Shown: piece after piece, positions 1 to 64,000 of the stretch
Layout: every line of letters begins with the position of its first letter
Position numbering within the stretch: the first letter of the stretch is position 1
Source of the DNA: Candidatus Omnitrophota bacterium
GTDB lineage: Bacteria > Omnitrophota > Gorgyraeia > Tantalellales > Tantalellaceae
Length of the DNA: 64,000 nucleotides
Reading direction: 5' to 3'
Assembly: GCA_015231405.1 (NCBI GenBank)
Contig: JADGBR010000001.1
Coordinates: 155,964-219,963 of the forward strand
Position numbers and translations under genes: made by a program
The notes under the pieces: generated by a model
Seen by the model: the letters and a program-made list of their open reading frames with translations, nothing else
Told to the model about the DNA's origin: nothing
Database searches by the model: none

Positions 1-1048
1 CTCTTTCCTGTTCTGCATATTGCTTTTGATGGTTCTGGGAGTGATAGGGGACATACTTGGCTTTTTGGACGACATATTCAAGAACAATATCCCGCTCTCA
101 AGCATTTTCCAGTTCTATTTGTATTTCACTCCGTTCGCGTTCGTAAATATGGTCCCGTTCGCTTGCCTCATCAGCGCGGTTTTCGTATTCAATACCCTCA
201 GCAAAAATCACGAGATATCCGCGATAATTACCAGCGGGGTAAGCCTATGGGCACCCATCAGGCCGGTCCTGATCGCCACTTTTATAATATGCCTTTTTAC
301 GTTCGTCGTTAACGAGAAACTTGTTCCGCCGACCGTTAAGAAGGCCGGGGACATAAAGCAGGAAAAACTTGAGAATCCCGGCGATGCCGGTCAGAAGGCG
401 ATATCCAATATCGCTATTTACGGAAAGTCTAACCGGATGATATTCGCCAAGGAGTTCCTGCCCAAAGAACAGAAGATCAATGAGCTTATAATACATGAGC
501 AGGATAGGAACAAGTCTGTTGTGAGAAAAATAAACGTGAAGACGGCCGAATGGGATCAAAAAGGTTATTGGATCGGAACGGATATCCTGGTGTTCGACAG
601 GGACAGAAGCGGAGAGTTCTCTCTCGACCCTAAATACTTCAAATCCAAGCAGCTTTCCATCGAAGAAGGACCTGCTGAGTTCATAAACGATCAATCCGAC
701 CCGAAATTCATGAGCTACAAGACGTTGTCCCGATATATCAAGGTGGTTTCACAGAATTCGGCCGTATCTGTCAAAAGGCTGATAGTTGATCTCAATTATA
801 AGATCTCATTTCCCTTTACAGCCATGATAACGGTCATTGTTGGGATCCCTTTCAGCATTTCCACGGGAAGGGTCAATGCCCTTATCGGAATGGCCAGGGG
901 TATAGTGATAGCGATGATGTATATTCCCGTAATGGCTGTTTCTCTCGCTTTCGGCAAGTCAGGAGCCATTGACCCGGCATTGTCAGCCTGGCTCGCGTAC
1001 GCCCTTTTTGCGCTTGTCGGTATCCTTGCGGTTAATTTGCGAAGTTGA
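1..1048 (+). CDS. LptF/LptG-family LPS export permease (YjgP/YjgQ), 5' end truncated by window edge
   Basis: Frame is open from base 2 (ORF track begins at 20 at an internal Met). Translation aligns with LptG from about residue 15 onward: N-terminal TM helices, periplasmic beta-jellyroll region, C-terminal TM bundle. About 15 aa appear to be missing upstream. Confidence 0.7.
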   Translation, partial: SFLFCILLLMVLGVIGDILGFLDDIFKNNIPLSSIFQFYLYFTPFAFVNMVPFACLISAVFVFNTLSKNHEISAIITSGVSLWAPIRPVLIATFIICLFTFVVNEKLVPPTVKKAGDIKQEKLENPGDAGQKAISNIAIYGKSNRMIFAKEFLPKEQKINELIIHEQDRNKSVVRKINVKTAEWDQKGYWIGTDILVFDRDRSGEFSLDPKYFKSKQLSIEEGPAEFINDQSDPKFMSYKTLSRYIKVVSQNSAVSVKRLIVDLNYKISFPFTAMITVIVGIPFSISTGRVNALIGMARGIVIAMMYIPVMAVSLAFGKSGAIDPALSAWLAYALFALVGILAVNLRS

Positions 1049-1138
1049 CCCGGGGTAATCGATAGTACGGCGATAGTTGCGAGTCAGACAGGGAAACTCA
1101 TGAACATCAAAAAGTCATAGCCAGAGAAGGAGAAAGAT

Positions 1139-1270
1139 ATGGATGACAAAGTATTGGAATTTGCTGAAGAAAAAAAACATATAATTAATGAGCTAAAGAG
1201 CGCATATGAGATAATATCTAGACTTCAGAAAGAGAACGATGAATTAAGAAAAAAGTTGCAGCTGAAGTAA
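1139..1270 (+). CDS. small 43-aa coiled-coil protein (hypothetical)
   Basis: ATG at 1139 lies 6 nt after an AAGGAG Shine-Dalgarno. Translation MDDKVLEFAEEKKHIINELKSAYEIISRLQKENDELRKKLQLK, stop TAA at 1268-1270. Not in ORF track (under 60 aa). 3' end overlaps the convergent comF stop. Confidence 0.3.
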   Translation: MDDKVLEFAEEKKHIINELKSAYEIISRLQKENDELRKKLQLK

Positions 1271-1984
1271 TGGAACTATTGCATATAGAGGAAGCATCTT
1301 ACGAGAAGATAAATCACGTAACACTCTCGCCAACGTGAATCCTATCACCTGTTTCGCCCCCTTTGCTAATAACTCTTTCGAACAGGTTTCGATCGTGGCT
1401 CCCGTGGTTATTACATCGTCGGTAAGGAGGACTGTACGGCCGTAAATTTGTTCGCTTGAGGTTACAGTGAACGAGCCCCGGAGGTTCTTAACTCTTTTTT
1501 CGCGCGAGAGTCCCATTTGTGAGGAGGTGTTGACCGTTTTTCTGAGGATGTCAGTGAGTAACGGTTTGCCCAGCGTCCGGGATAGACCATAGGCTAATAT
1601 TGCGCTTTGATTATAGCCTCGCGACCTGAACCTTTCCCGTGAGATAGGCACCGGAACGAGTAAATCGACGCCGTCTAAGATGGACGGATACAGGGCGATG
1701 AACCTTTCAATTATCCACAAAAACTCGCTCATCATATCCCTGCATTTTTTATATTTAAAAAGATGGAGGCATTTCATAATGATCCCGTTGTATTCAACGC
1801 AGGATATAACGTTATCCACGTAGCCGCCTAAACGAGGCGAAAGGAGTTGCTGCCCGGAAAGTTCTTTATGACATCCTGAACATATCGGCATAGGTCCGTT
1901 CCTATTTTCTTTTTTGCACAAAGGACATTTGGGGGGTAGCAAGAGTTTGCTAATATCCGCTAGGAGGGGGATAATATTTAACAT
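1244..1984 (-). CDS. comF: ComF-family protein (phosphoribosyltransferase-like, ComFC)
   Basis: N-terminal C-x2-C...C-x2-C zinc finger (CPLCKK...CSGCHKEL). C-terminal PRTase motif LLTDDVITTGATIE. Confidence 0.7.
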   Translation of the reverse strand: MLNIIPLLADISKLLLPPKCPLCKKENRNGPMPICSGCHKELSGQQLLSPRLGGYVDNVISCVEYNGIIMKCLHLFKYKKCRDMMSEFLWIIERFIALYPSILDGVDLLVPVPISRERFRSRGYNQSAILAYGLSRTLGKPLLTDILRKTVNTSSQMGLSREKRVKNLRGSFTVTSSEQIYGRTVLLTDDVITTGATIETCSKELLAKGAKQVIGFTLARVLRDLSSRKMLPLYAIVPLLQLQLFS

Positions 1985-2064
1985 ATTAATATAGACACAT
2001 TATTGGATCAAAATGTTTCAAAAAATCTTGATTTTAATGTTAGTTCCGTTAAAATACCTAAGTA

Positions 2065-2472
2065 ATGAATAAGGAAAACAAAAGAGATATTTCTATATTA
2101 TTCCTGCGGATCATGTTAGGATCTATTTTTTTCGCGCATGGAGCGCAGAAATTGTTTGGCATGTTCGGAGGTATCGGGATCGAAGGAACGACGCGGATGA
2201 TGGAGGGGCTGGGGTTTTACGCACCTGAAACCTGCGCTGTTGTATGGTCATTTATCGAGTTTTTCGGCGGGATATTTCTCGCTTTCGGGGTCTTGGCCAG
2301 ATATGCCGCCCTTTTACTATCGTTCATTATGGCAATAAGTATATTAAAAATTAATGCCTCTTACGGATTCTTTATTCAGAACGGAGGGTATGAATACAAT
2401 TTGCTGATAATTGTCTCTTGTTTGCCCGTCATTCTACTTGGTGGCGGTAAGTGGTCGTTGTGGGACGTGTAG
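2065..2472 (+). CDS. DoxX-family membrane protein
   Basis: ILFLRIMLGSIFFAHGAQKLFG motif typical of DoxX. 135 aa, about 4 TM helices. Confidence 0.7.
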   Translation: MNKENKRDISILFLRIMLGSIFFAHGAQKLFGMFGGIGIEGTTRMMEGLGFYAPETCAVVWSFIEFFGGIFLAFGVLARYAALLLSFIMAISILKINASYGFFIQNGGYEYNLLIIVSCLPVILLGGGKWSLWDV

Positions 2473-2490
2473 TTGTATGGAGGAGGAAAG

Positions 2491-2676
2491 ATGAAAGTTA
2501 CAATAGATGTAGACACATGTATAGGCTGCGGATTATGCGTTCAGATAGAACCATTGGCCTTTGAGATAGAGCTTGACAAGGCAGTTGTTAAGAGTGATAT
2601 CGGTAACGCCGATCCAGGGGAAGTCCGAAGAGCGTCTGACCAATGTCCCGTCGACGCCATAAGGGTATCGGAATGA
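2491..2676 (+). CDS. small single-cluster 4Fe-4S ferredoxin
   Basis: GGAGGA SD precedes ATG 2491. CIGCGLC ... C-P (DQCPVDAI) pattern of mono-cluster ferredoxins. Stop overlaps next start (ATGA at 2673-2676). Confidence 0.6.
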   Translation: MKVTIDVDTCIGCGLCVQIEPLAFEIELDKAVVKSDIGNADPGEVRRASDQCPVDAIRVSE

Positions 2677-3473
2677 TAAGCCCATTGTTGAAAAAGATCC
2701 TTGTGTCCGTCGTATCGTTGGCGGTCATATTGCTTTTTTTCGCTTTTTTAGATTCCCGGAGGGTAACGCCCGTATTGATGTACCATTCAATAAGCGTCGG
2801 AGGTGATAGCGGCACGCTTCAAGTTTCTCCTGAAAACTTTGACAGGCAAATGCGCTACCTTTCCAGGCGAGGATATAAGGTTATAACTTTGGACGAGCTT
2901 TATTCGTTCATGAAAGAAGGCAAAAAATATCTTCCCCGCACCGTGGCCATAACATTTGACGACGGTTTCGAGGATAATTATGTTAACGCTTTTCCAATTC
3001 TTTCAAAGTATAACATGCCTGCGACGATCTTTCTCGTGACGGGGTATATCGGGAAAAAAGAGAAATATCTGAACTGGGACCAGGTGCGTCTCATGCAAAA
3101 AAACGGTATCGATTTTGGCTGCCATACAATGAATCACGCTTATCTTCCTACGCTAAAGAGCGAGGATGAAGTGCTGGCGGAGATAAACGGGAGTAAGAAC
3201 GACCTTGAAAATAATATCGGCACGGATGCCGGGTTCTTTTGTTATCCTACCGGCGGATATAATCAAAAGGTAAAAGAGCTTGTCAGGAGATCCGGATTTC
3301 TTATGGCGTTCACCACTAAACGCGGGGGTAATGCGGATAACATGGATCTATTCGCACTGAACAGGATCAAAGTAACTAACTCGGATATGGTGAAGCCCTT
3401 GCACTTTAAGGCCAAATTGTCAGGCTTTTATAACATACTCAGGACCGCCAGAGACGGGGAATCGGGGTATTAG
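2673..3473 (+). CDS. polysaccharide deacetylase (NodB-homology, CE4) with N-terminal TM anchor
   Basis: TFDDGFEDNY, FLVTGYIG, HTMNHAYL, CYPTGGY motifs of CE4 deacetylases. An alternative upstream ATG at 2643 overlaps the ferredoxin. Confidence 0.75.
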   Translation: MISPLLKKILVSVVSLAVILLFFAFLDSRRVTPVLMYHSISVGGDSGTLQVSPENFDRQMRYLSRRGYKVITLDELYSFMKEGKKYLPRTVAITFDDGFEDNYVNAFPILSKYNMPATIFLVTGYIGKKEKYLNWDQVRLMQKNGIDFGCHTMNHAYLPTLKSEDEVLAEINGSKNDLENNIGTDAGFFCYPTGGYNQKVKELVRRSGFLMAFTTKRGGNADNMDLFALNRIKVTNSDMVKPLHFKAKLSGFYNILRTARDGESGY

Positions 3474-3487
3474 GTAAAGGAGGCAAC

Positions 3488-4777
3488 ATGAGCGATTCTA
3501 TCAGTTACGACACGAAATATCTTGGCGCTTTTGTGACAAATAAGGACATAGAGAATATTTTGCCTGAACTCGAGACCGCGCATAATTATCTGACACGGAA
3601 GAACGGACCGGGGAAAGATTTTCTGGGTTGGACGGACCTTCCGACGAGTACCGGCAGGGCAATGCTTCTGGATATGGTGAAAACCGCGTCCCGCCTTCGT
3701 AAAAAAGCTGATATTATAATAGTGGTCGGCATCGGAGGGTCCTACCTTGGCGCTAAAGCCGCGATAGAAATGCTCACGCCCGAGTTCGGCGAAAAAAAGG
3801 TCTTTTTTGCCGGGTTCAATATTTGCGATGAATATCTTGACGGTCTTTTAAGGATGGCCAAAGGGAAAGAAATAGCCGTCAACGTTATCTCAAAATCGGG
3901 AACTACAACGGAACCGGCGATAGCTTTCCGGATGATCTTCGACCTTATGAAGAAAAAATATTCACGGAAGGAACTAGCCGGGAGAATAGTCTGCACTACC
4001 GATAATAAGAGAGGGGCGTTAAAAGCGATGGCTGACGCTAACGGGTACAAATGTTATGTCATCCCCGACGATGTAGGAGGGAGATTCTCAGTGCTTTCAC
4101 CTGTAGGTCTTTTTCCGGCCGCCGCCGCCGGGATCGATATAAGCGAGATGATAAAAGGGGCCCAAAAATGCCGCAAGGAGCTGTCTTCTCCCGATATCAA
4201 TAAAAATCAATGCTATAAATACGCCGCCGTAAGGAATATTCTTTACAGAAAAGGGAAACGGATAGAAGTGCTGTCGAATTTCGATAATAAGTTCCATTTT
4301 GTCTCCGAATGGTGGAAACAGCTTTTCGGAGAAAGCGAGGGGAAGGCCTCTAAGGGCATATTCCCGGCGTCCTGCGATTTCAGCGCCGATCTTCATTCTA
4401 TGGGCCAGTTCCTTCAGGACGGCTCCCGGAATATCTTCGAGACTTTTCTTGTTGACTGTGAGGACCGGGACATGTGTGTTATCCCCAAAGAGAAGTCGGA
4501 TACTGACGAGCTGAACTATCTCGCCGGGAAGAGCCTCTCTTTTGTGAACAGAAAAGCGTATATGGCCACCAGCGAAGCCCATTTCGAGGGAGGAGTTCCG
4601 AACTCTTCGATCATGATCCCGGCCAAAACGGCTTTTTATCTGGGACAACTTTTCTACTTTTTCCAGACCGCCGTCGCTATTTCCGGATATATATCGGGAG
4701 TTAATCCCTTCGACCAGCCCGGTGTCGAGGCATATAAGAAGAAGATGTTCAAGCTGTTGGGGAAACCCGGAGCGTGA
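3488..4777 (+). CDS. pgi: glucose-6-phosphate isomerase (short bacterial/B. subtilis-type PGI)
   Basis: IIVVGIGGSYLGAKAAIE nucleotide/sugar-phosphate binding motif; SKSGTTTEP; whole-length collinearity with the ~450-aa PGI family. AGGAGG SD upstream. Confidence 0.9.
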   Translation: MSDSISYDTKYLGAFVTNKDIENILPELETAHNYLTRKNGPGKDFLGWTDLPTSTGRAMLLDMVKTASRLRKKADIIIVVGIGGSYLGAKAAIEMLTPEFGEKKVFFAGFNICDEYLDGLLRMAKGKEIAVNVISKSGTTTEPAIAFRMIFDLMKKKYSRKELAGRIVCTTDNKRGALKAMADANGYKCYVIPDDVGGRFSVLSPVGLFPAAAAGIDISEMIKGAQKCRKELSSPDINKNQCYKYAAVRNILYRKGKRIEVLSNFDNKFHFVSEWWKQLFGESEGKASKGIFPASCDFSADLHSMGQFLQDGSRNIFETFLVDCEDRDMCVIPKEKSDTDELNYLAGKSLSFVNRKAYMATSEAHFEGGVPNSSIMIPAKTAFYLGQLFYFFQTAVAISGYISGVNPFDQPGVEAYKKKMFKLLGKPGA

Positions 4778-4803
4778 GACTAACGTAAATATGTTCGGGA
4801 ATA

Positions 4804-4957
4804 CAGAATCCAGGATCCAGAATACAGAATAGGGAATACGGGATACGGAATTATCGGGTCTATATGAAGTAGTCGAATAAGGGAATATCTTTTAGATATG
4901 TTCCACCTATTCTGGATCCTGACTTCTGGATTCTTCATTCTATATCCTGTTTTTTTA
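4804..4957 (+). terminator. palindromic low-complexity repeat element (CAGAATA/GGATCCAGAATA arms) ending in a T7 run; probable pgi terminator and REP-like element
   Basis: Left arm 4804-4832 (acagaatccaggatccagaatacagaatag). Right arm 4908-4945 (ctattctggatcctgacttctggattcttcattctat). The arms are inverse-complementary with one 5-nt indel. tttttttt at 4950-4957. A second copy of the motif family sits at 12539-12622. Confidence 0.45.
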
Positions 4958-4977
4958 GACTACTTTAGAACTCAATT

Positions 4978-5937
4978 ATGGAGATCCATTTCACATCAAG
5001 CACGATAGCCCTTGCGGTAGTCAAACTGGTTATCCTGATGGCTGCAGGCTATATTCTTTATCTTAGAAAGATCATAAACGACTGTTTTGTAGAGGACCTG
5101 GGTCAGCTTCTTGTCAAGGTCGTCATACCTTGTCTGGTCGCTTCGAGAATAATCATGAATTTCGATTATGCCGGGTACTCCGACTGGTGGCGCTTTCCGC
5201 TTTTCGGTATGGGCTATTCCGTTTTTGGTATGCTGCTCGGCTTCGTCGTGAGCAAGTATCTGGTGAAGAACTCCCCGGTAAAAGAGTTCATGTGTTCTGT
5301 GGGGATAGAGAACTGCGGATATTTGCCGATGAACCTCATTATCTTCGCCTTTTCCGGTGAATTTCAGAACAGGCTTTTGATCTATACTTTTCTTTTTATG
5401 ACAGGATTTGATATGCTCGTATGGTCGGTGATCCCCCTTTTTCTTAAAGGAGATCTTAGGGGTTCTATTAAACCGGGTATATTTGTCACGGCGCCGATGA
5501 TCGCCATAGTATTTTCTTTGTCATGGGTGGCTGTTTTTGGAAAAGGCAATTTTCCGGGACTTTTGATGGACCCCATGAGTATGATAGGAGGAATGGGCTT
5601 TCCGATGGGTATGATCGTTCTCGGGGCGTATCTATGCAAGCACAAAGCCATTGTTCCCCAGAAAAGCACCGCTGTTATCGCCAGTATTTTTCTTAAACTT
5701 TTGGCTTTTCCCATTATTATGATTATACTTTTACACGTGTGCCGTGTACAGACCGATGTCAGGTTCTTTCTTTTTCTGGAAGCAATTGTTCCTACGGCGG
5801 TTTCGCTTGTCATCATAGGGGCTTATACCGGGGCGGATAATGCTTTTTTCGCCAGCGTTATATTTTATTCGCATCTTTTCGCTGTATTCACTATCCCTTT
5901 ATGGCTCGAGTTTTACAGGTTCATTTATAAAATCTAA
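4978..5937 (+). CDS. AEC-family (auxin-efflux-carrier/malate permease-like) membrane transporter
   Basis: 319 aa, about 10 TM helices. The N-terminal pattern (AVVKLVILMAAGY...R, then a hydrophilic break) resembles the AEC/Mleb fold. Confidence 0.45.
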   Translation: MEIHFTSSTIALAVVKLVILMAAGYILYLRKIINDCFVEDLGQLLVKVVIPCLVASRIIMNFDYAGYSDWWRFPLFGMGYSVFGMLLGFVVSKYLVKNSPVKEFMCSVGIENCGYLPMNLIIFAFSGEFQNRLLIYTFLFMTGFDMLVWSVIPLFLKGDLRGSIKPGIFVTAPMIAIVFSLSWVAVFGKGNFPGLLMDPMSMIGGMGFPMGMIVLGAYLCKHKAIVPQKSTAVIASIFLKLLAFPIIMIILLHVCRVQTDVRFFLFLEAIVPTAVSLVIIGAYTGADNAFFASVIFYSHLFAVFTIPLWLEFYRFIYKI

Positions 5938-5946
5938 GGAGGGTTC

Positions 5947-8403
5947 ATGTCGATACGTAAATTAACCCCAAAAGACCTTAAAAGCGTGTGCGACCCCTCA
6001 TCGTTCCCGTTTAAAACAACTGATGATTACGATTTTGAGTACGAGCCCCTTCACCAGGAAAGGGGTGTAAAAGGGATCGAGTTCGCGCTTAACGTGAAGT
6101 CCGAGGGATATAATCTGTTCGTATGCGGGCCTTCCGGAACGGGAAGGAACACGCTTGTCAAGAAGCTGGTATATGAGATCGCCCCCAGACAGAGGACCCC
6201 GGACGACTGGGTTTATGTGTACAATTTCGTGAGAGAGGATGAGCCCGTCGCCATAAGGCTTCCCGCGGGTAAGGGGAAAGTGTTCAAAAGGGATATCGAC
6301 GAGATGGTCGAAGACCTGAAGATAGATATCCCTAAAGCTTTTGAGAGCGAGGACTACGAGAAAAGGAAGCATGAGATACTCAAGGATTACAAAGAAAGAA
6401 GGGATATAACATTCCAGGAAATAGAGGACCAGGCTTACGAGAACGGGTTCGTCCTTAAACAGACCGCTACCGGCATCATTCTTGTCCCGAGAATAGAGGA
6501 CAGGGCGATGAGCACTGAGGAGTTCGAGAAGATACCGCAGGAAGAAAAGGAAGCGATAGAAAAAGAAAAACATAAACTGCACATTAAGATCGACCAGGTA
6601 CTTAACGAAGTCCGTGCGATGGAAAAGGACGCGAAGGCGAGGATAAAACAGCTGGAGAAAGAGGTCATTCTTTACTCGGTGCGCCATACCATAGACGAGC
6701 TCCGGTTCAAGTTCAGGGAATTCGAGGACGTCATCCAGCACCTTAACAGGCTGCAGGATGATATCCTGTCGAACATAGATCTTTTCAAGGCGGAGGAGGA
6801 CGCGCCGCAGCCGATGCCTTTTATGCCGGTCAAAAGCCCCGAACAGCAGAATGTTTTCAAGAAATACCAGGTAAACCTGCTGGTTGACCACGGCGGGTCC
6901 GAAGGCGCTCCGGTCATATTCGAGCCTAACCCGACATATTACAATCTTATCGGGCGGATCGAATACGCGGCGAATTTCGGGGCGATGACCACTGATTTCA
7001 CGATGATCGCTCCCGGGGCAATGCACAAGGCGAACGGTGGATATCTCATTCTTCAGGCTATGGACGTGATGAAAGGGTTCATGGTGTGGGAAACGTTGAA
7101 GAGGGTGATCAAGAACCATGAGATAAAAGTCGAAGACATAAACGAGCAGTACAGGGTGATTTCGACTACCAGTCTCAAGCCGAGCCCGATCCCATCAGAG
7201 ATCAAGATAATAATGGTGGGTCCGACTTGGCTTTACCAGGTTTTGTATCATCATGACGATGAGTTCAAGAAACTATTCAAGGTTAAAGCCGATTTTGATG
7301 TCGAGATGAAGCGCGATGATGAGAAAATAAAGAAATACGCGGCTTTTATCAAGGTGCGGTGCGATGAGGAAAAACTAAGGCACTTGGACAGGAAAGCCGT
7401 CGCACAGATAGTCGAATACGGGGCCCGTATCCTTGGCAAGAAAGACAAACTCTCGGCCAGGTTCGTCAATATAGCCGATATCTTACGCGAGGCTAATTAC
7501 TGGGCCGGGCTGGAGGGTTCCGAGTACATCAACGACATTCATGTTAGAAAAGCCATTGAGGAGAAATCGTACAGGTCAAATCTTATCGAAGATAAGATCG
7601 GTGAGCTTATCGAGAAAGGGATACTGATGGTAGACGTGGATGGCGAGAAGGTCGGTCAGATAAACGGTCTTGCTGTTTACGATATGGGAGATTACATGTT
7701 CGGCAAACCCTCCAGGATCACTGTTAGAACATACATGGGGCAGGCCGGTGTCGTGGATATCGAGCGCCAGGTAAAGATGGGAGGGAACACCCATTCAAAA
7801 GGGGTGCTTATCCTTAACGGCTATATTGGGCAGAAATTCGCCCAGAACCACCCTTTAAGCCTTACCGCGAGTATCTGTTTCGAGCAGTCTTACGACGGTA
7901 TTGACGGGGATTCCGCTTCCTCGACCGAGGCTTATTGCCTGTTGTCGTCGCTTTCCGGAGTGCCGCTTAAACAGGGCATCGCCGTAACGGGATCCATGAA
8001 CCAGCACGGCGAGGTACAGCCCATCGGAGGGGTCAATCAGAAGATCGAGGGCTTTTACCATGTATGTAAGATCAAGGGTCTTACCGGCAAGCAGGGCGTC
8101 ATGATACCTCAAACTAACGTGGAACACCTTATGCTGAAAGATGAGGTCATAGACGCGGTCTCCGCGGGAAGGTTCCATATCTGGGCAGTATCATCCATTG
8201 ATGAGGGGATAGAAGTGCTTACCGGGAAAAAGGCCGGCACAATAGGGAATAAAAACACATATCCAAAAGGGACGATCAATGAGCTCGTCCAGAAAAAACT
8301 TACGGAGTACTCAAAAAAGGGCGCGTCTGGCAAAAAAAATGATCAAAGAAAGTCAGCCAAGAAAAAGAAAAAAAAGATAAAACCCAAAGTCGGGAAAAAA
8401 TGA
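5947..8403 (+). CDS. Lon-like ATP-dependent protease (COG1067/LonB-type: AAA+ module plus Lon_C serine-lysine protease domain) with poly-Lys tail
   Basis: Walker A GPSGTGRNT. C-terminal Lon proteolytic domain with catalytic Ser (IDGDSASSTEAY) and Lys (NQKIEGF). K-rich C-terminal tail (KKKKKKIKPKVGKK). AAGGAGG SD. Confidence 0.75.
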   Translation: MSIRKLTPKDLKSVCDPSSFPFKTTDDYDFEYEPLHQERGVKGIEFALNVKSEGYNLFVCGPSGTGRNTLVKKLVYEIAPRQRTPDDWVYVYNFVREDEPVAIRLPAGKGKVFKRDIDEMVEDLKIDIPKAFESEDYEKRKHEILKDYKERRDITFQEIEDQAYENGFVLKQTATGIILVPRIEDRAMSTEEFEKIPQEEKEAIEKEKHKLHIKIDQVLNEVRAMEKDAKARIKQLEKEVILYSVRHTIDELRFKFREFEDVIQHLNRLQDDILSNIDLFKAEEDAPQPMPFMPVKSPEQQNVFKKYQVNLLVDHGGSEGAPVIFEPNPTYYNLIGRIEYAANFGAMTTDFTMIAPGAMHKANGGYLILQAMDVMKGFMVWETLKRVIKNHEIKVEDINEQYRVISTTSLKPSPIPSEIKIIMVGPTWLYQVLYHHDDEFKKLFKVKADFDVEMKRDDEKIKKYAAFIKVRCDEEKLRHLDRKAVAQIVEYGARILGKKDKLSARFVNIADILREANYWAGLEGSEYINDIHVRKAIEEKSYRSNLIEDKIGELIEKGILMVDVDGEKVGQINGLAVYDMGDYMFGKPSRITVRTYMGQAGVVDIERQVKMGGNTHSKGVLILNGYIGQKFAQNHPLSLTASICFEQSYDGIDGDSASSTEAYCLLSSLSGVPLKQGIAVTGSMNQHGEVQPIGGVNQKIEGFYHVCKIKGLTGKQGVMIPQTNVEHLMLKDEVIDAVSAGRFHIWAVSSIDEGIEVLTGKKAGTIGNKNTYPKGTINELVQKKLTEYSKKGASGKKNDQRKSAKKKKKKIKPKVGKK

Positions 8404-8447
8404 AGTGTCGGGAGAAAACATCGAACAAAAACGGAGGTGGGAGTGTT

Positions 8448-9002
8448 ATGAGGTATTTACTGATATTGGTTGCGGGCGCGATATTGTCGACGGCGGCTCT
8501 TCCGAGTGACTCAATGGCCCGGGAAATGGCAAGCCTGTACGAAAGATTCAGCGCGATGAAGGAAGTGAAAGTGTTCGTATCGGACATAACCGATTCGACA
8601 CAGAATAAAAAAACAGACCTCGCGGCCCTGAAAAAAGAGCTTGAGAACGCGTTCGTCACAAGGAGAAGCTTGAAGTTCAGAGTTGTTAATGCCAGGGAAG
8701 AGGCCGATATAGCCATTGGAATGAATGTAACTGAATTTTATTGGACTTCGGATGATCCCATTGACATGGTCATGGGAGTAGGCGGCGTGGTCATGGATGC
8801 CATGAAAAAAGAGAATTACGGCCGTATCCAGACTATCATTAGTGTCACGGATGTCAAAAAGAACAGGGAGATCTGGAATAGCCAAGAGAAAGCGACTATC
8901 ACGGATAAACAAATGACAGAGCAGGATAGCGTAAAGCTTCTCAATGAGCGCATTGTAAAGATATTCATTAGGGATTGTTTTAGTAAGTCCCGCAGCAAAT
9001 AA
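8448..9002 (+). CDS. hypothetical secreted protein
   Basis: Signal peptide MRYLLILVAGAILSTAALPSDSMA. No recognisable domain. Confidence 0.4.
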   Translation: MRYLLILVAGAILSTAALPSDSMAREMASLYERFSAMKEVKVFVSDITDSTQNKKTDLAALKKELENAFVTRRSLKFRVVNAREEADIAIGMNVTEFYWTSDDPIDMVMGVGGVVMDAMKKENYGRIQTIISVTDVKKNREIWNSQEKATITDKQMTEQDSVKLLNERIVKIFIRDCFSKSRSK

Positions 9003-9087
9003 GATAGAACATGGACCTTGGAATTCAGAGCCGGGGCTTTTGTTGCGTGCTCCCATGATGAAGCTTTATGAATTCCGTGGCGCAAAA

Positions 9088-9182
9088 CCCCGCCGTTAAC
9101 GGCGGGGTCGGGAAATTCGCCTCAATATGAACCCATACCTTGAAACCCCGGGCTTTCGTTCGGGGAGTATGAATGGGTTCAT
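9088..9182 (+). other. nested stem-loop element (perfect 20-nt palindrome plus an outer 12-bp stem enclosing an inner hairpin)
   Basis: ccccgccgttaacggcgggg (9088-9107). atgaacccatac (9127-9138) pairs with gtatgaatgggttcat (9167-9182) and encloses ccccgggctttcgttcgggg. Confidence 0.35.
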
Positions 9183-9213
9183 TCTTCTTCCTTGCGATCC
9201 GGTTAGTTGCCGC

Positions 9214-9242
9214 TTGACAAAACCCGGGCTGGATCGTACAAT
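9214..9242 (+). promoter_or_regulatory. consensus sigma-70-type promoter of clpB (TTGACA-17-TACAAT)
   Basis: TTGACA at 9214-9219, 17-nt spacer, TACAAT at 9237-9242. About 60 nt upstream of the clpB ATG. Confidence 0.6.
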
Positions 9243-9243
9243 A

Positions 9244-9273
9244 CATATAGACGAATGTAAATATGTCTATATG
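9244..9273 (+). promoter_or_regulatory. 9-N12-9 perfect inverted repeat (CATATAGAC-N12-GTCTATATG) immediately downstream of the clpB -10; candidate repressor operator
   Basis: Perfect 9-bp arms. The position overlaps the expected transcription start. It matches neither CIRCE (TTAGCACTC-N9-GAGTGCTAA) nor CtsR heptad repeats. Confidence 0.5.
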
Positions 9274-9303
9274 TGCGTTTGATCATTATTAAAGGAGAAC
9301 GCG

Positions 9304-11898
9304 ATGAAAAGCGACAGGTTGACATTAAAAGCGCAGGAAGCGTTGAACGAAGCCATGAACCTGGCTTTAACGCTCGGGCACCAGGAGGTGGATGTTTTGC
9401 ACCTCCTTGAAGCGCTCCTTAAAGACCATGAGGGAGTCGTTCCGTTAATAGCCGAAAAGATCGGCTCTTCAAGAGAGGCGCTTTCCGGTTCATCTCAAAA
9501 AGAACTTTCCAAACTTCCTAAAGTGTACGGAGCCGGTACCGAAGCTTATTTATCCGGCCGTTTGAAATCCATTATAATGAAAGCCGAGGAAGAGGCCAAT
9601 GCCCTTGGCGATGATTATGTCGGCGTCGAGCATTTACTTATGGCGGCTTCTGACGGCGACAAGTGGCCGGGTCATGACATTTTGGCCAGGAACGGTATAA
9701 AGAAGCCCAACATACTCCGGGTATTAAAGGATATTCGGGGAGATCAAAAGATAAAGGACCAGGATCCCGAGGGTAAATACCAGGCGCTGCAAAGATACGG
9801 AAGGGATCTTGTTGAACTGGCTGACAGGGAAAAGATAGATCCCGTAATAGGCAGGGACGAAGAGATCAGGAGGCTCATACATGTCCTTTCACGGAGGACA
9901 AAGAACAATCCCGTTCTTATAGGAGAACCCGGAACGGGAAAGACGGCCGTTGTGGAAGGATTGGCCAGAAGGATATCTTCGGGCGATGTCCCCGGGAGCC
10001 TTAAGAACAAGAGGCTTATAGCGCTCGACATCGGTAGTCTCGTAGCCGGTACGAAATTCAGGGGTGAGTTCGAGGAAAGGCTGAAAGCCATTCTTAATGA
10101 GGTGCGCCGTAAAGCCGGTGAGGTCATTCTTTTTATTGATGAGCTTCATACTCTCGTCGGGGCGGGTTCGGCCGAAGGGTCCATGGACGCCTCGAATATG
10201 CTTAAACCGGCACTAGCGAGAGGGGAGCTTAAATGCATTGGGGCCACGACCCTGGATGAGTATAGGAAATACATAGAGAAAGATAAAGCTCTTGAAAGAA
10301 GGTTCCAGCAGATATTCGTAGGCGAGCCATCGGTAGAGAACACTATCGCTATACTCCGGGGACTTAAGGAGAGATACGAGGTACACCATGGAGTGAGGAT
10401 ATCCGACGAGGCTTTGATAGAGGCGGCAAAACTTTCCGACAGGTACATAACAGGAAGGTTCCTTCCTGATAAAGCCATAGACCTGATAGACGAGGCGGCT
10501 TCAAAACTTCGTATAGAGATCGATTCAATGCCCACCGAAGTCGACCAGAAGGAGAGAAGGATAAAGCAGCTGGAGATAGAGAAACAGGCGCTTCTCAAAG
10601 AACGGACAAAGCCCGAGATAATGGAGAAGCTCGATTCCCTGGAAAAAGAGCTTTTGGCCGGAAGAAGGGACCTCGAAGTCCTCCAGACACACTGGCAAAG
10701 AGAAAAGGACTTGATACAGAAGATACGCGAAGTGAAGGAAAAGATAGACCGTTCTAAAATAGATGAAGCTAACGCCGAAAAGGAAGGGGACCTGGCCGGG
10801 GTTTCCAGGATAAGGTATGGCATTCTGGTAGAGTTGGGAAAAGAGCTTGAGAAACAGACAGAAGAGCTGCGATCTTTTCAGAAATATAAAAAAATGTTGA
10901 ATGAGGAAGTTGAGGAGGAAGACATTGCAAAAATAGTCGGTGAGTGGACAGGTATCCCGGTGTCCAGACTCCTTGAAACTGAACTTGAAAAACTGGTCAA
11001 TATGGAAAAGATCATCAGGGAAAGGGTGGTAGGTCAGGATAAAGCCGTTGATTCGGTGAGTAACGCCGTAAGGCGAGCTAAAAGCGGTCTCTCGGACCCG
11101 GCAAGGCCGATGGGTTCCTTTCTTTTTCTCGGGCCTACCGGGGTAGGAAAGACCCATCTGGCGAAAACCCTCGCTTGGTTCCTGTTCAACGATGAAGAGG
11201 CCATGGTGAGGATAGATATGTCGGAATATATGGAGAAACACTCGGTGTCGCGCCTGATAGGTGCACCACCCGGTTATGTAGGATACGACGAAGGAGGACA
11301 ATTGACCGAAAAGGTCAGGAGGAGGCCTTATAGCGTGGTCCTCTTGGACGAAATTGAGAAGGCTCATCACGATGTTCTCAATATTCTCTTGCAGATACTG
11401 GAAGACGGCCGGTTGACGGACAATCAGGGGCACATAGTTAATTTCAAAAATACGATAGTGATAATGACCTCTAATATAGGAAGTCATCATTTCATGGACC
11501 CTAGCCAGACCGGTAAAGAGCTGGATGACGCCGTAACCGCCGACCTTAAGAGTGCTTTTCGTCCGGAGCTTCTGAACAGGCTGGATGACATCATCGTCTT
11601 CAACAGACTGGATGAAAAAGATATCGTTAAGGTGGCTAAGATAGAGATAGACCGTGTGAGGAGAAGACTGGCCGCGAAGGATATCGATCTCAAGGTATCG
11701 GCTAAGGCTGAAGAGGTCCTGGCAAGAAGGGGTTATAACGCTGAGCTCGGAGCGCGTCCCATGAAAAGACTTATCCGCAAAGAGGTCGAGGATAAAGCAG
11801 CTATAGCGCTCTTGAACGGAACGATAAAGGAACCCGGCACCGTAACGCTGGGATATGACATAAAAAAAGACGAACTGGTCCTGGAAACAAGGAGTTGA
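9304..11898 (+). CDS. clpB: ATP-dependent chaperone ClpB
   Basis: Clp_N repeats. Two AAA modules (GEPGTGKT; GPTGVGKT). Long coiled-coil M-domain between NBD1 motifs. Signature [25 protein letters not shown]. 864 aa. Confidence 0.95.
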
Positions 11899-11900
11899 AC

Positions 11901-12530
11901 ATGGCGCACGATTATTACAAGGTATTGGGAGTTAAAGAAGACGCGTCCGACGAGGATGTAAAAAAATCCTATCGTAAACTCGCGTTGAAATATCATCCTG
12001 ACAAAAATCCAGGGAATAAAAAAGCCGAAGAAGAGTTCAAGAAGTTATCCGAAGCCTATTTTACTCTTGGAGACCAGAAAAGACGGTCGGAATATGACCA
12101 GTTAAGGCGCCTGGGAGCGCATACGGATAATTATTCTTCCAGCCACGGCTTTGACCCTTCCGATTTCGCCAGGAATTTCTCTTCCGGCAGGGGTTCCGCG
12201 TCAGGATCGATGTTCGCTGATATATTCGGCGACTTATTCGGCGATATGAGCGGTTCGGGAAAAAAAGGCGGAACGTATTTTTATTCAACAGGCGCGGAGC
12301 CCGACAGGGAGGTCGATTCGGATATCGCCGCTGTTCTTCCTCTCCCAACACGTCTGGCTGAAAAGGGTGGAGAGGCGAATTTCAGACTTTCCGACGGAAA
12401 AAATATCAAGTTGAAGATACCAGCAGGCACCGAGGACGGTAAAAAAATGCGTCTCAGGGGACAGGGCAACGAGTGCCCGTGCTGCCGGCATCGCGGGGAC
12501 TTGATATTGACGATACAACTGAAGAAATGA
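11901..12530 (+). CDS. J-domain protein (DnaJ/CbpA-like, no zinc-finger domain)
   Basis: J domain DYYKVLGV...YHPDKNPGN with HPD tripeptide. G/S/F-rich linker. C-terminal DnaJ-CTD-like beta segment ([18 protein letters not shown]...GDLILTIQL). A start at 11895 (overlapping the clpB stop) is also possible. Confidence 0.75.
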
Positions 12531-12538
12531 GAGAATAG

Positions 12539-12644
12539 AGAAGTCAGAATTCAGAATCCAGAAGCCAGAATAATGTTTTCTGGAATTGTCTCTTCTGAAT
12601 TCTGGATACTGACTTCTGGCTTCAAGGTTTTCAGTTATTTTTTT
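12539..12644 (+). terminator. second copy of the CAGAAT/CCAGAAG palindromic repeat family followed by a T-run; probable terminator
   Basis: agaagtcagaattcagaatccagaagccagaa (12539-12570) and ttctggaattgtctcttctgaattctggatactgacttctggcttc (12577-12622). The right arm shares TTCTGGATnCTGACTTCTGGnTTC with 4910-4937. ttttttt at 12637-12644. Confidence 0.45.
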
Positions 12645-12654
12645 GGGAGCATAC

Positions 12655-12954
12655 GTGAATAAGATCGATCTGGTACGGATATTTAAGGCTCTTTCGGACA
12701 GGACAAGGCAGGATATTCTTGAACTTCTTGTCAGCGACGAGATGAACGTAACGGACATATGCGCGTCCTTCAAAACCAGTCAGCCCACGATTTCCCACCA
12801 TCTTCAGATATTGAAGAGCTGCTACCTCGTCGATTCAAGGAAAGACGGGAAAGAGATATATTATTTCGTAAGGGAAGACGTCGTAAGGGACGTTTTCGGC
12901 GCGTTCTTCAAGAAGATGCGGATCGATGTCGTTGCGAAGACAGATCCCATGTAA
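12655..12954 (+). CDS. ArsR/SmtB-family transcriptional regulator
   Basis: HTH: LSDRTRQDILELL...MNVTDICASFKTSQPTISHHLQILK. A GTG start at 12655 is proposed; the ORF track uses TTG at 12643. Confidence 0.7.
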   Translation: MNKIDLVRIFKALSDRTRQDILELLVSDEMNVTDICASFKTSQPTISHHLQILKSCYLVDSRKDGKEIYYFVREDVVRDVFGAFFKKMRIDVVAKTDPM

Positions 12955-12955
12955 A

Positions 12956-13078
12956 AACGTAGGGGCGCCGTTCCACCGCCCTCGTGTCTTTTTCTATATT
13001 GATCCCAATTCAAAATAATATCATTCCCGGATAGATCATATTCTTTTAGGGGCGGGGGGACGGCGCCCCTACGTTTCA
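12956..13078 (+). repeat. long inverted repeat (~28-bp arms) enclosing a ~65-bp AT-rich segment
   Basis: aaaacgtaggggcgccgttccaccgccc (12956-12983) versus ggggcggggggacggcgcccctacgttt (13050-13077). The arms are near-perfect reverse complements. Confidence 0.5.
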
Positions 13079-13144
13079 TTTTAAATTCAACAATGTAATC
13101 ATATCTATTTGACAAGTAAATTTACTTGTTATATACTTGTATTA

Positions 13145-13312
13145 ATGAAGAAGAATCAATTTAAATTCTACGCTACGGTTTCAGATAGGGGGCAGATATT
13201 CATACCTAAAGCTCTGCAGAGGTATTTTGGTATAAAGAACAGGGATAAGGTGTCATTTGTCGTCGAAAAAGACGGGCATGTAGTATTCGGAAAAAGAAAA
13301 AAGGAGAACTAA
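13145..13312 (+). CDS. AbrB/MazE/SpoVT-family swapped-hairpin DNA-binding protein
   Basis: QIFIPKALQRYFGIKNRDKVSFVVEKDGHVVF resembles the AbrB-N looped-hinge helix fold. About 55 aa from the Met at 13145. Confidence 0.5.
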   Translation: MKKNQFKFYATVSDRGQIFIPKALQRYFGIKNRDKVSFVVEKDGHVVFGKRKKEN

Positions 13313-13313
13313 A

Positions 13314-13483
13314 ATGAAAAAAAAGTATATCCAGAAGTGCGTGATGGATAAAGCAGGACCGCCGGAAATGAAGAAAGTTTTCTTCGCTAAGGGGATCGGG
13401 GATAAAAGGGTTACCGAAATATACAGCAAATATTACCGAGACCAGGTAGCCGCGCTCTATAAAGCCGTGATCGTCGGGAAATA
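13314..13483 (+). CDS. small hypothetical protein (56 aa) directly downstream of the AbrB-like gene
   Basis: AAGGAG SD 8 nt before ATG 13314. MKKKYIQKCVMDKAGPPEMKKVFFAKGIGDKRVTEIYSKYYRDQVAALYKAVIVGK. Not in ORF track (under 60 aa). Confidence 0.3.
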
Positions 13484-13513
13484 ATAACCCAGGTCAAAAT
13501 AAAAGGAGGAGAA

Positions 13514-13774
13514 TTGAAATATAGAACTGTTATCGAAATAATATGCGAGGCGGATAATAAAGATGAGGCCTGTTTTCTGGCAGGCGAGTATCTTCGGGGG
13601 AAGTTAGACGAAGGAGAGATAATTACCGCGAAAGCTTTCCCATTGAGAGGTTTTAACGCGTTGAAATATGGTTTCTTTAGCATGGTCCTAATGATAGTGT
13701 TCTCTGCCCTGGTATTATGCGTAACTCCGATCGAGGGTAAAGATAGGAACAATAGGTCAACATTATTGAAATAG
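13514..13774 (+). CDS. hypothetical small membrane protein
   Basis: GGAGGAG SD then a TTG start. C-terminal TM helix FFSMVLMIVFSALVLCV. Confidence 0.3.
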   Translation: MKYRTVIEIICEADNKDEACFLAGEYLRGKLDEGEIITAKAFPLRGFNALKYGFFSMVLMIVFSALVLCVTPIEGKDRNNRSTLLK

Positions 13775-13895
13775 CATTATAGCGGGAAGTTCAGGATATA
13801 TCCCGGCAACAAATTCATTCTCTCCGTAAATCCTTCCAATTATTTAAGAACTATGATAATATTTCGAAAAGCATTTCGTATCCTTTTGAAGCCCT

Positions 13896-14420
13896 TTGAG
13901 CGCTTACAATCCAATGAATATTTTGATAATAGACGGATATAATGCAATTTACGCTATAGCCCCGGCGAGGGAAAAGCTCCGGGTAGGACTTAAGCAGGCG
14001 CGTGATTATATTTTGTCTCTATGCGGGGAATTTGTTCGCTCAAGCGGTTTTATAGATGATTTCAGGGTTGTTTTTGACGGTGATGACAGATACAGGGACA
14101 TCGAAAAGCTGATAGGACGCCTTTCCGAAAAGACAGTTTTTTCCCGTAAAGGCGAAGGCGATAATAAGATAATCCATATGATCCGGGAATGTTCAGGGAA
14201 AAATAAAGTTATAGTGGCGTCAAACGATAATTATGTCAGGAATAACGCGAGGGCATACGGCGCTAAATTAATAGACCCACGGGATATGCTCAAGGTTGCA
14301 AAGGGTGACCATATTTCTTGTGATGGATGTGAAAAGACGTTTGACAGGAACCTCATGGCCAGGATAACCAAAGAGTATATCAAGGAATTAAATGACCATA
14401 ATAATGGAAAAGAAGGATAA
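13896..14420 (+). CDS. YacP-like NYN/PIN-domain RNA-binding protein
   Basis: ILIIDGYNAIY motif and D-rich core typical of NYN_YacP. The true start may be Met 13914. Confidence 0.6.
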   Translation: MSAYNPMNILIIDGYNAIYAIAPAREKLRVGLKQARDYILSLCGEFVRSSGFIDDFRVVFDGDDRYRDIEKLIGRLSEKTVFSRKGEGDNKIIHMIRECSGKNKVIVASNDNYVRNNARAYGAKLIDPRDMLKVAKGDHISCDGCEKTFDRNLMARITKEYIKELNDHNNGKEG

Positions 14421-15420
14421 GGCCATCGGCCCTTTGAAGTCGATTATCGACGCAAAGACCTTCCTGGCGCCTCTGGCTGGCGTTTCAGATTTACCTTTCA
14501 GGATAATGGCGAGGAAATACGGCTGCGTGTTCGCTTTCACGGAGATGATAGACGTGAACGGGGTCTACTACGGCAATATGAAAACGCTTGATATGATAAG
14601 GACAAGGGAAGATCACGAAGGTCTTGGCGTTCAGATAGTCGGAGAGGACGCGGGAAAAATATTGAACGCCGCGGAGATATGCCAGGGTGAGGGTTTTTCC
14701 CTGGTTGATATCAACGCGGGATGTCCGGCCAGGAAGGTCGTTAGCGCTGGTAAAGGATCTGCCCTTCTTAAAGAACCGCTAAAATTGGCTTCGATCCTTA
14801 GATTGCTGAGAAAAAAGATCCATATCACGCTCACTCTTAAGATCAGGAGCGGCTGGGACGAAGCCAACATAAATTGTATAGAGATCTCAAGGATCGCGGA
14901 AGCTGAGGGGGTAAACGCCGTCACAGTGCATCCGCGTACGCAAAAACAGGCGTTCAAAGGCAAGCCCGATCATGACCTGACGAGAATGGTTAAGGAAGCG
15001 GTCGCAATACCGGTATTTGCCAGCGGGAACGTCTTCAGCCCGGAAGACGCGAAAACGATACTAACTCATACGGGATGCGACGCAGTGGCTATCGCCCGCG
15101 GTTCTTTCGGGAGACCGTGGATATTCAGCGATACTAGATCGTTCCTCGAGTCCGGTACTTACGGGTCCGCATTATCCCTTCAAGGACTAAAGAAAGTCAT
15201 TGAGGAACATTTTGAGATAGCCCTCGGATCTTTTGACAGGAAAAGGCTATTTTCCAGGATGTATAAACATATAACGTGGTACCTGAAGGGTTTTAAGGGG
15301 CTCGACCCCGTGATGCGCAGATATACCGGGATAAAAGACCTGGAAGGGTTAAAAATAATGCTTGTAGAATTGGAAGTTGATGAACGGAATAAGCTTTATT
15401 TTAAGGAGCGCAATGGCTGA
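14392..15420 (+). CDS. tRNA-dihydrouridine synthase (Dus family)
   Basis: LAPLAGVSDLPFR, DINAGCPARKV (catalytic Cys), TVHPRT motifs of the Dus TIM barrel. Confidence 0.85.
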   Translation: MTIIMEKKDKAIGPLKSIIDAKTFLAPLAGVSDLPFRIMARKYGCVFAFTEMIDVNGVYYGNMKTLDMIRTREDHEGLGVQIVGEDAGKILNAAEICQGEGFSLVDINAGCPARKVVSAGKGSALLKEPLKLASILRLLRKKIHITLTLKIRSGWDEANINCIEISRIAEAEGVNAVTVHPRTQKQAFKGKPDHDLTRMVKEAVAIPVFASGNVFSPEDAKTILTHTGCDAVAIARGSFGRPWIFSDTRSFLESGTYGSALSLQGLKKVIEEHFEIALGSFDRKRLFSRMYKHITWYLKGFKGLDPVMRRYTGIKDLEGLKIMLVELEVDERNKLYFKERNG

Positions 15421-16003
15421 AATAGTCCTGGCTTCATCTTCGAAACGGCGTTCCGAGATACTCTCGGCATGCGGGATAGCTCACAGAGTTCACCCCAGCG
15501 GGTCAGAAGAGATATCCGGAGAAGCTGGCGATATAACGAGGATAGTAATATGGAACGCCGAAAAAAAAGCCGAAAAAGTGGCCGGGCTCTTTCCTTGTGA
15601 GATCATCATAGGCGCAGACACGCTTGTAGTCGCCGGCGATAACTTGATAGGTAAACCATCTTCGGAAGAAGAGGCGAAGGATATTTTGAGGGGTTTTTCT
15701 GGCGGTTCGATCGAAGTCCATACTGGATTATGCGTTATCGACGCTTCTCTTGGGAAAAAAACACTGGGTTCGGATATCAGCAGGGTCAGGGTTGAAAAGA
15801 TCGGCAAGCATGAGGTCGAGAGATTGTTTTCCCTGTTGGGTCCTTATGATAAGGCAGGCGGGTTCAGCATAGAAGGCGTCGGCTCGATGATATTCGATAA
15901 TATCGAGGGTTCGTATTTTAACGTCCTGGGCCTCCCGATGATAAAATTACGGGAGCTTTTCGCCGTTATAGGTCTGGATATCCTTGATCATGTGAAAATA
16001 TGA
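15413..16003 (+). CDS. maf: Maf-like nucleoside-triphosphate pyrophosphatase
   Basis: IVLASSSKRRSEIL N-terminus. GKP motif. GFSIEG near C-terminus. Overlaps the next gene (ATGA). Confidence 0.8.
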   Translation: MAEIVLASSSKRRSEILSACGIAHRVHPSGSEEISGEAGDITRIVIWNAEKKAEKVAGLFPCEIIIGADTLVVAGDNLIGKPSSEEEAKDILRGFSGGSIEVHTGLCVIDASLGKKTLGSDISRVRVEKIGKHEVERLFSLLGPYDKAGGFSIEGVGSMIFDNIEGSYFNVLGLPMIKLRELFAVIGLDILDHVKI

Positions 16004-17061
16004 AACGCAACTACGTTATCCCTTTCTTTATTCCCCATAAAGGTTGCCCCGAGAGGTGTGTATTTTGCGACCAGGAGAGGATCTCGGGCGCTAGTCCTGA
16101 CGAAGGGCTCGATATCGAAAGCACGGTTGAAAAATATCTTTTAACTATACCCCGGTATGAAACAGACGTGGAGATAGGCTTCTTCGGCGGTACTTTTACA
16201 TCCCTTCCGTTCGAGGAACAGCGGCAATACCTGGAAAAAGCCGAGCCGTTCATAAGGGAGGGAAAGATCGGCGGGATACGGATATCCACCCGTCCGGATT
16301 CGATAGATGATGCCAAGCTGCTTTTTCTGAAAGGATATTCAGTTAAGACGATAGAGCTTGGGGTCCAGTCCATGAGGGACAGGGTCCTTTCCGCGGTAAA
16401 AAGAGGGTACGATGAAAAGGAAGTGGTCCTGGCCTCCGGCCTTGTGATCCGGCATGGATTTGTTCTTGGGCATCAGATGATGGTCGGTCTTCCCCAAAGT
16501 TTGCGGGAGGACGAATATTACACCGCCAGGAAGGCCGTTGAACTCGGCGCGAGCGAGGCGCGGATATATCCGACCGTCGTAATAAGGGGCACGGAGCTCG
16601 CTTCCTGGTGGCAAAAAGGGGAGTACACCCCTTTGACCGAGGATGCCGCTTTATCAGTTTGCGCGGATCTCATACTTTATTTTGAGCTTAATGACGTGAA
16701 GGTCCTCCGGTGCGGGCTGCATCCTTCGGATGGATTGACAAAAGGTAATGAGCTTTTGGCAGGCCCTTTTCATGAGGCTTTCAGACAAAAAGTGGAAAGC
16801 CGGATCTTTGGTAAAGTATTGGACATGCTTTTGCCCGACGGATGCATTGATAAAATCCATATCAACCCCCTTGATGAGGCGGCGTTCTTCGGATTTCGGG
16901 GCGAGAACACCGTAAAATTGACGATAAGGGGTTTGGACGTCAGGAAGTGCGTTGTAAGGGACCTAGGAATTGAGCGCGGCGGGGTGTTTGTCGCGACGCA
17001 CGGGGATAAGATGCTTTTGTCCAGGAAGATGATAGCGAAAAGCATATTCGGAAATATATGA
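16000..17061 (+). CDS. radical SAM protein, ELP3-like radical SAM domain without GNAT domain
   Basis: FFIPHKGCPERCVFCDQ (C-x3-C-x2-C) at N-terminus. 353 aa. Confidence 0.55.
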   Translation: MKRNYVIPFFIPHKGCPERCVFCDQERISGASPDEGLDIESTVEKYLLTIPRYETDVEIGFFGGTFTSLPFEEQRQYLEKAEPFIREGKIGGIRISTRPDSIDDAKLLFLKGYSVKTIELGVQSMRDRVLSAVKRGYDEKEVVLASGLVIRHGFVLGHQMMVGLPQSLREDEYYTARKAVELGASEARIYPTVVIRGTELASWWQKGEYTPLTEDAALSVCADLILYFELNDVKVLRCGLHPSDGLTKGNELLAGPFHEAFRQKVESRIFGKVLDMLLPDGCIDKIHINPLDEAAFFGFRGENTVKLTIRGLDVRKCVVRDLGIERGGVFVATHGDKMLLSRKMIAKSIFGNI

Positions 17062-17789
17062 TCATCATTCATGATTCGCGGCTCCCAGTGAAATATACCG
17101 ACGGTCTATCCGGTCTTTTTCCCGGCAGCCTACTCATCCCGCTGGACATGTCAGGGAAAAGCGGTGTCTACGAGTCAATAATATCGCATCCGGATATATA
17201 TTTTTTTCAGCCGGACGAAAGAACCCTCGTCCACTCCCCGAATATGAGAAAGGATGTTCTGGACAATTTATGCGAACTCGGGATTAAATTGATACCTGGC
17301 GAGGTTTCCCCTTCAGGGAATTATCCCGGGACGGTCTTATACAACGCGGTGAGGATAGGCCGGTTTGTGGTTGGGAATTTTGAATATCTTGATAACGCGG
17401 TAAAAGAAGTTATCCGCGAAATGGGATTATCGCCTGTCGATGTCGCACAGGGATATTCGAGGTGTTCGGTACTTCCGTTGAACGATAATTGCGCGATCAC
17501 CTCGGACAAAGGGATCTCACGTGAACTGGAGAAGAACGGGGTCGATACCCTCCATATTTCTCACGGGCATATAGTGCTTCCCGGGGAGGAGAGAGGGTTC
17601 ATTGGCGGTTCTGGTGGAAGGACTCCGGACGGATCAGTTGCCGTTCTCGGGGATGTCGTTTTTCATCCTGACACGCAGAGAATAAGAGAGTTTACCTTAA
17701 GGAAAAATATTAATTTTCTTGATTTAGCCGGTTGCCCATTGTATGATGCTGGAAGTATCATATTCTTGAAATTCAAGGAGCGGAAATGA
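17058..17789 (+). CDS. hypothetical protein
   Basis: 243-aa ORF translationally coupled to neighbours. No confident family. Confidence 0.35.
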   Translation: MIIIHDSRLPVKYTDGLSGLFPGSLLIPLDMSGKSGVYESIISHPDIYFFQPDERTLVHSPNMRKDVLDNLCELGIKLIPGEVSPSGNYPGTVLYNAVRIGRFVVGNFEYLDNAVKEVIREMGLSPVDVAQGYSRCSVLPLNDNCAITSDKGISRELEKNGVDTLHISHGHIVLPGEERGFIGGSGGRTPDGSVAVLGDVVFHPDTQRIREFTLRKNINFLDLAGCPLYDAGSIIFLKFKERK

Positions 17790-18127
17790 AAGTTACGATA
17801 GATAACAAAGAAAGTGTCGTTATTTGCCATATCGACGGCGAGATCAATATCGGAACTACCGAAGAGTTGAAAAAGCCATTCCAGCAGATAGTAGATTCCA
17901 GACCTAAAAAGGTTATCCTCGATTTTAAGCGCGTAGGGTATATCGACTCTCTGGGGATGGCCACTGTTATAGGTTTTCTCAAAGAACTTCAGAAGATAGG
18001 GGCTCTCCTGGGAGTCACCGAACTTGACCCGAAGATATATTCAATATTCAAAATAACGAAGGTCGACAAAGTCCTTAAGATATTCAATTCCCAGGAAGAT
18101 GCGATAAAGGGCCTCTCTCATGGATAA
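17786..18127 (+). CDS. STAS-domain anti-sigma-factor antagonist (SpoIIAA-like)
   Basis: Typical STAS topology with the phosphorylatable Ser context DSLGMATV. Confidence 0.7.
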   Translation: MKVTIDNKESVVICHIDGEINIGTTEELKKPFQQIVDSRPKKVILDFKRVGYIDSLGMATVIGFLKELQKIGALLGVTELDPKIYSIFKITKVDKVLKIFNSQEDAIKGLSHG

Positions 18128-18836
18128 TAAAAGCAAGTATTTCGAGTACGAGAAGATGATAAAAAAAGCCTACGAAGACCTGAAAAGGGCCTACCAGGAG
18201 GTCAAGGAATCTTATACTGAAATGATTTTCAGGCTTGCTCTTGTGGCGGAGTTCAAGGATGACTCGACCGGTACTCACCTTGTCAGGATCGCGGATTTTT
18301 CCACTGAGATCGCACGCGGGATGGACCTCGGCGAAAAGGATATAGACATGCTTAAATACGCCAGCCCCATGCACGATATAGGGAAACTGGTCGTTCCTGA
18401 CGCTATAATAAAGAAACCCTCCGGGTTAACTCCCGAAGAGCGCGAAGTGATAAAACAGCATACTACTATGGGAGCCGATATCTTCCAGGGCAGCCACTCG
18501 CCGCTTCTGATAGCGGCCAAGGATATTGCCTTGACCCACCATGAAAGGTATGACGGCACAGGTTATCCAAACGGGATGAAGGGGGAAGATATCCCTATAT
18601 ACGGCAGGATAGTGGCACTTGCCGATGTCTTTGACGCCCTGACATCCGTTCGCCCTTATAAAGCCGCTTTTGACTTTGATGAGGCTGTAGCCCTCATTAA
18701 AGATCAGACAGGCAAGCATTTTGATCCAAAAGTTGTCGACGCCTTTATTGCCAGACTGGATAACATCAGAAGGATGTGGCAGGCTTCAAAGGACGTTGAA
18801 GCTTTCATTTCAGAGAAAGAACTGAATACCCCCTAG
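18120..18836 (+). CDS. HD-GYP domain phosphodiesterase
   Basis: HDIGK ... HHERYDGTGYP motifs. Confidence 0.8.
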   Translation: MDNKSKYFEYEKMIKKAYEDLKRAYQEVKESYTEMIFRLALVAEFKDDSTGTHLVRIADFSTEIARGMDLGEKDIDMLKYASPMHDIGKLVVPDAIIKKPSGLTPEEREVIKQHTTMGADIFQGSHSPLLIAAKDIALTHHERYDGTGYPNGMKGEDIPIYGRIVALADVFDALTSVRPYKAAFDFDEAVALIKDQTGKHFDPKVVDAFIARLDNIRRMWQASKDVEAFISEKELNTP

Positions 18837-18907
18837 TCGATATCCTCTGATCTAAAAACAACAGAAATCAATACTTAGCCCTTAAGTTGATAAAAAGCGA
18901 AAAATAG

Positions 18908-18936
18908 TTGACAAAACAGCAAATATTTTTTACAAT
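18908..18936 (+). promoter_or_regulatory. consensus sigma-70-type promoter (TTGACA-17-TACAAT) giving a leaderless ECF-sigma transcript
   Basis: TTGACA 18908-18913, 17-nt spacer, TACAAT 18931-18936. ATG 18943 lies 6 nt after the -10 with no SD. Confidence 0.5.
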
Positions 18937-18942
18937 TAGAGT

Positions 18943-19584
18943 ATGGAAACAGATGAATTAATACGGAAATGTCTGGAAAAAGACAGCGGTGCCTGGGATG
19001 AATTTGTCAGAAAATATCAAAGTCTCGTCCATAGGAGCGTAAATTATAAACTTCGGGCACTAAACGTCAGAACGGGCGCATGTGAATTCAAAGATATCGC
19101 ACAGGATATTTTTCTTAAGATCTGGGAGTCTCAAAAATTGAGGGACATAAAGGATATAAAATGCCTGCCGAGCTGGCTCGCAATAGTTTCCATAAATTTC
19201 ACGGCCAATTATTGCAGGACAAAGAGGTTCGGAATAATTAACAAGGCGGTTTCTTTCGATGATGAGATAGATATTAAAGGGAGTACCGTTCGCCTTAGTT
19301 CGATCATCCCCGATAAGCAGAGGAACATTAATTCGTTTATCGAGAATAAAGAGCTTTTGGAGATAATGAAGAAAGAGATTAACTCTTTTTCGCTAAAAAA
19401 ACAGCTTGTACTAAAGTTCCATCTGTATGAAAATAAAAAACACAAAGAAATATCTCGTGTTATGAATTTACCGAGAAATACGGTCACGACTATGATAAAC
19501 AGGGCTAAGGGCCAGTTGTCGGAAAGGCTTAACGGCTATTTAAAAGAGAGCGGTAAAGACAAAGAGCTACTGGAAAGGATATAG
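18943..19584 (+). CDS. ECF-type RNA polymerase sigma-70 family factor
   Basis: Region 2 (DIAQDIFLKIWES) and region 4 HTH (NLPRNTVTTMINRAKGQL). Confidence 0.75.
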   Translation: METDELIRKCLEKDSGAWDEFVRKYQSLVHRSVNYKLRALNVRTGACEFKDIAQDIFLKIWESQKLRDIKDIKCLPSWLAIVSINFTANYCRTKRFGIINKAVSFDDEIDIKGSTVRLSSIIPDKQRNINSFIENKELLEIMKKEINSFSLKKQLVLKFHLYENKKHKEISRVMNLPRNTVTTMINRAKGQLSERLNGYLKESGKDKELLERI

Positions 19585-19622
19585 GACGAGTTTCGGCTAT
19601 AAGACGCCGGGGAGGGGTTTAA

Positions 19623-20021
19623 ATGGGCGACAGATTATGTCCCAGCGAGGAAGTGCTTTCCGAATATTTGTCGGGATGCCTGCCTGCTGAAAAAATCGAA
19701 GAGACTGAAAAACACCTGGTGTCCTGCGGGGAATGCGGAAAATTGCTGTTTGAGGCCAGGGACGTGCTCAGAACCGAAGAAGCACGCGCGTGGATCTCGT
19801 CTCTTACCGTATGGTTTAGGGCAAGGAAATATGCTTCCGGAGCGCTAATTTCAATAATTCTATCTTTCGTCATACACGGATACTTCTTACAGTTCATTGC
19901 AATTGCCGTTATTTTTGGATACAAATACGTTTCAGATGGCAGGGCTATAAGGTTATCCTCAAGGAAAGAAATGGCCGGAAGAAATTTTAATTCAAGCGAG
20001 AGAATAAAAAAGAAAGCATAG
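19623..20021 (+). CDS. putative zinc-finger (zf-HC2) anti-sigma factor with TM segment
   Basis: C-x...H-x3-C-x2-C (CPSEE...HLVSCGECGKL) followed by a hydrophobic helix. Immediately downstream of the ECF sigma. Confidence 0.5.
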   Translation: MGDRLCPSEEVLSEYLSGCLPAEKIEETEKHLVSCGECGKLLFEARDVLRTEEARAWISSLTVWFRARKYASGALISIILSFVIHGYFLQFIAIAVIFGYKYVSDGRAIRLSSRKEMAGRNFNSSERIKKKA

Positions 20022-20261
20022 CTTATTACCATAGTGACATCTGCCCAAACTAGTCAAGCCGATTTATTCACGCGTTCCCCGATAGCCGGTAAACGCCTGA
20101 GGATCGTGAGAAAGGTTGCTGACTTTCATGTCGCCGATGGCGTGTTGAAAGACAACAAATATCGGTATAATATCCTCCTGATGCTAAGCTTGCATTAATA
20201 ATAATATCGGTGTAAACTTATTTACGAAAAGTTTGATTGCATACAACCGGGACACTTACTA

Positions 20262-21233
20262 ATGAACAAGATCAGCTTAACAATGATATTGCCGGCTTTT
20301 CTGGCGTTCCCTGTGGCTTTATCTCTTTCGGATACTGTCGTAATGAAATCAAATGAGAAGATAAAAGGGGTAGTCCTGGAACAGTATAATGACAGGGTCC
20401 TTGTTTCGACCGCGGATGGTGAAACCGAGATAATGAAAAAAGATATCGGCGATATCGTGTATGATCGGGAGGAGCAGAACTTTGCCAGCATGGGGGATTA
20501 TTATCAGGAAAAGCGGATGTATCAGAAAGCGTATTATTCTTATGAAAAGGCTTTGAAGATCAACCCTGATTTTAAACAAGCAAGGGACGGGATCAATTAT
20601 GTGTCGACTTATCTCCAGCAGGAGGAAAGGATGATAAAGCTTGATCACATAAAGAACATGAAAACAATGACTTACGGGAAGATAAAAAAAGATGAGGGGG
20701 CGTACGGGACCGATCAAAAAGAAAAGGATGTAAAAAAAGACCTGGGTATAGTGATAAAAAGCGGTAAAGAGCTTTATGTTATAAACGAAGTAGTTAAAGG
20801 ATCTCCGGCCTACACCGCGGGAATAAAAAAAGGTGACGTGTTGGAATCACTTTGGGGAAAATCAGTGAAGTATATGGACATATCGGCCGTGACATCGCGA
20901 TTGGAGGATCCCGGGGTCATGGATATTCAGGTCACTGTGCAAAGGACATATCTCTTTGACGTTACGCGTGCAAAAAAATCGTTCGGGAACAGACTTGGCA
21001 TTAAATTCGGATATTCGGAGATGGAGGGGTTGAAGGCCGATGATATACGTAAAGGCAGCCTGGCAGACTCGAAAGGCATGATAAAGGGCGATAAGATAGT
21101 TGAAATTCAGAATACCTCAACGACGTTCATGACAATGGAACAGATCCTCGCTTTGATCAACACCGAGGGGGTTAAGAAGGTGATGGTGAAGATCAAAAGG
21201 GAAATCGTTATGTGGAAAAGTATCAAATCCTGA
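20262..21233 (+). CDS. periplasmic TPR plus tandem PDZ-domain protein
   Basis: Signal peptide. TPR (YYQEKRMYQKAYYSYEKALKINPDF). Two PDZ-like segments (GIVIKSGKELYVINEVVKGSPAYTAGIKKGDVL; GIKFGY...GMIKGDKIVEI). Confidence 0.6.
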   Translation: MNKISLTMILPAFLAFPVALSLSDTVVMKSNEKIKGVVLEQYNDRVLVSTADGETEIMKKDIGDIVYDREEQNFASMGDYYQEKRMYQKAYYSYEKALKINPDFKQARDGINYVSTYLQQEERMIKLDHIKNMKTMTYGKIKKDEGAYGTDQKEKDVKKDLGIVIKSGKELYVINEVVKGSPAYTAGIKKGDVLESLWGKSVKYMDISAVTSRLEDPGVMDIQVTVQRTYLFDVTRAKKSFGNRLGIKFGYSEMEGLKADDIRKGSLADSKGMIKGDKIVEIQNTSTTFMTMEQILALINTEGVKKVMVKIKREIVMWKSIKS

Positions 21234-21237
21234 AACT

Positions 21238-21813
21238 TTGACGAACGAAAGGAACCTGCAAACCACATGGAGGAAAATGGGCGAAGCTAAATTTAGGAGA
21301 AAACAATACGTTGTCCTCTGGAGATTCCAGTTAAAATATGTCATGTATATCCTCTTGTTCCTTTATATCGGCGCGGCCGTGGCAGGATATACCGTTTATT
21401 GGACTACATGGGTTACGCTTGGCGAGAAACTGGCGAACGTTTATCCCCAGGGTAGGCTCGTATATATTTACAAGCAGGCAAATCTTACCCTGCTTTTCAG
21501 GCTGGCCCTAATAACGCCTATATTTATCGTGACCGGCATAATGCTGTCACACAGGATAGCCGGCCCGATATACAGGATCTGTAGCTATGTGAACGAGCTC
21601 ACTACCGGTGATTATTCTAAAGGGATAATCCTCAGAAAAAAAGACGAACTGAAACAGATAGCCGAAAAACTCGTCGCTCTCCGGGACAGCCTGAGAAAGA
21701 GGGATGAGGAGCGTAAAAAGGTAACGGGCGATTTGATCAAGAAACTCGAAGAGTTGAAGATCCCAGATGATACGATTAAAGGTATAAAGCTCGATCTCGA
21801 AAGGATCAGGTAA
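21238..21813 (+). CDS. two-TM membrane protein with HAMP domain and no output domain
   Basis: Two TM helices then HRIAGPIYRICSYVNELTTGDYSKGI...ELKQIAEKL (HAMP-like). Start may be 21280 or 21337. Confidence 0.5.
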   Translation: MTNERNLQTTWRKMGEAKFRRKQYVVLWRFQLKYVMYILLFLYIGAAVAGYTVYWTTWVTLGEKLANVYPQGRLVYIYKQANLTLLFRLALITPIFIVTGIMLSHRIAGPIYRICSYVNELTTGDYSKGIILRKKDELKQIAEKLVALRDSLRKRDEERKKVTGDLIKKLEELKIPDDTIKGIKLDLERIR

Positions 21814-21819
21814 GAGCGG

Positions 21820-23205
21820 ATGAAATATATTTTGATCGTTGAAGACGATCCAGACCACGCCGAACTCGCCTCGTCGGTCATCAAGGTCACCATGCCCGAC
21901 TGTAAACCTCATGTCGTCCATTCCAGAGATGATTGCATGGAGGCAATAAAAGGGACGGATTTTGACGTTATACTTCTGGATTATTATCTTGGCGACGCCG
22001 AGGGAATAAAAATTCTTGAGGAAATAAAGGAAATAAATCGGGATGTGCCGGTTATTATCGTTACGGGGCTCGGGAGCGAAAGGATCGCCGTAAAGATGAT
22101 CAAAATGGGCGCTTATGATTACCTGGTCAAATCGGAAGATTATCTGGAAGCTCTTCCAGTGACGATAAAAAGGGCATTGAACGCACATGAGGATGTGGTC
22201 CTCAGGCGGGAGGCCGAGGAAAAGGCCAGGGAAAGCGACGAGCAGTACAGGAATTTGGTAGACAACATCAATATAGGCATTTACAGGAGCGCGGGAGATA
22301 ATTACGGGACAATCATTCAGGCGAACCAGGCCCTTTCGAGGATATTGGGATACACCCCGAACGAGATAACGTCTAAGATACGCCTTTTCGACCTTTTTGA
22401 CGATGCCGTCGTAAGGAAAGAATTCCTCGGCCTTCTCATAGTTAGGAGCTCGATAATCGGCTACGAATGCCGTCTCGCGAGAAAAGACGGAAAAAAAGTA
22501 TGGGTTTCGGTTACAGCGAAAGTCCAATTTGACGGCGCTAATAATATCAAATGGATCGACGGGACGGTAGAGGATATTACCGAGAGGAAAAAAGCCGAAA
22601 TAGAACTTGCCGAAAGCGTTTCAAGATTACGGGTTATATTCAAGGATATCGTGTCGGCGCTTGCCGCGACCAGCGATCTAAGGGACCCCTTTACCGCCGG
22701 ACATCAGAAAAGGGTCGCTCAGCTTGCCGTGGCGATAGCCGCTGAAATGGGTTACAAAGGAGAAAAACTGGAAGAAATTGAAATGTCGGCTCTTGTGCAT
22801 GATATCGGGAAGATCAATATCCCGATAGAGATATTGAGCAATCCAAGGCGATTAACGACCCTGGAATATGAGATGATAAAGACTCACGCACAGGCCGGCC
22901 ATGACATACTGAAGACCATAGAGCCTCCCTGGATAATAGCCCAGATAATTCATCAGCACCACGAGAGGCTGAACGGCTCAGGTTACCCCAAGTCTCTTCT
23001 TAAGGAAAAGATACTTCTCTCGGCCCAGATCCTGTCCGTCGCGGACGTCGTCGAGGCGATGTCATCGCACCGTCCTTACAGGCCCGCGAGAGGACTGTCC
23101 AAGGCCCTTGAGGAGATCAGCCAGAATAAGGGCAAGCTTTACGGTGATGATGCGGTCGAAGCTTGTCTGAGGATATTCACAAGAGGGTTCGTGTTCAGAG
23201 ACTAA
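21820..23205 (+). CDS. response regulator with REC, PAS and HD-GYP domains
   Basis: REC with phospho-acceptor Asp (VILLDYYLGD). PAS (EQYRNLVDNINIGIY). HD-GYP (HDIGKINIP ... HHERLNGSGYP). Confidence 0.8.
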   Translation: MKYILIVEDDPDHAELASSVIKVTMPDCKPHVVHSRDDCMEAIKGTDFDVILLDYYLGDAEGIKILEEIKEINRDVPVIIVTGLGSERIAVKMIKMGAYDYLVKSEDYLEALPVTIKRALNAHEDVVLRREAEEKARESDEQYRNLVDNINIGIYRSAGDNYGTIIQANQALSRILGYTPNEITSKIRLFDLFDDAVVRKEFLGLLIVRSSIIGYECRLARKDGKKVWVSVTAKVQFDGANNIKWIDGTVEDITERKKAEIELAESVSRLRVIFKDIVSALAATSDLRDPFTAGHQKRVAQLAVAIAAEMGYKGEKLEEIEMSALVHDIGKINIPIEILSNPRRLTTLEYEMIKTHAQAGHDILKTIEPPWIIAQIIHQHHERLNGSGYPKSLLKEKILLSAQILSVADVVEAMSSHRPYRPARGLSKALEEISQNKGKLYGDDAVEACLRIFTRGFVFRD

Positions 23206-23221
23206 TGCGCGCCTTGCCCCG

Positions 23222-23446
23222 ATCCCGTTCTCCTCTTACTTGGCATGATCCCGGTGTACTATTATGGGCCTTATCCCTCTCGCTTTTTCGACAGGTGAAG
23301 GGTCCGAGTCCTGGCGCCCTCTCGGTATGACAATGCTCGGTGGTTTGTCATTTTCGACGCATATAACGCTACTTTATGTGCCGAATATGTATTCTATATT
23401 CGAAGGACTTGGAAAAAGGAACAAAGGAGGAGGCCGATATCAATAA
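23222..23446 (+). pseudogene. remnant of the C-terminus of an RND (AcrB-family) efflux transporter
   Basis: GLIPLAFSTGEGSESWRPLGMTMLGGLSFSTHITLLYVPNMYSIFE matches the last TM/C-terminal consensus of AcrB-type pumps (GliPLa.stGaGse.rrplG....gGl..st.LTL..vP..Y). Only about 60 aa, frame-broken upstream. No pump body. Confidence 0.5.
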
Positions 23447-23447
23447 A

Positions 23448-23603
23448 ATGGTGATGATAACCTACTATGAGGGGCTGGACTCGGATGTGATGGAGCTTCT
23501 TAATAGGACGGGACTTGCCAATTACACTAATATGACAGGAAATTACGGCCGTGGCGATTGGTCAGGTACTCATCTAGGTGACGATATATGGCCGGGTGAT
23601 TAA
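23448..23603 (+). CDS. small hypothetical ORF (51 aa) upstream of the giant gene
   Basis: AGGAGGAGG about 14 nt upstream of ATG 23448. No homology recognised. Confidence 0.2.
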   Translation: MVMITYYEGLDSDVMELLNRTGLANYTNMTGNYGRGDWSGTHLGDDIWPGD

Positions 23604-23842
23604 TAATGTATTGTACGTTTCCTGCCCTCTGGATCAAGCAGTAAAATTATTGTCCGGTGATCAGGACACTTCGAAAAACTTTTGCCGCTGACGGTATTAA
23701 AGCCTTCATGATGCCGGTTGATGATATAACCTGAACGGTTCTTCAGCCATCATAGTTAGCCACATAAAAAGTTGCAAAAGAGATTTTATTCAGCCATAGT
23801 TAAGGTAATAAACAGATTAAAAATATTAACTACCATCTTACT

Positions 23843-26800
23843 ATGAAAAAATTCAACACGCTAATATTGTTGATTTCTTTTACCATCAATCAGATGGTGA
23901 TCCCCGTAAAAGCGGACGTCGCAAAGCTGATAGATCCCGGTACTTTCTACATACCCGGAAAGATCGGTGAAATAATGACTTTGGTCAAAGGGAATTCAGG
24001 AAAGACCATAATTAATATAACTGACGCGCACTGCAATTATTCTGCCCAGGACAATATCTGCAAGATACTTCAATATTTGACATCAAACGAAACCCCTGAG
24101 ATCGTCTTTCTTGAGGGGGGATCGGGCAAATATGATTTCAGCGTTTTCGATAAAATTAATGACACAGAAATTAAAGAGAGGATCGTCGAAATATTACTTA
24201 AAGAAGGAAGGCTCTCGGGCGCGGAGAAATATGGTATAGGATCCAATAACAGCATAAGGCTCGAGGGGCTTGAAGAAAAGGATCTTTATGACAAAAATCT
24301 CGGGTATTACAGAGGATCCCTGACAATGAAGGATACAGTCCAGCCTTATCTGGATAAATTAAGAGGGATCCTCGCGAAAATCAAAAAGAACCTGTATTCC
24401 GAAGAGATGATCAAGATCGATGATATGTTCGACAGGTATGAGTCAGGGGAACTTAACATAAAAGACCTTATTGTTTTGATCTCAGGTCTTTTGGCGCAAA
24501 AGAGCGCGGATCTCCTGGCGTATAAGAACATAGTCGGCCTCGCTGGGATAGTGAACGATGAGAAGAGGATTGATTTCGAAAGGGCAGAGAAAGAGATGGA
24601 AAATGTGATGGACCTTTTGACCAAAACACTTCCAGGGAACGAGAGAACAAAACTCCTTGAGCAGCTGACGGGATTTAAGGACGGCGATATCGATAAGGAA
24701 ATGTTTTACGGATATCTTTTTAAACAGCTCCGGCTGTCTTCGGCTGACATGTCCAATTACGAGAACCTAAGGAAATATTCGGAATATATATCAGGGTATG
24801 AAAACATCGATAAAGGCGAGCTTGCCAGAGAGATCCGAAGAGCCCGTACTGACCTTTTTGAAAAGTCATTTACTGGAGACGATCAGAAAGAATTATTCGC
24901 GCTAGTGAATTATCTGGTCGCCGTCGATAAGCTCATTAACGCAAAGCTCGTTAAGGAAGAATTCAATGATTATATAAAAATGGCATCAAGAGTTGACCTT
25001 GACGGGGTCAAAGCGTTCATAGCCAAAAACTATCCCATTGACGGGGATCATCTTAATATGAGCGAAGCCCAAAATGAATACCCAATGATCGTGGATCTGA
25101 TGGAAAAATTTTACAAATGCTCTTTTGAAAGGGATGTTGTATTCCTCGGCAAGATCGACAAGTATATGACCGTTAATAAAATGAAGAGCGCGGTCATGGT
25201 TACCGGAGGTTTTCATAAAGATAATCTGAAAGGCCTGTTCGAAAAAGCGGGTTTTAATTACATAGAAGTGATGCCGGTAATTAAAAAGACCGATGTGGCG
25301 AATAATTATTTTAAACTGCTTTCAGGTGAACGGTCCGATCTCGAGGGATTCATTGATACTGCCGTGTCACTCCTTCCCGGGAATTCATTCCTGGCTTTAA
25401 GGAGCGTTTTCTCCGAGATGGGGATATCCGACATAAAGGCAGGGAACGAAACTGTCCTTAAGATCGCGATGCTTGAAAAACTCCTGAACGGTGAGGAGTT
25501 CACGATAAGGACGAAGCAAGGCTGGTGGATAGTGATTTCGCCCGAAGGAGTGAAAAGCGTTAACGCAAACGTATTTAAGAGCGATACCGGAACGATAGGG
25601 GGCCAAAAGATCACCGCGGAAGTATTCAGGCCCGAAGCCAGATTCGACGCAAATGTCAGCGAGGCGGATATCGTTCTTGTGGACGGGGACGAGCTCAATC
25701 ATATTCAGCAGGAGTTGTGGATAGACGGGCTAGGAAAGGAAATGGGGTATAAGGCATTGAGAGATGTCATCGACACGGAGCCATTTATCGACAAGCTTTA
25801 TGAATTCGGCCTTGAAGAGCAGCATGTCGAATATCTTAAGCTGAATTATATTAATACCGATAAGCTAAGGGTGTGGAACGATAAGGACATGCGTATGCCT
25901 GTCGACGGTCATCCCGGAGCGGAGGGCGTTGTCTATTTGACAAGCCATCTTTTCAACGCGAATGACACCAGAGGAGCCGTACTCGCTTTCCTTCACGAAC
26001 TTGGAGGGGCTTATAAGAACGGCGAATTGAAGCGTACCCATGCAGATAATAGACAGCTTGACGACGCTTACGCCTCCGGTGACAGGGACCTCATAAAAAA
26101 GAAGGCTATTGAAATAGTCGAATTCGCTTCCGGCGGGACAGGCATGGCTCGTGGTGAAAAAAGGGATTATGCCGATAAAGTCGATATGGAGGCGGCGAAG
26201 CCGGTAACGATAGAGGACTTTGAGACCCTGACGAGCGATCACCAGAAAGAAAATGTCATAAGGGAGCTGAAAACCATACACGCTGAAATCATGTCGATGG
26301 CCGAGGAATACAAAGAGAGAACGGGTGATCCTAAATACCTGACGATAACGATGAGGGAACAGAAACGGTTCCTTAAAACATTTGAAAGCGTTTATTATAA
26401 ACGCATAAAAGAAACCGGAGACGAAAGTCTTTCGTACGCACATGCGCTTAATACGGCTAAACAGGGCTACTACGATATTTTTCCTGAAAGTTTCGTTCGA
26501 GAGGAGATCGGGGACGTTAATGTACATGACGCCCCGTTGCCTGAAGAACTGGACGCCTTGCATTCCGAGGTCTACCGAAAGCTGTCGAGGGCCATAGACA
26601 CCGATTTTCCGTCGCTTTTCAACTGTCCGGTAGACACTCTTGGAGAGCTGGACGACGCGCTCGATATCTATGTCAGGAACCACAGCGGGATAGGCAAGGT
26701 CGAAAAGGTCGTGTGCACGCCGGATACCGACAGCACGCAGTTGATAGGTTGCCTTCTGCCCGTCGATCCGAAAGACAGGAAGGGAGCGGAAAAGGTGCGG

Positions 26801-29800
26801 TTTGAGATGGGGGTTATTTACCGGATGGTGGAACATGCCAGAGACGATCCGGAACATACGCATATATTAAGATTGGACCAACTGGAGGCTTTATCCCCCA
26901 AAGTATGGGTCATATTGAACCAGTTCCTGTTAACGGACGAAATGACGGTGCCTGAAGCCGACCCGACCAAAGGAAAAGCCGTAAGGAAACTGAAACGGCC
27001 GAAAAATCTGAAGATCATAACGTCTATAAATAAGGGTCTGGATGACAGCGCGTTCTATGACAGGTTTTTAAGAAAGACCATTGACTCCCCGAGCGATGAG
27101 GTGCTGGGGGCATATATAATGAGCCATTATGGTCTTCCGGAATGGGCCGCGAAAGATATGGTCAGCCTGAAAAACAATAATGAAGCGGTAAATAACGGTC
27201 AGTTGTTCATTATCCTGGATTATATCAAAGGCAGGCTGTCGGAATCTGAAAGTAAAGGTGAAAAGGCCTTGAAGGATATCATTGACCAGGAAGTCGGCCT
27301 TTATTTAGGGAACCTTAAACCGCTTAAGCCGGGGGACGGATATGAGACCAAAGTCGAATTCAAGGACGATAAGCTCATGTTTGACGGCGTCGAGCTCGCA
27401 ATTAATGACGGGCTTAGAGCTAAGATAAAACAGGCGGTAAAAAGCCAGGACGACATCGAAGCCATTAAAAAAGCCATAAAAGAAACTGTCTCTATCAGCA
27501 TGACGAGGGACGTGGCGAGGGCCTTGAGCGCTATCGCGAGGAATTACCGCTATGGGAATAAGGTTATCCAGCTCGAGGGCCCTACCGGGTCCGGAAAGAC
27601 CTTCCTCGCGGAATCATTGGCTAAAATGCTGAATATCCCGTTTTATGGGGAACCTTTCCATGCCTCCAGTAAGCAGACAAAGCTTCTTGGGTCTTTTGTC
27701 CCGGATCCGACAGGGGAGTTCTACCTTGATACGGACACGCAGTTCCTCCGGCATATACAAGACGGTGGGGTAATAGCCTTATCCGAACTTAACGCCTGCG
27801 AAAAGGACGGGTACGCGCGATTCGGCTGGTTGATGGTCCCGTTCGCTAGCGGTGAAGATACGCTCGAACTAAACCAGTATCCTTTACCCGGAGAGGGCGG
27901 GGAAATGTTCAGGTCGGTAAAAAGGCATAAGGATTCGATGATCATCATAGACACCAACCCTTCGGACGCTTATAAGTCCAGAGCGGCCCTCCCGCCGATG
28001 CTGAACGCCTATACCCCGAAAGTATGGGTGGAGGGAAAGTATACCATGGAGGAGCTTAAAGAGATATCAGCCGACTTCATCGAAAGTAAAGAGGTAAGCG
28101 GCGATGAAAAGGGTTTCTTTACGGATGTCCTTTCCGAACTCCATTTTAAGGTCCAGGAGGAGCTCGAGAGAACAGATCCGAAGTTATCCAGAGGCCGTGA
28201 GCATATAGTAACGATGAGGGAGCTTACGCGTACGAGTAAAATGATAAGGAGCGAAAATAAGAATAAAGATAAAGGCCAGAACTATTATGACGCGGCCATG
28301 CTTTATTACGGATCGGCGTTCAAGAATGAGGCCGATAGAGAGCTGGTAAAGGGTTATATTAAAGAAATATTATCCGGGCAAGGTATAGCTGTTTCCTGCC
28401 TTAAAGAGAGGGATGACAATTATTTTCTTAGAACGTCGATCCTTAACACTAAAAACTCGACAATGCTCTCGCTTCCGGCGATGGATAACCCCTTTGATGT
28501 AATACAGGAAGCGCTCGGTGAAGAAAAGAATGTCGAGGTCGAAAAGTATAACGCCAATTATTTTACCGACGATTTCGGTCTTTTAGGAGGTTATGTGCCT
28601 AATGAAGGGAGCAAATATAACGAGGAAATGGCCTTCCGCATGGTCGACGGTATCATACTGAAGAACATAAAAAAAGCGTTGAAAGAAAAGGATAAGACTT
28701 TTATCCTGGCTTTCGAGAATTTCCATTATCTGAGGCCCAAGATGGCGGTAGCGCTTAATTCAATACTCCAGGACAGGGTATATTATTCGATAGCTAAAGA
28801 AGGCGGCGTGAAAACAAAAGAAAGGATAGAAATACCCGACAACCTGAAGTTCGTCTCCACCGCTTCTAACGAGGTCGAGTTCCAGATGTCTCTGGCGGAA
28901 CAGTCCAGGTGGGTAAGGATATTCGGTTCCGGAGATAAGTCCAGGGCTCCGCCCGAAGAAAGACAAGCGAAAGTATACGCCGACGCCGATGAATTAAGAA
29001 AAGCTTACAAAAAAGATCGTTCTCAGCTAGACCCGAATATACATCCGGAGCCGGTCACTGACGGGAAAGGGCTTCTCGTCCCGACCAAAGAAATGATGGA
29101 AGCTGAAAGCCGGATGGTTGATGCGATGGACGATGATAAAGTCATTCTCCTGGAAGGCCCCCCTGGAGGCGGAAAAACGGAATACGCTTTGGATATAGCG
29201 AACAGGCTTGGCCTAAAATCCTATCTGTATTCGGCCCACGCGAATTCCCATCTCAGGGACCTTATCGGCAGTTATGTGCAGGATAAGGACGGGAAATATG
29301 TTCTTACGGCCCGTGAAAAAGACGGCCATTTTATGGCTCCGTTCCTTGAATGTCTTAAGAACGGCGGTGTGTTCATTATAGACGAGGGCGCTATAGGAGT
29401 TAACGCCCAGGCCATTATTAGCTGGCTTACGGGTATTGCAAGAGGCGATAAAGAGATAGCCATAAACGAACATCTCGGAATGGATGAGCCGTTAAGGATC
29501 AAAAGGCATGAGAACTTTCATCTTGTCATCACCACAAATCCCGTCGAAGAAACCCCTGACAGGATGAAAATACCCATAGAGGTCCTTGAACGTTCGGAAC
29601 GCATTTGGGTGACGGATGACATTTGCAGGAAATCATATGATAGTATCACGGAATTCTTTTACGATCTTTACGCCGGAAATGACCCGAAAATGGCGGAGCA
29701 TAAGAAGAACTATACCGTTGCCGCTCTTTCAAGCCTCCATATAAAGATGAAAGAAATACTTTCCGCGCAGGGGTTCGTTAATGACCCGGACAGGCATCTT

Positions 29801-32800
29801 ATGACATTGCGCGACCTTAAGGCCTTGATCGCCGCTTTCAGTTATTATGTAAAGGCCGGAATGGATAGTAAACCCGCATTCAACGCCGCCTTTGAGCTTG
29901 TGTATCTGGCTCAATTCAGTGACTTGGTCAAAATCCAGATACTAAAGAAGCTTGAAGAAGTATTGGATGGCAACGCGAAAGACAGGATAGACTTCAATGC
30001 CGGACGCTTCGAGGACAAGCCGATGGATATGGCTGGCATGATAAAGAGAGGCCCAATGGCCCAGTCCGAACAAAAAGTTATAAAACAGATAAAAGACCTG
30101 ATCGGGATAAATAAAAATCCGCTTCTTCTACTCGAACCGGGATCAAGGGAAAAAGAGATCATATCCGCTTTTTCCGAAAAAGAAGGATATGAGCTATTCC
30201 ACTGCGATAGCCACCCGGAGATGACCAGTTTGGACCTTATCGGAGGCACGTTCCCGTTCTTTGAGGAAAAGGGCATGGAGGCGGAAAGGTTAAGTGAATT
30301 GCCTGGTTTTATCGGGAGGCATCTTGTCCGGAAAGAAGATATAGATAAACCGGGTGAAAAAAAGCTTCTTGTTATACACAATATTGACGCCCTTCATGAA
30401 AAAGTCAGGACAGTCCTAAATAATTTTCTGCTTAAAGGTTCCATCGATATCCAGGATCAAATGGGAAGGACCAGGACGATGTATCTGCCGAAAAATGTCA
30501 GGATAATGGCGGCCTGCTCGGAAAAGACGGGTGAGGAAATATCCGGGGCGTTCTGGAACAGGTTCCAGAAAATAGATGTGCCGCCGATAAGTTATATGGA
30601 GAACGGTAATTCGGAGCTGCTCGAGCTCCTTTTGTATGATTCGGGCCTGTCGGAATACGGCGCGATGGGGGAAATGGTATCCAGATATATCCAGTATCTG
30701 CACTCTTTCACTGACCGGTTGGACGCGGAGAGCGAGTGGCCTTCGGGGAAAAAGTACGCATTCACGGTAAAAGAGGCTTTGCTTCTCGGGAAATACGTGA
30801 AGATAGCGATAGACGACGCGAAAAAAGACCCAGAGGAAATAGACGTAGCTAAGGCGAAAGAGATGGTCATCAGGGAAGCTTATAACCTGTACGGGGGTAA
30901 GATAAAAGAACATCAAAGCGACCTGGATTTCTTCGAGCAGAACGTTCTTAAGATCATATTCGATCACAGGCTGGTAAAGAATTTATCGGGTACTGTCGTG
31001 AAGGAAAAAGGCGTCGTTACGGAACTGGCCGGGGTTAAATTGCCGCACGGGACAAAAGGTAAAAGGCTTGAGGATATAGATCCCGAATACAGGCTTATTC
31101 TCGTAAAAGAAATAGTCAATACGATGGCTGGCATCGTCAGGGCCTGGAGATCCGGGAAAGTGGTCTCCATGACCGGTGAAACGGGAACCGCGAAAACCAC
31201 GATGGGGGTTTTTCTTTCTCAGCTTATGTTCGGGGAAGAGGCCGGAGAGGACAGCTACTACATATTTTCGACCCACGGCGCGTCGAAAGCAAGAGACCTT
31301 GAATATCAGCTGAGGATGACCGAGGAAGGCAAGTACCGGCTGGAAATACAGGAATTCATTAAGAAGATAGAGGAAGGGAATAAGGTCATCATAATCGACG
31401 AGGCGAACATGAGGCCGGAGATGCTCTGGGCAATTAACGCCATAGCGAGGGGCGAGAAGGAGATAACGCTTCAGATCCCGGGCGAAAAACAATACAAGGT
31501 AAGGGTAGGCGACAACGTCAATATCATAATGACTATGAACCCCACAAGCTATAAAGACAGGAAAGATGTTCCCGGGATACTTAAGGAGAATGTCGTGAAC
31601 CTGTGGTCCAGCCTCAATTACTCGGAAGCCGAGATGGACATGATACTTAAGGGGATGATGGGAGCGATGGAGCGAAAACTGCTGGGTAAGAAAGGGAAAG
31701 TGTCACAGGAAGCGGAAACAAGCGAGGAGGATAAGGCAATCCCGGCAAAAGACGGCGTTTTTGAGGATTTCAGGGGGTCGATCGATCTTGAGAAATTCCT
31801 GGAAAGGGTATACGAGTTCGGACATGACGAGGCTCTCGAAAAAACGCCGCAGGAAGTGATCTCAAATTTGGAAAAAGAACTGCTTGAAAGAGATGACGTC
31901 AAGAAGCGCATGGCGAGGATCGAAACGACGGTCAAGAACCTTACACGGGGCATATCTGTCGAATATTCAACATATTATCCGTGGGGGCAGTCGAACGAGG
32001 CTGGGAAGTTACTTATTCCTCTCGATCAGCTGGTCAATCCTCTTCTTACGGACGACATGATAATCTCCTTCATAATGCACGAAATAAGGCATTGGAGATA
32101 TTCGCCGACCCCTAAAGATATTATGGGGGATATCGCGGAGGATCTTGTGAAAACTATCCCTAAAGCGAGGGAGATCCTGTCTTCGAGCGATTTTAATTAT
32201 TATTGGAATGTCCTTGAAGATCACAGGATAAACGCGGTGCGAACTCGTTTTGACGGCGAGAATTCATATATAGATACCTTTATAGGAACGAACTTTACTG
32301 ATCCCGAACAATCTCTAAAAATACAGGAAAAGCTGGAGACTTTCATAGATGGAGGAGAATACATAAGGGCTTTCTGGGAATATATACTATACTACGGATA
32401 TGCGCGGGAACATACACCCGGATTTCCAAGGTATCCGAAGGCCTTAAGGGACGCGATCAATAAAATAACGGACGGCGGGGATAATTCGGTCTTGTACAGA
32501 GCGGTATTGTCGGGCGATGTCCATCCGGACTACGATGCGCTGGTAATTGATAAGAACGCCCCTGAGAACAGGGCGAAGATGATAAAAGCCGCCATTAACA
32601 GTTTGAAGGTCATAATAGGCGAAATACATCCGGTATTTCTTGAAGTCGTTGAATATGAAAGAAAAGAGCGGGAGAAAAAGCATAAAGACAAGGATAAAGG
32701 CGAAAAAACGAAAAAAGAGGCGAAAGCACCGAAAGAAGCTAAAGAAGCGAAACAACGGCCCATAGAGGATCTTTCCGAAGGACCTCTTACCCAGGCTCCT

Positions 32801-35800
32801 TTAAGCCCGCCGCCGGGTGCGATGCCAAATAATGATAAGGGTGTTGAGACGCCCGTTGATATGCCTAAGCCCTGGGATGAAAGGCCACAAACGGATATAC
32901 CGTTAACAGGCACCTCCGGTTCCGGAGCTTCCGATGAGAAAGGCCGGGGGGAACAAGGTGAAAGTGCTCCGGGTGACGATATGTCAGGGGAAGAATATCC
33001 TTCGGGAATGGATAAGGGAGCCGGACCGGTGATGCCAGGTTCTGATGCTTTTTCCGGAAAAACCATTAACTATGATCCCGTACAATGGAAAGAGATGACT
33101 AAAGAGGAGCTCGAGAGATTGATAGAGAAAAGTAAAAGGATAAGAGGTGCTACGGAGTTACCGGAGGAATCATCTAATGATTTTCTGGCCGAGATAAGGA
33201 GGATAGTCGAAAATCCGCCTGAAACACCTCATGAGTTTGAAGGGTACAGGAAATTCTACAGGGAATTTGTAGAACAGGTTAAATATTCGCACAATATGGC
33301 TATTACGGATGAATTATTCGAATACTATGGGCATCTCATTAAAAACGCCAAGACACTCCGGGATGTTATCGACCGGCTGCCGGAAGAGATCAAAAAGCTG
33401 ATGGACGAAACACGGGAACTGTTCGAGGAGATCGAGGAGGACATCGAGCAGGAAAACAGCGAAACGGGTATGCAAATCGATATTGAGGCGAAATGGAGCA
33501 GAAAAAAAGAACAATTCATAGAAAATATTATAAAGGATAGGAAAAGATCGGATATAGCTGTAGGGGTTACGCTCGTCCCTGATATGTGGGCGAGCGGGGC
33601 ATATGAAGAGATACTTGCCGTGTTCCTTCAGACTTTCAATAAGCTGGAGAGAAGGAAGGTCGAGTACAGCGTGAGTTTTAGCGATGTCTCATATTCTTTG
33701 CGGGAAGGCATAGCGTTCAACGAAAAGGTAAAGAAAATGGAACAGCTCGAGCAAAGGTACAGAGAAATGCTTCTGTACTTGGCTTTGACCAATCACGGTA
33801 ATAATCAACAGTCTTCAAAGGTGGGTATCGGTAGATTCACGCCGCTTAAGCTGGTCCTAAGCATAATGCAGAAATATTCCGGAGTTAAAAAAACGAATAA
33901 GATCGAGTTTATCGTTACGGATGGGTCGATCGAGGAAACGTCCTGTTATATGTTCTTCCCGTCGGAAACCGGGAAAGGGTATCTGGGGAGCGACGATATC
34001 TTTCTAAGACCGAGCGGCGTTATCGGCCCGTATTACGATATGCCGGGTTGTACCAAAGACCTGGTAATGGAAGCGACAGAGGCGCTCAATTATCTGGCGA
34101 ATTATGAGCATAATTTAAGGATATGGAAGGCGTGCATACAAAGGGCGAAAGATGGCGGCATGACAGACGCGGAATTAAAAAGAAAAGGGCTGACCGAAGA
34201 TGAGTTCCCGGGATTGCACGTACTTAAAAATGATCCGGACCCAAGAAGCATGGGAGCTCGATTGGCGAAGGAATATGGCTTCAGATTCGACCAATGGGGT
34301 TATAACTGGCCCAGCGTGACGGAAAAAGTGAGCATGAGTGACAGGATAAAGGCCATAATAAGAGCCAGCGACCTTGTCACGCGCCTAAGAATGAAAGCCG
34401 GTATAATATTGCCGGCATCCGAGGAATATCTTGAAAGAGCGAGACAGGCTCCGGGCGGGGATAAGGCTAAATTCGGTATGCCTGTTCCGACCCGGAAATT
34501 AGCCGACGCTTTAAGTGACGCGAAGTCGAAAGGGATAGATATTATAGGGGTGGGAACTAAAAAGGAATACAAGGGAGTTCAGCTATTCGATTCATGGATC
34601 TATATCGACGGATATTCACCGCATGTGGTCACTTTCCTCATGCTGGAGCTGTCCAACTATAAAAAGAAACACCCGGGAGATTTTCCGAAAGGTGATCTTT
34701 TTGAGAACTTGCCGGGGTTAAGGGAAAAAGCCGATAAAATGCAAAAAGAGACGGCCAGTGCCGCTAAGATGCCCGGCATGAAAGCTCCCTCGGAAAATAG
34801 CATAGAAATGAACCTTCTTGATCTTGAGAATAACTCTGCGCCGGTACAGCATGAGGAAATACTGATCAAACGAAAGATCGAATTAGGAGGCGACGGGCGC
34901 GAGTTAAAAGTCGCATTCAGGGTGCTTGACGAAAATGTCGCTGACAAAGTCAAGAGTGTAGCTATGAGCCCGAGCAAGGCTTTCTTCGATATTGGCGGAG
35001 ATACCTTTTTTGCCGTGAGGAGAGAAATGCCGGACGGTTCCATAAATATATTTCTGACTAAAAAGTCGATGGCCAGGCTTATCGTCGACGAAAAGGCTCT
35101 CATGGCCCTTGCTATGCACGAAGTTTACGATACCGGCGAGAAGGAAGGGCCCGGTTCGCATAAATGGGCGTGGGATAAAGTCAAAAAGGAGAACCCCGAA
35201 GGTATGAGCTCTCTCCTTAGATTCATGATCGACAATATGGATGAGGCCCAAGTTAAAGCTCTTGCATCCGAATATGAAGAAGACCTTTCGGGAAGAAAAG
35301 CGTCGGGAGAGTGGGGGCCATTCGAGGAAGATATTCACTCATATTGCCTGGGAAGGCTCGATGCGATCAGGACTTCAACGGAAACGGATAAAAATTCGAT
35401 ACTTAAATATGAATTATCAGGAACATCGGAAGGCCGCCTGGAAAAAATAAGGTGTGAGTCCGGCATTGCTCCTGAAACGAATTCAACGGAGAAGGCGAGA
35501 TCCGAGATGCTGGACGTTTACGGTAAACTCCTGTCCGGAGTTTACAAGAATACGCATAATAAGGAGAAATGTTATGATTTCATATTGAGCGCTGTCCCCA
35601 CGGCAAAGGACGATGAAGGGCAACCGGTCGATTACGCCGAAAGCGTCCTATCAGGGCTCATGGGTAAATTAAGGAGCCAGGGAGACGCCGCGGTAGCAAA
35701 AGCTCAGATAGGGAATATAACGTCCAGGTATACGATGGGAGCTTTAGCGGCAAAGAGCATGGTCGAGAGTATTGTCGAGCTTTCAAAAAGCGTTCCCGAT

Positions 35801-36277
35801 GGGAGGATACACTGTTCGATCAGCGCAAAAATACTTAAGGAGCTCGAAGAGCTGAACGCAGGTGAACAATTCATTGTAGGAACTGTAAAAGACTTTTTGA
35901 CGGGACATGTGATGCTCGACATTATAACCGATACCGCTACGACGGAGAAGGAAGAGACCGTATACCCGCTTTCCTTCGCCAAGTGCAAGGCATTAGGCCT
36001 CGCCAGGTTCAACATGGCGCATGTGGGGGCGATGGTGGATAAGAACGACGACCTGTATAAAAGTTCATTAAGGCTTGTAGGCCTCGCGATCGCGTATTTG
36101 ACCAATAACACGGACAACGCGGATAATATCGTCAAATCGCTGGAGGAGGCTTCGGGAAAAGATAAAGAATTCTATAAAAGGGTTTTCGAGCTTGTGCTGC
36201 CCGAAGTGGCTAAAATAAACATAAACGAGATTAACAATATATTTCAGGCCGAAGCGGAGGTATTCGCGTCTCTCTAA
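23843..36277 (+). CDS. giant midasin-like AAA+ protein (4144 aa): signal/anchor peptide, TraB/GumN-like domain, six tandem AAA_5 modules (alternating degenerate/intact), helical HExxH region, acidic/Pro-rich disordered linker, VWA-like segment, ~700 aa unknown
   Basis: Single uninterrupted ORF. Signal-like N-terminus MKKFNTLILLISFTINQMVIPVKA. TraB/GumN motifs (IINITDAHCN about aa 57; MVTGGFHKDNLKGLFEKAGFNYIEV about aa 452). Walker A boxes GPTGSGKT (nt 27578), GPPGGGKT (nt 29168), GETGTAKT (nt 31175), each with an hhhhDE Walker B and a TNP/MNP sensor-1 (AAA_5 hallmark). Three interleaved AAA-like modules lacking Walker A (about nt 26700, 28500, 30120). HEIRH at nt 32078. K/E- then P/G/D/E-rich low-complexity at 32660-33070. 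FIVTDGSIEE (VWA TDG motif) at nt 33907. Confidence 0.85.
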   Translation: MKKFNTLILLISFTINQMVIPVKADVAKLIDPGTFYIPGKIGEIMTLVKGNSGKTIINITDAHCNYSAQDNICKILQYLTSNETPEIVFLEGGSGKYDFSVFDKINDTEIKERIVEILLKEGRLSGAEKYGIGSNNSIRLEGLEEKDLYDKNLGYYRGSLTMKDTVQPYLDKLRGILAKIKKNLYSEEMIKIDDMFDRYESGELNIKDLIVLISGLLAQKSADLLAYKNIVGLAGIVNDEKRIDFERAEKEMENVMDLLTKTLPGNERTKLLEQLTGFKDGDIDKEMFYGYLFKQLRLSSADMSNYENLRKYSEYISGYENIDKGELAREIRRARTDLFEKSFTGDDQKELFALVNYLVAVDKLINAKLVKEEFNDYIKMASRVDLDGVKAFIAKNYPIDGDHLNMSEAQNEYPMIVDLMEKFYKCSFERDVVFLGKIDKYMTVNKMKSAVMVTGGFHKDNLKGLFEKAGFNYIEVMPVIKKTDVANNYFKLLSGERSDLEGFIDTAVSLLPGNSFLALRSVFSEMGISDIKAGNETVLKIAMLEKLLNGEEFTIRTKQGWWIVISPEGVKSVNANVFKSDTGTIGGQKITAEVFRPEARFDANVSEADIVLVDGDELNHIQQELWIDGLGKEMGYKALRDVIDTEPFIDKLYEFGLEEQHVEYLKLNYINTDKLRVWNDKDMRMPVDGHPGAEGVVYLTSHLFNANDTRGAVLAFLHELGGAYKNGELKRTHADNRQLDDAYASGDRDLIKKKAIEIVEFASGGTGMARGEKRDYADKVDMEAAKPVTIEDFETLTSDHQKENVIRELKTIHAEIMSMAEEYKERTGDPKYLTITMREQKRFLKTFESVYYKRIKETGDESLSYAHALNTAKQGYYDIFPESFVREEIGDVNVHDAPLPEELDALHSEVYRKLSRAIDTDFPSLFNCPVDTLGELDDALDIYVRNHSGIGKVEKVVCTPDTDSTQLIGCLLPVDPKDRKGAEKVRFEMGVIYRMVEHARDDPEHTHILRLDQLEALSPKVWVILNQFLLTDEMTVPEADPTKGKAVRKLKRPKNLKIITSINKGLDDSAFYDRFLRKTIDSPSDEVLGAYIMSHYGLPEWAAKDMVSLKNNNEAVNNGQLFIILDYIKGRLSESESKGEKALKDIIDQEVGLYLGNLKPLKPGDGYETKVEFKDDKLMFDGVELAINDGLRAKIKQAVKSQDDIEAIKKAIKETVSISMTRDVARALSAIARNYRYGNKVIQLEGPTGSGKTFLAESLAKMLNIPFYGEPFHASSKQTKLLGSFVPDPTGEFYLDTDTQFLRHIQDGGVIALSELNACEKDGYARFGWLMVPFASGEDTLELNQYPLPGEGGEMFRSVKRHKDSMIIIDTNPSDAYKSRAALPPMLNAYTPKVWVEGKYTMEELKEISADFIESKEVSGDEKGFFTDVLSELHFKVQEELERTDPKLSRGREHIVTMRELTRTSKMIRSENKNKDKGQNYYDAAMLYYGSAFKNEADRELVKGYIKEILSGQGIAVSCLKERDDNYFLRTSILNTKNSTMLSLPAMDNPFDVIQEALGEEKNVEVEKYNANYFTDDFGLLGGYVPNEGSKYNEEMAFRMVDGIILKNIKKALKEKDKTFILAFENFHYLRPKMAVALNSILQDRVYYSIAKEGGVKTKERIEIPDNLKFVSTASNEVEFQMSLAEQSRWVRIFGSGDKSRAPPEERQAKVYADADELRKAYKKDRSQLDPNIHPEPVTDGKGLLVPTKEMMEAESRMVDAMDDDKVILLEGPPGGGKTEYALDIANRLGLKSYLYSAHANSHLRDLIGSYVQDKDGKYVLTAREKDGHFMAPFLECLKNGGVFIIDEGAIGVNAQAIISWLTGIARGDKEIAINEHLGMDEPLRIKRHENFHLVITTNPVEETPDRMKIPIEVLERSERIWVTDDICRKSYDSITEFFYDLYAGNDPKMAEHKKNYTVAALSSLHIKMKEILSAQGFVNDPDRHLMTLRDLKALIAAFSYYVKAGMDSKPAFNAAFELVYLAQFSDLVKIQILKKLEEVLDGNAKDRIDFNAGRFEDKPMDMAGMIKRGPMAQSEQKVIKQIKDLIGINKNPLLLLEPGSREKEIISAFSEKEGYELFHCDSHPEMTSLDLIGGTFPFFEEKGMEAERLSELPGFIGRHLVRKEDIDKPGEKKLLVIHNIDALHEKVRTVLNNFLLKGSIDIQDQMGRTRTMYLPKNVRIMAACSEKTGEEISGAFWNRFQKIDVPPISYMENGNSELLELLLYDSGLSEYGAMGEMVSRYIQYLHSFTDRLDAESEWPSGKKYAFTVKEALLLGKYVKIAIDDAKKDPEEIDVAKAKEMVIREAYNLYGGKIKEHQSDLDFFEQNVLKIIFDHRLVKNLSGTVVKEKGVVTELAGVKLPHGTKGKRLEDIDPEYRLILVKEIVNTMAGIVRAWRSGKVVSMTGETGTAKTTMGVFLSQLMFGEEAGEDSYYIFSTHGASKARDLEYQLRMTEEGKYRLEIQEFIKKIEEGNKVIIIDEANMRPEMLWAINAIARGEKEITLQIPGEKQYKVRVGDNVNIIMTMNPTSYKDRKDVPGILKENVVNLWSSLNYSEAEMDMILKGMMGAMERKLLGKKGKVSQEAETSEEDKAIPAKDGVFEDFRGSIDLEKFLERVYEFGHDEALEKTPQEVISNLEKELLERDDVKKRMARIETTVKNLTRGISVEYSTYYPWGQSNEAGKLLIPLDQLVNPLLTDDMIISFIMHEIRHWRYSPTPKDIMGDIAEDLVKTIPKAREILSSSDFNYYWNVLEDHRINAVRTRFDGENSYIDTFIGTNFTDPEQSLKIQEKLETFIDGGEYIRAFWEYILYYGYAREHTPGFPRYPKALRDAINKITDGGDNSVLYRAVLSGDVHPDYDALVIDKNAPENRAKMIKAAINSLKVIIGEIHPVFLEVVEYERKEREKKHKDKDKGEKTKKEAKAPKEAKEAKQRPIEDLSEGPLTQAPLSPPPGAMPNNDKGVETPVDMPKPWDERPQTDIPLTGTSGSGASDEKGRGEQGESAPGDDMSGEEYPSGMDKGAGPVMPGSDAFSGKTINYDPVQWKEMTKEELERLIEKSKRIRGATELPEESSNDFLAEIRRIVENPPETPHEFEGYRKFYREFVEQVKYSHNMAITDELFEYYGHLIKNAKTLRDVIDRLPEEIKKLMDETRELFEEIEEDIEQENSETGMQIDIEAKWSRKKEQFIENIIKDRKRSDIAVGVTLVPDMWASGAYEEILAVFLQTFNKLERRKVEYSVSFSDVSYSLREGIAFNEKVKKMEQLEQRYREMLLYLALTNHGNNQQSSKVGIGRFTPLKLVLSIMQKYSGVKKTNKIEFIVTDGSIEETSCYMFFPSETGKGYLGSDDIFLRPSGVIGPYYDMPGCTKDLVMEATEALNYLANYEHNLRIWKACIQRAKDGGMTDAELKRKGLTEDEFPGLHVLKNDPDPRSMGARLAKEYGFRFDQWGYNWPSVTEKVSMSDRIKAIIRASDLVTRLRMKAGIILPASEEYLERARQAPGGDKAKFGMPVPTRKLADALSDAKSKGIDIIGVGTKKEYKGVQLFDSWIYIDGYSPHVVTFLMLELSNYKKKHPGDFPKGDLFENLPGLREKADKMQKETASAAKMPGMKAPSENSIEMNLLDLENNSAPVQHEEILIKRKIELGGDGRELKVAFRVLDENVADKVKSVAMSPSKAFFDIGGDTFFAVRREMPDGSINIFLTKKSMARLIVDEKALMALAMHEVYDTGEKEGPGSHKWAWDKVKKENPEGMSSLLRFMIDNMDEAQVKALASEYEEDLSGRKASGEWGPFEEDIHSYCLGRLDAIRTSTETDKNSILKYELSGTSEGRLEKIRCESGIAPETNSTEKARSEMLDVYGKLLSGVYKNTHNKEKCYDFILSAVPTAKDDEGQPVDYAESVLSGLMGKLRSQGDAAVAKAQIGNITSRYTMGALAAKSMVESIVELSKSVPDGRIHCSISAKILKELEELNAGEQFIVGTVKDFLTGHVMLDIITDTATTEKEETVYPLSFAKCKALGLARFNMAHVGAMVDKNDDLYKSSLRLVGLAIAYLTNNTDNADNIVKSLEEASGKDKEFYKRVFELVLPEVAKININEINNIFQAEAEVFASL

Positions 36278-37809
36278 CCCCAGAGGTTGCGGTCCAGGCA
36301 CCTGTATCCTATCGCTTCGGAAACGTTATGCGTGTTGATGACCTCCGAGCCTTCCATGTCGGCTATCGTTCGTGATAATTTCAGTATCTTGTCGTAAGCC
36401 CTGGCCGAAAGACCCATTTCAAGTATTACCGTTTTCAGGATATATTCCGCTTCTTTTGAGAGAACCGAGTGCTTGTCGAGCTCTTTCGGTGACATGTAAG
36501 CGTTGATAGCGAGGTGGCAGCTTTTTTCCGCGAACCGCTCTCGTTGTATAGCCCTCGCCTTAAGCACTCTTTGTTTAACTCGTGAAGTCGTTTCGCCCGA
36601 GCGTTTTCCTGAAAGTTGTTCGTAGTTGAGCCTTGGGACTTCCAGGTGTATATCAATGCGGTCAAGTAATGGGCCGGATATTTTAGACAGATATTTCTGT
36701 ATCTGTCCGGGATTACACCTGCACTCCTTTTTCGGGTCAGTTAGGTTCCCGCACGGGCAGGGGTTCATAGCGGCAATTAGTATGAACCTGGAGGGGTATT
36801 TGATCGAGCGTTCGGCCCGTGATATGGAGATCTCGCCTGATTCAAGGGGTTGTCTTAGCGTTTCGATGACGTCGCGCCTGTATTCCGGAAATTCGTCAAG
36901 GAATAGGACTCCGTTGTGGGCGAGGCTTATCTCCCCGGGGCGTGTATGAACCCCTCCTCCGGCCATGGCGGCATAAGAGATCGTGTGATGCGGGGCCCTA
37001 AAGGGGCGTTCGTCGACGAGGTCCTCATTCTTGAGTTCGCCCGCGATACTGTATATCTTCGTCGTTTCAAGCGACTCTTCATATGAGAGGTCCGGAAGCA
37101 GATAAGGGAACCTTTTCGCTAGCATGCTTTTACCAGAACCCGGCGGGCCAATTAAAAGGATGTTGTGGTTGCCCGAGGCGGCAATCTCAAGCCCTCTTTT
37201 TACGTGTTCCTGTCCTTTAACGTCTGAAAGGTCCCACAAATCTGACGGATTCTTCAGGGATGATATATTTTGGCGGGGTTTGACGGGTTCCATCGGTTCC
37301 GCGCCTGTCACATGCCTGATTATCTCATCAAGGGAACGGGCGCCGAAGATGATCATCCCATCGACATGTGAAGCTTCCCGGGAGTTAGAGACCGGCAGAA
37401 TAAAAGTAGGGAACCGGTTTTTTAGGGATATTGCCAGCGGAAGAGCGCCTTTAAAGGAACAAAGTTTACCCGTGAGCGACAGTTCCCCGCAAAAAAGGAT
37501 GTTATCCATTAGAGTCCCGTCGATCTGTTCCGAAGCGGCCAGTATTCCCAGAGCTATTGGGAGATCGAAACCGGAGCCTTCTTTTTTCATTCCTGCAGGA
37601 GCAAGATTGATAGTTATTTTTTTAGCCGGAAAAGAAAAACCCGAATTTCTGATAGCGGATCTTATCCTGGCGCGGCTTTCCTTAATAGAGCTGTCAGGGA
37701 GCCCAATTATTGAAAAGGAGGGAAGCCCCGAAGCCGTTACATCCGTTTCGACTGTTACCTGCTGTGATTCCATTCCTATCATGCAACCCGAATTGACTTT
37801 AGATATCAT
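36274..37809 (-). CDS. comM: Mg-chelatase-like AAA+ ATPase ComM/YifB family
   Basis: N-terminal Lon-protease-like/ChlI domain (GLPDSSIKESRARIRSAI, GSGFDLPIALGILAAS). AAA+ with Walker A GPPGSGKS. C-terminal Mg_chelatase_C. Convergent 4-bp overlap with the giant gene. Confidence 0.85.
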   Translation of the reverse strand: MISKVNSGCMIGMESQQVTVETDVTASGLPSFSIIGLPDSSIKESRARIRSAIRNSGFSFPAKKITINLAPAGMKKEGSGFDLPIALGILAASEQIDGTLMDNILFCGELSLTGKLCSFKGALPLAISLKNRFPTFILPVSNSREASHVDGMIIFGARSLDEIIRHVTGAEPMEPVKPRQNISSLKNPSDLWDLSDVKGQEHVKRGLEIAASGNHNILLIGPPGSGKSMLAKRFPYLLPDLSYEESLETTKIYSIAGELKNEDLVDERPFRAPHHTISYAAMAGGGVHTRPGEISLAHNGVLFLDEFPEYRRDVIETLRQPLESGEISISRAERSIKYPSRFILIAAMNPCPCGNLTDPKKECRCNPGQIQKYLSKISGPLLDRIDIHLEVPRLNYEQLSGKRSGETTSRVKQRVLKARAIQRERFAEKSCHLAINAYMSPKELDKHSVLSKEAEYILKTVILEMGLSARAYDKILKLSRTIADMEGSEVINTHNVSEAIGYRCLDRNLWG

Positions 37810-37935
37810 TATAGCCTCCTTATTTTTAGCTTTAAGCTTTCAGCCTTAAGTCTTCAGCTTGAATGTTTGTTAAGAAGCTGACAGCTGATAGCTGATAGCC
37901 CTATATTAGAGACACAGTTTTCAGCGAAAATGTTT

Positions 37936-38060
37936 CAAAAAAAATGAAAAAATCTTTAATATTGAAGAAATGAGGCCGGTGTGCGAAAATTACGAACGAG
38001 TTGGAATTTATTGTTTTCAAGCTTAATTTGGGTAAAAGGGTCTTGTATGTCAAAAGGGAA
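37936..38060 (+). repeat. degenerate duplicate of the upstream/5' segment of gene 40925 (copy A)
   Basis: 37936-37998 is about 90% identical to 40852-40913. A weaker, indel-containing match continues into 41040 (ttggatctatgttttcatattgg versus ttggaatttattgttttcaagcttaatttgg; tgtggatatcaaaaagga versus tgtatgtcaaaaggga). Confidence 0.6.
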
Positions 38061-38110
38061 TTTATCAGTCCTGGTCTTAATTATCCGAAAGCTGGGGGCG
38101 TAATAGAAAA

Positions 38111-40834
38111 ATGTTAATACGAGACAAAGTGACCATGCTTTTTCTAGGCTTATTTTTGGGCTGTGCCGATCTTCACTCTGCGGAAATGGCAGACGATACG
38201 AAGATGGATATGGGACAGGTATCGAGGTCCATTTATGAAGATGTCAAAAAAGAGATAGAAAAAGAATCGGCACAAGGATATAGCGATATCTCCTCTTATA
38301 TCGATGCCGGACTACTATACAGGGAAGAAGGTGAGATCGGGAAAGCCGCTGAAGCCTTTGATAAAGCAAAAAGCGTTAACCCTTTAGATCCGAGGTCATA
38401 TTACTTCAAGATGGTCGTTTCCGGGGAAAAGGAAAAATATAATAATATGATCGAGGGCTTATCCGATAGAATAGATAAAGAGCCTGTTAATGCTGACCTA
38501 TATGTTGAGAGGGGTGTCTTATATGGATTGAACGGGTTAAAGGGGAATGCACTGGAGGATTTTAAAAAGGCGATCGAGATAGATAACACCCATGCCGATG
38601 CGTTTATGCAAAGGGGTATATGTCATGCCCGGCTGGGTGACTATAAACAAGCGCTTAAAGACCTCGATATGAGCATTAACTTGGACCCGGGTAAAACGGC
38701 CTATTATTTGTATCGTGGTTTTACAAAGGAAGAATTAGGGGATCATGACGGGGCTATCGGTGATTATTCCAGGGGCATAGAGATCGATCCGGATCTGCCT
38801 TATATATATGTGGATAGGGCGATTGTATACGGGAAGAAAGGTCAATATCAGGAATCCCTGAGAGATCTCGCGATAAGCAGGAAGCTTGATCCGGAAAATG
38901 TCTTTACATTGCTAACTTACGGCGTGATTCTGCTTGTTAAAAAAGACTATGCGGACGCACTCCCTGTTTTTAATGAAATTCTTGAAAAGGCTCCGGGATA
39001 TGATCTGGCTTACTATCATCGGGGGGCGGTTTATTCCTTCCTCGGTGAATACGGTAAGGCAATGGATGATTTCAGCAGATCATTGGAACTAGTACCCATG
39101 ATCGATGATACAAAAAAGTTCCGTTCAATTGTCCGCAATGCGAGAGGTTCCCTGTATGAATTGCAAGGTGAAATTGACAAGGCGGTTATTGACTATACAG
39201 AAGCCGAAGAGTTATGGCCTCGAGCCCCAAAACGAATGTTGACCATAGGGATAATAAACGACAATACATACAAATTTGAACTTGCCTTATCTGAAGTCAA
39301 CAACAGAATATATGAGGATCCCCAGAATCCGGCGCATTATATTTTTAAAGCGATATTGTATCTTGATACGGGCAATGCCGAAGAGGCCTTGACGCAGCTT
39401 GGCAATGCGGCGCAATTAATTTCGAAAGACCCTGTCCTTTATTATCTGCGATCGCGCGCATATGCAATGATGAACGATATGGGTAACGCCATTTCAGTTT
39501 TACAGGAAGCTGTCGGGTTTTTTCCGAAACACCCGTTACTACGAACAACGCTGGGCGCCGCTTATGCAGTAGCGAGGCAACCTAAAAAGGCATTAGCGGA
39601 ATTCGGCAAGGCGATTGAACTGGACGCTGAACTTGTTTGGGCATATTTTGAGAGAGGGACATTATATCTTGAGTTGAGCAGGCATGATGAAGGTATGGAT
39701 GATTTTACCGAGGCGTTGAGGATCGATCCTGATTGCGCTGAAGCGCTGCTCAATAGGGGCTGTTTGTACAACAGGGTGAAGAAATACAAACTGGCCATAC
39801 AGGATCTGACACGGTATATAAGGTTGCGCCCGAAATCCGCTTATGGAGCCTACTTTAACAGAGGCAACTCCTACTGGCATCTGGGCGAAAAAGAACAGGC
39901 CCTCCGGGACTATACAAAGGCGCTTGAGTTCGATATATCCGCCGGACCTGACGATACATATGTTAAAACCCTCCAAAATAGAGGTGTGTTATACAATGAG
40001 ATCGGGCAGCCGGAAAAAGGACTAGCGGACCTGAATAAGGCTATCAGCGCGTCGCCGGGCAACAAGCATCTATATCTCAATAGGGGGAATAGTTTTCAAG
40101 GTTTGGGCCGAATGGAAGAGGCATTGAAAGATCTTACAAAAGCTATTGAGTTGGATCCGGAGTTCGGCGAGGCGTATGGGAATAGGGGTATTGTTTATGA
40201 TCATTTGGGGCAGGCGAAAAAAGCTTTGGCTGATTACGAAAAGGCGTTAGGGTTTACTCCTGATAAAGGGAAAGTCTACTATAATGTCGCGTTAGTATAT
40301 GCTAATTCAGGGGATAATCAAAAAGCGATCGATCTTTATACGAAAGCTCTCGAGGCGGACCCCCCTTTCATCGACGCCTATATCAACAGGGGTGTCGGAT
40401 ACAGGATGATAGGGCAAATAGATAAGGCATTCGATGATTTTAATAAAGCGATACTATTGTCACCTGAAAGGCCGGAGTACTATTATAGCCGAGGGTCAGA
40501 ATACTGTGGTATCGGGGAGATAGACAAAGGGATGCGGGACCTTGCCAAAGCAATCGAGCTCAAACCCGACTATTTTGAGGCCTATTATAACCGGGCAAGT
40601 TACTGTTTTGATCTAGGTGAATATGGGCAAGCGATCCGGGACACCGATAAAGCGATCAGTATAGCCCCTCAATTGGGTGTCGCGTATGATCTGAAAGGAA
40701 AAGCTTTGGAAAAGCTGGGGAAGGACAAAGAGGCTCTCTCAGTTTACAAGTCGTTCCTGAATAATGTGAAAGACCTGGATGAAGAGGACAAGCGGAATAT
40801 CAGAGCATGGATCAAACGTCTTGAGAATAAGTGA
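38111..40834 (+). CDS. large TPR-repeat lipoprotein
   Basis: Lipobox-like LFLGLFLGCADL. At least 15 canonical TPR units (W-LG-Y-A-F-A-P pattern) across 907 aa. Confidence 0.8.
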   Translation: MLIRDKVTMLFLGLFLGCADLHSAEMADDTKMDMGQVSRSIYEDVKKEIEKESAQGYSDISSYIDAGLLYREEGEIGKAAEAFDKAKSVNPLDPRSYYFKMVVSGEKEKYNNMIEGLSDRIDKEPVNADLYVERGVLYGLNGLKGNALEDFKKAIEIDNTHADAFMQRGICHARLGDYKQALKDLDMSINLDPGKTAYYLYRGFTKEELGDHDGAIGDYSRGIEIDPDLPYIYVDRAIVYGKKGQYQESLRDLAISRKLDPENVFTLLTYGVILLVKKDYADALPVFNEILEKAPGYDLAYYHRGAVYSFLGEYGKAMDDFSRSLELVPMIDDTKKFRSIVRNARGSLYELQGEIDKAVIDYTEAEELWPRAPKRMLTIGIINDNTYKFELALSEVNNRIYEDPQNPAHYIFKAILYLDTGNAEEALTQLGNAAQLISKDPVLYYLRSRAYAMMNDMGNAISVLQEAVGFFPKHPLLRTTLGAAYAVARQPKKALAEFGKAIELDAELVWAYFERGTLYLELSRHDEGMDDFTEALRIDPDCAEALLNRGCLYNRVKKYKLAIQDLTRYIRLRPKSAYGAYFNRGNSYWHLGEKEQALRDYTKALEFDISAGPDDTYVKTLQNRGVLYNEIGQPEKGLADLNKAISASPGNKHLYLNRGNSFQGLGRMEEALKDLTKAIELDPEFGEAYGNRGIVYDHLGQAKKALADYEKALGFTPDKGKVYYNVALVYANSGDNQKAIDLYTKALEADPPFIDAYINRGVGYRMIGQIDKAFDDFNKAILLSPERPEYYYSRGSEYCGIGEIDKGMRDLAKAIELKPDYFEAYYNRASYCFDLGEYGQAIRDTDKAISIAPQLGVAYDLKGKALEKLGKDKEALSVYKSFLNNVKDLDEEDKRNIRAWIKRLENK

Positions 40835-40851
40835 TGGAGTGCGGCCGAGCG

Positions 40852-40913
40852 TAAATATTCCCAAAAAAATGAAAGATCTTTCATATTGAAGAAATGAATC
40901 CGGTGTGCGAAAA
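40852..40913 (+). repeat. conserved ~62-bp upstream element (copy B), 12 nt before the ATG of gene 40925
   Basis: ccaaaaaaatgaaagatctttcatattgaagaaatgaatccggtgtgcgaaaattacgaacga; see copy A. Confidence 0.6.
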
Positions 40914-40924
40914 TTACGAACGAT

Positions 40925-41326
40925 ATGATACCGTTAAAGGAAAAAAATATTTGGATCTATGTTTTCATATTGGTCTGGGCCTCAATATGGGGGCGTAACC
41001 TTTTTGTGGATATCAAAAAGGATTGGCCGGATACGAAAAAACTTTTCGGACGTCCAGTCGAGGACAAGTGGGAATATGTTTTCGGCGGTGACTTATATCT
41101 CTTCCTGCAAAACGTAAAAAAGAACGTTCCAGAGGATTCATCCTTCACTCTGATAGACGGGCTCGAACATTTTAAACGGGTAAGGGCCGAGTATTACCTT
41201 TATCCGAGAACGGTAAGTCCCGTTGCCGGATATATATGCGTTTACGGCAGGGAATATACAGTAGAAGAGGGGTGGAAAACTCTTTATAACCGCGACCGAA
41301 AGATGATATTAAGGAAAATGACGTGA
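40925..41326 (+). CDS. hypothetical membrane-anchored protein
   Basis: N-terminal TM IWIYVFILVWASIWG. Stop overlaps the next start. Confidence 0.4.
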   Translation: MIPLKEKNIWIYVFILVWASIWGRNLFVDIKKDWPDTKKLFGRPVEDKWEYVFGGDLYLFLQNVKKNVPEDSSFTLIDGLEHFKRVRAEYYLYPRTVSPVAGYICVYGREYTVEEGWKTLYNRDRKMILRKMT

Positions 41327-42726
41327 CTCTGATAAAAGTCCTGTTGGCTTTGTATCTGGCCCTGGTATCCGGTTACAGTATTCTGGCGATCTTCAGGAAA
41401 AGGCGGATATTTTCTTCGATATCGGGGGCCGCGTTAGCGTTCGGTCTCGGTATAGGGGCAGTTTCCGTCATACAGGTCATGTTTCTCTCCTTGTCCATTA
41501 AGATCACTCCGCTAACCATGATAGCGGCTTTTTTTGTTGTTTCGTTATCTACATTGCCGATCACGTTGAAAGAAAGAAAGCTCCCGGGGGAGAAGGAGAG
41601 ATCCCGAAAACCCGGAATTTTGCCTTTGATCATCGCACTCTTACTCGCCGTACAATTGGTTTGGATAATAATAAAGACATTTAATTATCCGATAATCGAT
41701 GATGACGGGGTATGGCAATGGGGATTGAAAGCAAAAATAATATACTATTCGAACGAGAGGGGCGAAAGCCTTAAAGAGATAGCGCCGAAAATGAGCTTAA
41801 CTTCTAATGGTAACCATCCATTGCTTATACCCCTCGCCGAACATTACGTCAATGTGTTCGCGGGGGAGTGGAACGACCTCTATTTTAAGGCCATCTTCCC
41901 TCTGTTCTATTTAGCCCTTCTCGGGATATTTTACGGTTATTTGAGGAGGTTTACAGGGGTTAATTACGCGTCAGTATGCGCTTTTCTTCTTGCCTCATTG
42001 CCGTTCATGGCGAAACTCGCTACATGGGGAGTTCCGGACATAGCTCTTGCTTATTACCATTTTGCGGGTTTTGTTCTCATTCTTCTATGGATGAAGGACA
42101 GGGATACGGGGCTTTTAGTTTTATCCGCTATATTTTCTGCCCTTTCAGTATGGACGAAGAACGAAGGATACCCTTCAGCTGTTATAAACGCGGCGGTTGT
42201 CATTTTGTTCCTTTTTACCGGGGGGAGGGACGTCGGAGCGGTGAAAATGAAAAAAACGGCGGTTGTATTTTTGTACACAGCGGCGGTCATGGCCGCTATA
42301 CTACTTGTATGGTGTTACCAGAAGTCCACCGGAGTGTCGGACCTCATAGTCAATGGCCGTACATTCATCCTCGAAAGGGTGAATGAAAATACAGGGAGGA
42401 TACCGTATATCTTTAATCAGTTCCAGAAACAGATGTTTGGCGCTGTGAATAAATGGGACCTAGTGGGCTACTTATTTGTGTTTTCTATCTTCTATCAACT
42501 TATAAAGAGGCAGAAGGGGCCCGAAGGATACATTTTATTCGTCATCATTTTTAAGATCGCGGTATATGCCGGCGTATATTATATTTCGCCGCTTGATGTG
42601 AAAGACCATATCGACACATCACTATACAGAATATATCTGCATATAGTTCCGTTCATCCTCTTGTATTCGGCCCTTGCTTTAAAGGATATAGCGGCCGGAC
42701 TTACTGATATTCCTCATCCTCGATAG
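41323..42726 (+). CDS. polytopic membrane protein, possibly ArnT/PMT-like (GT39/GT83-type) glycosyltransferase
   Basis: 467 aa, about 11-12 predicted TM helices with periplasmic loops. Architecture is reminiscent of GT-C glycosyltransferases; no catalytic motif verified. Confidence 0.4.
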   Translation: MTLIKVLLALYLALVSGYSILAIFRKRRIFSSISGAALAFGLGIGAVSVIQVMFLSLSIKITPLTMIAAFFVVSLSTLPITLKERKLPGEKERSRKPGILPLIIALLLAVQLVWIIIKTFNYPIIDDDGVWQWGLKAKIIYYSNERGESLKEIAPKMSLTSNGNHPLLIPLAEHYVNVFAGEWNDLYFKAIFPLFYLALLGIFYGYLRRFTGVNYASVCAFLLASLPFMAKLATWGVPDIALAYYHFAGFVLILLWMKDRDTGLLVLSAIFSALSVWTKNEGYPSAVINAAVVILFLFTGGRDVGAVKMKKTAVVFLYTAAVMAAILLVWCYQKSTGVSDLIVNGRTFILERVNENTGRIPYIFNQFQKQMFGAVNKWDLVGYLFVFSIFYQLIKRQKGPEGYILFVIIFKIAVYAGVYYISPLDVKDHIDTSLYRIYLHIVPFILLYSALALKDIAAGLTDIPHPR

Positions 42727-43084
42727 CGTTCCTGATATATTTAAGAATTTTGGGTTTTCCTTTTGCATCTATCAATATTCCGATAGCGTCTATCCGGCAT
42801 TGCGAATCGAACAGCTCCTTTTCGGACATGTAATATTTACAGCTGTTAATAATATGACGTTCTTTTCTTTTGTCGATAGAATGGAACGGGTCGCCATATA
42901 TGTCTGTGATCCGGGTCTTGACCTCGATAAAGACAGTGGTGTTATTCTTAGCCGCGATTATGTCTAACTCCCCATAGGGGGTCCGGAAATTTGTATCAAT
43001 TATCCGGAACCCCCTGGAGACGAGGTAGTCGCGCGCAAGCGATTCTCCGATCGCTCCTGTTTCGCAATTAGCGCGGCTGTCTAT
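42701..43084 (-). CDS. YraN-family (UPF0102) endonuclease-like protein; no canonical start codon
   Basis: Translation ...GESLARDYLVSRGFRIIDTNFRTPYGELDIIAAKNNTTVFIEVKTR... matches the YraN core. The frame opens immediately after the spoVG TGA and has no in-frame ATG/GTG/TTG before the conserved N-terminus. Confidence 0.5.
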   Translation of the reverse strand: MDSRANCETGAIGESLARDYLVSRGFRIIDTNFRTPYGELDIIAAKNNTTVFIEVKTRITDIYGDPFHSIDKRKERHIINSCKYYMSEKELFDSQCRIDAIGILIDAKGKPKILKYIRNAIEDEEYQ

Positions 43085-43345
43085 TCAATTTTCGGACCCT
43101 TTGAATTCTTCCAGTACAAAAGACTGAAGCTCCTTACGCGCTTCCTGTGACAATGGGTGAAAGGTATCGTACCATTTACCGTCTTTGCCTTTTGCCTGAG
43201 GCATGGAGAGGAATAAGCCATCTTTCCCTTCAACTATCCTGAGACCCTTTACGACGTATTCGTCCATGAGCTTGATGTCGCAAAAAGCCTTGGTGCTAGC
43301 GTTGCCGTTCAATTTGTGCATCCTTTCGACCGAAACATTTTTCAT
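43085..43345 (-). CDS. spoVG: septation protein SpoVG
   Basis: Strong collinear similarity to SpoVG (KAFCDIKLMDEYVVKGLRIVEGKDGLFLSMPQ...WYDTFHPLSQEARKELQSFVLEEF). AGGAGGAGA SD upstream on the minus strand. Confidence 0.85.
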   Translation of the reverse strand: MKNVSVERMHKLNGNASTKAFCDIKLMDEYVVKGLRIVEGKDGLFLSMPQAKGKDGKWYDTFHPLSQEARKELQSFVLEEFKGSEN

Positions 43346-43467
43346 TTCTCCTCCTTTTTTTTGAAATATTTTTCAAAACATCCTACACGTATATAGACAC
43401 AGGTAACGGGAAAAATATTTCAAAAAAAGAAAAAATAATTAAAAAAGAGATAAAAAAGCGAGATGTG

Positions 43468-44181
43468 TTATCTTGCAGTAAAAGAGGCTATGGCGTCTTT
43501 TTGGGTGAGTAGGGTTATGCCGCTATTCTGGATATGATCGAGATGTGCCATAAAAATATCGATGTGAGTGAAAAAACCGTAAGGGGCGTCTCGATGGGCG
43601 CTTTTGGTGTTCTTGGCGGAAACAAGGTGAAATACCTCGATTAACCAGACATTTTTATCCAGGATCGAGTCAATATACCCATTCAATGTCGGTAGGTCAG
43701 TGGAGGTGGTTATGGCTGTACCTGTTATCGAGAACGGGTCATTCACAGGTAAAGGATTTACCGAAAAAGTATCAGAAGTGATCCTTGAGGATCGATAATG
43801 CTCCGAAGCCAGCCCCCTCAGTTCGGCGTTATTATTTCGCTCGATAAAAGGGAACACGAAAGATACCGGGGTTATCCCGAGACTATTTTGGAATACTACC
43901 TTAGGCGAGCTGAGCTGGTCAAGGACGGCCTGTTTCCCGCCAGTATTAAAAAGGCTTAGAAGATTTACATGCGAACCGGTATGAGCCGCAATTTCGTGTC
44001 CGTTAGATTGAAGATACAGGATATCATTTTTATCCATGACCGGACGGTTTTCAAGAATGCCGGATATGTGATCGGAAGGTATAGCGAAAGTGGCTTTGAC
44101 GCCTCTATTAATGAGATGTTCGGCTGTGTTTGAATAAGTATCTTTATACCCGTCATCAAAAGTTATGGTTAATATCGACAC
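43468..44181 (-). CDS. polysaccharide deacetylase (NodB/CE4)
   Basis: ITFDDGYKDTY, HEIAAHTGSHVNL motifs. Confidence 0.7.
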   Translation of the reverse strand: MSILTITFDDGYKDTYSNTAEHLINRGVKATFAIPSDHISGILENRPVMDKNDILYLQSNGHEIAAHTGSHVNLLSLFNTGGKQAVLDQLSSPKVVFQNSLGITPVSFVFPFIERNNNAELRGLASEHYRSSRITSDTFSVNPLPVNDPFSITGTAITTSTDLPTLNGYIDSILDKNVWLIEVFHLVSAKNTKSAHRDAPYGFFTHIDIFMAHLDHIQNSGITLLTQKDAIASFTAR

Positions 44182-44354
44182 GCCAGCATTATAGCAGAAG
44201 ATTTAAACAATAAAGTTAATTATTTATTGGTTATTAATTCCGTAGGTGTGAGGCCGTAAATACGGTTTTTAAAACGCCACTTTTATACTATAATACCATT
44301 CGACCTTCGACCATCCGCCTTCAACCTTTAAACGATCGAAGGGCAGTTGATTTT

Positions 44355-46097
44355 ATGACAAATAAACAGATATCTGATATATTCGTACAGATCGCCGATA
44401 TTCTCGAGATCAAGGGGGAGAATATATTCAGGGTTCGCGCTTATCGGCAGGCGGCGGCCAATATCCTTACTTATGCGAGGCAGGCTTCGGATATTTGCAG
44501 GGAAGATCCTGAACTTTTGCTTTTGGTCCCAGGGATAGGGAAGGACCTCAAAGAAAAAATAGTTGAGATGGTGACGACCGGCAAACTTAAAAAACTGGAC
44601 GAGCTTTCAAAGGAATTCTCACCCGGGTTCCTGGAACTTCTGAACCTGTCGGGGCTGGGGCCGAAGACGCTCAAGAAGCTGAAAGACGAACTTGGTATAG
44701 CTGACATAAATGATCTTAAAAAAGCCTGCGAGGAGGGGAAGATAGCGTCTCTGGCGGGCATGGGTGAGAAGACGGAGGAAAAGCTCCTCGAGGCTATCGA
44801 ATATCACAAAAAGACGGAAGGGAGGATGCTTTTTCAGGAGGCGTATTCTCTGTCAGGAGATGTTTTGGCTTATCTGAAAAGATCGGGATATTTCAAAAAG
44901 CTTGAGGCCGCTGGAAGTCTCCGTAGAGGCAAGGAAACCGTGGGTGATATAGATATCCTGGCCGTCTCATCGGAGAGCCAGAAAGCCATGCAATTTTTTA
45001 CCCTGTATCCGGGGATCAGGAATGTTATCTCCAAAGGGAAGAAGAAGACCAGTATAGCTCTGGAGAACGGCGTACAGATCGACCTCCGGATGATCGAAGA
45101 TAAATGTTTCGGGTCGGCACTGGTCTATTTTACGGGATCCCAGGCGCATAATATCAAACTCCGGAAAATAGCGAAGAAGGACGGCAAAAAGGTCAGCGAA
45201 TACGGAGTATTCAGGATAAACCCGGGCTCCGGGAAAGGAACGGCGATCGCTTACCGTACCGAAGAGGATGTTTATAAAAGCCTGGGTATGGCATGGATCC
45301 CGCCGGAGCTGCGTGAGGACTCCGGGGAGGTCGAGACGGCGCTGGAAGGGAAGCTGCCCGGTTCTCTTATAAAATTGACCGACATCAAAGGGGATCTCCA
45401 TGTTCACACCAACGAGACAGACGGACGGAATACCATCGAAGAAATGGCCTTAGCCGCGAAGAATAAGGGATATGAGTATATCGCTATAACCGATCATTCA
45501 AAACTTGTGGCGGTCGCTAAAGGGATGGATGAAACGCGTTTATTAAAACATATTGACCGGATAAGGGACGCGGATAATAGGATAAAAGGAATAAAGATAC
45601 TTGTTGGGGTTGAAGTTGATATCCTTAAGAACGGAGAACTTGATTTTAGCGATAGTTTCCTCAAGGAACTGGATATCGTTATCGCGGCCGTTCATTCCAA
45701 TTTCTCAATGGACATAAATACCCAGACGGACAGGATCCTTAGAGCCCTCGATAATAAATTTGTCAATATACTCGCCCATCCTTCGGGTCGGCTCATAACG
45801 AAGAGGAGCCCGCTGGAACTGGATATGGATACGGTTTTCAGGAGGGCTAAAGAGAACGGCGTTATTCTCGAGGTTAACACGCACGGGGAGCGGGTAGACC
45901 TTTCCGATGTCAACTCGAGGCGGGCTGCTGGGATCGGCGTGAAACTTGCTATAAATACCGATTCACACGGGGTTGAACAACTGGACCAGATGATGTTCGG
46001 CGTGATATCCGCCCGAAGGGGCTGGATCAAGAGGGAAGATGTCGTCAATACTCTCCCATTGCCTCGGATGCTCGCCATTTTAAGGAAAAAGGGTTAA
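44355..46097 (+). CDS. polX: DNA polymerase X family protein with C-terminal PHP domain
   Basis: Pol-beta-like N-terminus (ISDIFVQIADILEIKGENIFRVRAYRQAA, HhH motifs, GSLRRGKETVGDIDIL nucleotidyltransferase). PHP domain (GDLHVHTNETDG ... HS). Confidence 0.85.
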   Translation: MTNKQISDIFVQIADILEIKGENIFRVRAYRQAAANILTYARQASDICREDPELLLLVPGIGKDLKEKIVEMVTTGKLKKLDELSKEFSPGFLELLNLSGLGPKTLKKLKDELGIADINDLKKACEEGKIASLAGMGEKTEEKLLEAIEYHKKTEGRMLFQEAYSLSGDVLAYLKRSGYFKKLEAAGSLRRGKETVGDIDILAVSSESQKAMQFFTLYPGIRNVISKGKKKTSIALENGVQIDLRMIEDKCFGSALVYFTGSQAHNIKLRKIAKKDGKKVSEYGVFRINPGSGKGTAIAYRTEEDVYKSLGMAWIPPELREDSGEVETALEGKLPGSLIKLTDIKGDLHVHTNETDGRNTIEEMALAAKNKGYEYIAITDHSKLVAVAKGMDETRLLKHIDRIRDADNRIKGIKILVGVEVDILKNGELDFSDSFLKELDIVIAAVHSNFSMDINTQTDRILRALDNKFVNILAHPSGRLITKRSPLELDMDTVFRRAKENGVILEVNTHGERVDLSDVNSRRAAGIGVKLAINTDSHGVEQLDQMMFGVISARRGWIKREDVVNTLPLPRMLAILRKKG

Positions 46098-46109
46098 AAA
46101 GGGTCATAG

Positions 46110-48092
46110 ATGGTCAATATTGCGAAACGAATAGCGGAATTGCGGAAAGAGATAAAAAAACACAACGATCTATATTACGCGAAAGGAAAACCGGTCGTTT
46201 CAGATAGCGAATATGACCTGATGGTGCGGGAGCTGAGAGAATTGGAGAAGGCACATCCCGAGTTCCTGACAGCTGATTCTCCCACACAAAAAGTCGGGGC
46301 ACCTCTACGCTCCACCTTTGCCAAGATAGAACACGCATCTCCTATGCTCAGCCTCGAAAGCATCTATACCGATGAGGAATTACTTAAGTTCGATAAGACC
46401 TCAAGTGAAGACCTTGAGGTTCAACATATAGAGTACGTCGCCGAACCAAAACTTGACGGTTTCAGCGTGGAACTTGTCTACGAGAAAGGAACATTCGTCC
46501 GCGGATCGACCAGGGGCGACGGCTATATGGGCGAGGATGTCACGAATAACCTTAAAGCGATAAAGAACGTTCCGGCGGAATTAAAAGGGGCTAAACCACC
46601 GGCGTTATTGGCTGTCCGGGGAGAGGTCCTCATGCATATCGGCGATTTTCAGGAGCTGAATAAGGTCCAGTCGGCTGCCGGACGGGATGTATTCGCTAAC
46701 CCGCGTAACGCGGCGGCCGGAGCCGTACGGAACCTCGATCCGGGTGTGACACAGTCCCGGAACCTGGATATCTATTGTTACGGCCTTCTGGCGTATAGCG
46801 GCAAGATGCCTTCCACTCATCTTGAGACGATAGAGCTTCTGGAAAGATCCGGACTCAAAACTGCCCCCGGCGCAAGGCTTTGCCGTACAGCGGACGAAGC
46901 GATCAAATATCACCATGATCTCGAGAAAAAAAGGGACGATCTTGACTATGAACTGGACGGCGTAGTGATCAAAATTAACAGTCTCGAATACCAGGACAGG
47001 CTCGGGATGAGGACCACTAATCCGCGTTGGGCTGTCGCTTACAAATTTGAGGCCAGGAAAGAAGTGACGAGGGTAGAAGATATAGTGGTCCAGGTAGGAA
47101 GGACGGGGGTCCTTACTCCAGTGGCGCTACTTCAACCGGTCGAGGTGGGGGGCGTAACCATATCCAGGGCGACGCTGCACAATATGGATGAGATCGAGCG
47201 GCTTGGGGTCCAGGTGGGTGACCATGTCAAGGTCGAGAGGGCCGGCGACGTTATACCTAAAGTTGTGGAAGTTATCCGCGATAAACGCTCCGGATCGGAA
47301 CGGTCTTTCAGCATGCCGTTAAAATGTCCCAGCTGCGGGACGCAGGTAGAGAAAGAGGACGTCCATTACAGGTGCCCGGCCGGACTAGGTTGCCCGGCGC
47401 AGGTGAAAGAATCAATGACCCATTACGCTGCCAAGGACGCCGTGGACATCGACGGGTTTTCCGATAGGACCGTCGAGCAGCTTTTCGCGGAAGGCCTTAT
47501 ATCGGGCATATCGGATATATACGGGCTGAAAAGGGATGACCTCTTAAAGCTTGACGGGTGGAAAGATAAAAAAACGGATAATATCCTTTCGGCAATAGAG
47601 AGGTCAAGGGAAGTAACGCTCGACCGTTTTATTTTCGGGCTTGGGATAAGAAAGGTGGGAAAACATATAGCGGCGATACTAATGAAAAAATTCGGTACTC
47701 TGGATAAATTGAGGAAAGCCTCCGTCGATGATCTTTTGGGAGTGAACGAGGTCGGGCCGGAGATAGCCGGAAGCATATCTGATTTTTTCAGGAATCCCGT
47801 GAATGCGACGGAGATAGATAAACTTATGTCGATGGGCGTTCGCGTTATCGAGAAGGAGATAAAGGGCGAACTTCTCGGCAAGAAGATAGTATTCACCGGT
47901 TCTTTAAATAAATTATCACGATCAGAAGCCAAGAAACTGGTAGAGGATAACGGCGGGGAGCCTATTTCCACCGTTACTTCAGATACTGACTTCGTGGTTG
48001 CCGGCGATAAAGCCGGATCCAAGCTGGAAAAGGCCCGAAAAGCAGGGATACAGGTCATATCAGAGGAAGAATTCTTAAGGTTGCTGGCGTAG
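46110..48092 (+). CDS. ligA: NAD-dependent DNA ligase LigA
   Basis: KxDG adenylation motif (EPKLDGFSV). OB fold. Zn finger (CPSCGTQVEKEDVHYRCPAGLGCPAQ). HhH. C-terminal BRCT (KIVFTGSL). Confidence 0.95.
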   Translation: MVNIAKRIAELRKEIKKHNDLYYAKGKPVVSDSEYDLMVRELRELEKAHPEFLTADSPTQKVGAPLRSTFAKIEHASPMLSLESIYTDEELLKFDKTSSEDLEVQHIEYVAEPKLDGFSVELVYEKGTFVRGSTRGDGYMGEDVTNNLKAIKNVPAELKGAKPPALLAVRGEVLMHIGDFQELNKVQSAAGRDVFANPRNAAAGAVRNLDPGVTQSRNLDIYCYGLLAYSGKMPSTHLETIELLERSGLKTAPGARLCRTADEAIKYHHDLEKKRDDLDYELDGVVIKINSLEYQDRLGMRTTNPRWAVAYKFEARKEVTRVEDIVVQVGRTGVLTPVALLQPVEVGGVTISRATLHNMDEIERLGVQVGDHVKVERAGDVIPKVVEVIRDKRSGSERSFSMPLKCPSCGTQVEKEDVHYRCPAGLGCPAQVKESMTHYAAKDAVDIDGFSDRTVEQLFAEGLISGISDIYGLKRDDLLKLDGWKDKKTDNILSAIERSREVTLDRFIFGLGIRKVGKHIAAILMKKFGTLDKLRKASVDDLLGVNEVGPEIAGSISDFFRNPVNATEIDKLMSMGVRVIEKEIKGELLGKKIVFTGSLNKLSRSEAKKLVEDNGGEPISTVTSDTDFVVAGDKAGSKLEKARKAGIQVISEEEFLRLLA

Positions 48093-48129
48093 GGCATGGG
48101 GTAGGGGGAAAGAGGGATCATAGCTTATT

Positions 48130-49281
48130 ATGGCAGGAAGGTACCCGATGGATCAAAGGGATAAAAAACTTCTTCTGGATATTTCTTTACAGGCCGGGAT
48201 ATTCGTTGCACTGATACTTGCCGCCGAGATCTTTCTCAGGGTGGCAGCGGGCGAGCCCAGGGGTTTTTTTAATTTCCTGCTGCCGGCCGATAAAGGACTT
48301 TATCCCTCAAATGCCGTCATCTATAACAATTGGGGCAAGGTGCCGTATGTCGTCCGGACGAATTCTCTCGGCTTCAGGGGGCCGGAGATGACTCTCAAAA
48401 AATCCGGCGGCGTCAGAAGGATAGTCGCTATCGGCGATTCCATGACGGACGGATTCTTTGTCGATAATGAAGGAACGTATCCGCATTTTCTGAAGGAGTA
48501 CCTCGACGAGAAATATCCCGCGAAATACGACGTTGTCAATGCCGCCAGAGCCGGAGGCTCCATAGACAAGGAACTGGCGATATTGAAATACAAGGCCCTT
48601 CCGCTGGAGCCGGACATCGTTCTTCTGATGTTCTGCACAAACGATATTTCCGATCTCAAAGGGAAAAATAAGGATGGGCTTCTTGCCCGGGGCGTAAAAT
48701 CCAATAAGCCAGGGGATCACCCTGACAATGAGCTTTTCCTCGCGTTGGCCACTAAAACCGCGATAGGTGAAACTTTGTTCAAAAATTTATTCTGGAGCGG
48801 ATACGCCAGGCGAAATACGGATCTGGATAAGAAAATGGGTGTTTCGAGGTATGAAGTGGAAGGGGCGAAGAGCTACCTGGCCAACGCGGTGAGCTATAAT
48901 ACCCGTTTCAAAAATACCGACGGCATGGTCCTTGAAAATGTTTTTTCGAAGGAAGCCGAAGGATTGACAGGGAATTATTTATATGTCCTCGGGGAATTCA
49001 ATGAAGTTTGCGCTAGAAATAGTTCAAAATTGTATTTTGTTTATATGCCGGCATATTCCCAGATATACGACAAAAAAACATCTATGAGAATAAGGGATAT
49101 ACTGAACGACGCATGCAAAAAGATGTCCATATCGTTCATAGACCTCACGGAAACCATGAGAAGAGAGGGCCAGGACAAAGTTCTTTTTTTAGCACCCTTG
49201 GATTATCATCTAAATCCCGAGGGAAATAAAGTAATTGCCCGGGGCATTTGCGAATATCTGGTAAAAGATAAAATTTCTTAA
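48130..49281 (+). CDS. SGNH/GDSL-family hydrolase with N-terminal TM anchor
   Basis: Block I IVAIGDSMTDGFF. Block V DYHLN (D-x-x-H) near the C-terminus. Confidence 0.6.
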   Translation: MAGRYPMDQRDKKLLLDISLQAGIFVALILAAEIFLRVAAGEPRGFFNFLLPADKGLYPSNAVIYNNWGKVPYVVRTNSLGFRGPEMTLKKSGGVRRIVAIGDSMTDGFFVDNEGTYPHFLKEYLDEKYPAKYDVVNAARAGGSIDKELAILKYKALPLEPDIVLLMFCTNDISDLKGKNKDGLLARGVKSNKPGDHPDNELFLALATKTAIGETLFKNLFWSGYARRNTDLDKKMGVSRYEVEGAKSYLANAVSYNTRFKNTDGMVLENVFSKEAEGLTGNYLYVLGEFNEVCARNSSKLYFVYMPAYSQIYDKKTSMRIRDILNDACKKMSISFIDLTETMRREGQDKVLFLAPLDYHLNPEGNKVIARGICEYLVKDKIS

Positions 49282-49463
49282 TAAACCGTAAAAGTTAATT
49301 ATACCAAACTGCCGCCAATCTGAAATTCCATAGAAAACGCCAAGCTGTAACGGTTAACTTATCCCTTTAAATTTGACTTCTATATAATGACAATATATAA
49401 TAATTAAAATTTTTATATAAACAACTATATATTCCCGGTAGACTGACCGATGGAGGTAAAGTC

Positions 49464-50915
49464 GTGGATGAGTTAACACAAAACCCAAAAGATAGTAATG
49501 ACCTTATTGAGCAGAGATATAAAAATCTTGAAAAGCTGAGAGAATTGGGTGTTGACCCCTGGGGGGAAGGTTTCCGAGACGCGATCAGCGTATCCGTCAT
49601 AAAGGAAAATTTCGCCGAAGGGAAGGATGTCCGCGCGGCCGGACGAATTATGTCCCAGAGGGTCATGGGTAAAAGCATATTCCTTGACCTGAAGGACGGC
49701 TCCGGAAAGATCCAATTGTATGTAAAAAAAGACATGGTCGGCGACGAAGCCTTTAAGGTCTTTAAGATACTGGACATCGGGGATATTATCGGGGTCGACG
49801 GAGCGCTTTTTAAAACGCATTCCGGAGAGGACACCATCCAGGTCAAAAACTTTAAATTATTATCGAAATCCCTAAGGCCCTTACCCGAAAAATGGCACGG
49901 TCTTAAGGATATCGAGACCCGATACAGGCAGAGATACGTTGATCTTATCGTCAACGACGATTCGAGAAAGGTATTCAGGTCCAGGGTCGAGATAACCAAG
50001 GCTATTCGCGATCATTTGGTAGCGAAAGGTTTTTTTGAGGTGGAAACTCCGATGATGCATCCGATAGCAGGTGGCGCCGCCGGAAAACCTTTTAAAACTC
50101 ATCATGAGACACTTGATATGGACCTCTTTTTGAGGATTGCGCCGGAGATATACCTGAAAAAGCTCTTAGTAGGAGGATTTGAGAAGATATTCGAGATAAA
50201 CAGGTCGTTCAGGAACGAGGGAATATCCGTGAGGCATAATCCCGAATTCACAATGATAGAAGTTTACGAGGCTTATTCCGACTGTCGGGGGATGATGAAG
50301 CTGACCGAGGAAATGGTGAGATATGTGGCGAGGACCGTCCTTGGGACCGAAGTGTTCAGCTATCAGGGGCGCCAGATCGATCTCACGAAATGGAAAACAG
50401 TTTCATTTGCCGAGCTTATGAAGGATAATTTCGGGATTAAAGTTGAAGATCCTCTCTCGGAATGGGTTCAAAAACTTAAGGCCAAAGGTATTGCAGTCGA
50501 AGGAGATAAAGTTTCGAAGACACAGCTCCTCAACATTATCGGCGATCTTGTCGAGCCCAAGGGTGAAACGAACCCCGTTTTCGTCGTGGATATATTCAAG
50601 GAGCTTAGTCCTCTGGCGAAAGAGAAGAAAGATTCACCGGGAGTTACGGACAGGTTCGAGCTTTTCATGGGTGGGATGGAAATAGCCAACGCATATTCTG
50701 AACTTAACGATCCGATTGACCAGAAGAAGAGGTTCCTTGACCAGATAAAAGAGGACAAGGACGCCCGGATGGACGAGGACTTTGTCAGAGCCCTCGAGTA
50801 CGGCATGCCTCCGGCGGGCGGTTTGGGGATCGGGGTCGACAGGCTTACGATGATACTTACCGATTCGGCGAGTATACGTGACGTGATATTGTTCCCGCAG
50901 ATGCGGAAGGAGTGA
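49464..50915 (+). CDS. lysS: lysine--tRNA ligase (class II)
   Basis: GTG start after GGAGG. Anticodon-binding OB N-terminus. Class II motifs (FRNEGISVRHNPEFTMIEVYEAY; GGLGIGVDRLTMILT). Confidence 0.95.
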   Translation: MDELTQNPKDSNDLIEQRYKNLEKLRELGVDPWGEGFRDAISVSVIKENFAEGKDVRAAGRIMSQRVMGKSIFLDLKDGSGKIQLYVKKDMVGDEAFKVFKILDIGDIIGVDGALFKTHSGEDTIQVKNFKLLSKSLRPLPEKWHGLKDIETRYRQRYVDLIVNDDSRKVFRSRVEITKAIRDHLVAKGFFEVETPMMHPIAGGAAGKPFKTHHETLDMDLFLRIAPEIYLKKLLVGGFEKIFEINRSFRNEGISVRHNPEFTMIEVYEAYSDCRGMMKLTEEMVRYVARTVLGTEVFSYQGRQIDLTKWKTVSFAELMKDNFGIKVEDPLSEWVQKLKAKGIAVEGDKVSKTQLLNIIGDLVEPKGETNPVFVVDIFKELSPLAKEKKDSPGVTDRFELFMGGMEIANAYSELNDPIDQKKRFLDQIKEDKDARMDEDFVRALEYGMPPAGGLGIGVDRLTMILTDSASIRDVILFPQMRKE

Positions 50916-50928
50916 GGAGATAGTAGTT

Positions 50929-52146
50929 ATGTGGGCACTATTCTTAAGCATCAGATTCTTTTTGGCGCGCCGGAAGGTAGGGTTGATACCCTTCATTAAC
51001 TTAGCTTCTGTCCTGGGGATAGCCGTTGGCGTTGCCGCGCTCATCATCGTCTTATCCGTAATGAACGGGTTCGACAGCGAGATACAGGAAAAGATAATCG
51101 GGACTTACGCCCATATCCTCCTTTCCAGCGAAGAAAGCATAACTGACGCGGACGCGATCAGCAAGGAACTTTGCAATATATCCGGGATCGAAAGCGCGGC
51201 GGAATATGTTTCAGGCCAGGCGATATTGCATAAAGGCAAAACGGTCGTGGGGGTCCTGCTTAAAGGAATAAATGTCCCGAAGGAGATAAGGGTATCGAGA
51301 GTTCTTTCATATATCACAATGGCCGGAAAAGACCCGAAACTTAGCGAAAAAGGGATAGTCCTCGGCAGCGAGCTCATGAAGAACATAGGTGTTCATCCGG
51401 GTGACAAGATCGAGTTGATAGTGCCATATTCGTTCATAGATATGAAGAAAGTCGAACTCACCGTAGAAGGCGGGTTCACTTCAGGAAGATACGATTATGA
51501 CGCGAATCTGGCCGTCGTTAATATAAAAGTGGCACAGGACCTGTACAAGTTGGGCACGGAAGTGACGGGGATAGGCATAAAGACGACGGATGGGGCGGAC
51601 ATCACGGCGATAAAACGGGAGCTCGAGGATTATTTCGGTTATCCGTACGTAGTAAGGAGCTGGATGGACCTTGACAGGAACCTCGTTTCAGCACTGGCAC
51701 TCGAGAAAAAGATGATGTTCATAATGCTGGGCATAATAATAGTCGTGGCATGTTTTAATATTTGCAGTTCTCTAATAATGATGATAATGGAAAAAACCCG
51801 CGATATTGGGATATTGAAGGCACTTGGCGCGACAAGTTTCGGAGTCAGCACTATATTCCTCTGGGAAGGTTTTTTTATAGGGGCGCTGGGCGTCTCTATA
51901 GGTTCGGTGCTCGGGGTATTCCTGGCTGAAAGGGTCAATTATTTTGTCGAATTTGTAAAGAACCTCACGGGTTATGAGATATTCCCCAACGATGTCTATT
52001 ATTTCAGCCAGATCCCTGTTTTGATAAACCATATGGAAGTTTTCCAGATAATGATGTCCACGGTTATCCTGGCGGTTCTGTCGGGAGCTTATCCCGCCTG
52101 GAAAGCGTCAAAGGCGGATCCTGTGGAGGCGATTAGATATGAGTGA
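50929..52146 (+). CDS. lipoprotein-release ABC permease, LolC/LolE (FtsX/MacB-like) family
   Basis: N-terminal TM, large periplasmic domain, FtsX-like 3-TM C-terminus. Followed by the ATPase gene. Confidence 0.8.
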   Translation: MWALFLSIRFFLARRKVGLIPFINLASVLGIAVGVAALIIVLSVMNGFDSEIQEKIIGTYAHILLSSEESITDADAISKELCNISGIESAAEYVSGQAILHKGKTVVGVLLKGINVPKEIRVSRVLSYITMAGKDPKLSEKGIVLGSELMKNIGVHPGDKIELIVPYSFIDMKKVELTVEGGFTSGRYDYDANLAVVNIKVAQDLYKLGTEVTGIGIKTTDGADITAIKRELEDYFGYPYVVRSWMDLDRNLVSALALEKKMMFIMLGIIIVVACFNICSSLIMMIMEKTRDIGILKALGATSFGVSTIFLWEGFFIGALGVSIGSVLGVFLAERVNYFVEFVKNLTGYEIFPNDVYYFSQIPVLINHMEVFQIMMSTVILAVLSGAYPAWKASKADPVEAIRYE

Positions 52147-52822
52147 CGTTAAACTGATAAGAGCAGAAAAGGTAAATAAAAAATTCAAACAGGGGCCCTC
52201 GATGGTCCATGCTGTAAAGGATGTCGATTTTGAGATGTCACCGGGCGAGAAAGTTTATCTTTATGGCCCTTCCGGCGCGGGTAAATCGACTCTTCTCGAT
52301 ATTCTTGGCAACTTGACAAGGGCGTCATCGGGAAAGATCTTTTTCCGCGATAAGGATGTTTGTAAAATGTCGGATAAAAAAAGGAGCCTGATGCGGAACC
52401 TGTGTTTCGGGTTCGTTTTCCAGTTCTATTATCTCCTCCCTGAGCTGACAGTCCTGGAGAATGTGATGCTGCCGTCGCGGATAATAGGAAAAAACACCCG
52501 GGGCATAAAGGATAAGGCTATGGGGCTTCTTAAAAGAGTAAAAATGGATCACAGGATAAAACATAAGCCGCTTGAATTATCAGGCGGGGAGGCTCAGAGG
52601 GTATCGATCGCCCGGGCTCTAATAAATTCGCCTGAGATACTTTTTTGCGATGAGCCGACTGGTAACCTGGATTCAGCTATGGCAAGCTCGATCTACGAAA
52701 TAGTTAACGATATCAGCAGGGAAGAAAAAATGAGCCTTTTGATCGTTACCCACCATGAACTCGACAAAACTTACTACGACACTAAATATTTAATGAAGGA
52801 TGGTGTTTTAAATAGGCAATAG
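52139..52822 (+). CDS. lolD: lipoprotein-release ABC transporter ATP-binding protein LolD
   Basis: Walker A GPSGAGKST. ABC signature LSGGEAQRVSIARAL. Walker B ILFCDEPTGNLD. Overlaps the permease gene. Confidence 0.85.
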   Translation: MSDVKLIRAEKVNKKFKQGPSMVHAVKDVDFEMSPGEKVYLYGPSGAGKSTLLDILGNLTRASSGKIFFRDKDVCKMSDKKRSLMRNLCFGFVFQFYYLLPELTVLENVMLPSRIIGKNTRGIKDKAMGLLKRVKMDHRIKHKPLELSGGEAQRVSIARALINSPEILFCDEPTGNLDSAMASSIYEIVNDISREEKMSLLIVTHHELDKTYYDTKYLMKDGVLNRQ

Positions 52823-52894
52823 TTAGTGTATCATATCCGTGATGAACGTGAGTATAAGTGTTTGCAATCGTTAAACCAATGAGCAGGAGATGGA

Positions 52895-53767
52895 ATGGAA
52901 AGAAAGATATATTTGAACGGCGTATTTGTGGAAAAGAAAGACGCTAAGATATCGGTTTTTGATCATGGGCTTCTCTATGGAGACGGTGTTTTCGAGGGAA
53001 TACGGTCTTATTCGAGGAAAGTGTTCAGACTTCATAAGCATATGGAAAGACTCTATGCGGGAGCGGCCGCGATAAAGCTTAACGTCAATATGTCGATTGA
53101 TGAGTTTGAGTCTAAGATAATCGAGACATTACGGATCAATGGGCTGGATGACGCGTATATACGTGTTGTCGTAACACGCGGCGTGGGTGACCTGGGATTG
53201 GATCCCCGAAAATGTTCTTTGCCTACGATTTTTATTATTGCCGATAAGATCGTACTGTACCCTGAGGAGTTTTATGAAAAAGGGTTACCGATAATCATCG
53301 CAAAAACACGCAGGATCTCTCCTCAATCCATAAGCCCTGCGATAAAATCGCTTAATTATTTAAACAACATCCTCGGTAAGATAGAGGCTACTGCCGCAGG
53401 TTGTAATGAAGCGTTAATGTTAACGATAGACGGGTATGTCGCGGAATGCACTGGTGATAACATTTTTCTTATAAAAAAAGGTAAATTGATAACCCCGCCT
53501 TCGGAGATCGGTGCCCTGAACGGGATAACGCAGCAAGCCGTTATTGACATCGCCTTGAAAAGAGGAATGAAATTCGGGTATGAAATGTTGAAGCCAAACG
53601 ATATTTTTGATGCCGATGAGTGTTTTTTGACCGGGACCGCAGCCGAGGTCATACCGGTCAACAAAGTCGACGGTAAGGTGATAGGATCAGGCGTTCCAGG
53701 GTCCGTTACTAAGGACATAATACTGGCGTTCAGGGAGCTGACGCGGGTTGATGGGACAGCGTATTGA
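52895..53767 (+). CDS. class IV aminotransferase (branched-chain amino acid or D-amino acid aminotransferase)
   Basis: Fold-type IV PLP motifs (DHGLLYGDGVFEGIRSY, EATAAGCNEALMLT). 290 aa. Confidence 0.7.
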   Translation: MERKIYLNGVFVEKKDAKISVFDHGLLYGDGVFEGIRSYSRKVFRLHKHMERLYAGAAAIKLNVNMSIDEFESKIIETLRINGLDDAYIRVVVTRGVGDLGLDPRKCSLPTIFIIADKIVLYPEEFYEKGLPIIIAKTRRISPQSISPAIKSLNYLNNILGKIEATAAGCNEALMLTIDGYVAECTGDNIFLIKKGKLITPPSEIGALNGITQQAVIDIALKRGMKFGYEMLKPNDIFDADECFLTGTAAEVIPVNKVDGKVIGSGVPGSVTKDIILAFRELTRVDGTAY

Positions 53768-53774
53768 GTTGGGT

Positions 53775-53856
53775 TATAGTTGCTATGTTTAGGTGTTAGG
53801 TGTTGTGTTCAGATAATATTAACATAACCTAACATCTAAACATAGCAACTATAACC
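53775..53856 (+). repeat. near-perfect 30-bp-arm inverted repeat (very stable hairpin) between the aminotransferase gene and mcsA
   Basis: gttatagttgctatgtttaggtgttaggtg (53775-53804) versus cataacctaacatctaaacatagcaactataac (53824-53856). The reverse complement differs at 2 positions. 19-nt AT-rich loop containing ataatat. Confidence 0.6.
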
Positions 53857-53886
53857 TATATATTCCGAACAAGATAGGAGACGAAC

Positions 53887-54399
53887 ATGATGAATTGCGA
53901 CGTCTGCAAGATCCGTGAAGCGACTGTGCATCTGACCGAAGTTATCAATAGCAAGGTCACGAAGCTCCACCTTTGCGAGCATTGCGCAAAAGATAAAAGC
54001 GAGGAGATGCAGTCCCATTTCGGCCTGACGGACCTTATCTCCGGCCTCATGGATATCGGGCCGCAGGTCGCTTCCGACGACCTTGGCGAACAGACGACAT
54101 TGAAATGCCAGGCTTGCGGTATGACTTACGGAGATTTCCAGAATACGAGCAAACTGGGATGCGGTAACTGTTATGAGACCTTCAAGGACAGGCTCAGCGA
54201 TCTTCTCACAAAGATACACGGTTCCGACAGGCATATCGGCAAAATGCCTTTCAAAGGTAAAACGGTAGTCGAGGAGCAGGAAAAGCTAAAGCAGCTTAAA
54301 TCTGAACTGAATGACCTTATCAGGGGCGAGCAGTTCGAAAAGGCGGCCATAACCAGGGACAGGATAAAGGACCTTGAGGACAAACTATTGAAGAAGTGA
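53887..54399 (+). CDS. mcsA: McsA (protein-arginine kinase activator; zinc fingers plus UVR motif)
   Basis: Two C-x2-C...C-x2-C pairs (CDVCK...CEHCAKD; CQACG...CGNCYETF). C-terminal UVR-like helix (LNDLIRGEQFEKAAITRDRIKDLE). Directly upstream of mcsB-clpC. Confidence 0.7.
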   Translation: MMNCDVCKIREATVHLTEVINSKVTKLHLCEHCAKDKSEEMQSHFGLTDLISGLMDIGPQVASDDLGEQTTLKCQACGMTYGDFQNTSKLGCGNCYETFKDRLSDLLTKIHGSDRHIGKMPFKGKTVVEEQEKLKQLKSELNDLIRGEQFEKAAITRDRIKDLEDKLLKK

Positions 54400-55451
54400 G
54401 GGCCATGGAGATCAAGGATTTTCTGAAACGTAAAAGCGAGTGGGTGAAGGGCGAGGGGCCTCGGTCGGACATTGTCATGTCCACGAGGATACGGATAGCC
54501 AGGAATGTGAACGGACATCCTTTCTACAACTGGGCTGACAAGACAAAACGAAAAGAAGTCTTCGAGAAAATGATGGCCGCTATGAAAGGAGCTGTCACTT
54601 TCAAGGACGCTCAGCTCATCAAGATGAAGGATACGACGCCCATTGAACGGACTTTTCTCGTTGAGAGGCATTTAATAAGCAATGAGCATACGCATGACGT
54701 CGATTCGAAAGGCCTGGTGATAGCTAACGAGGAAACCCTGAGCATAATGCTGAACGAGGAGGACCATCTGAGGCTGCAGGTCATAAAGTCGGGTTTCAAT
54801 CTGATGGAAGCGTGGAAGATCATCGATGAGATCGACACGAATCTTGGTACGCATCTGCCTTACGCGTATTCATCAAAGTTCGGCTATCTGACGGCTTGTC
54901 CGACAAATACCGGCACGGGGCTACGGAGTTCGGTAATGCTCCACATGCCGGCGCTGGAGTTGACAAATCAGATGGAAAGGGTTTACGAGGCCATATCGAA
55001 GCTTGGCCTTACGATAAGGGGTTTTTACGGGGAAGGATCCGAGGCTTCGGGGAATTTCTTCCAGATATCCAACCAGGTGTCGCTGGGTCACTCCGAAATG
55101 GATATACTCGATAATTTCGGCAGGGTGGTCGATAAGATCATCGAGCGGGAGAAGGATACCCGGGATTACCTCATGGAAAATAAAAAAAGGGAAGTTACGG
55201 ACAATATATTCAGATCGTTCGGCACGCTTAAAAGCGCAAGGATAATAACTTCCAGCGAAACAATAAGGCTTTTATCTGCTGTCAGGCTTGGGGTGGACCT
55301 TGGCCTCATTAAAGAGGTCACGGTAACGGCGCTTAACGAGATACTCCTTTTAATGCAGCCGGGACATCTCCAGGTACTGAACAACGAAGGCCTAGGGCAG
55401 TCAGAGAGGGATATCAGGCGCGCCGATATGATAAGGGATAAATTGGTGTAG
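54396..55451 (+). CDS. mcsB: protein arginine kinase McsB (ATP:guanido phosphotransferase)
   Basis: Phosphagen-kinase active-site Cys motif CPTNTGTGLR. EEDHLRLQ. Confidence 0.85.
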   Translation: MRAMEIKDFLKRKSEWVKGEGPRSDIVMSTRIRIARNVNGHPFYNWADKTKRKEVFEKMMAAMKGAVTFKDAQLIKMKDTTPIERTFLVERHLISNEHTHDVDSKGLVIANEETLSIMLNEEDHLRLQVIKSGFNLMEAWKIIDEIDTNLGTHLPYAYSSKFGYLTACPTNTGTGLRSSVMLHMPALELTNQMERVYEAISKLGLTIRGFYGEGSEASGNFFQISNQVSLGHSEMDILDNFGRVVDKIIEREKDTRDYLMENKKREVTDNIFRSFGTLKSARIITSSETIRLLSAVRLGVDLGLIKEVTVTALNEILLLMQPGHLQVLNNEGLGQSERDIRRADMIRDKLV

Positions 55452-55516
55452 CTTCAGGTTCCAGGTTAAAGGTGTTTGTTCATAGTGTGCTTGTGATCAT
55501 CAAACAGGAGGGATAG

Positions 55517-57961
55517 ATGGCTTCTTTCAGTAAATTCACGGAAAGGGCGAGAAAGGTTATTTTGATAGCTAAGGACGAGGCGAAAAAGCTCAACCACGAT
55601 TATATCGGAACAGAGCATATACTTTTGGGCCTCGTTAAGGAAGGAGAGGGGGTCGCCGCTGCTGTTCTCAACAGTCTCGGGCTTGAGCCCGATAATATCC
55701 GGGAGGAAGTCGAAAAGCTCGTGAAGCAGGGGCCTCATCCGATAATGACAGGGGATATCCCGTTCACTCCGAGAGCTAAAAAGGTCATAGAGCTGGCCAT
55801 GGACGAGGCCAGGAACCTCGGGCACAATTACATAGGGACCGAGCATCTCTTACTTGGGCTTATAAGGGAGGGCGAGGGCATCGCCGCCCAGGTCCTTCTG
55901 AACCTTGGGCTTGACGTAAGGAGCGTAAGGGACGAGGTGCTCAATCTCCTTGGTTCGTCCGTTCCGGGATTTTCACCTAACCAGGACGCTAAACGCAAAA
56001 AGAAGACCAAGACACCCGCCCTTGATTCGTTCGGCAGGGATCTCACAGCCATGGCAAAGGAAGAAAAGCTTGATCCGGTCATAGGCCGGGAGAACGAGAT
56101 ACAGCGTGTGATACAGATACTCGGGAGGCGTAAAAAGAACAACCCCGTTCTTATCGGTGAGGCTGGCGTCGGTAAAACCGCAATAGTCGAGGGCCTGGCG
56201 CAGAAGATAATTACCGGCGATGTTCCGGATATCCTCAGGAACAAAAGGCTCCTGATCCTTGACCTGGCTTCCATGATAGCCGGGACAAAGTACCGCGGCC
56301 AGTTCGAGGAAAGGATAAAGGCCGTGATGAAGGAGATAAAGGATTCTTCCGAGGTGATAGTTTTTATTGACGAGATACACACTCTCGTCGGCGCCGGAGG
56401 GGCGGAAGGTGCTATAGACGCTTCGAATATACTTAAACCGTCGCTTCAGCGGGGTGAGATACAGTGCATAGGTGCTACGACGTTCGACGAATATAGGAAG
56501 AACATAGAAAAAGATCCGGCCCTCGAAAGAAGGTTCCAACCCGTGATCGTGGAGGCTCCGTCGGTGGAAGATACTATACAGATACTAATGGGCCTCAGGG
56601 ATAACTATGAGGCCCATCATAAAGTGAAATTTACCGATAAGGCCCTGGAAGCGGCGGCGAAACTTTCGGACAGATATATAACGGCCCGTTTCCAACCCGA
56701 TAAATCCATCGACCTTATCGACGAGGCCGGTTCTAAGGCGCGGCTTTCCACTATGACCATGCCGCCGAATCTTCAGGACGAAGAGAGGAAAATAGAAGAG
56801 TACAAAAGGGAAAAGGAAGAGGCCGTGAAACAGCAGGATTTTGAGAAGGCCGCCCGTTTCAGGGACTTCGAGAGAAAAGCGAAAGAAGAGCTTGAGCAGA
56901 AGCGCCAGGAGTGGAAAAAAGACCAGACTCAGGGCGAGATCCTTGTGGACGAGGAGAATATCGCGACCATAGTTTCTGAATGGACGGGTATCCCTCTTGT
57001 GAAAGTCGAGGAAAAAGAATCGGCGAAATATCTTAAACTGGAAGAGAACCTTAGGGAGAGGGTAGTCGGACAGACGGAGCCGATATCCGCGATAGCCCAT
57101 GCGGTGAGGCGTTCGAGGGCCGGGATAAAGGACCCGAACCGTCCGATAGGGACTTTCATATTCCTGGGACCGACCGGCGTAGGTAAGACGCTTCTGGCGA
57201 AAAAGCTGGCTGAGGTAATATTCGGCGACGAGGACGCTATCATACAGGTCGACATGTCCGAGTATATGGAAAAGTTCAATGTGTCAAAACTTGTTGGTTC
57301 GCCCCCTGGATATGTCGGGTATGAGGAAGGCGGACAGCTTACCGAAAAGGTCAGGCGGAAGCCCTACGCTGTGGTCTTGCTTGATGAAATAGAGAAAGCT
57401 CATCCGGACGTATTTAACATACTCCTACAGCTTCTTGACGAAGGCAGGCTCACGGATTCTTTCGGTCGTAAGGTCAGTTTTAAGCACACTATCCTTATCA
57501 TGACATCTAATATCGGTGCCGATCTAATTAAGAAAGCCGGAGCGATGGGTTTTTCGACCGATAAAAAAGAAGAAGCTAATTACGACACTATGAAGGGGAA
57601 ACTTCTTAACGAGATAAAACAGCATTTCAAACCGGAGTTCCTTAACAGGGTGGATGACGTGATAGTGTTCAGGAGCCTGAACGAGGACGATCTTAAGCAG
57701 ATAGTCGGAATAGAGGTAAGGGAGGTTACTGCTCGGCTGAAAGAGCAGAATATCATTATCGAGCTCGACGCTTCGGCGAAAGATTTCATCATTGAGAAAG
57801 GTTTTGACAGGACTTTCGGGGCGAGGCCGCTAAAAAGAGCCATACAGAGATACCTTGAGAACCCGCTCGCCGAGGAGATATTGGCGGGCGATTTCGGTAA
57901 CGGAGACGTTATCAAGGTCACTTGTTCCAAGAACAAAGATTGCCTGATCTTCAAAAAATAA
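55517..57961 (+). CDS. clpC: ATP-dependent Clp protease ATP-binding subunit ClpC
   Basis: Two Clp_N repeats. NBD1 GEAGVGKT. Short UVR-type middle domain (QQDFEKAARFRDFERK). NBD2 GPTGVGKT. ClpP-binding loop region. 814 aa. Confidence 0.95.
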   Translation: MASFSKFTERARKVILIAKDEAKKLNHDYIGTEHILLGLVKEGEGVAAAVLNSLGLEPDNIREEVEKLVKQGPHPIMTGDIPFTPRAKKVIELAMDEARNLGHNYIGTEHLLLGLIREGEGIAAQVLLNLGLDVRSVRDEVLNLLGSSVPGFSPNQDAKRKKKTKTPALDSFGRDLTAMAKEEKLDPVIGRENEIQRVIQILGRRKKNNPVLIGEAGVGKTAIVEGLAQKIITGDVPDILRNKRLLILDLASMIAGTKYRGQFEERIKAVMKEIKDSSEVIVFIDEIHTLVGAGGAEGAIDASNILKPSLQRGEIQCIGATTFDEYRKNIEKDPALERRFQPVIVEAPSVEDTIQILMGLRDNYEAHHKVKFTDKALEAAAKLSDRYITARFQPDKSIDLIDEAGSKARLSTMTMPPNLQDEERKIEEYKREKEEAVKQQDFEKAARFRDFERKAKEELEQKRQEWKKDQTQGEILVDEENIATIVSEWTGIPLVKVEEKESAKYLKLEENLRERVVGQTEPISAIAHAVRRSRAGIKDPNRPIGTFIFLGPTGVGKTLLAKKLAEVIFGDEDAIIQVDMSEYMEKFNVSKLVGSPPGYVGYEEGGQLTEKVRRKPYAVVLLDEIEKAHPDVFNILLQLLDEGRLTDSFGRKVSFKHTILIMTSNIGADLIKKAGAMGFSTDKKEEANYDTMKGKLLNEIKQHFKPEFLNRVDDVIVFRSLNEDDLKQIVGIEVREVTARLKEQNIIIELDASAKDFIIEKGFDRTFGARPLKRAIQRYLENPLAEEILAGDFGNGDVIKVTCSKNKDCLIFKK

Positions 57962-57975
57962 AAAGCAGCGGCTGG

Positions 57976-58779
57976 ATGAGGTTTAAACCGTATATATTCT
58001 TATTGAAACTCTTCGCCCGGTGGCGCAGGGCGGTCAGGAGGGCGTTCCTTCACATAGGGGGCCTCATCCTATTGTTCTCGGGCACCCTGTACTGGATGGT
58101 GCGGCCTCCTTTCAGGAAGTTCCACGTCCTTGAACAGATGAGGGACATGGGGGTAGCCTCGTTCCCGATAGTGTTCCTTATCAGCCTTTTCACCGGAATA
58201 GTTCTGGCGCTCCAGAGCGCTTACCAGATGCAGAAACTGTCGGCCGAGATGTACATAGCCTCTCTGGTAAGCCTATCGCTTGTCAGGGAGCTGGGGCCGG
58301 TGCTTACAGCGCTCATTGTGGCCGGTAGATGCGGGGCGGCGATAACAGCCGAGCTCGGGACCATGAAGGTCACCGAGCAGATAGACGCGCTTGAGACGCT
58401 TTCGACCAATCCGATAAATTATCTTGTGGTACCGAGGTTCGTTGCGCTTATCGTGATGCTGCCGATCCTTACCATTTACGCCGATTTCTTCGGAATTATC
58501 GGCGGATATCTGATAGGTGTCGGCAAGCTTGACATATCGCATTCTATGTATCTTAAGATGACATTCGATCCCATGCAGGTCAAGGACGTCATCACCGGGT
58601 GCATTAAAAGTATCTCTTTCGCGACGGTGATATGCATGATCTCCTGTTTCGAAGGGATGAATTCCGAAGGAGGCGCGGAAGGGGTCGGTAAAGCTACCAC
58701 GTCGAGTGTTGTCAGGAGCTTTATAATGATCATAGTCGTTGATTGTTTCTTCACGGCCCTTTTCTATTTCATGAAATGA
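57976..58779 (+). CDS. mlaE: MlaE (phospholipid ABC transporter permease)
   Basis: MlaE/YrbE fold (LGPVLTALIVAGRCGAAITAELGTMKVTEQIDALETL). ATG 57976 chosen just after the clpC stop; the ORF track's 57922 overlaps clpC. Confidence 0.8.
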   Translation: MRFKPYIFLLKLFARWRRAVRRAFLHIGGLILLFSGTLYWMVRPPFRKFHVLEQMRDMGVASFPIVFLISLFTGIVLALQSAYQMQKLSAEMYIASLVSLSLVRELGPVLTALIVAGRCGAAITAELGTMKVTEQIDALETLSTNPINYLVVPRFVALIVMLPILTIYADFFGIIGGYLIGVGKLDISHSMYLKMTFDPMQVKDVITGCIKSISFATVICMISCFEGMNSEGGAEGVGKATTSSVVRSFIMIIVVDCFFTALFYFMK

Positions 58780-59531
58780 TAGAGCTTAAGAACGTAAATA
58801 AGTCATATAACGGCATCGCGATCCTGAAGGATCTTTCCATGGAGATAAAAGAGGGAGAGTCCCTTGTCATAATCGGCAGATCGGGCTGCGGTAAGAGCGT
58901 TCTGCTTAAACATATCATAGGCCTTTTGAGGCCCGATTCGGGCAGCGTTATCATAGACGGTACGGATATAACAAAATGCTCCTCGCAGGAGCTCAGCGAG
59001 GTCAGGAAAGATTTTGGAATGCTGTTCCAGGGTGCGGCCCTGTTCGACTCGCTGACCGTTCTCGAGAACGTGGGATTCCAGCTTATGGAACATACCGACA
59101 TGGATTTCAGGGACATTGAAAAAAGGGTTGAAGAGTGTCTTGCCCTCGTGGGCTTAAAAGGCATAGAAAGGCTAAAGCCCGCCGAACTTTCCGGTGGCAT
59201 GCGGAAAAGGGTAGGGCTCGCCAGGGCCATTTGCATGAACCCGAAAATAGTCCTGTTTGACGAACCGACCACCGGTATAGATCCGATCATGGGTGATATC
59301 ATAAATAACCTTATAAGACACCTTCACCACGAGCTTAAAGTGACCTTTATAACGGTCACCCACGATATGAAAAGCGCCTATAAGATCGCTGACAGGATAT
59401 GCATGTTCTATGATAAAAAACTTATTTCGGTAGGAACCCCCGCTGAAACGATGGATTCAAGTAATGAGATAGTCAGGCAGTTCGTAAGGGGCGAGGCGGA
59501 CGGACCGTTGACTATCGGCCAGGAGAAATAA
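58776..59531 (+). CDS. mlaF: MlaF (ABC transporter ATP-binding protein)
   Basis: Walker A GRSGCGKS. Signature LSGGMRKRVGLARA. Walker B VLFDEPTTGIDP. ATGA overlap with mlaE. Confidence 0.85.
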   Translation: MIELKNVNKSYNGIAILKDLSMEIKEGESLVIIGRSGCGKSVLLKHIIGLLRPDSGSVIIDGTDITKCSSQELSEVRKDFGMLFQGAALFDSLTVLENVGFQLMEHTDMDFRDIEKRVEECLALVGLKGIERLKPAELSGGMRKRVGLARAICMNPKIVLFDEPTTGIDPIMGDIINNLIRHLHHELKVTFITVTHDMKSAYKIADRICMFYDKKLISVGTPAETMDSSNEIVRQFVRGEADGPLTIGQEK

Positions 59532-59588
59532 TTTTCGATTTATGAAAGACCGCAGCGCGTGCATCGCATAGCGGAAAAGGAGATGAAG

Positions 59589-60416
59589 ATGTATAGGGAC
59601 GAAAAACTCGAGATGAAGGTCGGGCTATTTATGGGTCTGGGGCTTTTTGTGATGTTCCTGATAGTGTTCTCCATAAAGGATATCTCTTTTATGGGTGACG
59701 GGTACGAGTTTGATCTCGTTTTCAGTTTTATTAATGGGATAAAAACAAGTTCTCCGGTAAGGCTTGCCGGCGTTGATGTCGGGGAGGTAAAAAAGACCGA
59801 TCTGTACTACGATGAGGCAAAAGGCAAAACACAGGTCAAACTCAGGTTGTGGATAAGGAACGGGACAAAGATAGAGAAAGACGCGGATTTCAGGGTCAAC
59901 ACCCTGGGACTTCTTGGAGAGCGCTATGTCGAGGTCTCACCGGGCGCATCGAAAGATTTCTTGGGAGCCGGCGATATAGTGAGCGGTAAAGATCCGCTCA
60001 ATATCGGAGAGCAGATGGAAAAGATGAACGGGGTTATCATATCGATGTCGGAAATAATTTCACATATCCAGAAGGGAGAAGGTTCCCTCGGAAAGATGAT
60101 AATGGACGATTCATTTTACGGGAAAATGGACGCCATTGCGGACAGACTCGAAAAAGGGGAGGGGACGATAGGGAAACTCCTGAAAGACGACGGGCTGTAC
60201 AACGATCTAAGGACTATTGTCGGTAAGATAAAAGGGGGTGAAGGGACTATTGGCAAATTATTGACCGACGACAAGTTGTACAACGACGCCGACGCCATGA
60301 TACAGGAGATAAAGGCTAATCCCTGGAAGCTTCTTCATAAGACCAAGGAGCCGGATAAGGCAAAACCTGAGGCGGCAGATAAATCAGCCTCCCGGGGGCG
60401 GAACTTCGTGAAATGA
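59589..60416 (+). CDS. mlaD: MlaD (MCE-domain protein)
   Basis: N-terminal TM then MCE domain (VRLAGVDVGEV). C-terminal repeated GEG(S/T)(L/I)GK(L/M) motifs. Confidence 0.75.
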   Translation: MYRDEKLEMKVGLFMGLGLFVMFLIVFSIKDISFMGDGYEFDLVFSFINGIKTSSPVRLAGVDVGEVKKTDLYYDEAKGKTQVKLRLWIRNGTKIEKDADFRVNTLGLLGERYVEVSPGASKDFLGAGDIVSGKDPLNIGEQMEKMNGVIISMSEIISHIQKGEGSLGKMIMDDSFYGKMDAIADRLEKGEGTIGKLLKDDGLYNDLRTIVGKIKGGEGTIGKLLTDDKLYNDADAMIQEIKANPWKLLHKTKEPDKAKPEAADKSASRGRNFVK

Positions 60417-60493
60417 TATCCGCGCGGCCGCTCCGGGCTTGAATCCCCGGCATATGGTCCATTTATCAAATTTATAAAAAAAAGGAGACTAAG

Positions 60494-61921
60494 GTGCTTA
60501 CTATAAGATATATAAGAGCGTTTTTCTTCATGTTATCGATAGTGTGCGGGTACTATGTCGGTACCTATTTCCAGCATTATAGCGATATCGCTTCTCTCTT
60601 CGGGCTGGGGATCGGCGCTATATTCGCCGTGAGCCTTATGTTCGTCGAGGCAAAAATGCGGAACGTATCGCTCCGGAACCTTTCGGCAGGGGTTTTCGGC
60701 CTTATTTTCGGGTTTTTCATAGCATGGATGCTGACCTTGATCGTCAAGATCGTGCCCATGAACGATCTATATTACAACATCGCTCAGATAGTCTTCACGC
60801 TGGTTTTCTGCTATCTCGGGATGGTCATAGCGATCAAGGGGAAGGATGAGTTCAACCTGATAATCCCTTATGTCCGTTTTTCACCTCAGGACCAGGGATC
60901 ACAGATCTTTCTCATCGATACCAGCGTCATTATAGACGGGCGTATCAACGGGATTTGCGAATCCGGTTTCTTGAGCGGCAAACTGCTGGTCCCTCGTTTT
61001 GTTCTTCAGGAACTCCAGAATATAGCAGATCATACCGACGAGACCAAGAGGATAAGGGGACGTCGTGGGCTTGATGTGCTGAACCAGATGAGGAAGATAA
61101 CGGGTGTGGAAGTGATAGTGCATGACGAGAATTTTCCTGATACTCCGGAAGTTGACGCTAAGCTGCTCAAACTGGCAAGGGTCATAGGTTGTAAAGTGCT
61201 CACGAATGATTACAACCTCAACAAGATAGCCAAGCTCGAAGGCGTGACAGTGCTTAACATTAACGAGCTGGCGAACGCTATGCGCATCGTTATCTCGCCC
61301 GGAGACAAAATGCTCGCCGCGATACGTAAAGAAGGAAAGGAGAGGAACCAGGGCGTTGCGTTCCTTGACGACGGAACAATGATAGTGGTGGACAACGCCA
61401 GAAAATTCATAGGTAAGGACGTTCCAGTTAACGTAACAAGCGTCCTCCAGACATCGGCGGGACGGATGATATTCGCGGAATTGTCCGACAGGAACGGTAG
61501 GACCGAACAGCCGGTCAAAGGTCCCGAGGAGCAAAGGCGAGAGTCAACCCAGCCGCGTGAGAGGAGGTTCGAGGAAAAGCGACCAAAAGAAGAAGGCCAA
61601 AGGCCCAGGGAAGAAGGCCAAAGGCCCAGGGAAGAAGGCCAAAGGCCGAGGACGGACGACGGACAGAAAAGGTCAGAAGAACACAGACAGAGGTCTGAGG
61701 AGAACAGGCAGAGGTCTGAGGAGAACAGGCGCCGCCACGAAGAGCATAGGCGCAGGCAGGAAGAGCATCGTAGACGAATAGAGGAACAGAGAATGAAAGC
61801 CCAGGAGCATCAACCGAAGACCGATGAAGTGCCGAGTGATGTTCTACCGGGAGAAATTGTCGAGGGCCCGGACGTAAAGAGTGAGAACCTGCGGGGTGAT
61901 GAGGCCAAGAACGAAGGGTAA
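60494..61921 (+). CDS. YacL-like membrane-anchored PIN plus TRAM domain protein with repetitive R/E-rich C-terminal tail
   Basis: GTG start after AAGGAG. About 4 N-terminal TM helices. PIN core (IFLIDTSVIIDGRI). TRAM-like beta segment (KDVPVNVTSVLQTSAGRMIFAEL). C-terminal EEGQRPR x3 and QRSEENR x2 heptad repeats. Confidence 0.6.
   Translation: MLTIRYIRAFFFMLSIVCGYYVGTYFQHYSDIASLFGLGIGAIFAVSLMFVEAKMRNVSLRNLSAGVFGLIFGFFIAWMLTLIVKIVPMNDLYYNIAQIVFTLVFCYLGMVIAIKGKDEFNLIIPYVRFSPQDQGSQIFLIDTSVIIDGRINGICESGFLSGKLLVPRFVLQELQNIADHTDETKRIRGRRGLDVLNQMRKITGVEVIVHDENFPDTPEVDAKLLKLARVIGCKVLTNDYNLNKIAKLEGVTVLNINELANAMRIVISPGDKMLAAIRKEGKERNQGVAFLDDGTMIVVDNARKFIGKDVPVNVTSVLQTSAGRMIFAELSDRNGRTEQPVKGPEEQRRESTQPRERRFEEKRPKEEGQRPREEGQRPREEGQRPRTDDGQKRSEEHRQRSEENRQRSEENRRRHEEHRRRQEEHRRRIEEQRMKAQEHQPKTDEVPSDVLPGEIVEGPDVKSENLRGDEAKNEG
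61589..61729 (+). repeat. in-frame 21-bp tandem repeats (3 x gaagaaggccaaaggcccagg at 61589-61651; 2 x cagaggtctgaggagaacagg at 61688-61729) in the yacL-like 3' end
   Basis: Direct reading of the sequence. Units are perfect except one substitution in copy 3 of the first block. Confidence 0.85.
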
Positions 61922-61977
61922 CTTGTGTGGTTCGTGATTCGTGGTTCGGTTGAATAGGCCAAGAGGGGAAAAAGAGG

Positions 61978-62490
61978 ATGGACATACGAGTAGGAATGGG
62001 GTACGACATTCACCGGCTCGTCGAAGGGCGAAAGTTTATCCTTGGCGGTGTTGATATCCCTTATCATATGGGTCTTCTCGGCCATTCGGATGCGGATGTT
62101 CTACTGCACGCGGTAATAGACGCTATACTTGGAGCCATGGGTGAACCGGATATCGGCACGAATTTCCCGGATAAAGATCCCGCGTATAAAGGGATATCAA
62201 GCAAAGTCCTATTGGATGAGGTAAAAAAGATAATGCACGCCAAGGGTTTTAAAGTTAATAATCTGGATTGTATCATCGTGACCGAAGAGCCCAAGATAGG
62301 CCCGTACAGGGGAGAGATAATCGGGACAATAAGTTCTATCCTGGAGATCCCGTCATCTTCGGTCAACGTCAAATCAAAAACTAACGAGGAGCTTGGCCCG
62401 GTCGGTCAAAAAGAAGCGGTCGTTTCTTACGCGGTCGTTACGATCGTAAAAAATACTATGACCCGTCCCAGATCCGGAGGTAAGAAATGA
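61978..62490 (+). CDS. ispF: 2-C-methyl-D-erythritol 2,4-cyclodiphosphate synthase
   Basis: IRVGMGYDIHRL ... GHSDADVLLHAVIDA ... GEPDIG signature motifs. Confidence 0.9.
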   Translation: MDIRVGMGYDIHRLVEGRKFILGGVDIPYHMGLLGHSDADVLLHAVIDAILGAMGEPDIGTNFPDKDPAYKGISSKVLLDEVKKIMHAKGFKVNNLDCIIVTEEPKIGPYRGEIIGTISSILEIPSSSVNVKSKTNEELGPVGQKEAVVSYAVVTIVKNTMTRPRSGGKK

Positions 62491-63185
62491 GTTTATTAAC
62501 GGGGCTTATATTCCTTGCGGCGGTATTCTTTGCCGCCATTTTATTGCTTTTCAAGGACGATATTAAAGCCATCAGGGAGCGTGACCCGGCGGCGACAAGC
62601 CACGCCGAGATCGTGATCACATATTCCGGTCTTCATGCGATGGTCTTTTACCGGATCGCGCATGTTCTCCTTGATATGAAAATACCGTTTTTTCCCAGGT
62701 ATCTTTCTCAGTTCGCGAGATGGCTTACCGGCATAGAGATCCACCCGGGAGCAAGTATCGGTAAGGGTTTTTTTATAGACCACGGTATGGGTGTGGTGAT
62801 AGGTGAAACCGCCGTAATAGGCGATAACGTGACATTGTTCCAGGGCGTCACCCTTGGCGGCACGGGAAAGGAACGCGGTAAGCGTCATCCCACTTTAGGT
62901 AACGACGTCGTAGTCGGAGCGGGTGCGAAGGTCCTCGGGAACATAGTGATCGGGAATAACGTTATTATCGGGGCTAACGCGGTCGTTATCCGCGAGGTGC
63001 CGGATAATTCCACAGTCGTTGGAGTTCCGGGGAGGATCGCAAGGAAAGAAGGGAAACGAATGCCGACCGGGATAAATCTGGACCATACATCATTGCCGGA
63101 CCCTTTGCAGCAGGCGCTTGAGAAACTTCAGAAAGAGATAGACCATATCGAGGGTGAGCTTAAGGAATATCATGATAAGAAGTGA
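62487..63185 (+). CDS. cysE: serine O-acetyltransferase
   Basis: SATase N-terminal helical domain then left-handed beta-helix hexapeptide repeats (GIEIHPGASIGKGFFIDHGMGVVIGETAVIGDNV). Confidence 0.85.
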   Translation: MSLLTGLIFLAAVFFAAILLLFKDDIKAIRERDPAATSHAEIVITYSGLHAMVFYRIAHVLLDMKIPFFPRYLSQFARWLTGIEIHPGASIGKGFFIDHGMGVVIGETAVIGDNVTLFQGVTLGGTGKERGKRHPTLGNDVVVGAGAKVLGNIVIGNNVIIGANAVVIREVPDNSTVVGVPGRIARKEGKRMPTGINLDHTSLPDPLQQALEKLQKEIDHIEGELKEYHDKK

Positions 63186-63266
63186 GGGGGCTCCCAGGGA
63201 ACGTTGGACGTAGGACGTTAAAGAGCCACAGCTAACGTCCTGAGTTTATTAACGGTTAACCGGATA

Positions 63267-64000
63267 TGTTAAAAATATACAATACACTGACGCGTAAGAA
63301 AGAAGAATTCATACCACTTAACAAGGGCAGGGTCTCGATATACCTTTGCGGGCCTACCGTTTATGATCTTCCCCATATCGGGCATGCCCGCAGCGCTTTT
63401 GTTTTCGAACTGTTGAGGAGATATTTCGCATACTCGGGTTATAAAGTCCATTTCGTTCGGAATGTGACCGACGTGGATGATAAGATCATAAAGAGGGCTA
63501 AGGATGACCTTATATCCGAAGGAGCCCGGCCCGACGGTGACGTCCTGAAGAAGAAAGTAGCGGATGTGTCTTCCCGTTACCTTGAGGAATATCATAAAGC
63601 CATGGATATGCTTGGAGTGGCCAAGCCGGACGACGAGCCCAGGGCCACTCTGAACATACCACAGATGATAAAGTTCATAGAAGAACTTGTCGGGAAAGGC
63701 AGCGCTTATGTGGCGGACGGGAGCGTATACTTCGACGTAGACAGCTATAACGGATACGGGGAGCTTTCCGGCCAGGACAAAAAAGAGATGCTCAGCAATG
63801 TCAGGATAGAGCCCGATAAGAATAAGAAGGCCCCGCTTGATTTTGCGCTCTGGAAGAAGGTGAAAGAGTCCGAGCCCTACTGGCAGAGCCCGTGGGGAAA
63901 CGGAAGGCCGGGATGGCATATCGAATGTTCCGTTATGAGTACCGGGATATTCGGAACGGAATTCGACATCCATGGAGGAGGGCTGGACCTGATCTTTCCG
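63267..64000 (+). CDS. cysS: cysteine--tRNA ligase, 3' end beyond window
   Basis: Class I HIGH motif (CGPTVYDLPHIGHARSAFVFE). Open to the window end. Not in the ORF track because no stop is reached. Confidence 0.85.

Follow-up and report, generated by a model that had tools for sequence, protein, structure and literature searches.

The locus and its reading frame

The window analysed here is a 64,000-nucleotide stretch of a Candidatus Omnitrophota metagenome-assembled genome (MAG), from a contig of 490,973 bp. Its central feature is a giant ORF, the parts of which are listed in Table 1. The 4144 codons run in one frame without an internal stop, and the translation is identical to the GenBank protein MBF0215528.1, annotated as "AAA family ATPase". 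The longest ORF overlapping it in any other frame is at most 332 aa long. The GC content and GC skew of the giant ORF are like those of its flanks, the composition being native and uniform. An earlier inspection of the letters (hereafter the sequence-only reading) had described one uninterrupted ORF of 4144 codons, and this description is confirmed by the absence of stops, the native composition and the identical deposited protein. Such a stop-free run cannot have arisen by chance in DNA of about 46% GC. The 12.4-kb giant gene of this uncultivated Omnitrophota bacterium is genuine.

An exact look-up in a contig index found no second, independent assembly of this gene, nor did a metagenome scan for close orthologues, which returned a single weak match. 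For one relative (P0015), the same sequence is present in independent JGI and Logan assemblies; no gene neighbourhood is common to the window and the P0015 locus. An AcrB gene remnant lies directly upstream of the giant gene, evidence that the locus was rearranged. We found no translocation or secretion-system genes near the giant gene. Rfam and tRNA scans of the 64-kb window were empty, and no obvious Shine-Dalgarno sequence lies upstream of the ORF.

Table 1. Features of the giant ORF, in positions of the window
Feature	Position	Strand	Evidence or remark
Whole ORF	23843..36277	+	4144 aa plus stop; MBF0215528.1
Sec-signal-like or anchor segment (MKK / TLILLISFTI / VKA|D)	23843..23914	+	hydrophobicity scan; cleavage (after VKA) inferred by eye
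N domain, TIKI/TraB/ChaN/EreA-type alpha/beta fold with large helical insert	23915..25402	+	fold matches
Region without family match (aa 521-831)	25403..26335	+	Pfam/NCBIfam empty; poorly predicted
Lid-like helical segment before A1	26336..26614	+	hhalign against lids of even modules
A1, degenerate, without Walker A/B; arginine-finger box 'AFYDRF'	26615..27484	+	
A2, nucleotide-binding type; Walker A GPTGSGKT (aa 1246), Walker B variant IALSELN, midasin-type lid	27485..28474	+	
A3, degenerate; arginine box 'AEQSRW' kept	28475..29074	+	
A4, active type; Walker A GPPGGGKT (aa 1772), Walker B FIIDEG	29075..30109	+	
A5, degenerate; 'LLEPGSRE' in place of P-loop	30110..31099	+	no Pfam match
A6, active type; Walker A variant GETGTAKT (aa 2445), Walker B IIIDEAN, without detectable own lid	31100..31822	+	
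HExxH domain, putative gluzincin-like metallopeptidase	31823..32722	+	alignment; AF2 pLDDT 88
Low-complexity linker, K/E-rich, then P/G/S/D/E-rich, then acidic helical (aa ~2940-3160)	32723..33370	+	
VWA domain, degenerate MIDAS, split by insertion, conserved 'PxGDL' motif at end	33371..34702	+	alignment with homologues
C-terminal tail, 524 aa	34703..36274	+	no Pfam match

The N-terminal region

A hydrophobicity scan reveals a sole hydrophobic segment near the N-terminus (aa 4-22), with MKK ahead of it and VKA|D behind, and no further transmembrane segment in the window protein. Read by eye, this segment is Sec-signal-like, in keeping with the secretion or anchor signal proposed from the sequence alone. 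A signal- or anchor-like start is also present in most full-length relatives, and in several relatives two to six transmembrane segments separate the N domain from A1. It should also be noted that a cleavable Sec signal with no other transmembrane segment, taken literally, would mean an ATPase exported to where ATP is absent.

The N domain exhibits the alpha/beta fold of the TIKI/TraB/PrgY/ChaN/EreA superfamily. Its invariant residues are D61, H63, Q69, E91, G92, E128, R430 and G455-G-F-H458 (protein numbering), a conserved set (DxH, E-G, E, R, GGFH) with a putative catalytic role. Two toxin/effector domains, RRSP and HopBA1, are among its best structural matches. Pfam and NCBIfam gave no usable match on this domain. 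The TraB/GumN-like domain anticipated by the sequence-only reading agrees with the fold, although the Pfam model TraB_PrgY_gumN itself does not match the window protein.

Six AAA+ modules in strict alternation

Pfam assigns AAA_5 to three segments above threshold (aa 1244-1322, 33.5 bits; aa 1768-1902, 27.6 bits; aa 2443-2575, 32.5 bits). A fourth, at aa ~952-1075, falls slightly under the 22-bit cut-off (21.6 bits), a fifth is weak (aa ~1595-1660, 12.6 bits), and nothing is matched at aa 2080-2420. In profile-profile comparison (hhalign), all six segments match the AAA modules of midasin (Rea1/MDN1) with probabilities of 96.4-99.9%. Midasin is the eukaryotic AAA+ ATPase that remodels pre-60S particles, from which it removes UBL-domain assembly factors. 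Among Pfam families, AAA_5 fits the modules best; NorQ is their best bacterial match in the PDB, and the modules fall in the MoxR/AAA_5 (helix-2-insert) lineage. The AAA_5 assignment of the Walker-box segments, made beforehand from the letters, therefore agrees with the Pfam search, which gave matches on four to five segments. Six AAA_5-type modules had also been counted: all six are AAA+ by hhalign, but only A2, A4 and A6 possess Walker A and B.

Canonical Walker A sequences are confined to these three modules. Throughout the family, odd modules lack Walker A and B and keep the arginine-finger box; even modules keep Walker A and B and lack a conserved arginine box. The box of A5 reads 'SGAFWNRF' here and 'SSAFFNRF' in the family consensus, and aligns with 'SRAFRNRF' of midasin. 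In A2, the Walker B aspartate is replaced by serine across the family, and with this residue A2 may bind ATP without hydrolysing it. Judged by these motifs, the ring pattern is three times (inactive, active), A2, A4 and A6 being of the predicted ATP-binding type.

The same periodicity is visible in the overall similarity of the modules. The hhalign scores are 109-188 between odd modules and 186-300 between even modules, versus 16-66 between odd and even ones, and the odd/even pattern recurs in phmmer self-matches. Neighbour-joining (NJ) analysis supports the odd and even classes with bootstrap values of 100% and 99%, and each module class with 74-95%. At the sequence level, the six modules are shown to derive from the triplication of a two-module unit. 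A lid behind A6 was searched for and none was detectable. The helical segment before A1 matches the A4 lid with an hhalign probability of 96.5% (E-value = 8e-10) and the A2 lid with 83%.

HExxH domain, linker, VWA domain and tail

The segment following A6 carries an HExxH motif (H2746-E-I-R-H2750) and a near-invariant E2792. Among 13 aligned sequences, the two histidines and the glutamate of the motif are invariant, and the glutamate at +46 is nearly so. In the AF2 model (pLDDT 88), the motif sits on a helix after a three-stranded sheet; an HExxH helix with a downstream glutamate is the arrangement of zincins (gluzincin-like). Sequence searches of Pfam, NCBIfam and the PDB gave no usable match for the domain. 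By structure, the model resembles minigluzincins, BlaR1 and M1 peptidases most, all of them weakly. An HExxH occupies the same position, between A6 and VWA, in 38 of the 51 family representatives. We regard it as a putative metallopeptidase outside described families. Two helices with 'HE', one near aa 735 and one near aa 3765, were considered as degenerate copies of the HExxH domain and discarded, profile searches giving no support.

The disordered acidic/Pro-rich linker of the sequence-only reading is indeed present, as a K/E-rich and then P/G/S- and acid-rich stretch. Its acidity peaks near aa 3075, just ahead of the VWA domain, with 38 D+E per 150 aa.

The VWA-like segment announced in the same reading requires qualification. 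The window protein itself gives no match to Pfam VWA, and its MIDAS is degenerate: the DxSxS motif reads D3247-M-W-A-S, with the TDG at 3359 intact. However, this domain aligns with the corresponding domains of homologues, nine out of nine of which match Pfam VWA (best E-value = 9.2e-13). The DxSGS...TDG signature is found in 38 of 51 family representatives, and the family VWA profile matches VWA domains of the integrin/collagen type. An insertion of ~187 aa (nt 33932-34489) follows the TDG strand in the window protein. The C-terminal tail has no usable Pfam or NCBIfam match, and none of the 149 other proteins retrieved, family members and midasins alike, is a detectable relative of it. Because of the degenerate metal site, the VWA insertion and the extra tail, target recognition in this protein has probably moved away from classical metal-mediated binding.

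A family of giant bacterial proteins

Collinear giant proteins of 2-7.6 kaa are present in MAGs of Omnitrophota, Auribacterota, Elusimicrobiota and Planctomycetia. They form ~85 clusters (at the 50% identity level) with collinear A1-A6. Pairwise identity is 25-45% among members from at least four bacterial phyla, and two paralogues of the window protein occur in the same MAG. Insertions in the family are very variable, and kilobase-scale ones between modules are tolerated. The window protein belongs to this so far uncharacterised family, whose members are probably giant AAA+ machines made as single chains. This family represents an enzyme-like, not adhesin-like, class of Omnitrophota giant genes, with several paralogues per genome.

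West-Roberts et al. (bioRxiv 10.1101/2023.11.21.568195) tied Omnitrophota giant genes to predation, and their survey lists AAA_5 as a frequent domain, predicted to be exclusively intracellular. In that work we found no description of rings with six modules, 3+3 alternation or kinship to midasin. Nor did we find relevant literature on prokaryotic midasin-like proteins, though Iyer et al. 2004 and Garbarino & Gibbons 2002 might mention some.

A proposed machine and its location

We favour, as the likely interpretation, a single polypeptide that unites a hexamer of the MoxR/midasin class with its VWA adaptor in a covalently fused remodelling or processing machine. The six modules would form a closed, pseudo-hexameric ring, and three composite ATP sites would lie at the A2-A3, A4-A5 and A6-A1 interfaces. 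At each site, the degenerate module that follows would supply its arginine in trans, and the lid-like segment before A1 may complete A6 on ring closure. By analogy with midasin, NorQ-NorD and CbbQ-CbbO, the tethered VWA domain would capture a protein target and fold back onto the ring. ATP turnover would then pull or remodel the bound target, and the HExxH domain, possibly also the TIKI/TraB-like domain, may cut or otherwise process it. The cell envelope is the presumed work site of this machine. There is precedent for target binding by the VWA protein and remodelling by the ring in MoxR-VWA systems (PMC7159879, PMC13036017), and for MoxR-VWA coupling together with the midasin mechanism (PMC7159879, PMC3495828, PMC13036017, PMC11603028).

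The protein could instead be an exported giant effector, the ring and hydrolase domains of which work inside an ATP-containing prey or host cell after Sec-type export. We consider this unlikely, but of the alternatives it fares best. It fits the predatory or parasitic lifestyle proposed for Omnitrophota and the link between giant genes and predation (bioRxiv 10.1101/2023.11.21.568195). The signal-peptide-like N-terminus without more transmembrane segments, the similar start in most full-length relatives, the resemblance of the N domain to RRSP and HopBA1, the expansion of paralogues and the highly variable insertions all point the same way. However, the two to six transmembrane segments of several relatives imply that the N domain is periplasmic and the ring cytoplasmic, as in a resident membrane machine, and AAA_5 is among the domains predicted to be exclusively intracellular (bioRxiv 10.1101/2023.11.21.568195). 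The signal, moreover, was judged by eye, and there are no translocation or secretion genes nearby.

Relation to midasin

Against the PDB, the A4-module profile matches Rea1 with an E-value of 8.5e-67, followed by dynein (8e-10) and NorQ (1.8e-7). Eukaryotic midasins are the first matches outside the family in a library of 1.84 billion proteins, with ~25-30% identity to midasin modules. With an N-terminal region first, then six AAA_5-type modules, the linker and the VWA, the order of domains parallels that of midasin, as the sequence-only reading had it. Both are single giant chains of six tandem AAA_5-type modules with midasin/dynein-type lids; in both, an acidic tether of low complexity and a C-terminal domain of VWA fold lie behind the ring, and the arginine box 'SxAFxNRF' is common to them.

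The differences are nevertheless considerable. The midasin sequences that we retrieved exhibit five to six Walker A motifs, the window protein three, in alternation. The ~1700-aa helical linker of midasin is absent and a ~300-aa HExxH domain takes its place, so that A6 and VWA are separated by only ~500 aa, made up of this domain and the low-complexity tether. The acidity ahead of the MIDAS, as given above, peaks at the expected place but is much lower than the 50-80 D+E per 150 aa of most full-length midasins. Midasin possesses no counterpart of the signal-like N-terminus, the TIKI/TraB-fold domain, the HExxH domain or the orphan tail. The VWA domain is generic (integrin/collagen-like) with a degenerate MIDAS, not of the midasin type: the family VWA profile does not match midasin MIDAS domains, searches with two family VWA domains retrieved no midasin MIDAS, and a search with one midasin MIDAS retrieved no family member.

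At the level of single modules, hhalign yielded no reciprocal best mapping of A1-A6 to midasin AAA1-AAA6. The modules of midasin exhibit an odd/even similarity of their own (scores of 299-373 and 296-445 within the classes, versus 196-278 between them). Bacterial odd modules score highest against midasin AAA1/3/5, and bacterial even modules show no preference for even midasin modules. Orthology of the odd modules to AAA1/3/5 was considered and rejected, since AAA3 or AAA5 is the top match of every prokaryotic multi-AAA_5 protein tested and bootstrap support is 4%. In the NJ analysis, midasin modules are monophyletic in 10% of the replicates, and odd-with-odd plus even-with-even grouping occurs in 4%; this module tree separates odd from even classes and gives no supported placement relative to midasin. 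Four other prokaryotic proteins, P0073 (from a Thermoproteota archaeon), P0090, P0100 and P0111, are more midasin-like in AAA modules and MIDAS than the window family, and the VWA domains of P0073, P0090 and P0111 match midasin MIDAS with E-values of about 1e-9 to 1e-11.

Given the lack of module orthology, the missing midasin linker, the non-midasin VWA and the existence of closer prokaryotic proteins, the window protein is, by these comparisons, a bacterial counterpart of midasin and not a midasin orthologue. To our knowledge, the known midasin substrates are missing from bacteria. The sequence-only reading had suggested either a bacterial precursor-like relative of midasin/dynein or a novel giant ATP-driven machine: midasin is the closest AAA relative of solved structure, but neither membership nor direct precursorship is supported.

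A direct relative or precursor, with ring, acidic tether and MIDAS already assembled in the common ancestor, appears improbable to us. The rank of midasin as nearest non-family relative in both the PDB and the large protein library, the identical succession from ring through acidic tether to VWA, the odd/even pattern of midasin itself and the best scores of the bacterial odd modules against AAA1/3/5 would fit such an ancestor; the 4% bootstrap and lack of one-to-one module orthology, the generic nature of AAA3/AAA5 as top match, the absent linker domain and a family VWA that misses midasin MIDAS, unlike those of P0073, P0090 and P0111, argue against it. Far less plausible still is a recent transfer of a eukaryotic midasin gene to bacteria, after which every other module decayed. 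Midasin is the top non-family match, as such a transfer would have it, but module identity is only ~25-30% with no module orthology, the family is deeply diversified over at least four bacterial phyla at 25-45% identity, the composition is native, and the TIKI/TraB-like, HExxH and generic VWA domains lack midasin counterparts. An assembly chimera or decaying pseudogene with no functional single protein is hardly credible, since the missing independent assembly of the exact gene, the AcrB remnant upstream, the orphan tail and the VWA insertion are outweighed by 4144 stop-free codons, uniform composition, a module order shared with dozens of relatives, the reproduction of P0015 in independent assemblies, and intact motifs in A2, A4, A6 and the HExxH domain.

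The fused machine with alternating modules, which we prefer to these alternatives, bears on the origin of hexa-AAA rings. Midasin and dynein have been derived from single-module MoxR, with the six-module fusion placed early in eukaryotes (PMC3495828). It is conceivable, although we remain doubtful, that the 3+3 family, the archaeal class with six active modules (P0073) and midasin/dynein descend from one prokaryotic multi-module ancestor. If so, the combination of hexa-AAA ring, tether and VWA was already prokaryotic and eukaryotes inherited the ring rather than inventing it; the family would also be the first AAA+ ring in which alternating catalytic and arginine-donor modules are hard-wired in one chain. 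The bacterial family and the archaeal class provide concrete sequences for testing the origin of the midasin/dynein ring, and the strict alternation within one chain is a natural experiment on the number of active sites that an AAA+ ring needs.

Comparison with known systems

The closest bacterial parallels are NorQ-NorD, CbbQ-CbbO, RavA-ViaA and CoxD-CoxE, in which an AAA+ of the same lineage is coupled to a VWA adaptor. This coupling appears here as a C-terminal fusion, with a metal site that is degenerate by its motif. In those systems, the ring is a homohexamer of ~270-500-aa subunits and the VWA protein is separate; the window protein combines everything in one 4144-aa chain, as the sequence-only reading had stressed in setting it apart from ordinary MoxR+VWA gene pairs, and three of its six fused modules are degenerate. 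The similarity to NorQ is also far below that to midasin (1.8e-7 versus 8.5e-67). The N domain differs from the TIKI/TraB/PrgY/ChaN/EreA/RRSP superfamily by its ~300-aa helical insert and its fusion to an AAA+ ring.

The dynein heavy chain is likewise a single-chain AAA+ ring of six modules, some of them without nucleotide binding. Sequences of the A4-module alignment match profiles of AAA_6 and of the dynein lid, and a faint DYN_lid match is listed among the precomputed Pfam results for P0015. However, the degenerate modules of dynein are AAA5-6 and do not alternate, dynein has no VWA domain, and its stalk/microtubule-binding domain and linker are absent from the window protein. The alpha3beta3 ring of F1-ATPase offers an analogy for three catalytic sites completed by an arginine of their non-catalytic neighbours, an arrangement suggested here by motif loss. 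In contrast, F1-ATPase is built of separate subunits of an unrelated, RecA-like fold lineage, whereas the modules of the window protein are covalently linked AAA+ modules.

The giant gene and its locus

The giant ORF (23843..36277, + strand, 4144 codons) begins with an ATG, and the absence of any internal stop claimed by the sequence-only reading holds. ORFs overlapping it in other frames are all at most 332 aa, and its GC content (0.44-0.49) and positive GC skew are the same as in the flanks. Its translation is identical to GenBank MBF0215528.1 ("AAA family ATPase [Candidatus Omnitrophota bacterium]"; representative P0001), located on a 490,973-bp MAG contig. The ORF is real; chance falls far short of explaining it, and its composition is native. 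Upstream of the ATG, no Shine-Dalgarno sequence can be seen.

The neighbours are ordinary bacterial genes (see table). The end of the downstream YifB/ComM-type gene overlaps the stop codon of the giant ORF by 4 nt; its product belongs to the broad AAA+ clade that also includes the giant protein. A gap of 640 bp separates the HD-GYP regulator gene from the giant ORF. The 65-aa upstream frame corresponds to the extreme C-terminus of AcrB-family RND transporters and is a truncated gene remnant; the DNA immediately ahead of the giant gene has therefore undergone rearrangement. The next ORF (51 aa, 23449-23604) has no Pfam match.

Features of the giant protein and of its locus (nt, window position; aa, giant protein position; module motifs are those of the family)
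Feature	Position	Strand	Score or sequence features
LonC-like protease, ClpB, DnaJ, Dus, Maf	farther upstream		
HD-GYP response regulator	immediately upstream		
AcrB-family RND transporter remnant, 65-aa frame	nt 23245-23440	+	Pfam ACR_tran positions 973-1020 of 1021, E 1.1e-14
YifB/ComM-type Mg-chelatase-like AAA+ gene, 511 aa	nt 36274-37809 (downstream, convergent)	-	
TPR protein, PolX	downstream		
AAA_5	aa ~952-1075		Pfam 21.6 bits
AAA_5	aa 1244-1322		Pfam 33.5 bits
AAA_5	aa ~1595-1660		Pfam 12.6 bits
AAA_5	aa 1768-1902		Pfam 27.6 bits
AAA_5	aa 2443-2575		Pfam 32.5 bits
Module A1	aa 925-1214		arginine box AFYDR(F)
Module A2	aa 1215-1544		LEGPTGxGKT; Walker B variant SELN (Asp to Ser)
Module A3	aa 1545-1744		arginine box AExSR(W)
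Module A4	aa 1745-2089		PGGGKT; DEGAIG
Module A5	aa 2090-2419		arginine box SSAFFNRF (consensus), SGAFWNRF in giant protein
Module A6	aa 2420-2660		GETGxAKTT; DEAN
HExxH domain	aa 2661-2960		H-E-x-x-H invariant; Glu 46 residues later near-invariant
Linker	aa ~2940-3160		low-complexity: K/E-rich, then P/G/S/D/E-rich, then acidic helical
VWA	aa 3177-3620		alignment with C-terminal domains of relatives

Six AAA+ modules with complementary degeneracy

Pfam matches are to AAA_5, the family of the dynein/midasin/MoxR type, and none is found at aa 2080-2420. Self-comparison reveals a strict periodicity, A1, A3 and A5 (odd) matching one another and A2, A4 and A6 (even) matching one another. When alignments of each module, built from relatives of the giant protein, are compared by hhalign, scores are 109-188 for odd-odd, 186-300 for even-even and 16-66 for odd-even pairs. 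This periodicity and these scores show that the six modules stem from triplication of an (odd, even) pair. All six match midasin AAA modules with 96.4-99.9% probability (hhalign), including A5, missed by Pfam. The tandem array of six AAA_5-type modules first read from the sequence thus stands, with a canonical Walker A at only three places (aa 1246, 1772 and 2445).

The even modules keep their ATP-binding motifs throughout the family. The odd modules lack, family-wide, a P-loop or Walker B and exhibit a conserved arginine box, at a position that is not conserved in the even modules; the box of A5 aligns with midasin LSRAFRNRF (hhalign). In AAA+ proteins an arginine box of this kind supplies the trans-acting arginine finger. 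Within the ring, 1.7 kaa long, we infer three composite ATP sites (A2-A3, A4-A5 and A6-A1), each completed by the next, degenerate module. A segment of ~95 aa directly ahead of A1 resembles the lids of even modules (A4 lid, 96.5%, E 8e-10; A2 lid, 83%), and no lid is detectable after the large domain of A6, which suggests that the lid ahead of A1 may complete A6 upon ring closure.

A prokaryotic family of giants

A HMMER search with aa 1215-2414 against 1.84 billion representatives returned 605 matches (232 at E <=1e-10, 73 at <=1e-30). Prokaryotic giants of 2-7.6 kaa, or fragments, with 25-44% identity occupy ranks 2-87 and a handful of lower places; from about rank 88 on, most matches are eukaryotic midasins. 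The bacterial proteins exhibit the same A1 to A6 order of module classes, and neighbour-joining bootstrap values are 74-95% for each class, 100% for the odd and 99% for the even super-class. By this collinearity and these groupings, the six-module layout is older than the diversification of the family. The A3/A4 junction (with up to ~3400 aa) or the A4/A5 junction can hold very large insertions, and the ring tolerates 0.9-3.4 kaa at these places. Among P0002 (aa ~1900-2820), P0008 (N-terminus) and the insertions in P0004, P0017 and P0028, some look beta-propeller/WD40-like by eye. Among 51 representatives with at least 500 aa past A6, an HExxH lies in the stretch from A6 to the VWA position in 38, and the canonical DxSGS...TDG VWA signature is likewise found in 38 of the 51.

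The sources that carry a name are Omnitrophota, "MoxR-like ATPase" in IMG, and Auribacterota. When GTDB species genomes were scanned by pattern, 15 loci emerged; they lie in Omnitrophota, Auribacterota, Elusimicrobiota, Planctomycetia and some MAGs labelled Actinomycetota. The MAG of the giant gene also encodes two paralogues, MBF0215721.1 (6162 aa, on the same contig) and MBF0215968.1 (5104 aa); like the giant protein, both have a TIKI/TraB-like N domain, an A1-A6 ring and an HExxH domain, and they carry large A4/A5 insertions. One relative, P0015 (4500 aa), is identical in independent JGI and Logan assemblies, which argues against an assembly artefact for the family. Its gene neighbours differ from those of the giant gene; therefore no conserved partner gene is apparent between the two loci.

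Domains around the ring and cellular location

Between ring and tether, throughout the family, lies the HExxH domain, which has no sequence relative in Pfam or PDB. Its predicted model is confident (pLDDT 88, pTM 0.83), and we regard it as a putative peptidase, gluzincin-like and belonging to no described family. The acidic/Pro-rich linker and VWA-like segment proposed by the sequence-only reading were both recovered. The latter aligns with C-terminal domains of relatives, nine of nine of which match Pfam VWA (best 9.2e-13); in the giant protein the DxSxS motif is altered to D-M-W-A-S, the TDG strand being retained and followed by an insertion of ~187 aa. A conserved PxGDL motif follows the VWA. 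In the giant protein it reads FPKGDLFEN (aa 3612-3620, window ~34670-34700); PxGD(L/M) occurs directly past the VWA in all aligned relatives, with P, G and D invariant or near-invariant. Its Asp could be an intramolecular MIDAS ligand. For the tail (aa 3621-4144), neither Pfam nor the 149 other proteins retrieved by the HMMER search (bacterial family and midasins) yielded a relative. Together with the changes to the MIDAS motif and the insertion in the VWA, this orphan tail suggests that recognition works differently in this member.

A candidate for the predicted secretion/anchor signal lies at aa 1-24, the sole hydrophobic segment, which resembles a Sec signal (MKK, a hydrophobic core of ~10 residues, VKA|D) and looks cleavable. 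In seven relatives (P0018, P0025, P0038, P0042, P0054, P0022 and P0031), 2-6 predicted transmembrane segments separate the N domain from A1, which would place the N domain in the periplasm and the ring in the cytoplasm; further such segments lie later in these chains. The giant protein and its closest paralogues have no such segments, so that the implied topologies are inconsistent within the family. Three readings remain: the N-terminal segment may be an anchor, the whole giant protein being cytoplasmic; the whole protein may be exported and act in an ATP-containing setting such as the interior of prey; or topology may vary among paralogues.

Relation to midasin and to known machines

The A4 profile matches Rea1/midasin with E 8.5e-67 (best stretch 285 of 301 profile positions, lid included), versus 8e-10 for dynein and 1.8e-7 for the MoxR-type NorQ; the single-sequence search gives 3.4e-12 for midasin and 6.4e-5 for NorQ. 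By these values the AAA modules are more closely related to midasin, specifically, than to any bacterial MoxR protein with a solved structure. To that extent the midasin-like character initially proposed is upheld; membership in midasin itself fails on several tested points. No one-by-one orthology of modules A1-A6 to midasin AAA1-AAA6 was found, only three Walker A sites are present, the midasin linker is absent, and the family VWA matches integrin/collagen-type domains rather than the midasin MIDAS. The acidic stretch lies in the corresponding place but is much weaker, with 38 D+E per 150 aa as against 50-80 in most full-length midasins. Midasin's own modules likewise exhibit an odd/even pattern, and the bacterial odd modules score highest against midasin AAA1/3/5. 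We do not take this as orthology, because AAA3/AAA5 come out best, as a generic match, for all prokaryotic multi-AAA_5 proteins examined.

Some other giants of prokaryotes resemble midasin more than this family does. P0073 (MFC1753351.1, 4005 aa, from a Thermoproteota archaeon MAG, outside the window) has six AAA_5 modules with Walker A, each of them like midasin AAA3/AAA5, together with a D/E-rich stretch; its C-terminal VWA matches the MIDAS domains of eukaryotic midasins at about 1e-10. P0090 (cluster mate P0152, 7592 aa) and P0111 combine many AAA_5 modules with a midasin-type MIDAS domain; P0100, a partial sequence from an Omnitrophota MAG, has similar modules. These three form a second class, set apart from the A1-A6 family; they have 8-11 AAA_5-type segments that resemble midasin AAA3/AAA5. 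The giant protein thus sits in one branch of a broader prokaryotic radiation, apparently undescribed, of giants that fuse AAA_5 and VWA. In the literature we found no description of midasin-like single-chain rings from bacteria or archaea, though a brief earlier mention is possible; Omnitrophota giant-gene preprints name AAA_5 only as a frequent intracellular domain, and database names for the family are generic.

Our best reading of the giant protein is a machine of the MoxR-VWA/midasin class, of interest to AAA+ specialists and for eukaryogenesis. The parts and their conservation are observed here; the working mode is modelled on the behaviour of midasin, NorQ-NorD, CbbQ-CbbO and RavA-ViaA (PMC7159879, PMC13036017, PMC11603028, PMC3495828). 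By this analogy, the ring would be pseudo-hexameric and hydrolyse or bind nucleotide at three sites, the VWA on its flexible tether would be able to reach a target and then return to dock on the ring, ATP turnover would exert force on the target, and the HExxH domain, possibly with the TIKI/TraB-like domain, would process it. Such a mechanism would resemble the membrane-proximal MoxR-VWA-peptidase systems proposed previously (PMC3495828).

Follow-up and report, generated by a model that had tools for sequence, protein, structure and literature searches.

A single gene in the window that we analyzed, a 64,000-nucleotide stretch of DNA, encodes six AAA modules with alternately degenerate and intact nucleotide-binding motifs, and it raises the question of whether one polypeptide forms an ATPase ring in which catalytic and non-catalytic modules alternate. 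The open reading frame at 23843-36277 (+) is a single intact frame of 4144 amino acids that contains the whole array. Its product is identical to GenBank protein MBF0215528.1 from Candidatus Omnitrophota, which is labeled merely as "MAG: AAA family ATPase." Six AAA_5-type modules (D1 to D6) occur in one chain from aa ~905 to ~2620, and downstream of the ring modules come an HExxH domain, a tether of low complexity, and a VWA domain. We assign a probability of roughly 70% to the reading that the array forms, within one chain, a pseudo-hexameric AAA+ ring of AAA_5 type (MoxR-dynein-midasin), composed of three A-B pairs in which the A modules (D1, D3, D5) are dead and the B modules (D2, D4, D6) are live. 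The features of the gene are as follows.

23843..36277 (+): giant gene, 4144 aa, encoding MBF0215528.1
23843..23914 (+): N-terminal Sec-signal-like hydrophobic segment MKKFNTLILLISFTINQMVIPVKA, the sole TM-like segment of the protein
26150..26554 (+): pre-D1 B-type lid, aa 770-904, with sensor-2-like motif TMRE (R838); hhalign against the D4 and D2 lids
26555..27097 (+): D1 core, A-type (dead), aa 905-1085; Pfam, MAFFT, AlphaFold, conservation
27098..27487 (+): D1 lid, A-type helical subdomain plus small beta element, aa 1086-1215; AlphaFold model
27488..28042 (+): D2 core, B-type (live), aa 1216-1400; motifs, Pfam, conservation
28043..28423 (+): D2 lid, B-type, aa 1401-1527, with invariant R1459-E1460 (TMRE)
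28424..28942 (+): D3 core, A-type (dead), aa 1528-1700; Pfam, MAFFT, AlphaFold, conservation
28943..29077 (+): D3-D4 connector, short and of low confidence, aa 1701-1745; AlphaFold model
29078..29626 (+): D4 core, B-type (live), aa 1746-1928; motifs, Pfam, conservation
29627..30055 (+): D4 lid, B-type, aa 1929-2071, with invariant R1990 (TLRD)
30056..30592 (+): D5 core, A-type (dead), aa 2072-2250; MAFFT, AlphaFold, profile comparison, conservation
30593..31105 (+): D5 lid, A-type, aa 2251-2421; AlphaFold model
31106..31618 (+): D6 core, B-type (live), aa 2422-2592; motifs, Pfam, conservation
31940..32647 (+): HExxH domain, aa ~2700-2935, with invariant H2746, E2747, and H2750
32648..33532 (+): linker, aa ~2936-3230
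33533..34762 (+): VWA-like domain, aa ~3231-3640; homologues' domains match Pfam VWA

Pfam AAA_5 matched the whole protein with 108.9 bits. Scanned as separate segments, D1, D2, D3, D4, and D6 scored 21.5, 33.3, 12.8 (E 0.13), 27.7, and 32.1 bits, respectively; the D1 match spans only profile positions 27-139, i.e., without the P-loop part, and D5 as its own segment gave no Pfam hit. Using MAFFT, we aligned all six modules to each other across the entire alpha/beta core. AlphaFold, applied separately to two arcs (D1-D4 and D4-D6), predicted in every module an alpha/beta core of five strands that carries two beta-hairpin insertions, and the models scored pLDDT 80.6 with pTM 0.74 and pLDDT 80.2 with pTM 0.67. 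All six modules, as the initial annotation had proposed, are thus predicted alpha/beta AAA folds and not helical linkers. Based on Foldseek analysis against the PDB, the D1-D4 arc resembles dynein motor domains and Rea1 (6i26, 6hyp) with E ~1e-25 and query TM-scores of 0.50-0.58, the best match being dynein (E ~1e-26, query TM-score up to 0.58); the D4-D6 arc resembles dynein rings (E ~1e-23 to 1e-24, query TM-score 0.45-0.49). AlphaFold may be biased toward dynein-like packing.

Several details of the initial annotation changed. The array, which had been placed from near nt 26700, begins near nt 26150 with the pre-D1 lid. Of the three intact Walker A motifs, those at nt 27578 and 31175 were located correctly, and the motif given at nt 29168 starts at 29156 (29168 is the GGKT within it). 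The degenerate modules retain a complete core rather than only its C-terminal half; their losses are the Lys/Thr of the P-loop, the Glu for catalysis, and, family-wide, the sensor-1 Asn. Lids are present in D1, D2, D4, and D5, whereas in the AlphaFold models D3 has no lid and none follows D6.

Among the dead modules, D1 has CPVDTLGE in place of the P-loop and D-Q at Walker B, D3 has PAMDNPFD and E-N, and D5 has a P-loop remnant (EPGSREK) and H-N. The live modules carry Walker A motifs at aa 1246 in D2 (GPTGSGKT, nt 27578, K1252), aa 1772 in D4 (GPPGGGKT, nt 29156, K1778), and aa 2445 in D6 (GETGTAKT, nt 31175, K2451, with Ala replacing the last Gly). Walker B, sensor-1, and post-sensor-1 residues are S1314-E1315, N1372, and R1380 in D2, which lacks a finger Arg; D1847-E1848, N1899, and R1907 in D4; and D2519-E2520, N2566, and R2573 in D6. 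The S-E at Walker B of D2, instead of D-E, is invariant among the closest homologues. As its Walker B is non-canonical (S-E or N-E), D2 may bind nucleotide but hydrolyze it poorly. The D2 lid has a weak Pfam match to AAA_lid_7, the midasin lid family.

Our motif counts cover about 60 representatives, one per cluster at 50% identity. From D1 to D6, Walker A K[ST] is present in 0/43, 59/59, 0/47, 58/58, 0/63, and 60/60 members; the catalytic Glu in 0/56, 59/59, 0/57, 65/66, 0/63, and 61/61; and the sensor-1 Asn in 5/56, 61/61, 3/43, 65/66, 4/63, and 59/59. At the trans finger position, Arg follows the inverse of the Walker A pattern (58/58, 0/61, 45/45, 4/66, 63/63, and 2/57): it is invariant in D1 (R1074, YDRF), D3 (R1689, SRW), and D5 (R2240, NRF) and lost in D2, D4, and D6. 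The live/dead alternation first noticed in the Walker A boxes of this one protein therefore holds across the family, where it is near-absolute and far beyond chance, and scoring of the arginine fingers, which had been suggested as a check, gave the complementary pattern. Module-specific HMMs found the D1-D6 order in about 80 representatives.

Profile comparison with hhalign separates the cores into two classes. The A-type cores (D1, D3, D5) match each other with E 1e-16 to 1e-31 and the B-type cores (D2, D4, D6) with E 1e-20 to 1e-32, both at Prob 98.8-99.9, whereas dead-versus-live pairs reach only E 1e-4 to 0.5 and Prob 51 or less. These two alternating classes indicate that the array arose from a triplicated A-B unit. 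The pre-D1 lid matches those of D4 (Prob 97.8, E 1e-12) and D2 (Prob 94.8, E 5e-8), and its Arg is kept in 51/54 members. We propose that it serves as the lid of D6 in a closed ring; the presence of a B-type lid ahead of D1, together with a lidless D6, argues for closure.

In the mechanism that we propose, the B modules would bind and probably hydrolyze ATP. They retain the Lys/Thr of Walker A, the Glu of Walker B, the Asn of sensor-1, and a post-sensor-1 Arg, as well as a lid that bears a sensor-2-like Arg. The A modules would be AAA folds without nucleotide, and the one invariant catalytic-type residue that they appear to retain is an Arg just before beta5, at the position of a trans "arginine finger." Its predicted role comes from topology and from homology to the "DRF" of BchI/ChlI and the "NRF" of midasin, which we take to be finger motifs; in an alignment of D4 with AAA5 of Mdn1, the Arg of the midasin "NRF" falls in the column of the A modules' invariant Arg. 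If site n is completed by an Arg from module n+1, R1689 would serve the D2 site, R2240 the D4 site, and R1074 the D6 site, giving three composite active sites (D2|D3, D4|D5, D6|D1) and three dead interfaces (D1|D2, D3|D4, D5|D6), and the lid supplied to D6 from ahead of D1 would close the ring. An Arg that is invariant in dead modules and lost in live ones fits this n+1 geometry of dynein and Rea1; in Rea1, the finger for the AAA4 site comes from helix H4 of AAA5L (PMC6286127). The trimer of catalytic/non-catalytic pairs suggested at the outset is thus supported by three lines that are independent of each other: the profile classes, the finger Arg pattern, and the arc matches together with the pre-D1 lid.

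The array could alternatively form an open spiral, or D1-D3 and D4-D6 could be half-rings joined between chains in a dimer or head-to-tail oligomer, in which case the invariant finger of D1 would act at the D6 site of a different molecule. In many homologues, about 100 to 3400 aa are inserted at D3/D4 or D4/D5 (the largest, about 3400 aa, at the position of the D3-D4 connector), some database entries consist of D1-D3 alone or D4-D6 alone, D3 lacks a lid, and our models cover two arcs, none of them across D6-D1. However, the third B-type lid lies right before D1 while D6 is lidless, both arcs curve like dynein and Rea1 rings (pTM 0.67-0.74), and the D1-D6 order is fixed in every full-length member. 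The partial entries look like contig-end fragments, as those with D1-D3 only stop within the long-insertion region of their subfamily. We consider this arrangement unlikely.

That the dead modules are regulatory sites, binding ATP or ADP without hydrolysis as F1 alpha does, is improbable. In D5, a P-loop remnant (P-G-x-R) is indeed conserved, and in Rea1, where AAA2-5 are active, the non-catalytic AAA1 and AAA6 lack Walker B yet are nucleotide-bound (PMC6286127). Here, though, no member keeps the Walker A Lys or Ser/Thr in D1 (0/43), D3 (0/47), or D5 (0/63). In addition, D1 and D3 vary in sequence along the P-loop segment, sensor-1 has been lost, and the finger Arg that would face the dead sites is missing from the neighboring B modules.

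The HExxH domain, in which E2792 and R2795 are also nearly invariant, is a putative Zn-metallopeptidase; it had no match among Pfam and PDB sequences. The first ~150 residues of the linker (to about aa 3080) are low-complexity, K/E-rich and then G/P/S/D/E-rich, and the remainder is acidic and of ordinary complexity. The VWA-like domain has a degenerate MIDAS motif (V-P-D-M-W-A-S, versus DxSGS in the family) and an insertion of about 200 aa following TDG. A cytoplasmic ATPase is hard to square with the signal-like segment at the N-terminus.

Omnitrophota giant proteins are mostly discussed as adhesins or coat proteins (PMC10066038), and with a signal-like N-terminus and a degenerate MIDAS motif this protein might be such an adhesin or structural protein, its array an inactive scaffold whose B modules bind nucleotide structurally. 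This is very improbable: the catalytic Glu, the Asn of sensor-1, and the Arg residues of the finger and of the sensor-2-like motif all stay near-invariant between clusters at 50% identity or less, a mark of selection for hydrolysis and not just for folding.

The layout of ring, tether, and VWA domain is midasin-like, midasin is the best match in PDB sequence searches (E 4e-12 with the region and 2e-18 with just D4), and proteins of ~4,900 aa, presumed midasins from their size only, rank after the family in an exhaustive search; nevertheless, this protein is not a midasin. A midasin orthologue taken from a eukaryote, its alternation the secondary decay of an ordinary ring, is extremely unlikely: the ~4,900-aa proteins match mainly B-type HMMs, weakly (12-50 bits), with a few short, weak D3/D5 matches besides, and do not correspond in position; the A modules are mutually homologous, which points to triplication of an A-B unit and not independent decay; on a single module, NorQ scores as well as midasin (28 vs 24 bits); midasin, to our knowledge, has neither the HExxH domain nor the signal-like N-terminus of this family; and the members named so far are all from bacterial MAGs, with several paralogues per genome.

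The single-chain alternating ring that we favor resembles midasin (Rea1/Mdn1) in having six AAA_5-type modules per chain, then a long tether that leads to a VWA/MIDAS domain at the C-terminus, and Rea1 is also among the fold matches of the D1-D4 arc. In both, the last module lacks a small subdomain; here the pre-D1 lid would stand in its place, and in Rea1, AAA6S is absent and the N-terminal domain replaces it (PMC6286127). Unlike Rea1, the present array has strict live/dead alternation and two module classes, and the post-sensor-1 "GGR" and finger "NRF" found together in a single midasin module (Mdn1 AAA5) are split between B and A. It also differs from midasin in lacking the ~1700-aa helical linker, in its HExxH domain after the ring and signal-like segment, and in belonging to a bacterial family with multiple paralogues in a genome.

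Dynein likewise mixes catalytic and degenerate modules in a single-chain ring. Its degenerate modules are contiguous (AAA5 and AAA6) and do not alternate. The initial comparison with AAA1-4 versus AAA5-6 is a loose one. Pfam matches included no dynein heavy-chain stalk or microtubule-binding families, only weak sub-threshold AAA_6 and AAA_7. The MoxR-VWA pairs (NorQ-NorD, CbbQ-CbbO, RavA-ViaA) also combine an AAA_5 ATPase with a VWA/MIDAS partner, and NorQ is the best single-module bacterial PDB match. In these pairs, however, a single-module homohexamer acts with a separate VWA protein, whereas here a single chain holds six diverged modules along with the VWA domain and a peptidase-like domain. 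NorQ contacts its VWA protein through the post-sensor-1 loop and the pore (PMC13036017). More speculatively, the ATP cycle of the ring would act on the linker-tethered VWA domain and bound substrate, as in Rea1 and NorQ-NorD, and the ring may feed the adjacent HExxH metallopeptidase-like domain.

As far as we could find in the literature, an alternating live/dead design has no earlier description in a single-chain AAA+ ring; the same design is already known from F1-ATPase and Torsin-LAP1, which are better analogies than dynein. In the alpha3beta3 (A3B3) hexamers of F1/V1-ATPase, catalytic and non-catalytic subunits alternate, the non-catalytic subunit gives the arginine finger, and there are three catalytic sites per hexamer; they differ in their RecA-like fold, separate subunits, nucleotide-binding alpha, and rotary motor with a central stalk. 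Torsin and LAP1, which belong to another AAA+ clade (ClpB-like), are separate polypeptides of the eukaryotic ER and nuclear envelope, whereas here six AAA_5-type modules with two beta-hairpin insertions are fused. The Torsin activator has a strictly conserved Arg at the finger position, with three active sites per ring (PMC4358337). The proposed (Torsin-LAP1/LULL1)3 assembly shows the same complementary conservation as the array described here, in which the dead modules appear to retain just the Arg that fires the live neighbor.

The giant ATPase is an exact sequence match to GenBank protein MBF0215528.1, which is annotated as “MAG: AAA family ATPase [Candidatus Omnitrophota bacterium]” and encoded on a 491-kb contig. 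Amino acid (aa) positions in this protein convert to positions in the window as nt = 23843 + 3(aa - 1).

23843-36277, forward strand: giant ATPase gene, a single intact ORF encoding 4144 aa

The initial annotation described three intact P-loops in this protein, alternating with AAA-like modules that had lost theirs, and this observation as a whole is confirmed with small corrections. All three P-loops exist: GPTGSGKT at aa 1246 (nt 27578), GPPGGGKT at aa 1772, and GETGTAKT at aa 2445 (nt 31175). The second motif starts at nt 29156; the start first assigned to it, nt 29168, falls inside the motif. We number the six AAA modules D1 to D6 from N- to C-terminus (aa ~905 to ~2620) and refer to D1, D3, and D5 as A modules (dead) and to D2, D4, and D6 as B modules (live).

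Searched against the Pfam AAA_5 profile (PF07728), the whole protein scored 108.9 bits (cut-off, 22), and the segments containing D2, D4, and D6 each exceeded the cut-off (33.3, 27.7, and 32.1 bits, respectively). D1 scored 21.5 bits, just under the cut-off; because only profile positions 27-139 were covered, this match lacks the P-loop part. The match to D3 was weak (12.8 bits), and the AAA_5 search of the D5 segment gave no match. Using MAFFT, we were able to align all six modules across the entire alpha/beta core. AlphaFold2 models, both predicted from family alignments, covered aa 900-2075 (pLDDT 80.6, pTM 0.74) and aa 1746-2945 (pLDDT 80.2, pTM 0.67). Based on DSSP strings from both models, each of D1 to D6 has five core strands and two extra strand pairs, the latter coinciding in position with the helix-2 and pre-sensor-1 beta-hairpin inserts that are the hallmark of the MoxR-dynein-midasin group. 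The models also place helical lids after D1, D2, D4, and D5, only a short low-confidence connector after D3, and one helix followed by a disordered stretch after D6.

Foldseek analysis against the PDB aligned D1-D4 to dynein motor domains and to the midasin Rea1 (6i26, 6hyp) with E ~1e-25 and query-normalised TM-scores of 0.50-0.58; D4-D6 aligned to dynein rings with E ~1e-23 and TM-scores of 0.45-0.49, the query in this case including ~300 non-AAA residues. Because six five-stranded cores and dynein/Rea1 fold matches were recovered, neither helical linkers in place of the degenerate modules nor a smaller number of cores is indicated by the alignment, the models, or the fold matches. By both sequence and fold, the protein belongs to the AAA_5/MoxR-dynein-midasin group.

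A word-index search of 5.8 billion proteins with an 876-aa query identified a single relative. An exhaustive phmmer search identified 614 proteins at E <= 1e-3 (73 of these at E <= 1e-30), mostly 3000-7600 aa in length, and we aligned the full-length giants in sets of 13 to 23. All named family members from the phmmer search are Candidatus Omnitrophota. In about 80 representatives, module-specific HMMs recovered the order D1-D2-D3-D4-D5-D6, with each module best matched by its own model. Proteins of ~4,900 aa, regarded as midasins from their length only, appeared lower in the phmmer list; their modules gave mainly weak matches to B-type HMMs, at no consistent position. The metagenome-assembled genome (MAG) that contains the window encodes at least three six-module paralogues, and the alternating pattern is present in all three.

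MBF0215528.1: the window protein
MBF0215721.1: homologue P0009, 6162 aa, encoded on the same 491-kb contig
MBF0215968.1: homologue P0005, 5104 aa

Homologues tolerate insertions of about 100 to 3400 residues at two fixed points of the ring, namely between D3 and D4, after the lid-less D3 (P0004, P0017-P0029), and between D4 and D5, after the D4 lid (P0003, P0005, P0009). The D1/D2 and D5/D6 junctions are nearly always contiguous.

A single-protein query against genome contigs gave no match. For the pattern scan, which covered 185,579 species-representative genomes, we derived the patterns from an alignment of D4 only, as a four-module alignment was too divergent for this purpose; the scan identified 15 full-length D4 matches, 10 of them labelled Omnitrophota. 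The remaining matches fall in MAGs labelled, as deposited, Elusimicrobiota, Chlamydiae, Planctomycetales, “Actinomycetota”, or unclassified. The matches under the Elusimicrobiota, Actinomycetota, Chlamydiae, and Planctomycetales labels include loci L004, L005, L008, and L012.

Conservation across the family bears out the alternation of live and dead modules proposed in the initial annotation, as judged from the Walker A, Walker B, and sensor-1 counts, and it rules out chance occurrence of the P-loops. A post-sensor-1 Arg (“Y..R”) occurs in D2 (61/61), D4 (63/66), and D6 (58/58) and missing from the odd modules. In the trans arginine-finger column just before beta5, the distribution is the inverse of that of the cis residues: Arg is conserved in the A modules, within the motifs “DRF” in D1 (R1074), “SRW” in D3 (R1689), and “NRF” in D5 (R2240), and is nearly absent from the B modules.

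Conservation of catalytic residues across the family, by module
Residue: D1, D2, D3, D4, D5, D6
Walker A Lys-Ser/Thr: 0/43, 59/59, 0/47, 58/58, 0/63, 60/60
Catalytic Walker B Glu: 0/56, 59/59, 0/57, 65/66, 0/63, 61/61
Sensor-1 Asn: 5/56, 61/61, 3/43, 65/66, 4/63, 59/59
Finger-column Arg (before beta5): 58/58, 0/61, 45/45, 4/66, 63/63, 2/57

The six AAA folds thus form two alternating classes, with the cis residues on the B modules and the trans residues on the A modules. Because its Walker B reads S-E or N-E, D2 may differ kinetically from the other live modules. The dead module D5 conserves a P-loop remnant, E-P-G-[AS]-R (aa 2098-2104; nt 30134-30154), in which P2099 and R2102 are nearly invariant and G2100 is invariant; R2102 might fill the phosphate site, locking the D5-D6 interface.

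The same two classes were recovered by comparing core profiles with hhalign. Pairs of A modules (D1-D3, D1-D5, D3-D5) aligned with probabilities of 98.8-99.9 and E-values of 1e-16 to 1e-31, and pairs of B modules (D2-D4, D2-D6, D4-D6) with probabilities of 99.3-99.9 and E-values of 1e-20 to 1e-32, whereas all nine A-B pairs remained at a probability of 51 or less (E 1e-4 to 0.5). Since homology within each class far exceeds that between classes, the array represents a triplicated A-B unit and not six modules that decayed independently. Together with the complementary residue conservation, these profiles support the trimer of catalytic/non-catalytic pairs suggested in the initial annotation.

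Known systems indicate which site each finger would serve. In ChlI, R210 is the arginine of the “LLDRFG” motif. ChlI R210 acts from the adjacent monomer (PMC10653834). In Rea1, the finger is carried by H4, and H4 of AAA5L supplies the AAA4 site, so that module n+1 serves site n (PMC6286127). In the HMMER alignment of D4 with AAA5 of Mdn1, the midasin “NRF” Arg falls in the finger column, and because the same Mdn1 module also has a “GGR” post-sensor-1 Arg, both arginines are held by a single midasin module. In the Omnitrophota family, these two arginines are, at the level of sequence, split between the module classes. By the n+1-to-n rule, D3 would serve the D2 site, D5 the D4 site, and D1 the D6 site, with each finger Arg contacting the neighbouring site; judged from the alignments, the fingers that would point from D2, D4, and D6 toward dead pockets are lost. 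By the same rule, the pairs originally proposed (D1·D2, D3·D4, and D5·D6) would be joined by dead interfaces, and the active sites would lie between these pairs and not within them.

Upstream of D1, 15 homologues gave weak matches to the D4 model; we rejected a seventh AAA core at this location because the matches are confined to the lid part of that model. The corresponding profile (aa 770-904) aligned to the D4 lid (Prob 97.8, E 1e-12) and to the D2 lid (Prob 94.8, E 5e-8). All three B-type lids contain the motif [ST]-x-R-[ED] (R838, R1459, and R1990); R1459 and R1990 are invariant, and the pre-D1 Arg, R838, is kept in 51 of 54 members. Three B cores are therefore accompanied by three B lids, the third of which precedes D1, and D6 is without a lid of its own. 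In Rea1, where every large subdomain rests against the small subdomain of the module before it, an N-terminal element fills the place of AAA6S, which is absent (PMC6286127). Because a B lid sits before D1, D6 is lid-less, and the D1 finger is invariant, the arrangement is most simply read as a closed ring in which the D6 site would be covered by the pre-D1 lid.

Such a ring would have three composite ATPase sites, at D2-D3, D4-D5, and D6-D1, separated by three nucleotide-free joints, and ATP binding and hydrolysis would shift the three A·B bodies relative to each other. If so, the window protein is a single-chain ring from a bacterium whose asymmetry takes the simplest possible form (three composite sites of the same type and three dead interfaces), with a clean division of the catalytic residues between the A and B classes. 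Beyond the ring, two further domains occur in the C-terminal part of the protein.

31940-32647 (aa ~2700-2935): HExxH domain, ~240 aa, mostly helical, directly after the ring
33533-34762 (aa ~3231-3640): VWA domain

Within the HExxH domain, H2746, E2747, and H2750 are invariant in the family, and E2792 and R2795 are near-invariant in a motif “ED.RI[DN]” 42 residues downstream. The domain had no credible match in Pfam and none among PDB sequences; we regard it as a putative gluzincin-like metallopeptidase domain, which may be new. A short linker of ~300 aa follows, the first ~150 residues of which are low-complexity with mixed charge. The VWA family consensus is DxSGS...TDG, and slices from 4 of 5 homologues passed the Pfam VWA cut-off. 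In the window protein, V-P-D-M-W-A-S replaces the MIDAS motif DxSGS and a ~200-aa insertion follows the TDG strand; its own VWA slice had no match in Pfam, and DxSGS is intact in the closest homologues shown. More speculatively, the tethered VWA domain could dock onto the hairpin-lined face of the ring, which could remodel a VWA-bound ligand, perhaps for the HExxH domain. Searches of aa 1-880 and aa 2700-4144 against Pfam and NCBIfam returned nothing credible.

23843-23914 (aa 1-24), forward strand: Sec-signal-like segment, MKKFNTLILLISFTINQMVIPVKA followed by DV
36274-37809, reverse strand: ComM/YifB-type gene (Pfam ChlI, Mg_chelatase, Mg_chelatase_C)

The Sec-signal-like segment is the only TM-like segment in the protein. 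Most full-length homologues likewise begin with a signal-like segment, and some have extra TM clusters before D1, within the D3/D4 insertion, or near the C-terminus. It would be odd for an ATP-dependent ring to be exported. The ComM/YifB-type gene converges on the giant gene, with a 4-nt overlap at the stop codon of the latter; it too encodes an AAA+ protein, one that falls in the broad clade of the giant ATPase. Other neighbours encode a PDZ/TPR protein, a response regulator with PAS and HD domains, and a TPR protein, and homologue P0003 is flanked by pyrimidine-biosynthesis genes. The flanking genes give no clue to function.

The single-chain AAA+ rings of dynein, midasin, and RNF213 are viewed as inventions of eukaryotes, and the asymmetry with which they mix live and dead sites is difficult to dissect. 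Our literature searches (Omnitrophota giant genes; midasin, VWA, and bacteria; midasin-dynein origin) found no account of a six-module family in Omnitrophota and no description of an alternating single-chain AAA ring; a preprint on Omnitrophota giant genes merely lists AAA_5 among intracellular domains. Six-tandem AAA proteins are said to have arisen from MoxR “early in eukaryotic evolution” (PMC3495828). We consider it improbable that the midasin-dynein lineage has its prokaryotic sister or precursor in the Omnitrophota family, with bacterial MIDAS-tethered six-module rings that pre-date eukaryotes or are independent of them. This reading would run contrary to the published eukaryotic-origin view (PMC3495828), and (A-B)x3 would then be a preserved intermediate, a triplicated heterodimer, between hexameric MoxR and asymmetric single-chain motors. 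If the ring is real, the fusion of six AAA_5 modules in one chain is not restricted to eukaryotes, one class of poorly understood Omnitrophota giant proteins probably has an intracellular motor-like core, and the family offers a tractable system for the coupling of three-site AAA+ hydrolysis to a tethered VWA/MIDAS domain.

Among known systems, midasin (Rea1/Mdn1) shares with the window protein six tandem AAA modules in one polypeptide. Midasin functions in eukaryotic pre-60S ribosome maturation; the host of the window protein is a bacterium. At its C-terminus, midasin has a MIDAS (VWA) domain with a DxSxS motif, reached through a long linker and an acidic low-complexity tether, and the overall layout of the Omnitrophota family (ring, tether, MIDAS-type domain) is midasin-like. 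However, the window protein has an additional HExxH domain and a signal-like N-terminus and lacks the long helical linker of ~1700 aa. In Rea1, AAA2-5 are functional and AAA1 and AAA6 lack Walker B (PMC6286127); here, the live modules are D2, D4, and D6, and neither Walker A nor the catalytic Glu is present in D1, D3, or D5. Positional orthology with midasin AAA1-6 is also missing, judged from the HMM matches of the midasin-length proteins and from the homology of the A modules to one another, and a single module scores as well against NorQ (28 bits) as against midasin (24 bits). Based on site pattern, module positions, linker, extra domains, and the NorQ score, we rejected midasin identity.

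Dynein heavy chains are characterised by an N-terminal linker, by a coiled-coil stalk in AAA4 that bears a microtubule-binding domain, and by a buttress in AAA5. In the models, the lids of D4 and D5 are ordinary, and searches of the window protein for dynein heavy-chain Pfam families gave only weak, sub-threshold matches to AAA_6 and AAA_7; dynein identity was rejected because neither a stalk nor a dynein heavy-chain family was detected. MoxR-type chaperones are single-module homohexamers with a VWA partner from a neighbouring gene, unlike the six diverged modules and VWA domain fused here in one ORF, which place the protein outside that class. The fusion of AAA_5 and VWA does recall MoxR-VWA pairs, and in NorQ-NorD the ATPase grips its VWA partner through the post-sensor-1 loop and the pore (PMC13036017).

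A Torsin-LAP1-type alternating ring is a functional class and not a homology family, and the window protein has its features: B modules nearly devoid of the finger Arg and A modules that strictly carry it and lack the Walker A Lys. In F1 alpha3beta3, as is well established, catalytic and non-catalytic subunits alternate. By analogy, the window protein would work like F1 alpha3beta3 and (Torsin-LAP1)3 and, if real, would be a natural fused analogue of both within the MoxR-dynein-midasin clade. In the proposed (Torsin-LAP1)3 ring, a nucleotide-free AAA-like activator gives its finger to a catalytic partner that lacks one (PMC4358337); here the same logic would operate within a single bacterial chain that belongs to another AAA+ clade.

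Follow-up and report, generated by a model that had tools for sequence, protein, structure and literature searches.

A signal-peptide-type leader and a TIKI-like predicted hydrolase domain head a 4,144-residue AAA+ protein and many other large proteins of Omnitrophota

The window analysed here is a 64,000-nucleotide stretch of DNA from a Candidatus Omnitrophota bacterium. One continuous open reading frame (ORF) of 4,144 codons (12.4 kb) runs along its forward strand, and the features of this ORF are as follows.

23843..36277, + strand: whole ORF.
23843..23914, + strand: signal-peptide-type leader, aa 1-24 (top hydrophobic window, isolated helix, family column conservation).
23915..23953, + strand: variable linker, aa 25-37 (pLDDT ~35; the least conserved segment, with a mean column conservation of 0.31).
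23954..25342, + strand: conserved N-domain, aa 38-500 (AF2 model, family alignment, weak Ere/ChaN matches).
24023..24031, + strand: D61-A62-H63, acid-x-His, at the end of strand 55-61, invariant (143/143).
24113..24115, + strand: E91, at the end of strand 87-90, 28 residues past H63, invariant.
25130..25132, + strand: R430, conserved basic residue, 28 residues before H458, invariant (143/143).
25205..25216, + strand: G455-G-F-H458, second GxxH, after strand 449-455, invariant; sub-threshold PF04187 alignments fall here.
25343..26245, + strand: mid region, aa 501-801 (common to the N-domain proteins P0007, P0138, P0152 and P0022).
26246..32647, + strand: body conserved with L088, L089 and P0156 (Pfam AAA_5, E = 2.6e-31; Walker motifs).
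32660..33127, + strand: low-complexity linker, aa ~2940-3095 (K/E-rich, then P/G/S/D/E-rich).
33410..34942, + strand: vWA-like region, aa 3190-3700 (alignment to L088/L089).

The protein begins with MKKFNTLILLISFTINQMVIPVKA followed directly by DVAK, exactly as quoted in a first-pass annotation of this DNA. The ATG at 23843 is the first after an in-frame stop located 13 codons upstream, with no other start codon between, and further ATGs of the ORF lie at codon 18, within the hydrophobic core, and at codon 45. There was no Shine-Dalgarno sequence before ATG 23843, and a promoter/terminator scan of the 637-nt upstream spacer yielded nothing above chance. The GC content was even across the ORF (0.465, compared with 0.467 for the window). 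The Rfam scan of the whole 64,000-nt window gave 0 matches, tblastn detected no second copy of the N-domain elsewhere in the window, and no secretion-system genes adjoined the ORF within the window. An identical 4,144-aa protein is present in a public collection as P0008.

Residues 1-24 are the sole strongly hydrophobic segment of the protein. The 19-aa window from residue 4 was the most hydrophobic among ~4,126 and the only one above a Kyte-Doolittle value of 1.6, and the chance of the hydrophobicity maximum falling at the extreme N-terminus is ~0.1%. The leader comprises an n-region of MKK, an uncharged stretch from F4 to V22 (19 residues) and an end of V-K-A before D, so that the signal-peptide-type N-terminus claimed in the first-pass annotation was confirmed. 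No comparable N-terminus was found in the PGI, Lon, ClpB, ClpC and LigA encoded in the window, or in its aminoacyl-tRNA synthetase, PolX and ChlI-like ATPase. In the AF2 model, the leader formed a helix (residues 2-17) that was not packed against the domain, and residues 18-41 were disordered.

The same annotation held that orthologues lacking the hydrophobic N-terminus would speak against it; they did not, the leader and N-domain being kept jointly in 144 of the top 150 family representatives. Among these representatives, the net charge of the leader n-region was +1 or more in 98.6% (median +3), that of the 15 residues after the leader was zero or below in 88%, and the uncharged stretch had a median of 20 residues (IQR 18-21). 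The leader ended in a small-x-small pattern in 83%, with Ala at the -1-like position in 86% and a small residue at -3 in 77%, and Phe13 was present in 93%. The family motif positions correspond to K3, T6 (S or T in the family), F13 and N16/Q17 in the window's leader, which departs from the family at the cleavage-like position by having Pro21, not Ala. A mis-called start, which the first-pass annotation had entertained, was ruled out, as this conservation at the protein level across the family contradicts it.

In rule-based checks for Sec-type signal peptides (basic n-region; h-region of ~7-15 residues; uncharged stretch below ~22; small residues at -3 and -1), both the window protein and the family qualified. 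Neither a twin-arginine consensus nor a lipobox Cys was present in the leaders, ten leader peptides had no match in NCBIfam at E ≤ 10, and the curated KxYKxGKxW and ESPR signal models did not match the leaders. Tat, lipoprotein, prepilin and YSIRK-type signals were thereby ruled out. The leader is thus best described as a putative Sec/signal-peptidase-I-type element, for which cleavage and export are predicted from the rules. It is atypical of generic signal peptides, since its column conservation (0.45) exceeds that of the adjacent linker (0.31) and it has a near-invariant Phe and polar Q/S/N positions; it could be a membrane helix that is not removed, or an element that is specially recognised.

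Following the linker, the AF2 model (mean pLDDT 82.6, pTM 0.71) was folded from ~42 to 500, which confirms that the N-terminal domain is real and slightly extends the first-pass boundary at 25290 (aa 483). An α/β core (aa 38-145 and 445-500) is split by a helical lid of ~300 aa (aa 146-444), and seven β-strands (42-48, 55-61, 87-90, 94-96, 139-143, 449-455, and 472-478) alternate with helices. The motifs that had been quoted were all present, namely T60-D-A-H63, LE91GG, G455-G-F-H458 and GFNYIEV (469-475). D61, H63, E91, R430 and H458 were invariant in 143/143 members, and the His-to-Glu spacing was 28 in all but two of them (141/143). The window domain departs from the family at two near-invariant positions (Q60T and N437K).

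These residues reproduce the 2His/2acid constellation of the TIKI superfamily, with Asp in place of the first Glu, together with its conserved basic residue. In the AF2 model, D61-x-H63, E91 and H458 each lie where a predicted strand ends on its C-terminal side. In RRSP, E3900-x-H3902 corresponds to D61-x-H63 and the H3902/E3930 spacing is 28; the H85/E113 spacing of Bcr135 is likewise 28, equal to that of H63/E91, and R4001 of RRSP sits 29 residues before H4030 (PMC6254334). In E. coli YbaP, R228 sits 24 residues before H252. The superfamily includes Tiki, EreA/B/C, Bcr135/136, ChaN, TraB/PrgY/GumN, MARTX RRSP, PMT C1/C2 and HopBA1, among which RRSP, PMT and HopBA1 are toxins or effectors (PMC6254334). 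As in that superfamily, an acid-x-His after a strand is followed 28 residues on by Glu and a conserved Arg precedes a GxxH after a late strand; the predicted α/β core with a helical lid may be a further likeness, and superfamily members are found in giant secreted toxins (PMC6254334).

The statistical support for a TIKI fold was weak. Foldseek searches against the PDB gave no match at E ≤ 0.001 (E ≥ 0.06, TM-scores 0.2-0.26); the highest probability in the list (0.54) belonged to EreC (6xcs_A; E = 0.31, TM-scores 0.21/0.26), and Ere-like 2rad was listed at an E of about 1. PF04187 (ChaN) was matched below its cutoff by 6 of 50 members, with a best E of 0.01 (16.2 bits compared with a cutoff of 27.7), and no significant profile match to any TIKI-superfamily member family was obtained. 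Searching the N-domain profile against PDB sequences returned nothing relevant, with spurious EF-hand-like matches in the helical lid; sub-threshold PAH_ZNF598 and DUF1722 matches also sat in the lid and were treated as helical-repeat noise. PF01963 (TraB) did not match the window protein or 58 family members even at E ≤ 10, and when E. coli YbaP was compared by hhalign with family profiles, the probability was 0.1% for the profile of 7 sequences and 1% for that of 143. TraB/PrgY/GumN membership was therefore ruled out. Of the TraB/GumN/Ere-like assignment in the first-pass annotation, the invariant TIKI/Ere/ChaN/TraB constellation stands, whereas the TraB/GumN family proper does not.

The domain also differs from the known members in its invariant Cys64, Asn65 and Gln69, which belong to a DAHCNYxAQ signature that has not been described for the superfamily, in its ~300-aa helical insert, and in its obligatory N-terminal place, where it follows a signal peptide immediately and opens proteins of several thousand residues. 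We consider the N-domain to have a TIKI-superfamily-like predicted hydrolase fold with an apparently intact Asp/His-Glu-Arg-His site, a likeness that extends to the superfamily-level constellation only.

The mid region carries a degenerate zincin-like HELGG (aa 718-722). The body that follows has six AAA_5-type modules, in which degenerate (~931-1200, ~1560-1700, and ~2094-2183) and intact ones alternate, the latter having Walker A at 1246, Walker A at 1772 with Walker B at 1843, and a Walker A-like motif at 2445 with Walker B at 2515. The AAA_5 match spans four stretches, to which two degenerate modules are added; a weak match to AAA_lid_7 (the midasin lid) was also obtained, and a HEIRH domain (aa 2746) lies after the AAA modules. 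The Walker A/B motifs are conserved in P0156 at an overall identity of 42%, and with its motifs under constraint the ATPase is predicted to be functional. The vWA-like region has a degenerate MIDAS motif (D-M-W-A-S, aa 3247-3251), keeps the TDG (aa 3359-3361) and contains an insertion of ~175 aa. The aligned region of L088 and L089 carries a canonical DVSGS…TDG, and that of L088 matched PF00092 (VWA) at E = 8.6e-5 (23.3 bits compared with a cutoff of 23.8); the window's own region had no match in Pfam. The body thus has the rare midasin-like, fused MoxR-vWA layout of several AAA_5 modules plus vWA, the vWA being recognized through the L088/L089 alignment.

The leader and N-domain together form a cassette that is the standard N-terminal head of 9,939 protein clusters (E ≤ 1e-3), whose named sources are all Omnitrophota. 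In most of the top 150 members the domain begins within residues 1-30. At least 559 cassette loci were found in a collection of species-representative genomes, with several copies per genome; among the best 80 of these loci, 54 were labelled Omnitrophota/Omnitrophica or with a named Omnitrophota candidate genus, and the remaining 26 were labelled 'uncultured Planctomycetia'. Family proteins are mostly 1,000-5,500 aa long, and 118 of 134 members, as well as the window giant, have no further TM-like segment. Most listed members carry the cassette fused to other enzyme bodies, and the family bodies are arrays of cytoplasm-type enzymes that depend on nucleotides or cofactors. The topology paradox raised in the first-pass annotation is accordingly real and general, as the same head stands before PGM/PMM, radical SAM, CofD, transaldolase, FBPase and nucleotide-sugar enzymes. 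Where loci are split, separate leaders are found on the stand-alone head and on every large enzyme protein encoded downstream, from which targeting appears to be per polypeptide. Leader-bearing large proteins with PFK, FBP aldolase, TIM, PGK, iPGM, PPDK and FBPase occur in same-strand arrays, and stand-alone head genes adjoin such arrays and also an 11,572-aa ORF.

In the window protein, the cassette and mid region are joined to the AAA body at about aa 802, with aa 501-801 homologous to cassette proteins and aa 802-930 to L088. L088 is the sole full-length homologue of the body (35-39% identity to it), and L088 and L089 align solely from aa 802 on, the N-domain and mid region being absent. 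A signal-peptide ORF lies upstream in L088 (1362..2099), and a +1 shift at an A5 run may connect it to the AAA giant there. Only one sequence was seen to combine the cassette with the AAA ring, P0156 being a fragment that starts at aa 940. A first metagenome scan with an alignment of aa 940-1996 found no relatives, and a second scan found some. If the true start lay downstream, or if the cassette and AAA body had been mis-assembled, there would be no paradox in this gene. Such an artefact would fit the single known fusion sequence and the P0156 fragment, the missing cassette in the L088 homologue, and an ATG lacking a preceding Shine-Dalgarno. However, we regard it as very improbable. The leader is conserved at the protein level and is hence translated, ATG 23843 is the earliest start past the in-frame stop, and the 12.4-kb frame is unbroken and of even GC. 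The two flanks, one cassette-like and the other L088-like, are as expected for a real in-frame fusion, and like fusions to other enzyme bodies occur in most listed members.

The conflict of an export signal with a body that uses ATP is therefore real, and it is widespread among the large proteins of Omnitrophota, which are uncultured, ultra-small and probably predatory or parasitic bacteria with many very large unexplained proteins. Sec exports chains unfolded, and no ATP, SAM, NAD(P) or Fe-S assembly is known outside the cytoplasm. The reading that we find best supported, yet unproven and in our judgement evenly balanced between true and false, is Sec-type export to an ATP-containing destination, with the TIKI-like head common to the cargoes. 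The leader would take each polypeptide to the Sec translocon with the N-terminus in the cytoplasm, the chain would be threaded outward, and the leader would probably be cleaved. The TIKI-like head may then serve as a hydrolytic, processing or docking module shared by all cargoes. The ATPase ring would then depend on ATP beyond the cytoplasm of the producer; the most plausible place is the interior of an attached host or prey cell, and a nucleotide-containing periplasm or coat is a less plausible one. Because Sec moves unfolded chains, export is difficult to square with radical-SAM and AAA+ bodies unless these function within another cell. More broadly, and as a tentative proposal that we think unlikely, leader and head might be the address label of a phylum-wide Omnitrophota system that exports arrays of ATP- and cofactor-dependent enzymes either into an attached host or prey cell or to an extracytoplasmic space that is energised, the leader motif being read by dedicated machinery and the TIKI-like domain acting in processing or docking. 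Among its cargoes would be sugar-phosphate, nucleotide-sugar and radical-SAM enzymes and, in the present protein, an AAA+ ring of dynein/midasin-like type with a vWA domain. Effector-like export of this ORF, also suggested in the first-pass annotation, may apply.

The same leader could instead tether a cytoplasmic body to the membrane, uncleaved and with no translocation of the chain, as an N-out, monotopic or partner-bound helix. ATP, SAM and Fe-S cofactors would then be available, every body domain identified is of cytoplasm type, and the ATPase motifs are under constraint; the leader motif (F13 in 93%, S6, N/S at 16-17) suggests a specific helix-helix contact, not a generic export signal, and West-Roberts et al. 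doubt extracellular calls for glycolytic domains. We nevertheless judge such a tether somewhat unlikely. The flanking charges described above form a strongly N-in/C-out pattern, the conserved small-x-Ala end resembles a peptidase site, the uncharged stretch has a median of 20 residues with the c-region counted in, which is short for stable membrane spanning, and there is no second TM segment that would return the chain inside. Most TIKI-type domains are extracytoplasmic, and examples among the many such members are the Tiki ectodomain, the ChaN lipoprotein and PrgY. The N-in anchor with a cytoplasmic body offered in the first-pass annotation is self-contradictory, because an N-in orientation without a second TM-like segment puts the body outside. 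An energised extracytoplasmic compartment, in which the leader-bearing set, including the ATP-making PGK and PPDK, works in the cell's own periplasm or coat and local ATP feeds the AAA+ ring, is wholly inferential and seems to us improbable. It would account for the same-strand arrays of leader-bearing PFK, FBP aldolase, TIM, PGK, iPGM, PPDK and FBPase beside stand-alone heads; the window encodes an ordinary leaderless PGI, so that housekeeping need not depend on the leader-bearing enzymes, and a giant Omnitrophota protein has earlier been proposed as an extracellular coat, as relayed by Seymour et al. (PMC10066038). However, ATP-dependent metabolism in a bacterial periplasm would be without known precedent, Fe-S/radical-SAM domains are not maturable after Sec export, and the domains sampled included neither GAPDH nor enolase.

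If export, the reading that we prefer, is true, ATP-dependent enzymes of an entire class are active outside the cytoplasm that makes them, among them a single-chain AAA+ ring of six modules. If it is false, the leaders are a new kind of membrane tether, and signal-peptide predictors would systematically mislocalise a large share of the Omnitrophota proteome. In either case, a concrete handle is provided by one conserved cassette of ~500 residues, a motif-bearing leader plus a TIKI-like domain with invariant catalytic-type residues, which stands at the N-terminus of about 10^4 protein clusters and for which Pfam and NCBIfam contain no model.

Among known systems, TpsA proteins (FhaB, CdiA) and, more generally, polymorphic toxins share this architecture, in which a Sec signal and a conserved N-terminal domain of a few hundred residues precede a variable body of great length; their genomes likewise encode many paralogues, and Sec handles chains of 3,000-5,000 residues. 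By analogy, the cassette may have a function similar to that of the TPS domain in two-partner-secretion exoproteins or of the trafficking heads that polymorphic toxins carry. Where TpsA proteins have a β-helical TPS domain, however, the head here has a predicted α/β hydrolase-like fold with catalytic-type residues; a TpsB-like partner was not seen, and soluble metabolic enzymes or an AAA+ ring make up the bodies in place of β-helical filaments with C-terminal toxins. The window protein resembles midasin (Rea1/Mdn1) and fused MoxR-vWA ATPases in its six AAA_5-type modules per chain with alternating intact and degenerate Walker motifs, its weak AAA_lid_7 match, its acidic low-complexity linker and its C-terminal vWA/MIDAS-type domain. 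It differs from them in being bacterial, in its signal peptide and TIKI-like head, in the inserted HExxH domain and in its degenerate MIDAS (DMWAS), and no sequence similarity to midasin was detected beyond the AAA_5 modules.

Long Omnitrophota proteins with metabolic domains are known to carry signal-peptide or TM predictions, and the clash of these predictions with cytoplasm-type enzyme domains was noted, though not resolved (10.1101/2023.11.21.568195, 10.64898/2026.06.07.730766). The papers on giant Omnitrophota proteins describe N-terminal regions without identifiable domains and mention neither the cassette nor a TIKI-like head. The window protein shares with these giants ('Archaeovorins' and others; 10.1101/2023.11.21.568195, 10.64898/2026.06.07.730766, PMC10066038) the phylum and the combination of signal/TM predictions with glycolytic, PGM/PMM, radical-SAM and AAA_5 domains. 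It has one leader and no other TM segment rather than tens of TM helices, and its 4,144 aa are far below the >30,000 aa of the giants of West-Roberts et al.

The 4,144-residue AAA+ protein encoded in the window (hereafter the giant) and its neighbours have the following features.

23206-23842: spacer of 637 nt between a response-regulator/PAS/HD-domain gene and the giant gene
23843-36277, + strand: giant ORF, 4,144 codons without a stop, with codons 1-483 covering the region first remarked on
Giant aa ~931-2650: six AAA_5-type modules, degenerate and intact in alternation (Pfam AAA_5, E = 2.6e-31)
Giant aa 1246, 1772 and 2445: Walker A motifs
Giant aa 1843 and 2515: Walker B motifs
Giant, downstream of the AAA ring: HEIRH domain
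Giant aa ~2940-3095: linker, K/E-rich, then P/G/S/D/E-rich
Giant, downstream of the linker: vWA-like region, aligning with the vWA domain of the metagenome homologues L088 and L089
36274-37809, - strand: Mg-chelatase ChlI-like AAA+ gene (Pfam Mg_chelatase, ChlI and Mg_chelatase_C domains)

The giant's ATG is preceded at 13 codons by an in-frame stop, with no ATG, GTG or TTG between them, and the further in-frame ATGs are codons 18 and 45. No Shine-Dalgarno sequence precedes the ATG, and the 637-nt spacer gave no Rfam match and no promoter signal above chance. The N-terminus reads MKKFNTLILLISFTINQMVIPVKA/DVAK, exactly as quoted in the first-pass annotation. The ChlI-like gene is convergent with the giant gene, and there is a 4-nt overlap between its stop region and the stop codon of the giant.

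For the head of the giant (leader, aa 1-24, and N-domain, aa 38-500), a word-indexed search found six relatives of ~500-800 aa. When 1.84 billion cluster representatives were searched exhaustively with a HMMER profile, 9,939 proteins reached E <= 1e-3 and 6,824 of them E <= 1e-30; most of the 150 best members have the domain starting no more than ~30 residues from the N-terminus. The median length of 155 family proteins was 2,250 aa; 125 had at least 1,000 aa and 41 at least 3,000 aa, while only 12 were stand-alone (<=600 aa). Scanning one genome per GTDB species revealed at least 559 head loci, with several copies per genome. By title, the best 80 of these loci comprised 54 from Omnitrophota/Omnitrophica or named Omnitrophota candidate genera and 26 from 'uncultured Planctomycetia', the latter assigned by record title only. 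The head of the giant is itself divergent: no family member exceeds 38% identity to it.

A hydrophobic segment directly upstream of the domain was present in 144 of 150 members, and the remaining six seem to be 5'-truncated; the orthologue comparison proposed earlier thus came out in favour of a conserved segment. In 98.6% of the family the n-region has a net charge of +1 or more (median +3), and in 88% the net charge over the 15 residues past the segment is zero or negative; the median uncharged stretch is 20 residues long (IQR 18-21), and 83% end in a small-x-small pattern. In a 143-sequence alignment, the leader approximates K-x-[IV]-S-hhhh-x-[SAT]-F-h-[FL]-[SY]-N-[IV]-[AS]-[FW]-A, with Phe13 at 93% and the terminal Ala at 86%; mean column conservation was 0.45 in the leader, 0.31 in the adjoining linker and 0.63-0.67 in the domain core. 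Curated N-terminal signal models matched none of ten family leaders. A subgroup (P0007, P0022, P0053, P0087, P0108, P0113, P0141 and others), which is nearest to the giant in the domain, has a longer, distinct, conserved leader (…RKGPxKVIxxITLWSFLF…AWA) with charged residues between the hydrophobic core and AWA, and its cleavage region is less canonical.

In the giant, K3, T6, F13 and N16/Q17 of the family motif are retained. P21 (23903-23905) replaces the family's terminal Ala (120/143), and V-K-A follows three residues further on. The most hydrophobic stretch of the whole protein is the 19-residue Kyte-Doolittle window from residue 4, the sole window above 1.6; the runners-up (<=1.43) lie within folded helices. 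Therefore, the single membrane-type segment of the giant is its extreme N-terminus. None of the window's housekeeping proteins (PGI, Lon-like protease, ClpB, ClpC, LigA, aminoacyl-tRNA synthetase, PolX and the ChlI-like ATPase) has a comparable N-terminus. The suggestion of a secretion signal is borne out at face value, the leader being of the Sec/SPase-I type.

Residues 1-520 were modelled with AlphaFold2 from a 7-sequence alignment (mean pLDDT 82.6, pTM 0.71); the model predicted a lone helix (2-17), disorder (18-41) and a compact domain with β-strands at 42-48, 55-61, 87-90, 94-96, 139-143, 449-455 and 472-478, split by an all-helical insert of ~300 residues (146-444). The TIKI superfamily is defined by a helix-flanked β-sheet core, a 2His/2Glu site and a conserved basic residue, which in RRSP are E3900-x-H3902, E3930, H4030 and R4001, with H85/E113 in Bcr135 (PMC6254334). 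The giant domain has D61-x-H63, E91, R430 and H458, invariant in 143/143 members, and each of these residues ends a predicted strand on its C-terminal side. The H63-to-E91 spacing of 28 (kept in 141/143) equals the His-to-Glu spacing of RRSP and Bcr135, whereas R430 and H458 are 28 apart (124/143) against 29 for R4001-H4030, and the first acid is Asp instead of Glu. YbaP of E. coli has a like order (H41, E67, R228, H252). C64, N65 and Q69 are also invariant, within a DAHCNYxAQ signature. All five catalytic-type residues persist in the giant despite P21 and its departures at two near-invariant sites, T60 for Q (24020-24022; Q in 141/143) and K437 for N (25151-25153; N in 139/143).

Profile and fold statistics were weak. 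Neither Pfam nor NCBIfam has a family for the region; PF04187 (ChaN, 'Tiki superfamily') gave below-cutoff matches at the GGFH motif in 6 of 50 members; and the best Foldseek probability, 0.54, was for the erythromycin esterase EreC, with the Ere-like 2rad also listed (E >= 0.3, TM-scores near 0.2). Taking the invariant site and matching spacings together with these statistics, we regard the domain as probably a new, highly divergent TIKI-superfamily family. The TraB/GumN/Ere-like motifs first reported therefore hold at the superfamily level, as the D-x-H, E, R, H constellation, but TraB/GumN membership was rejected, since PF01963 matched neither the giant nor any of 58 members scanned, even at E <= 10, and hhalign against the TraB-family YbaP was negative whether the family profile held 7 or 143 sequences.

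The giant's AAA body occurred in none of the other 149 top members. Fourteen long and 50 shorter members were scanned against Pfam; PGM/PMM domains occurred in 8 of the 14 long ones, and the scans also identified CofD, radical SAM, transaldolase, FBPase, PRK, B12-binding, UDP-glucose pyrophosphorylase, epimerase/dehydratase, GNAT, amidotransferase, GHMP kinase and HATPase_c domains; there were no adhesin-type domains. A further TM-like segment was absent in 118 of 134 members (254,538 body residues). Stand-alone heads lie in three same-strand arrays with large proteins of 700-3,400 aa.

L001:9466-21226: array with stand-alone head
L003:70-11632: array with stand-alone head
L005:896-10103: array with stand-alone head

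There, the head genes are immediately 5' of proteins with PFK, PPDK, PGK, FBP aldolase, FBPase (FBPase_3), TIM and iPGM domains. Each array protein has its own signal-like N-terminus and otherwise no hydrophobic segment; judging from this arrangement, a leader is needed on every polypeptide, just as a targeting signal behaves. The L001 array is flanked by PilZ genes, with an 11,572-aa ORF upstream.

The AAA body is extremely rare. Across 5.8 billion proteins, it retrieved one fragment, P0156, from an Omnitrophota MAG, with 42% identity over aa 940-1996 and all Walker motifs conserved. By this comparison, the giant's ATPase motifs are under constraint. A metagenome scan added L088, the one full-length homologue (3,942 aa), and L089, a truncated near-copy. 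The L088 protein aligns with the giant from giant aa 802 on at 35-39% identity, and giant aa 501-801 are homologous only to the cassette-family proteins P0007, P0138, P0152 and P0022. On these alignments, the giant gene joins an ~800-residue Omnitrophota head to a MoxR-vWA/midasin-like machine, with the fusion point at about aa 802; the AAA region also has a weak Pfam match to the midasin lid. The L088 vWA (L088:12916-13974; borderline VWA match) has a canonical MIDAS, DVSGS…TDG, and L089 likewise has DVSGS, whereas the giant (33563-33598, 33908-33928) has DMWAS and an insertion of ~175 aa past TDG, which suggests a degenerate metal site. Of three zincin-like sites in the giant, HELGG (aa 718, 25994-26008), HEIRH (aa 2746, 32078-32092) and HEVYD (aa 3759, 35117-35131), only the middle one is a complete HExxH; P0002 has HELGH in its own post-domain extension.

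The conflict raised earlier between an export signal and an ATPase is therefore real and concerns the whole family, since an export-type head is joined to bodies whose domain types need cytoplasmic cofactors. Many TIKI-superfamily members are extracytoplasmic. Others are parts of secreted toxins (PMC6254334). Together, the Sec/SPase-I-type leader and the TIKI-like domain point to export. We consider it about an even chance that the giant would be exported by Sec and its ATPase would work where ATP is present at the destination, another cell being the most plausible one. The cassette with its conservation and distribution, the fusion and the constraint on the ATPase motifs are shown by the data; that the protein is exported and cleaved, what the TIKI-like head does and where the protein goes are what we infer here. 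A membrane tether that is retained, leaving the body in the cytoplasm, would agree with the cofactor needs and is a less probable though serious reading. In the form first proposed, an N-in anchor, it fails: the charges indicate N-in, which for a single span places the body outside, and the giant lacks a second span to bring it back. A further reading, in which the leader exports the bodies and they are supplied with ATP in an energised periplasm or coat, seems improbable. Artefact is the least probable; the cassette recurs across the family, and protein-level conservation of the leader excludes a mis-called start.

Two preprints on Omnitrophota long proteins noted the export-signal/enzyme conflict in general terms, one doubting the predictions and the other accepting them, and neither described the leader and TIKI-like cassette (10.1101/2023.11.21.568195, 10.64898/2026.06.07.730766). 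The general puzzle, the TIKI-like fold and midasin-like AAA rings are already known. That one conserved leader and TIKI-like cassette heads ~10^4 Omnitrophota protein clusters, and that it is fused to a six-module AAA+ ring, are apparently undescribed.

The 3,942-aa L088 protein has neither the TIKI-like domain nor a hydrophobic segment (maximum KD 1.21). Alongside its AAA_5 modules and vWA (L088:2149-13977), it has WD40 β-propeller inserts at aa ~980-1170 and ~2190-2620, a single-chain form of the MoxR-vWA-β-propeller theme for which Pfam PF20030 is named. Within L088:1362-2160, an ORF whose product starts with a classical signal peptide, MKSLRKLTVLIVLIAFIGTVAGPAPAMA|DD, ends 49 nt before the L088 AAA giant, whose frame is open for 25 codons 5' of its ATG and runs into the end of that ORF at CAAAAAG (A5). 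The overlap could reflect a +1 frameshift, an error in sequencing or simply two genes; the two ORFs may together form one gene, headed by a different signal-bearing region.
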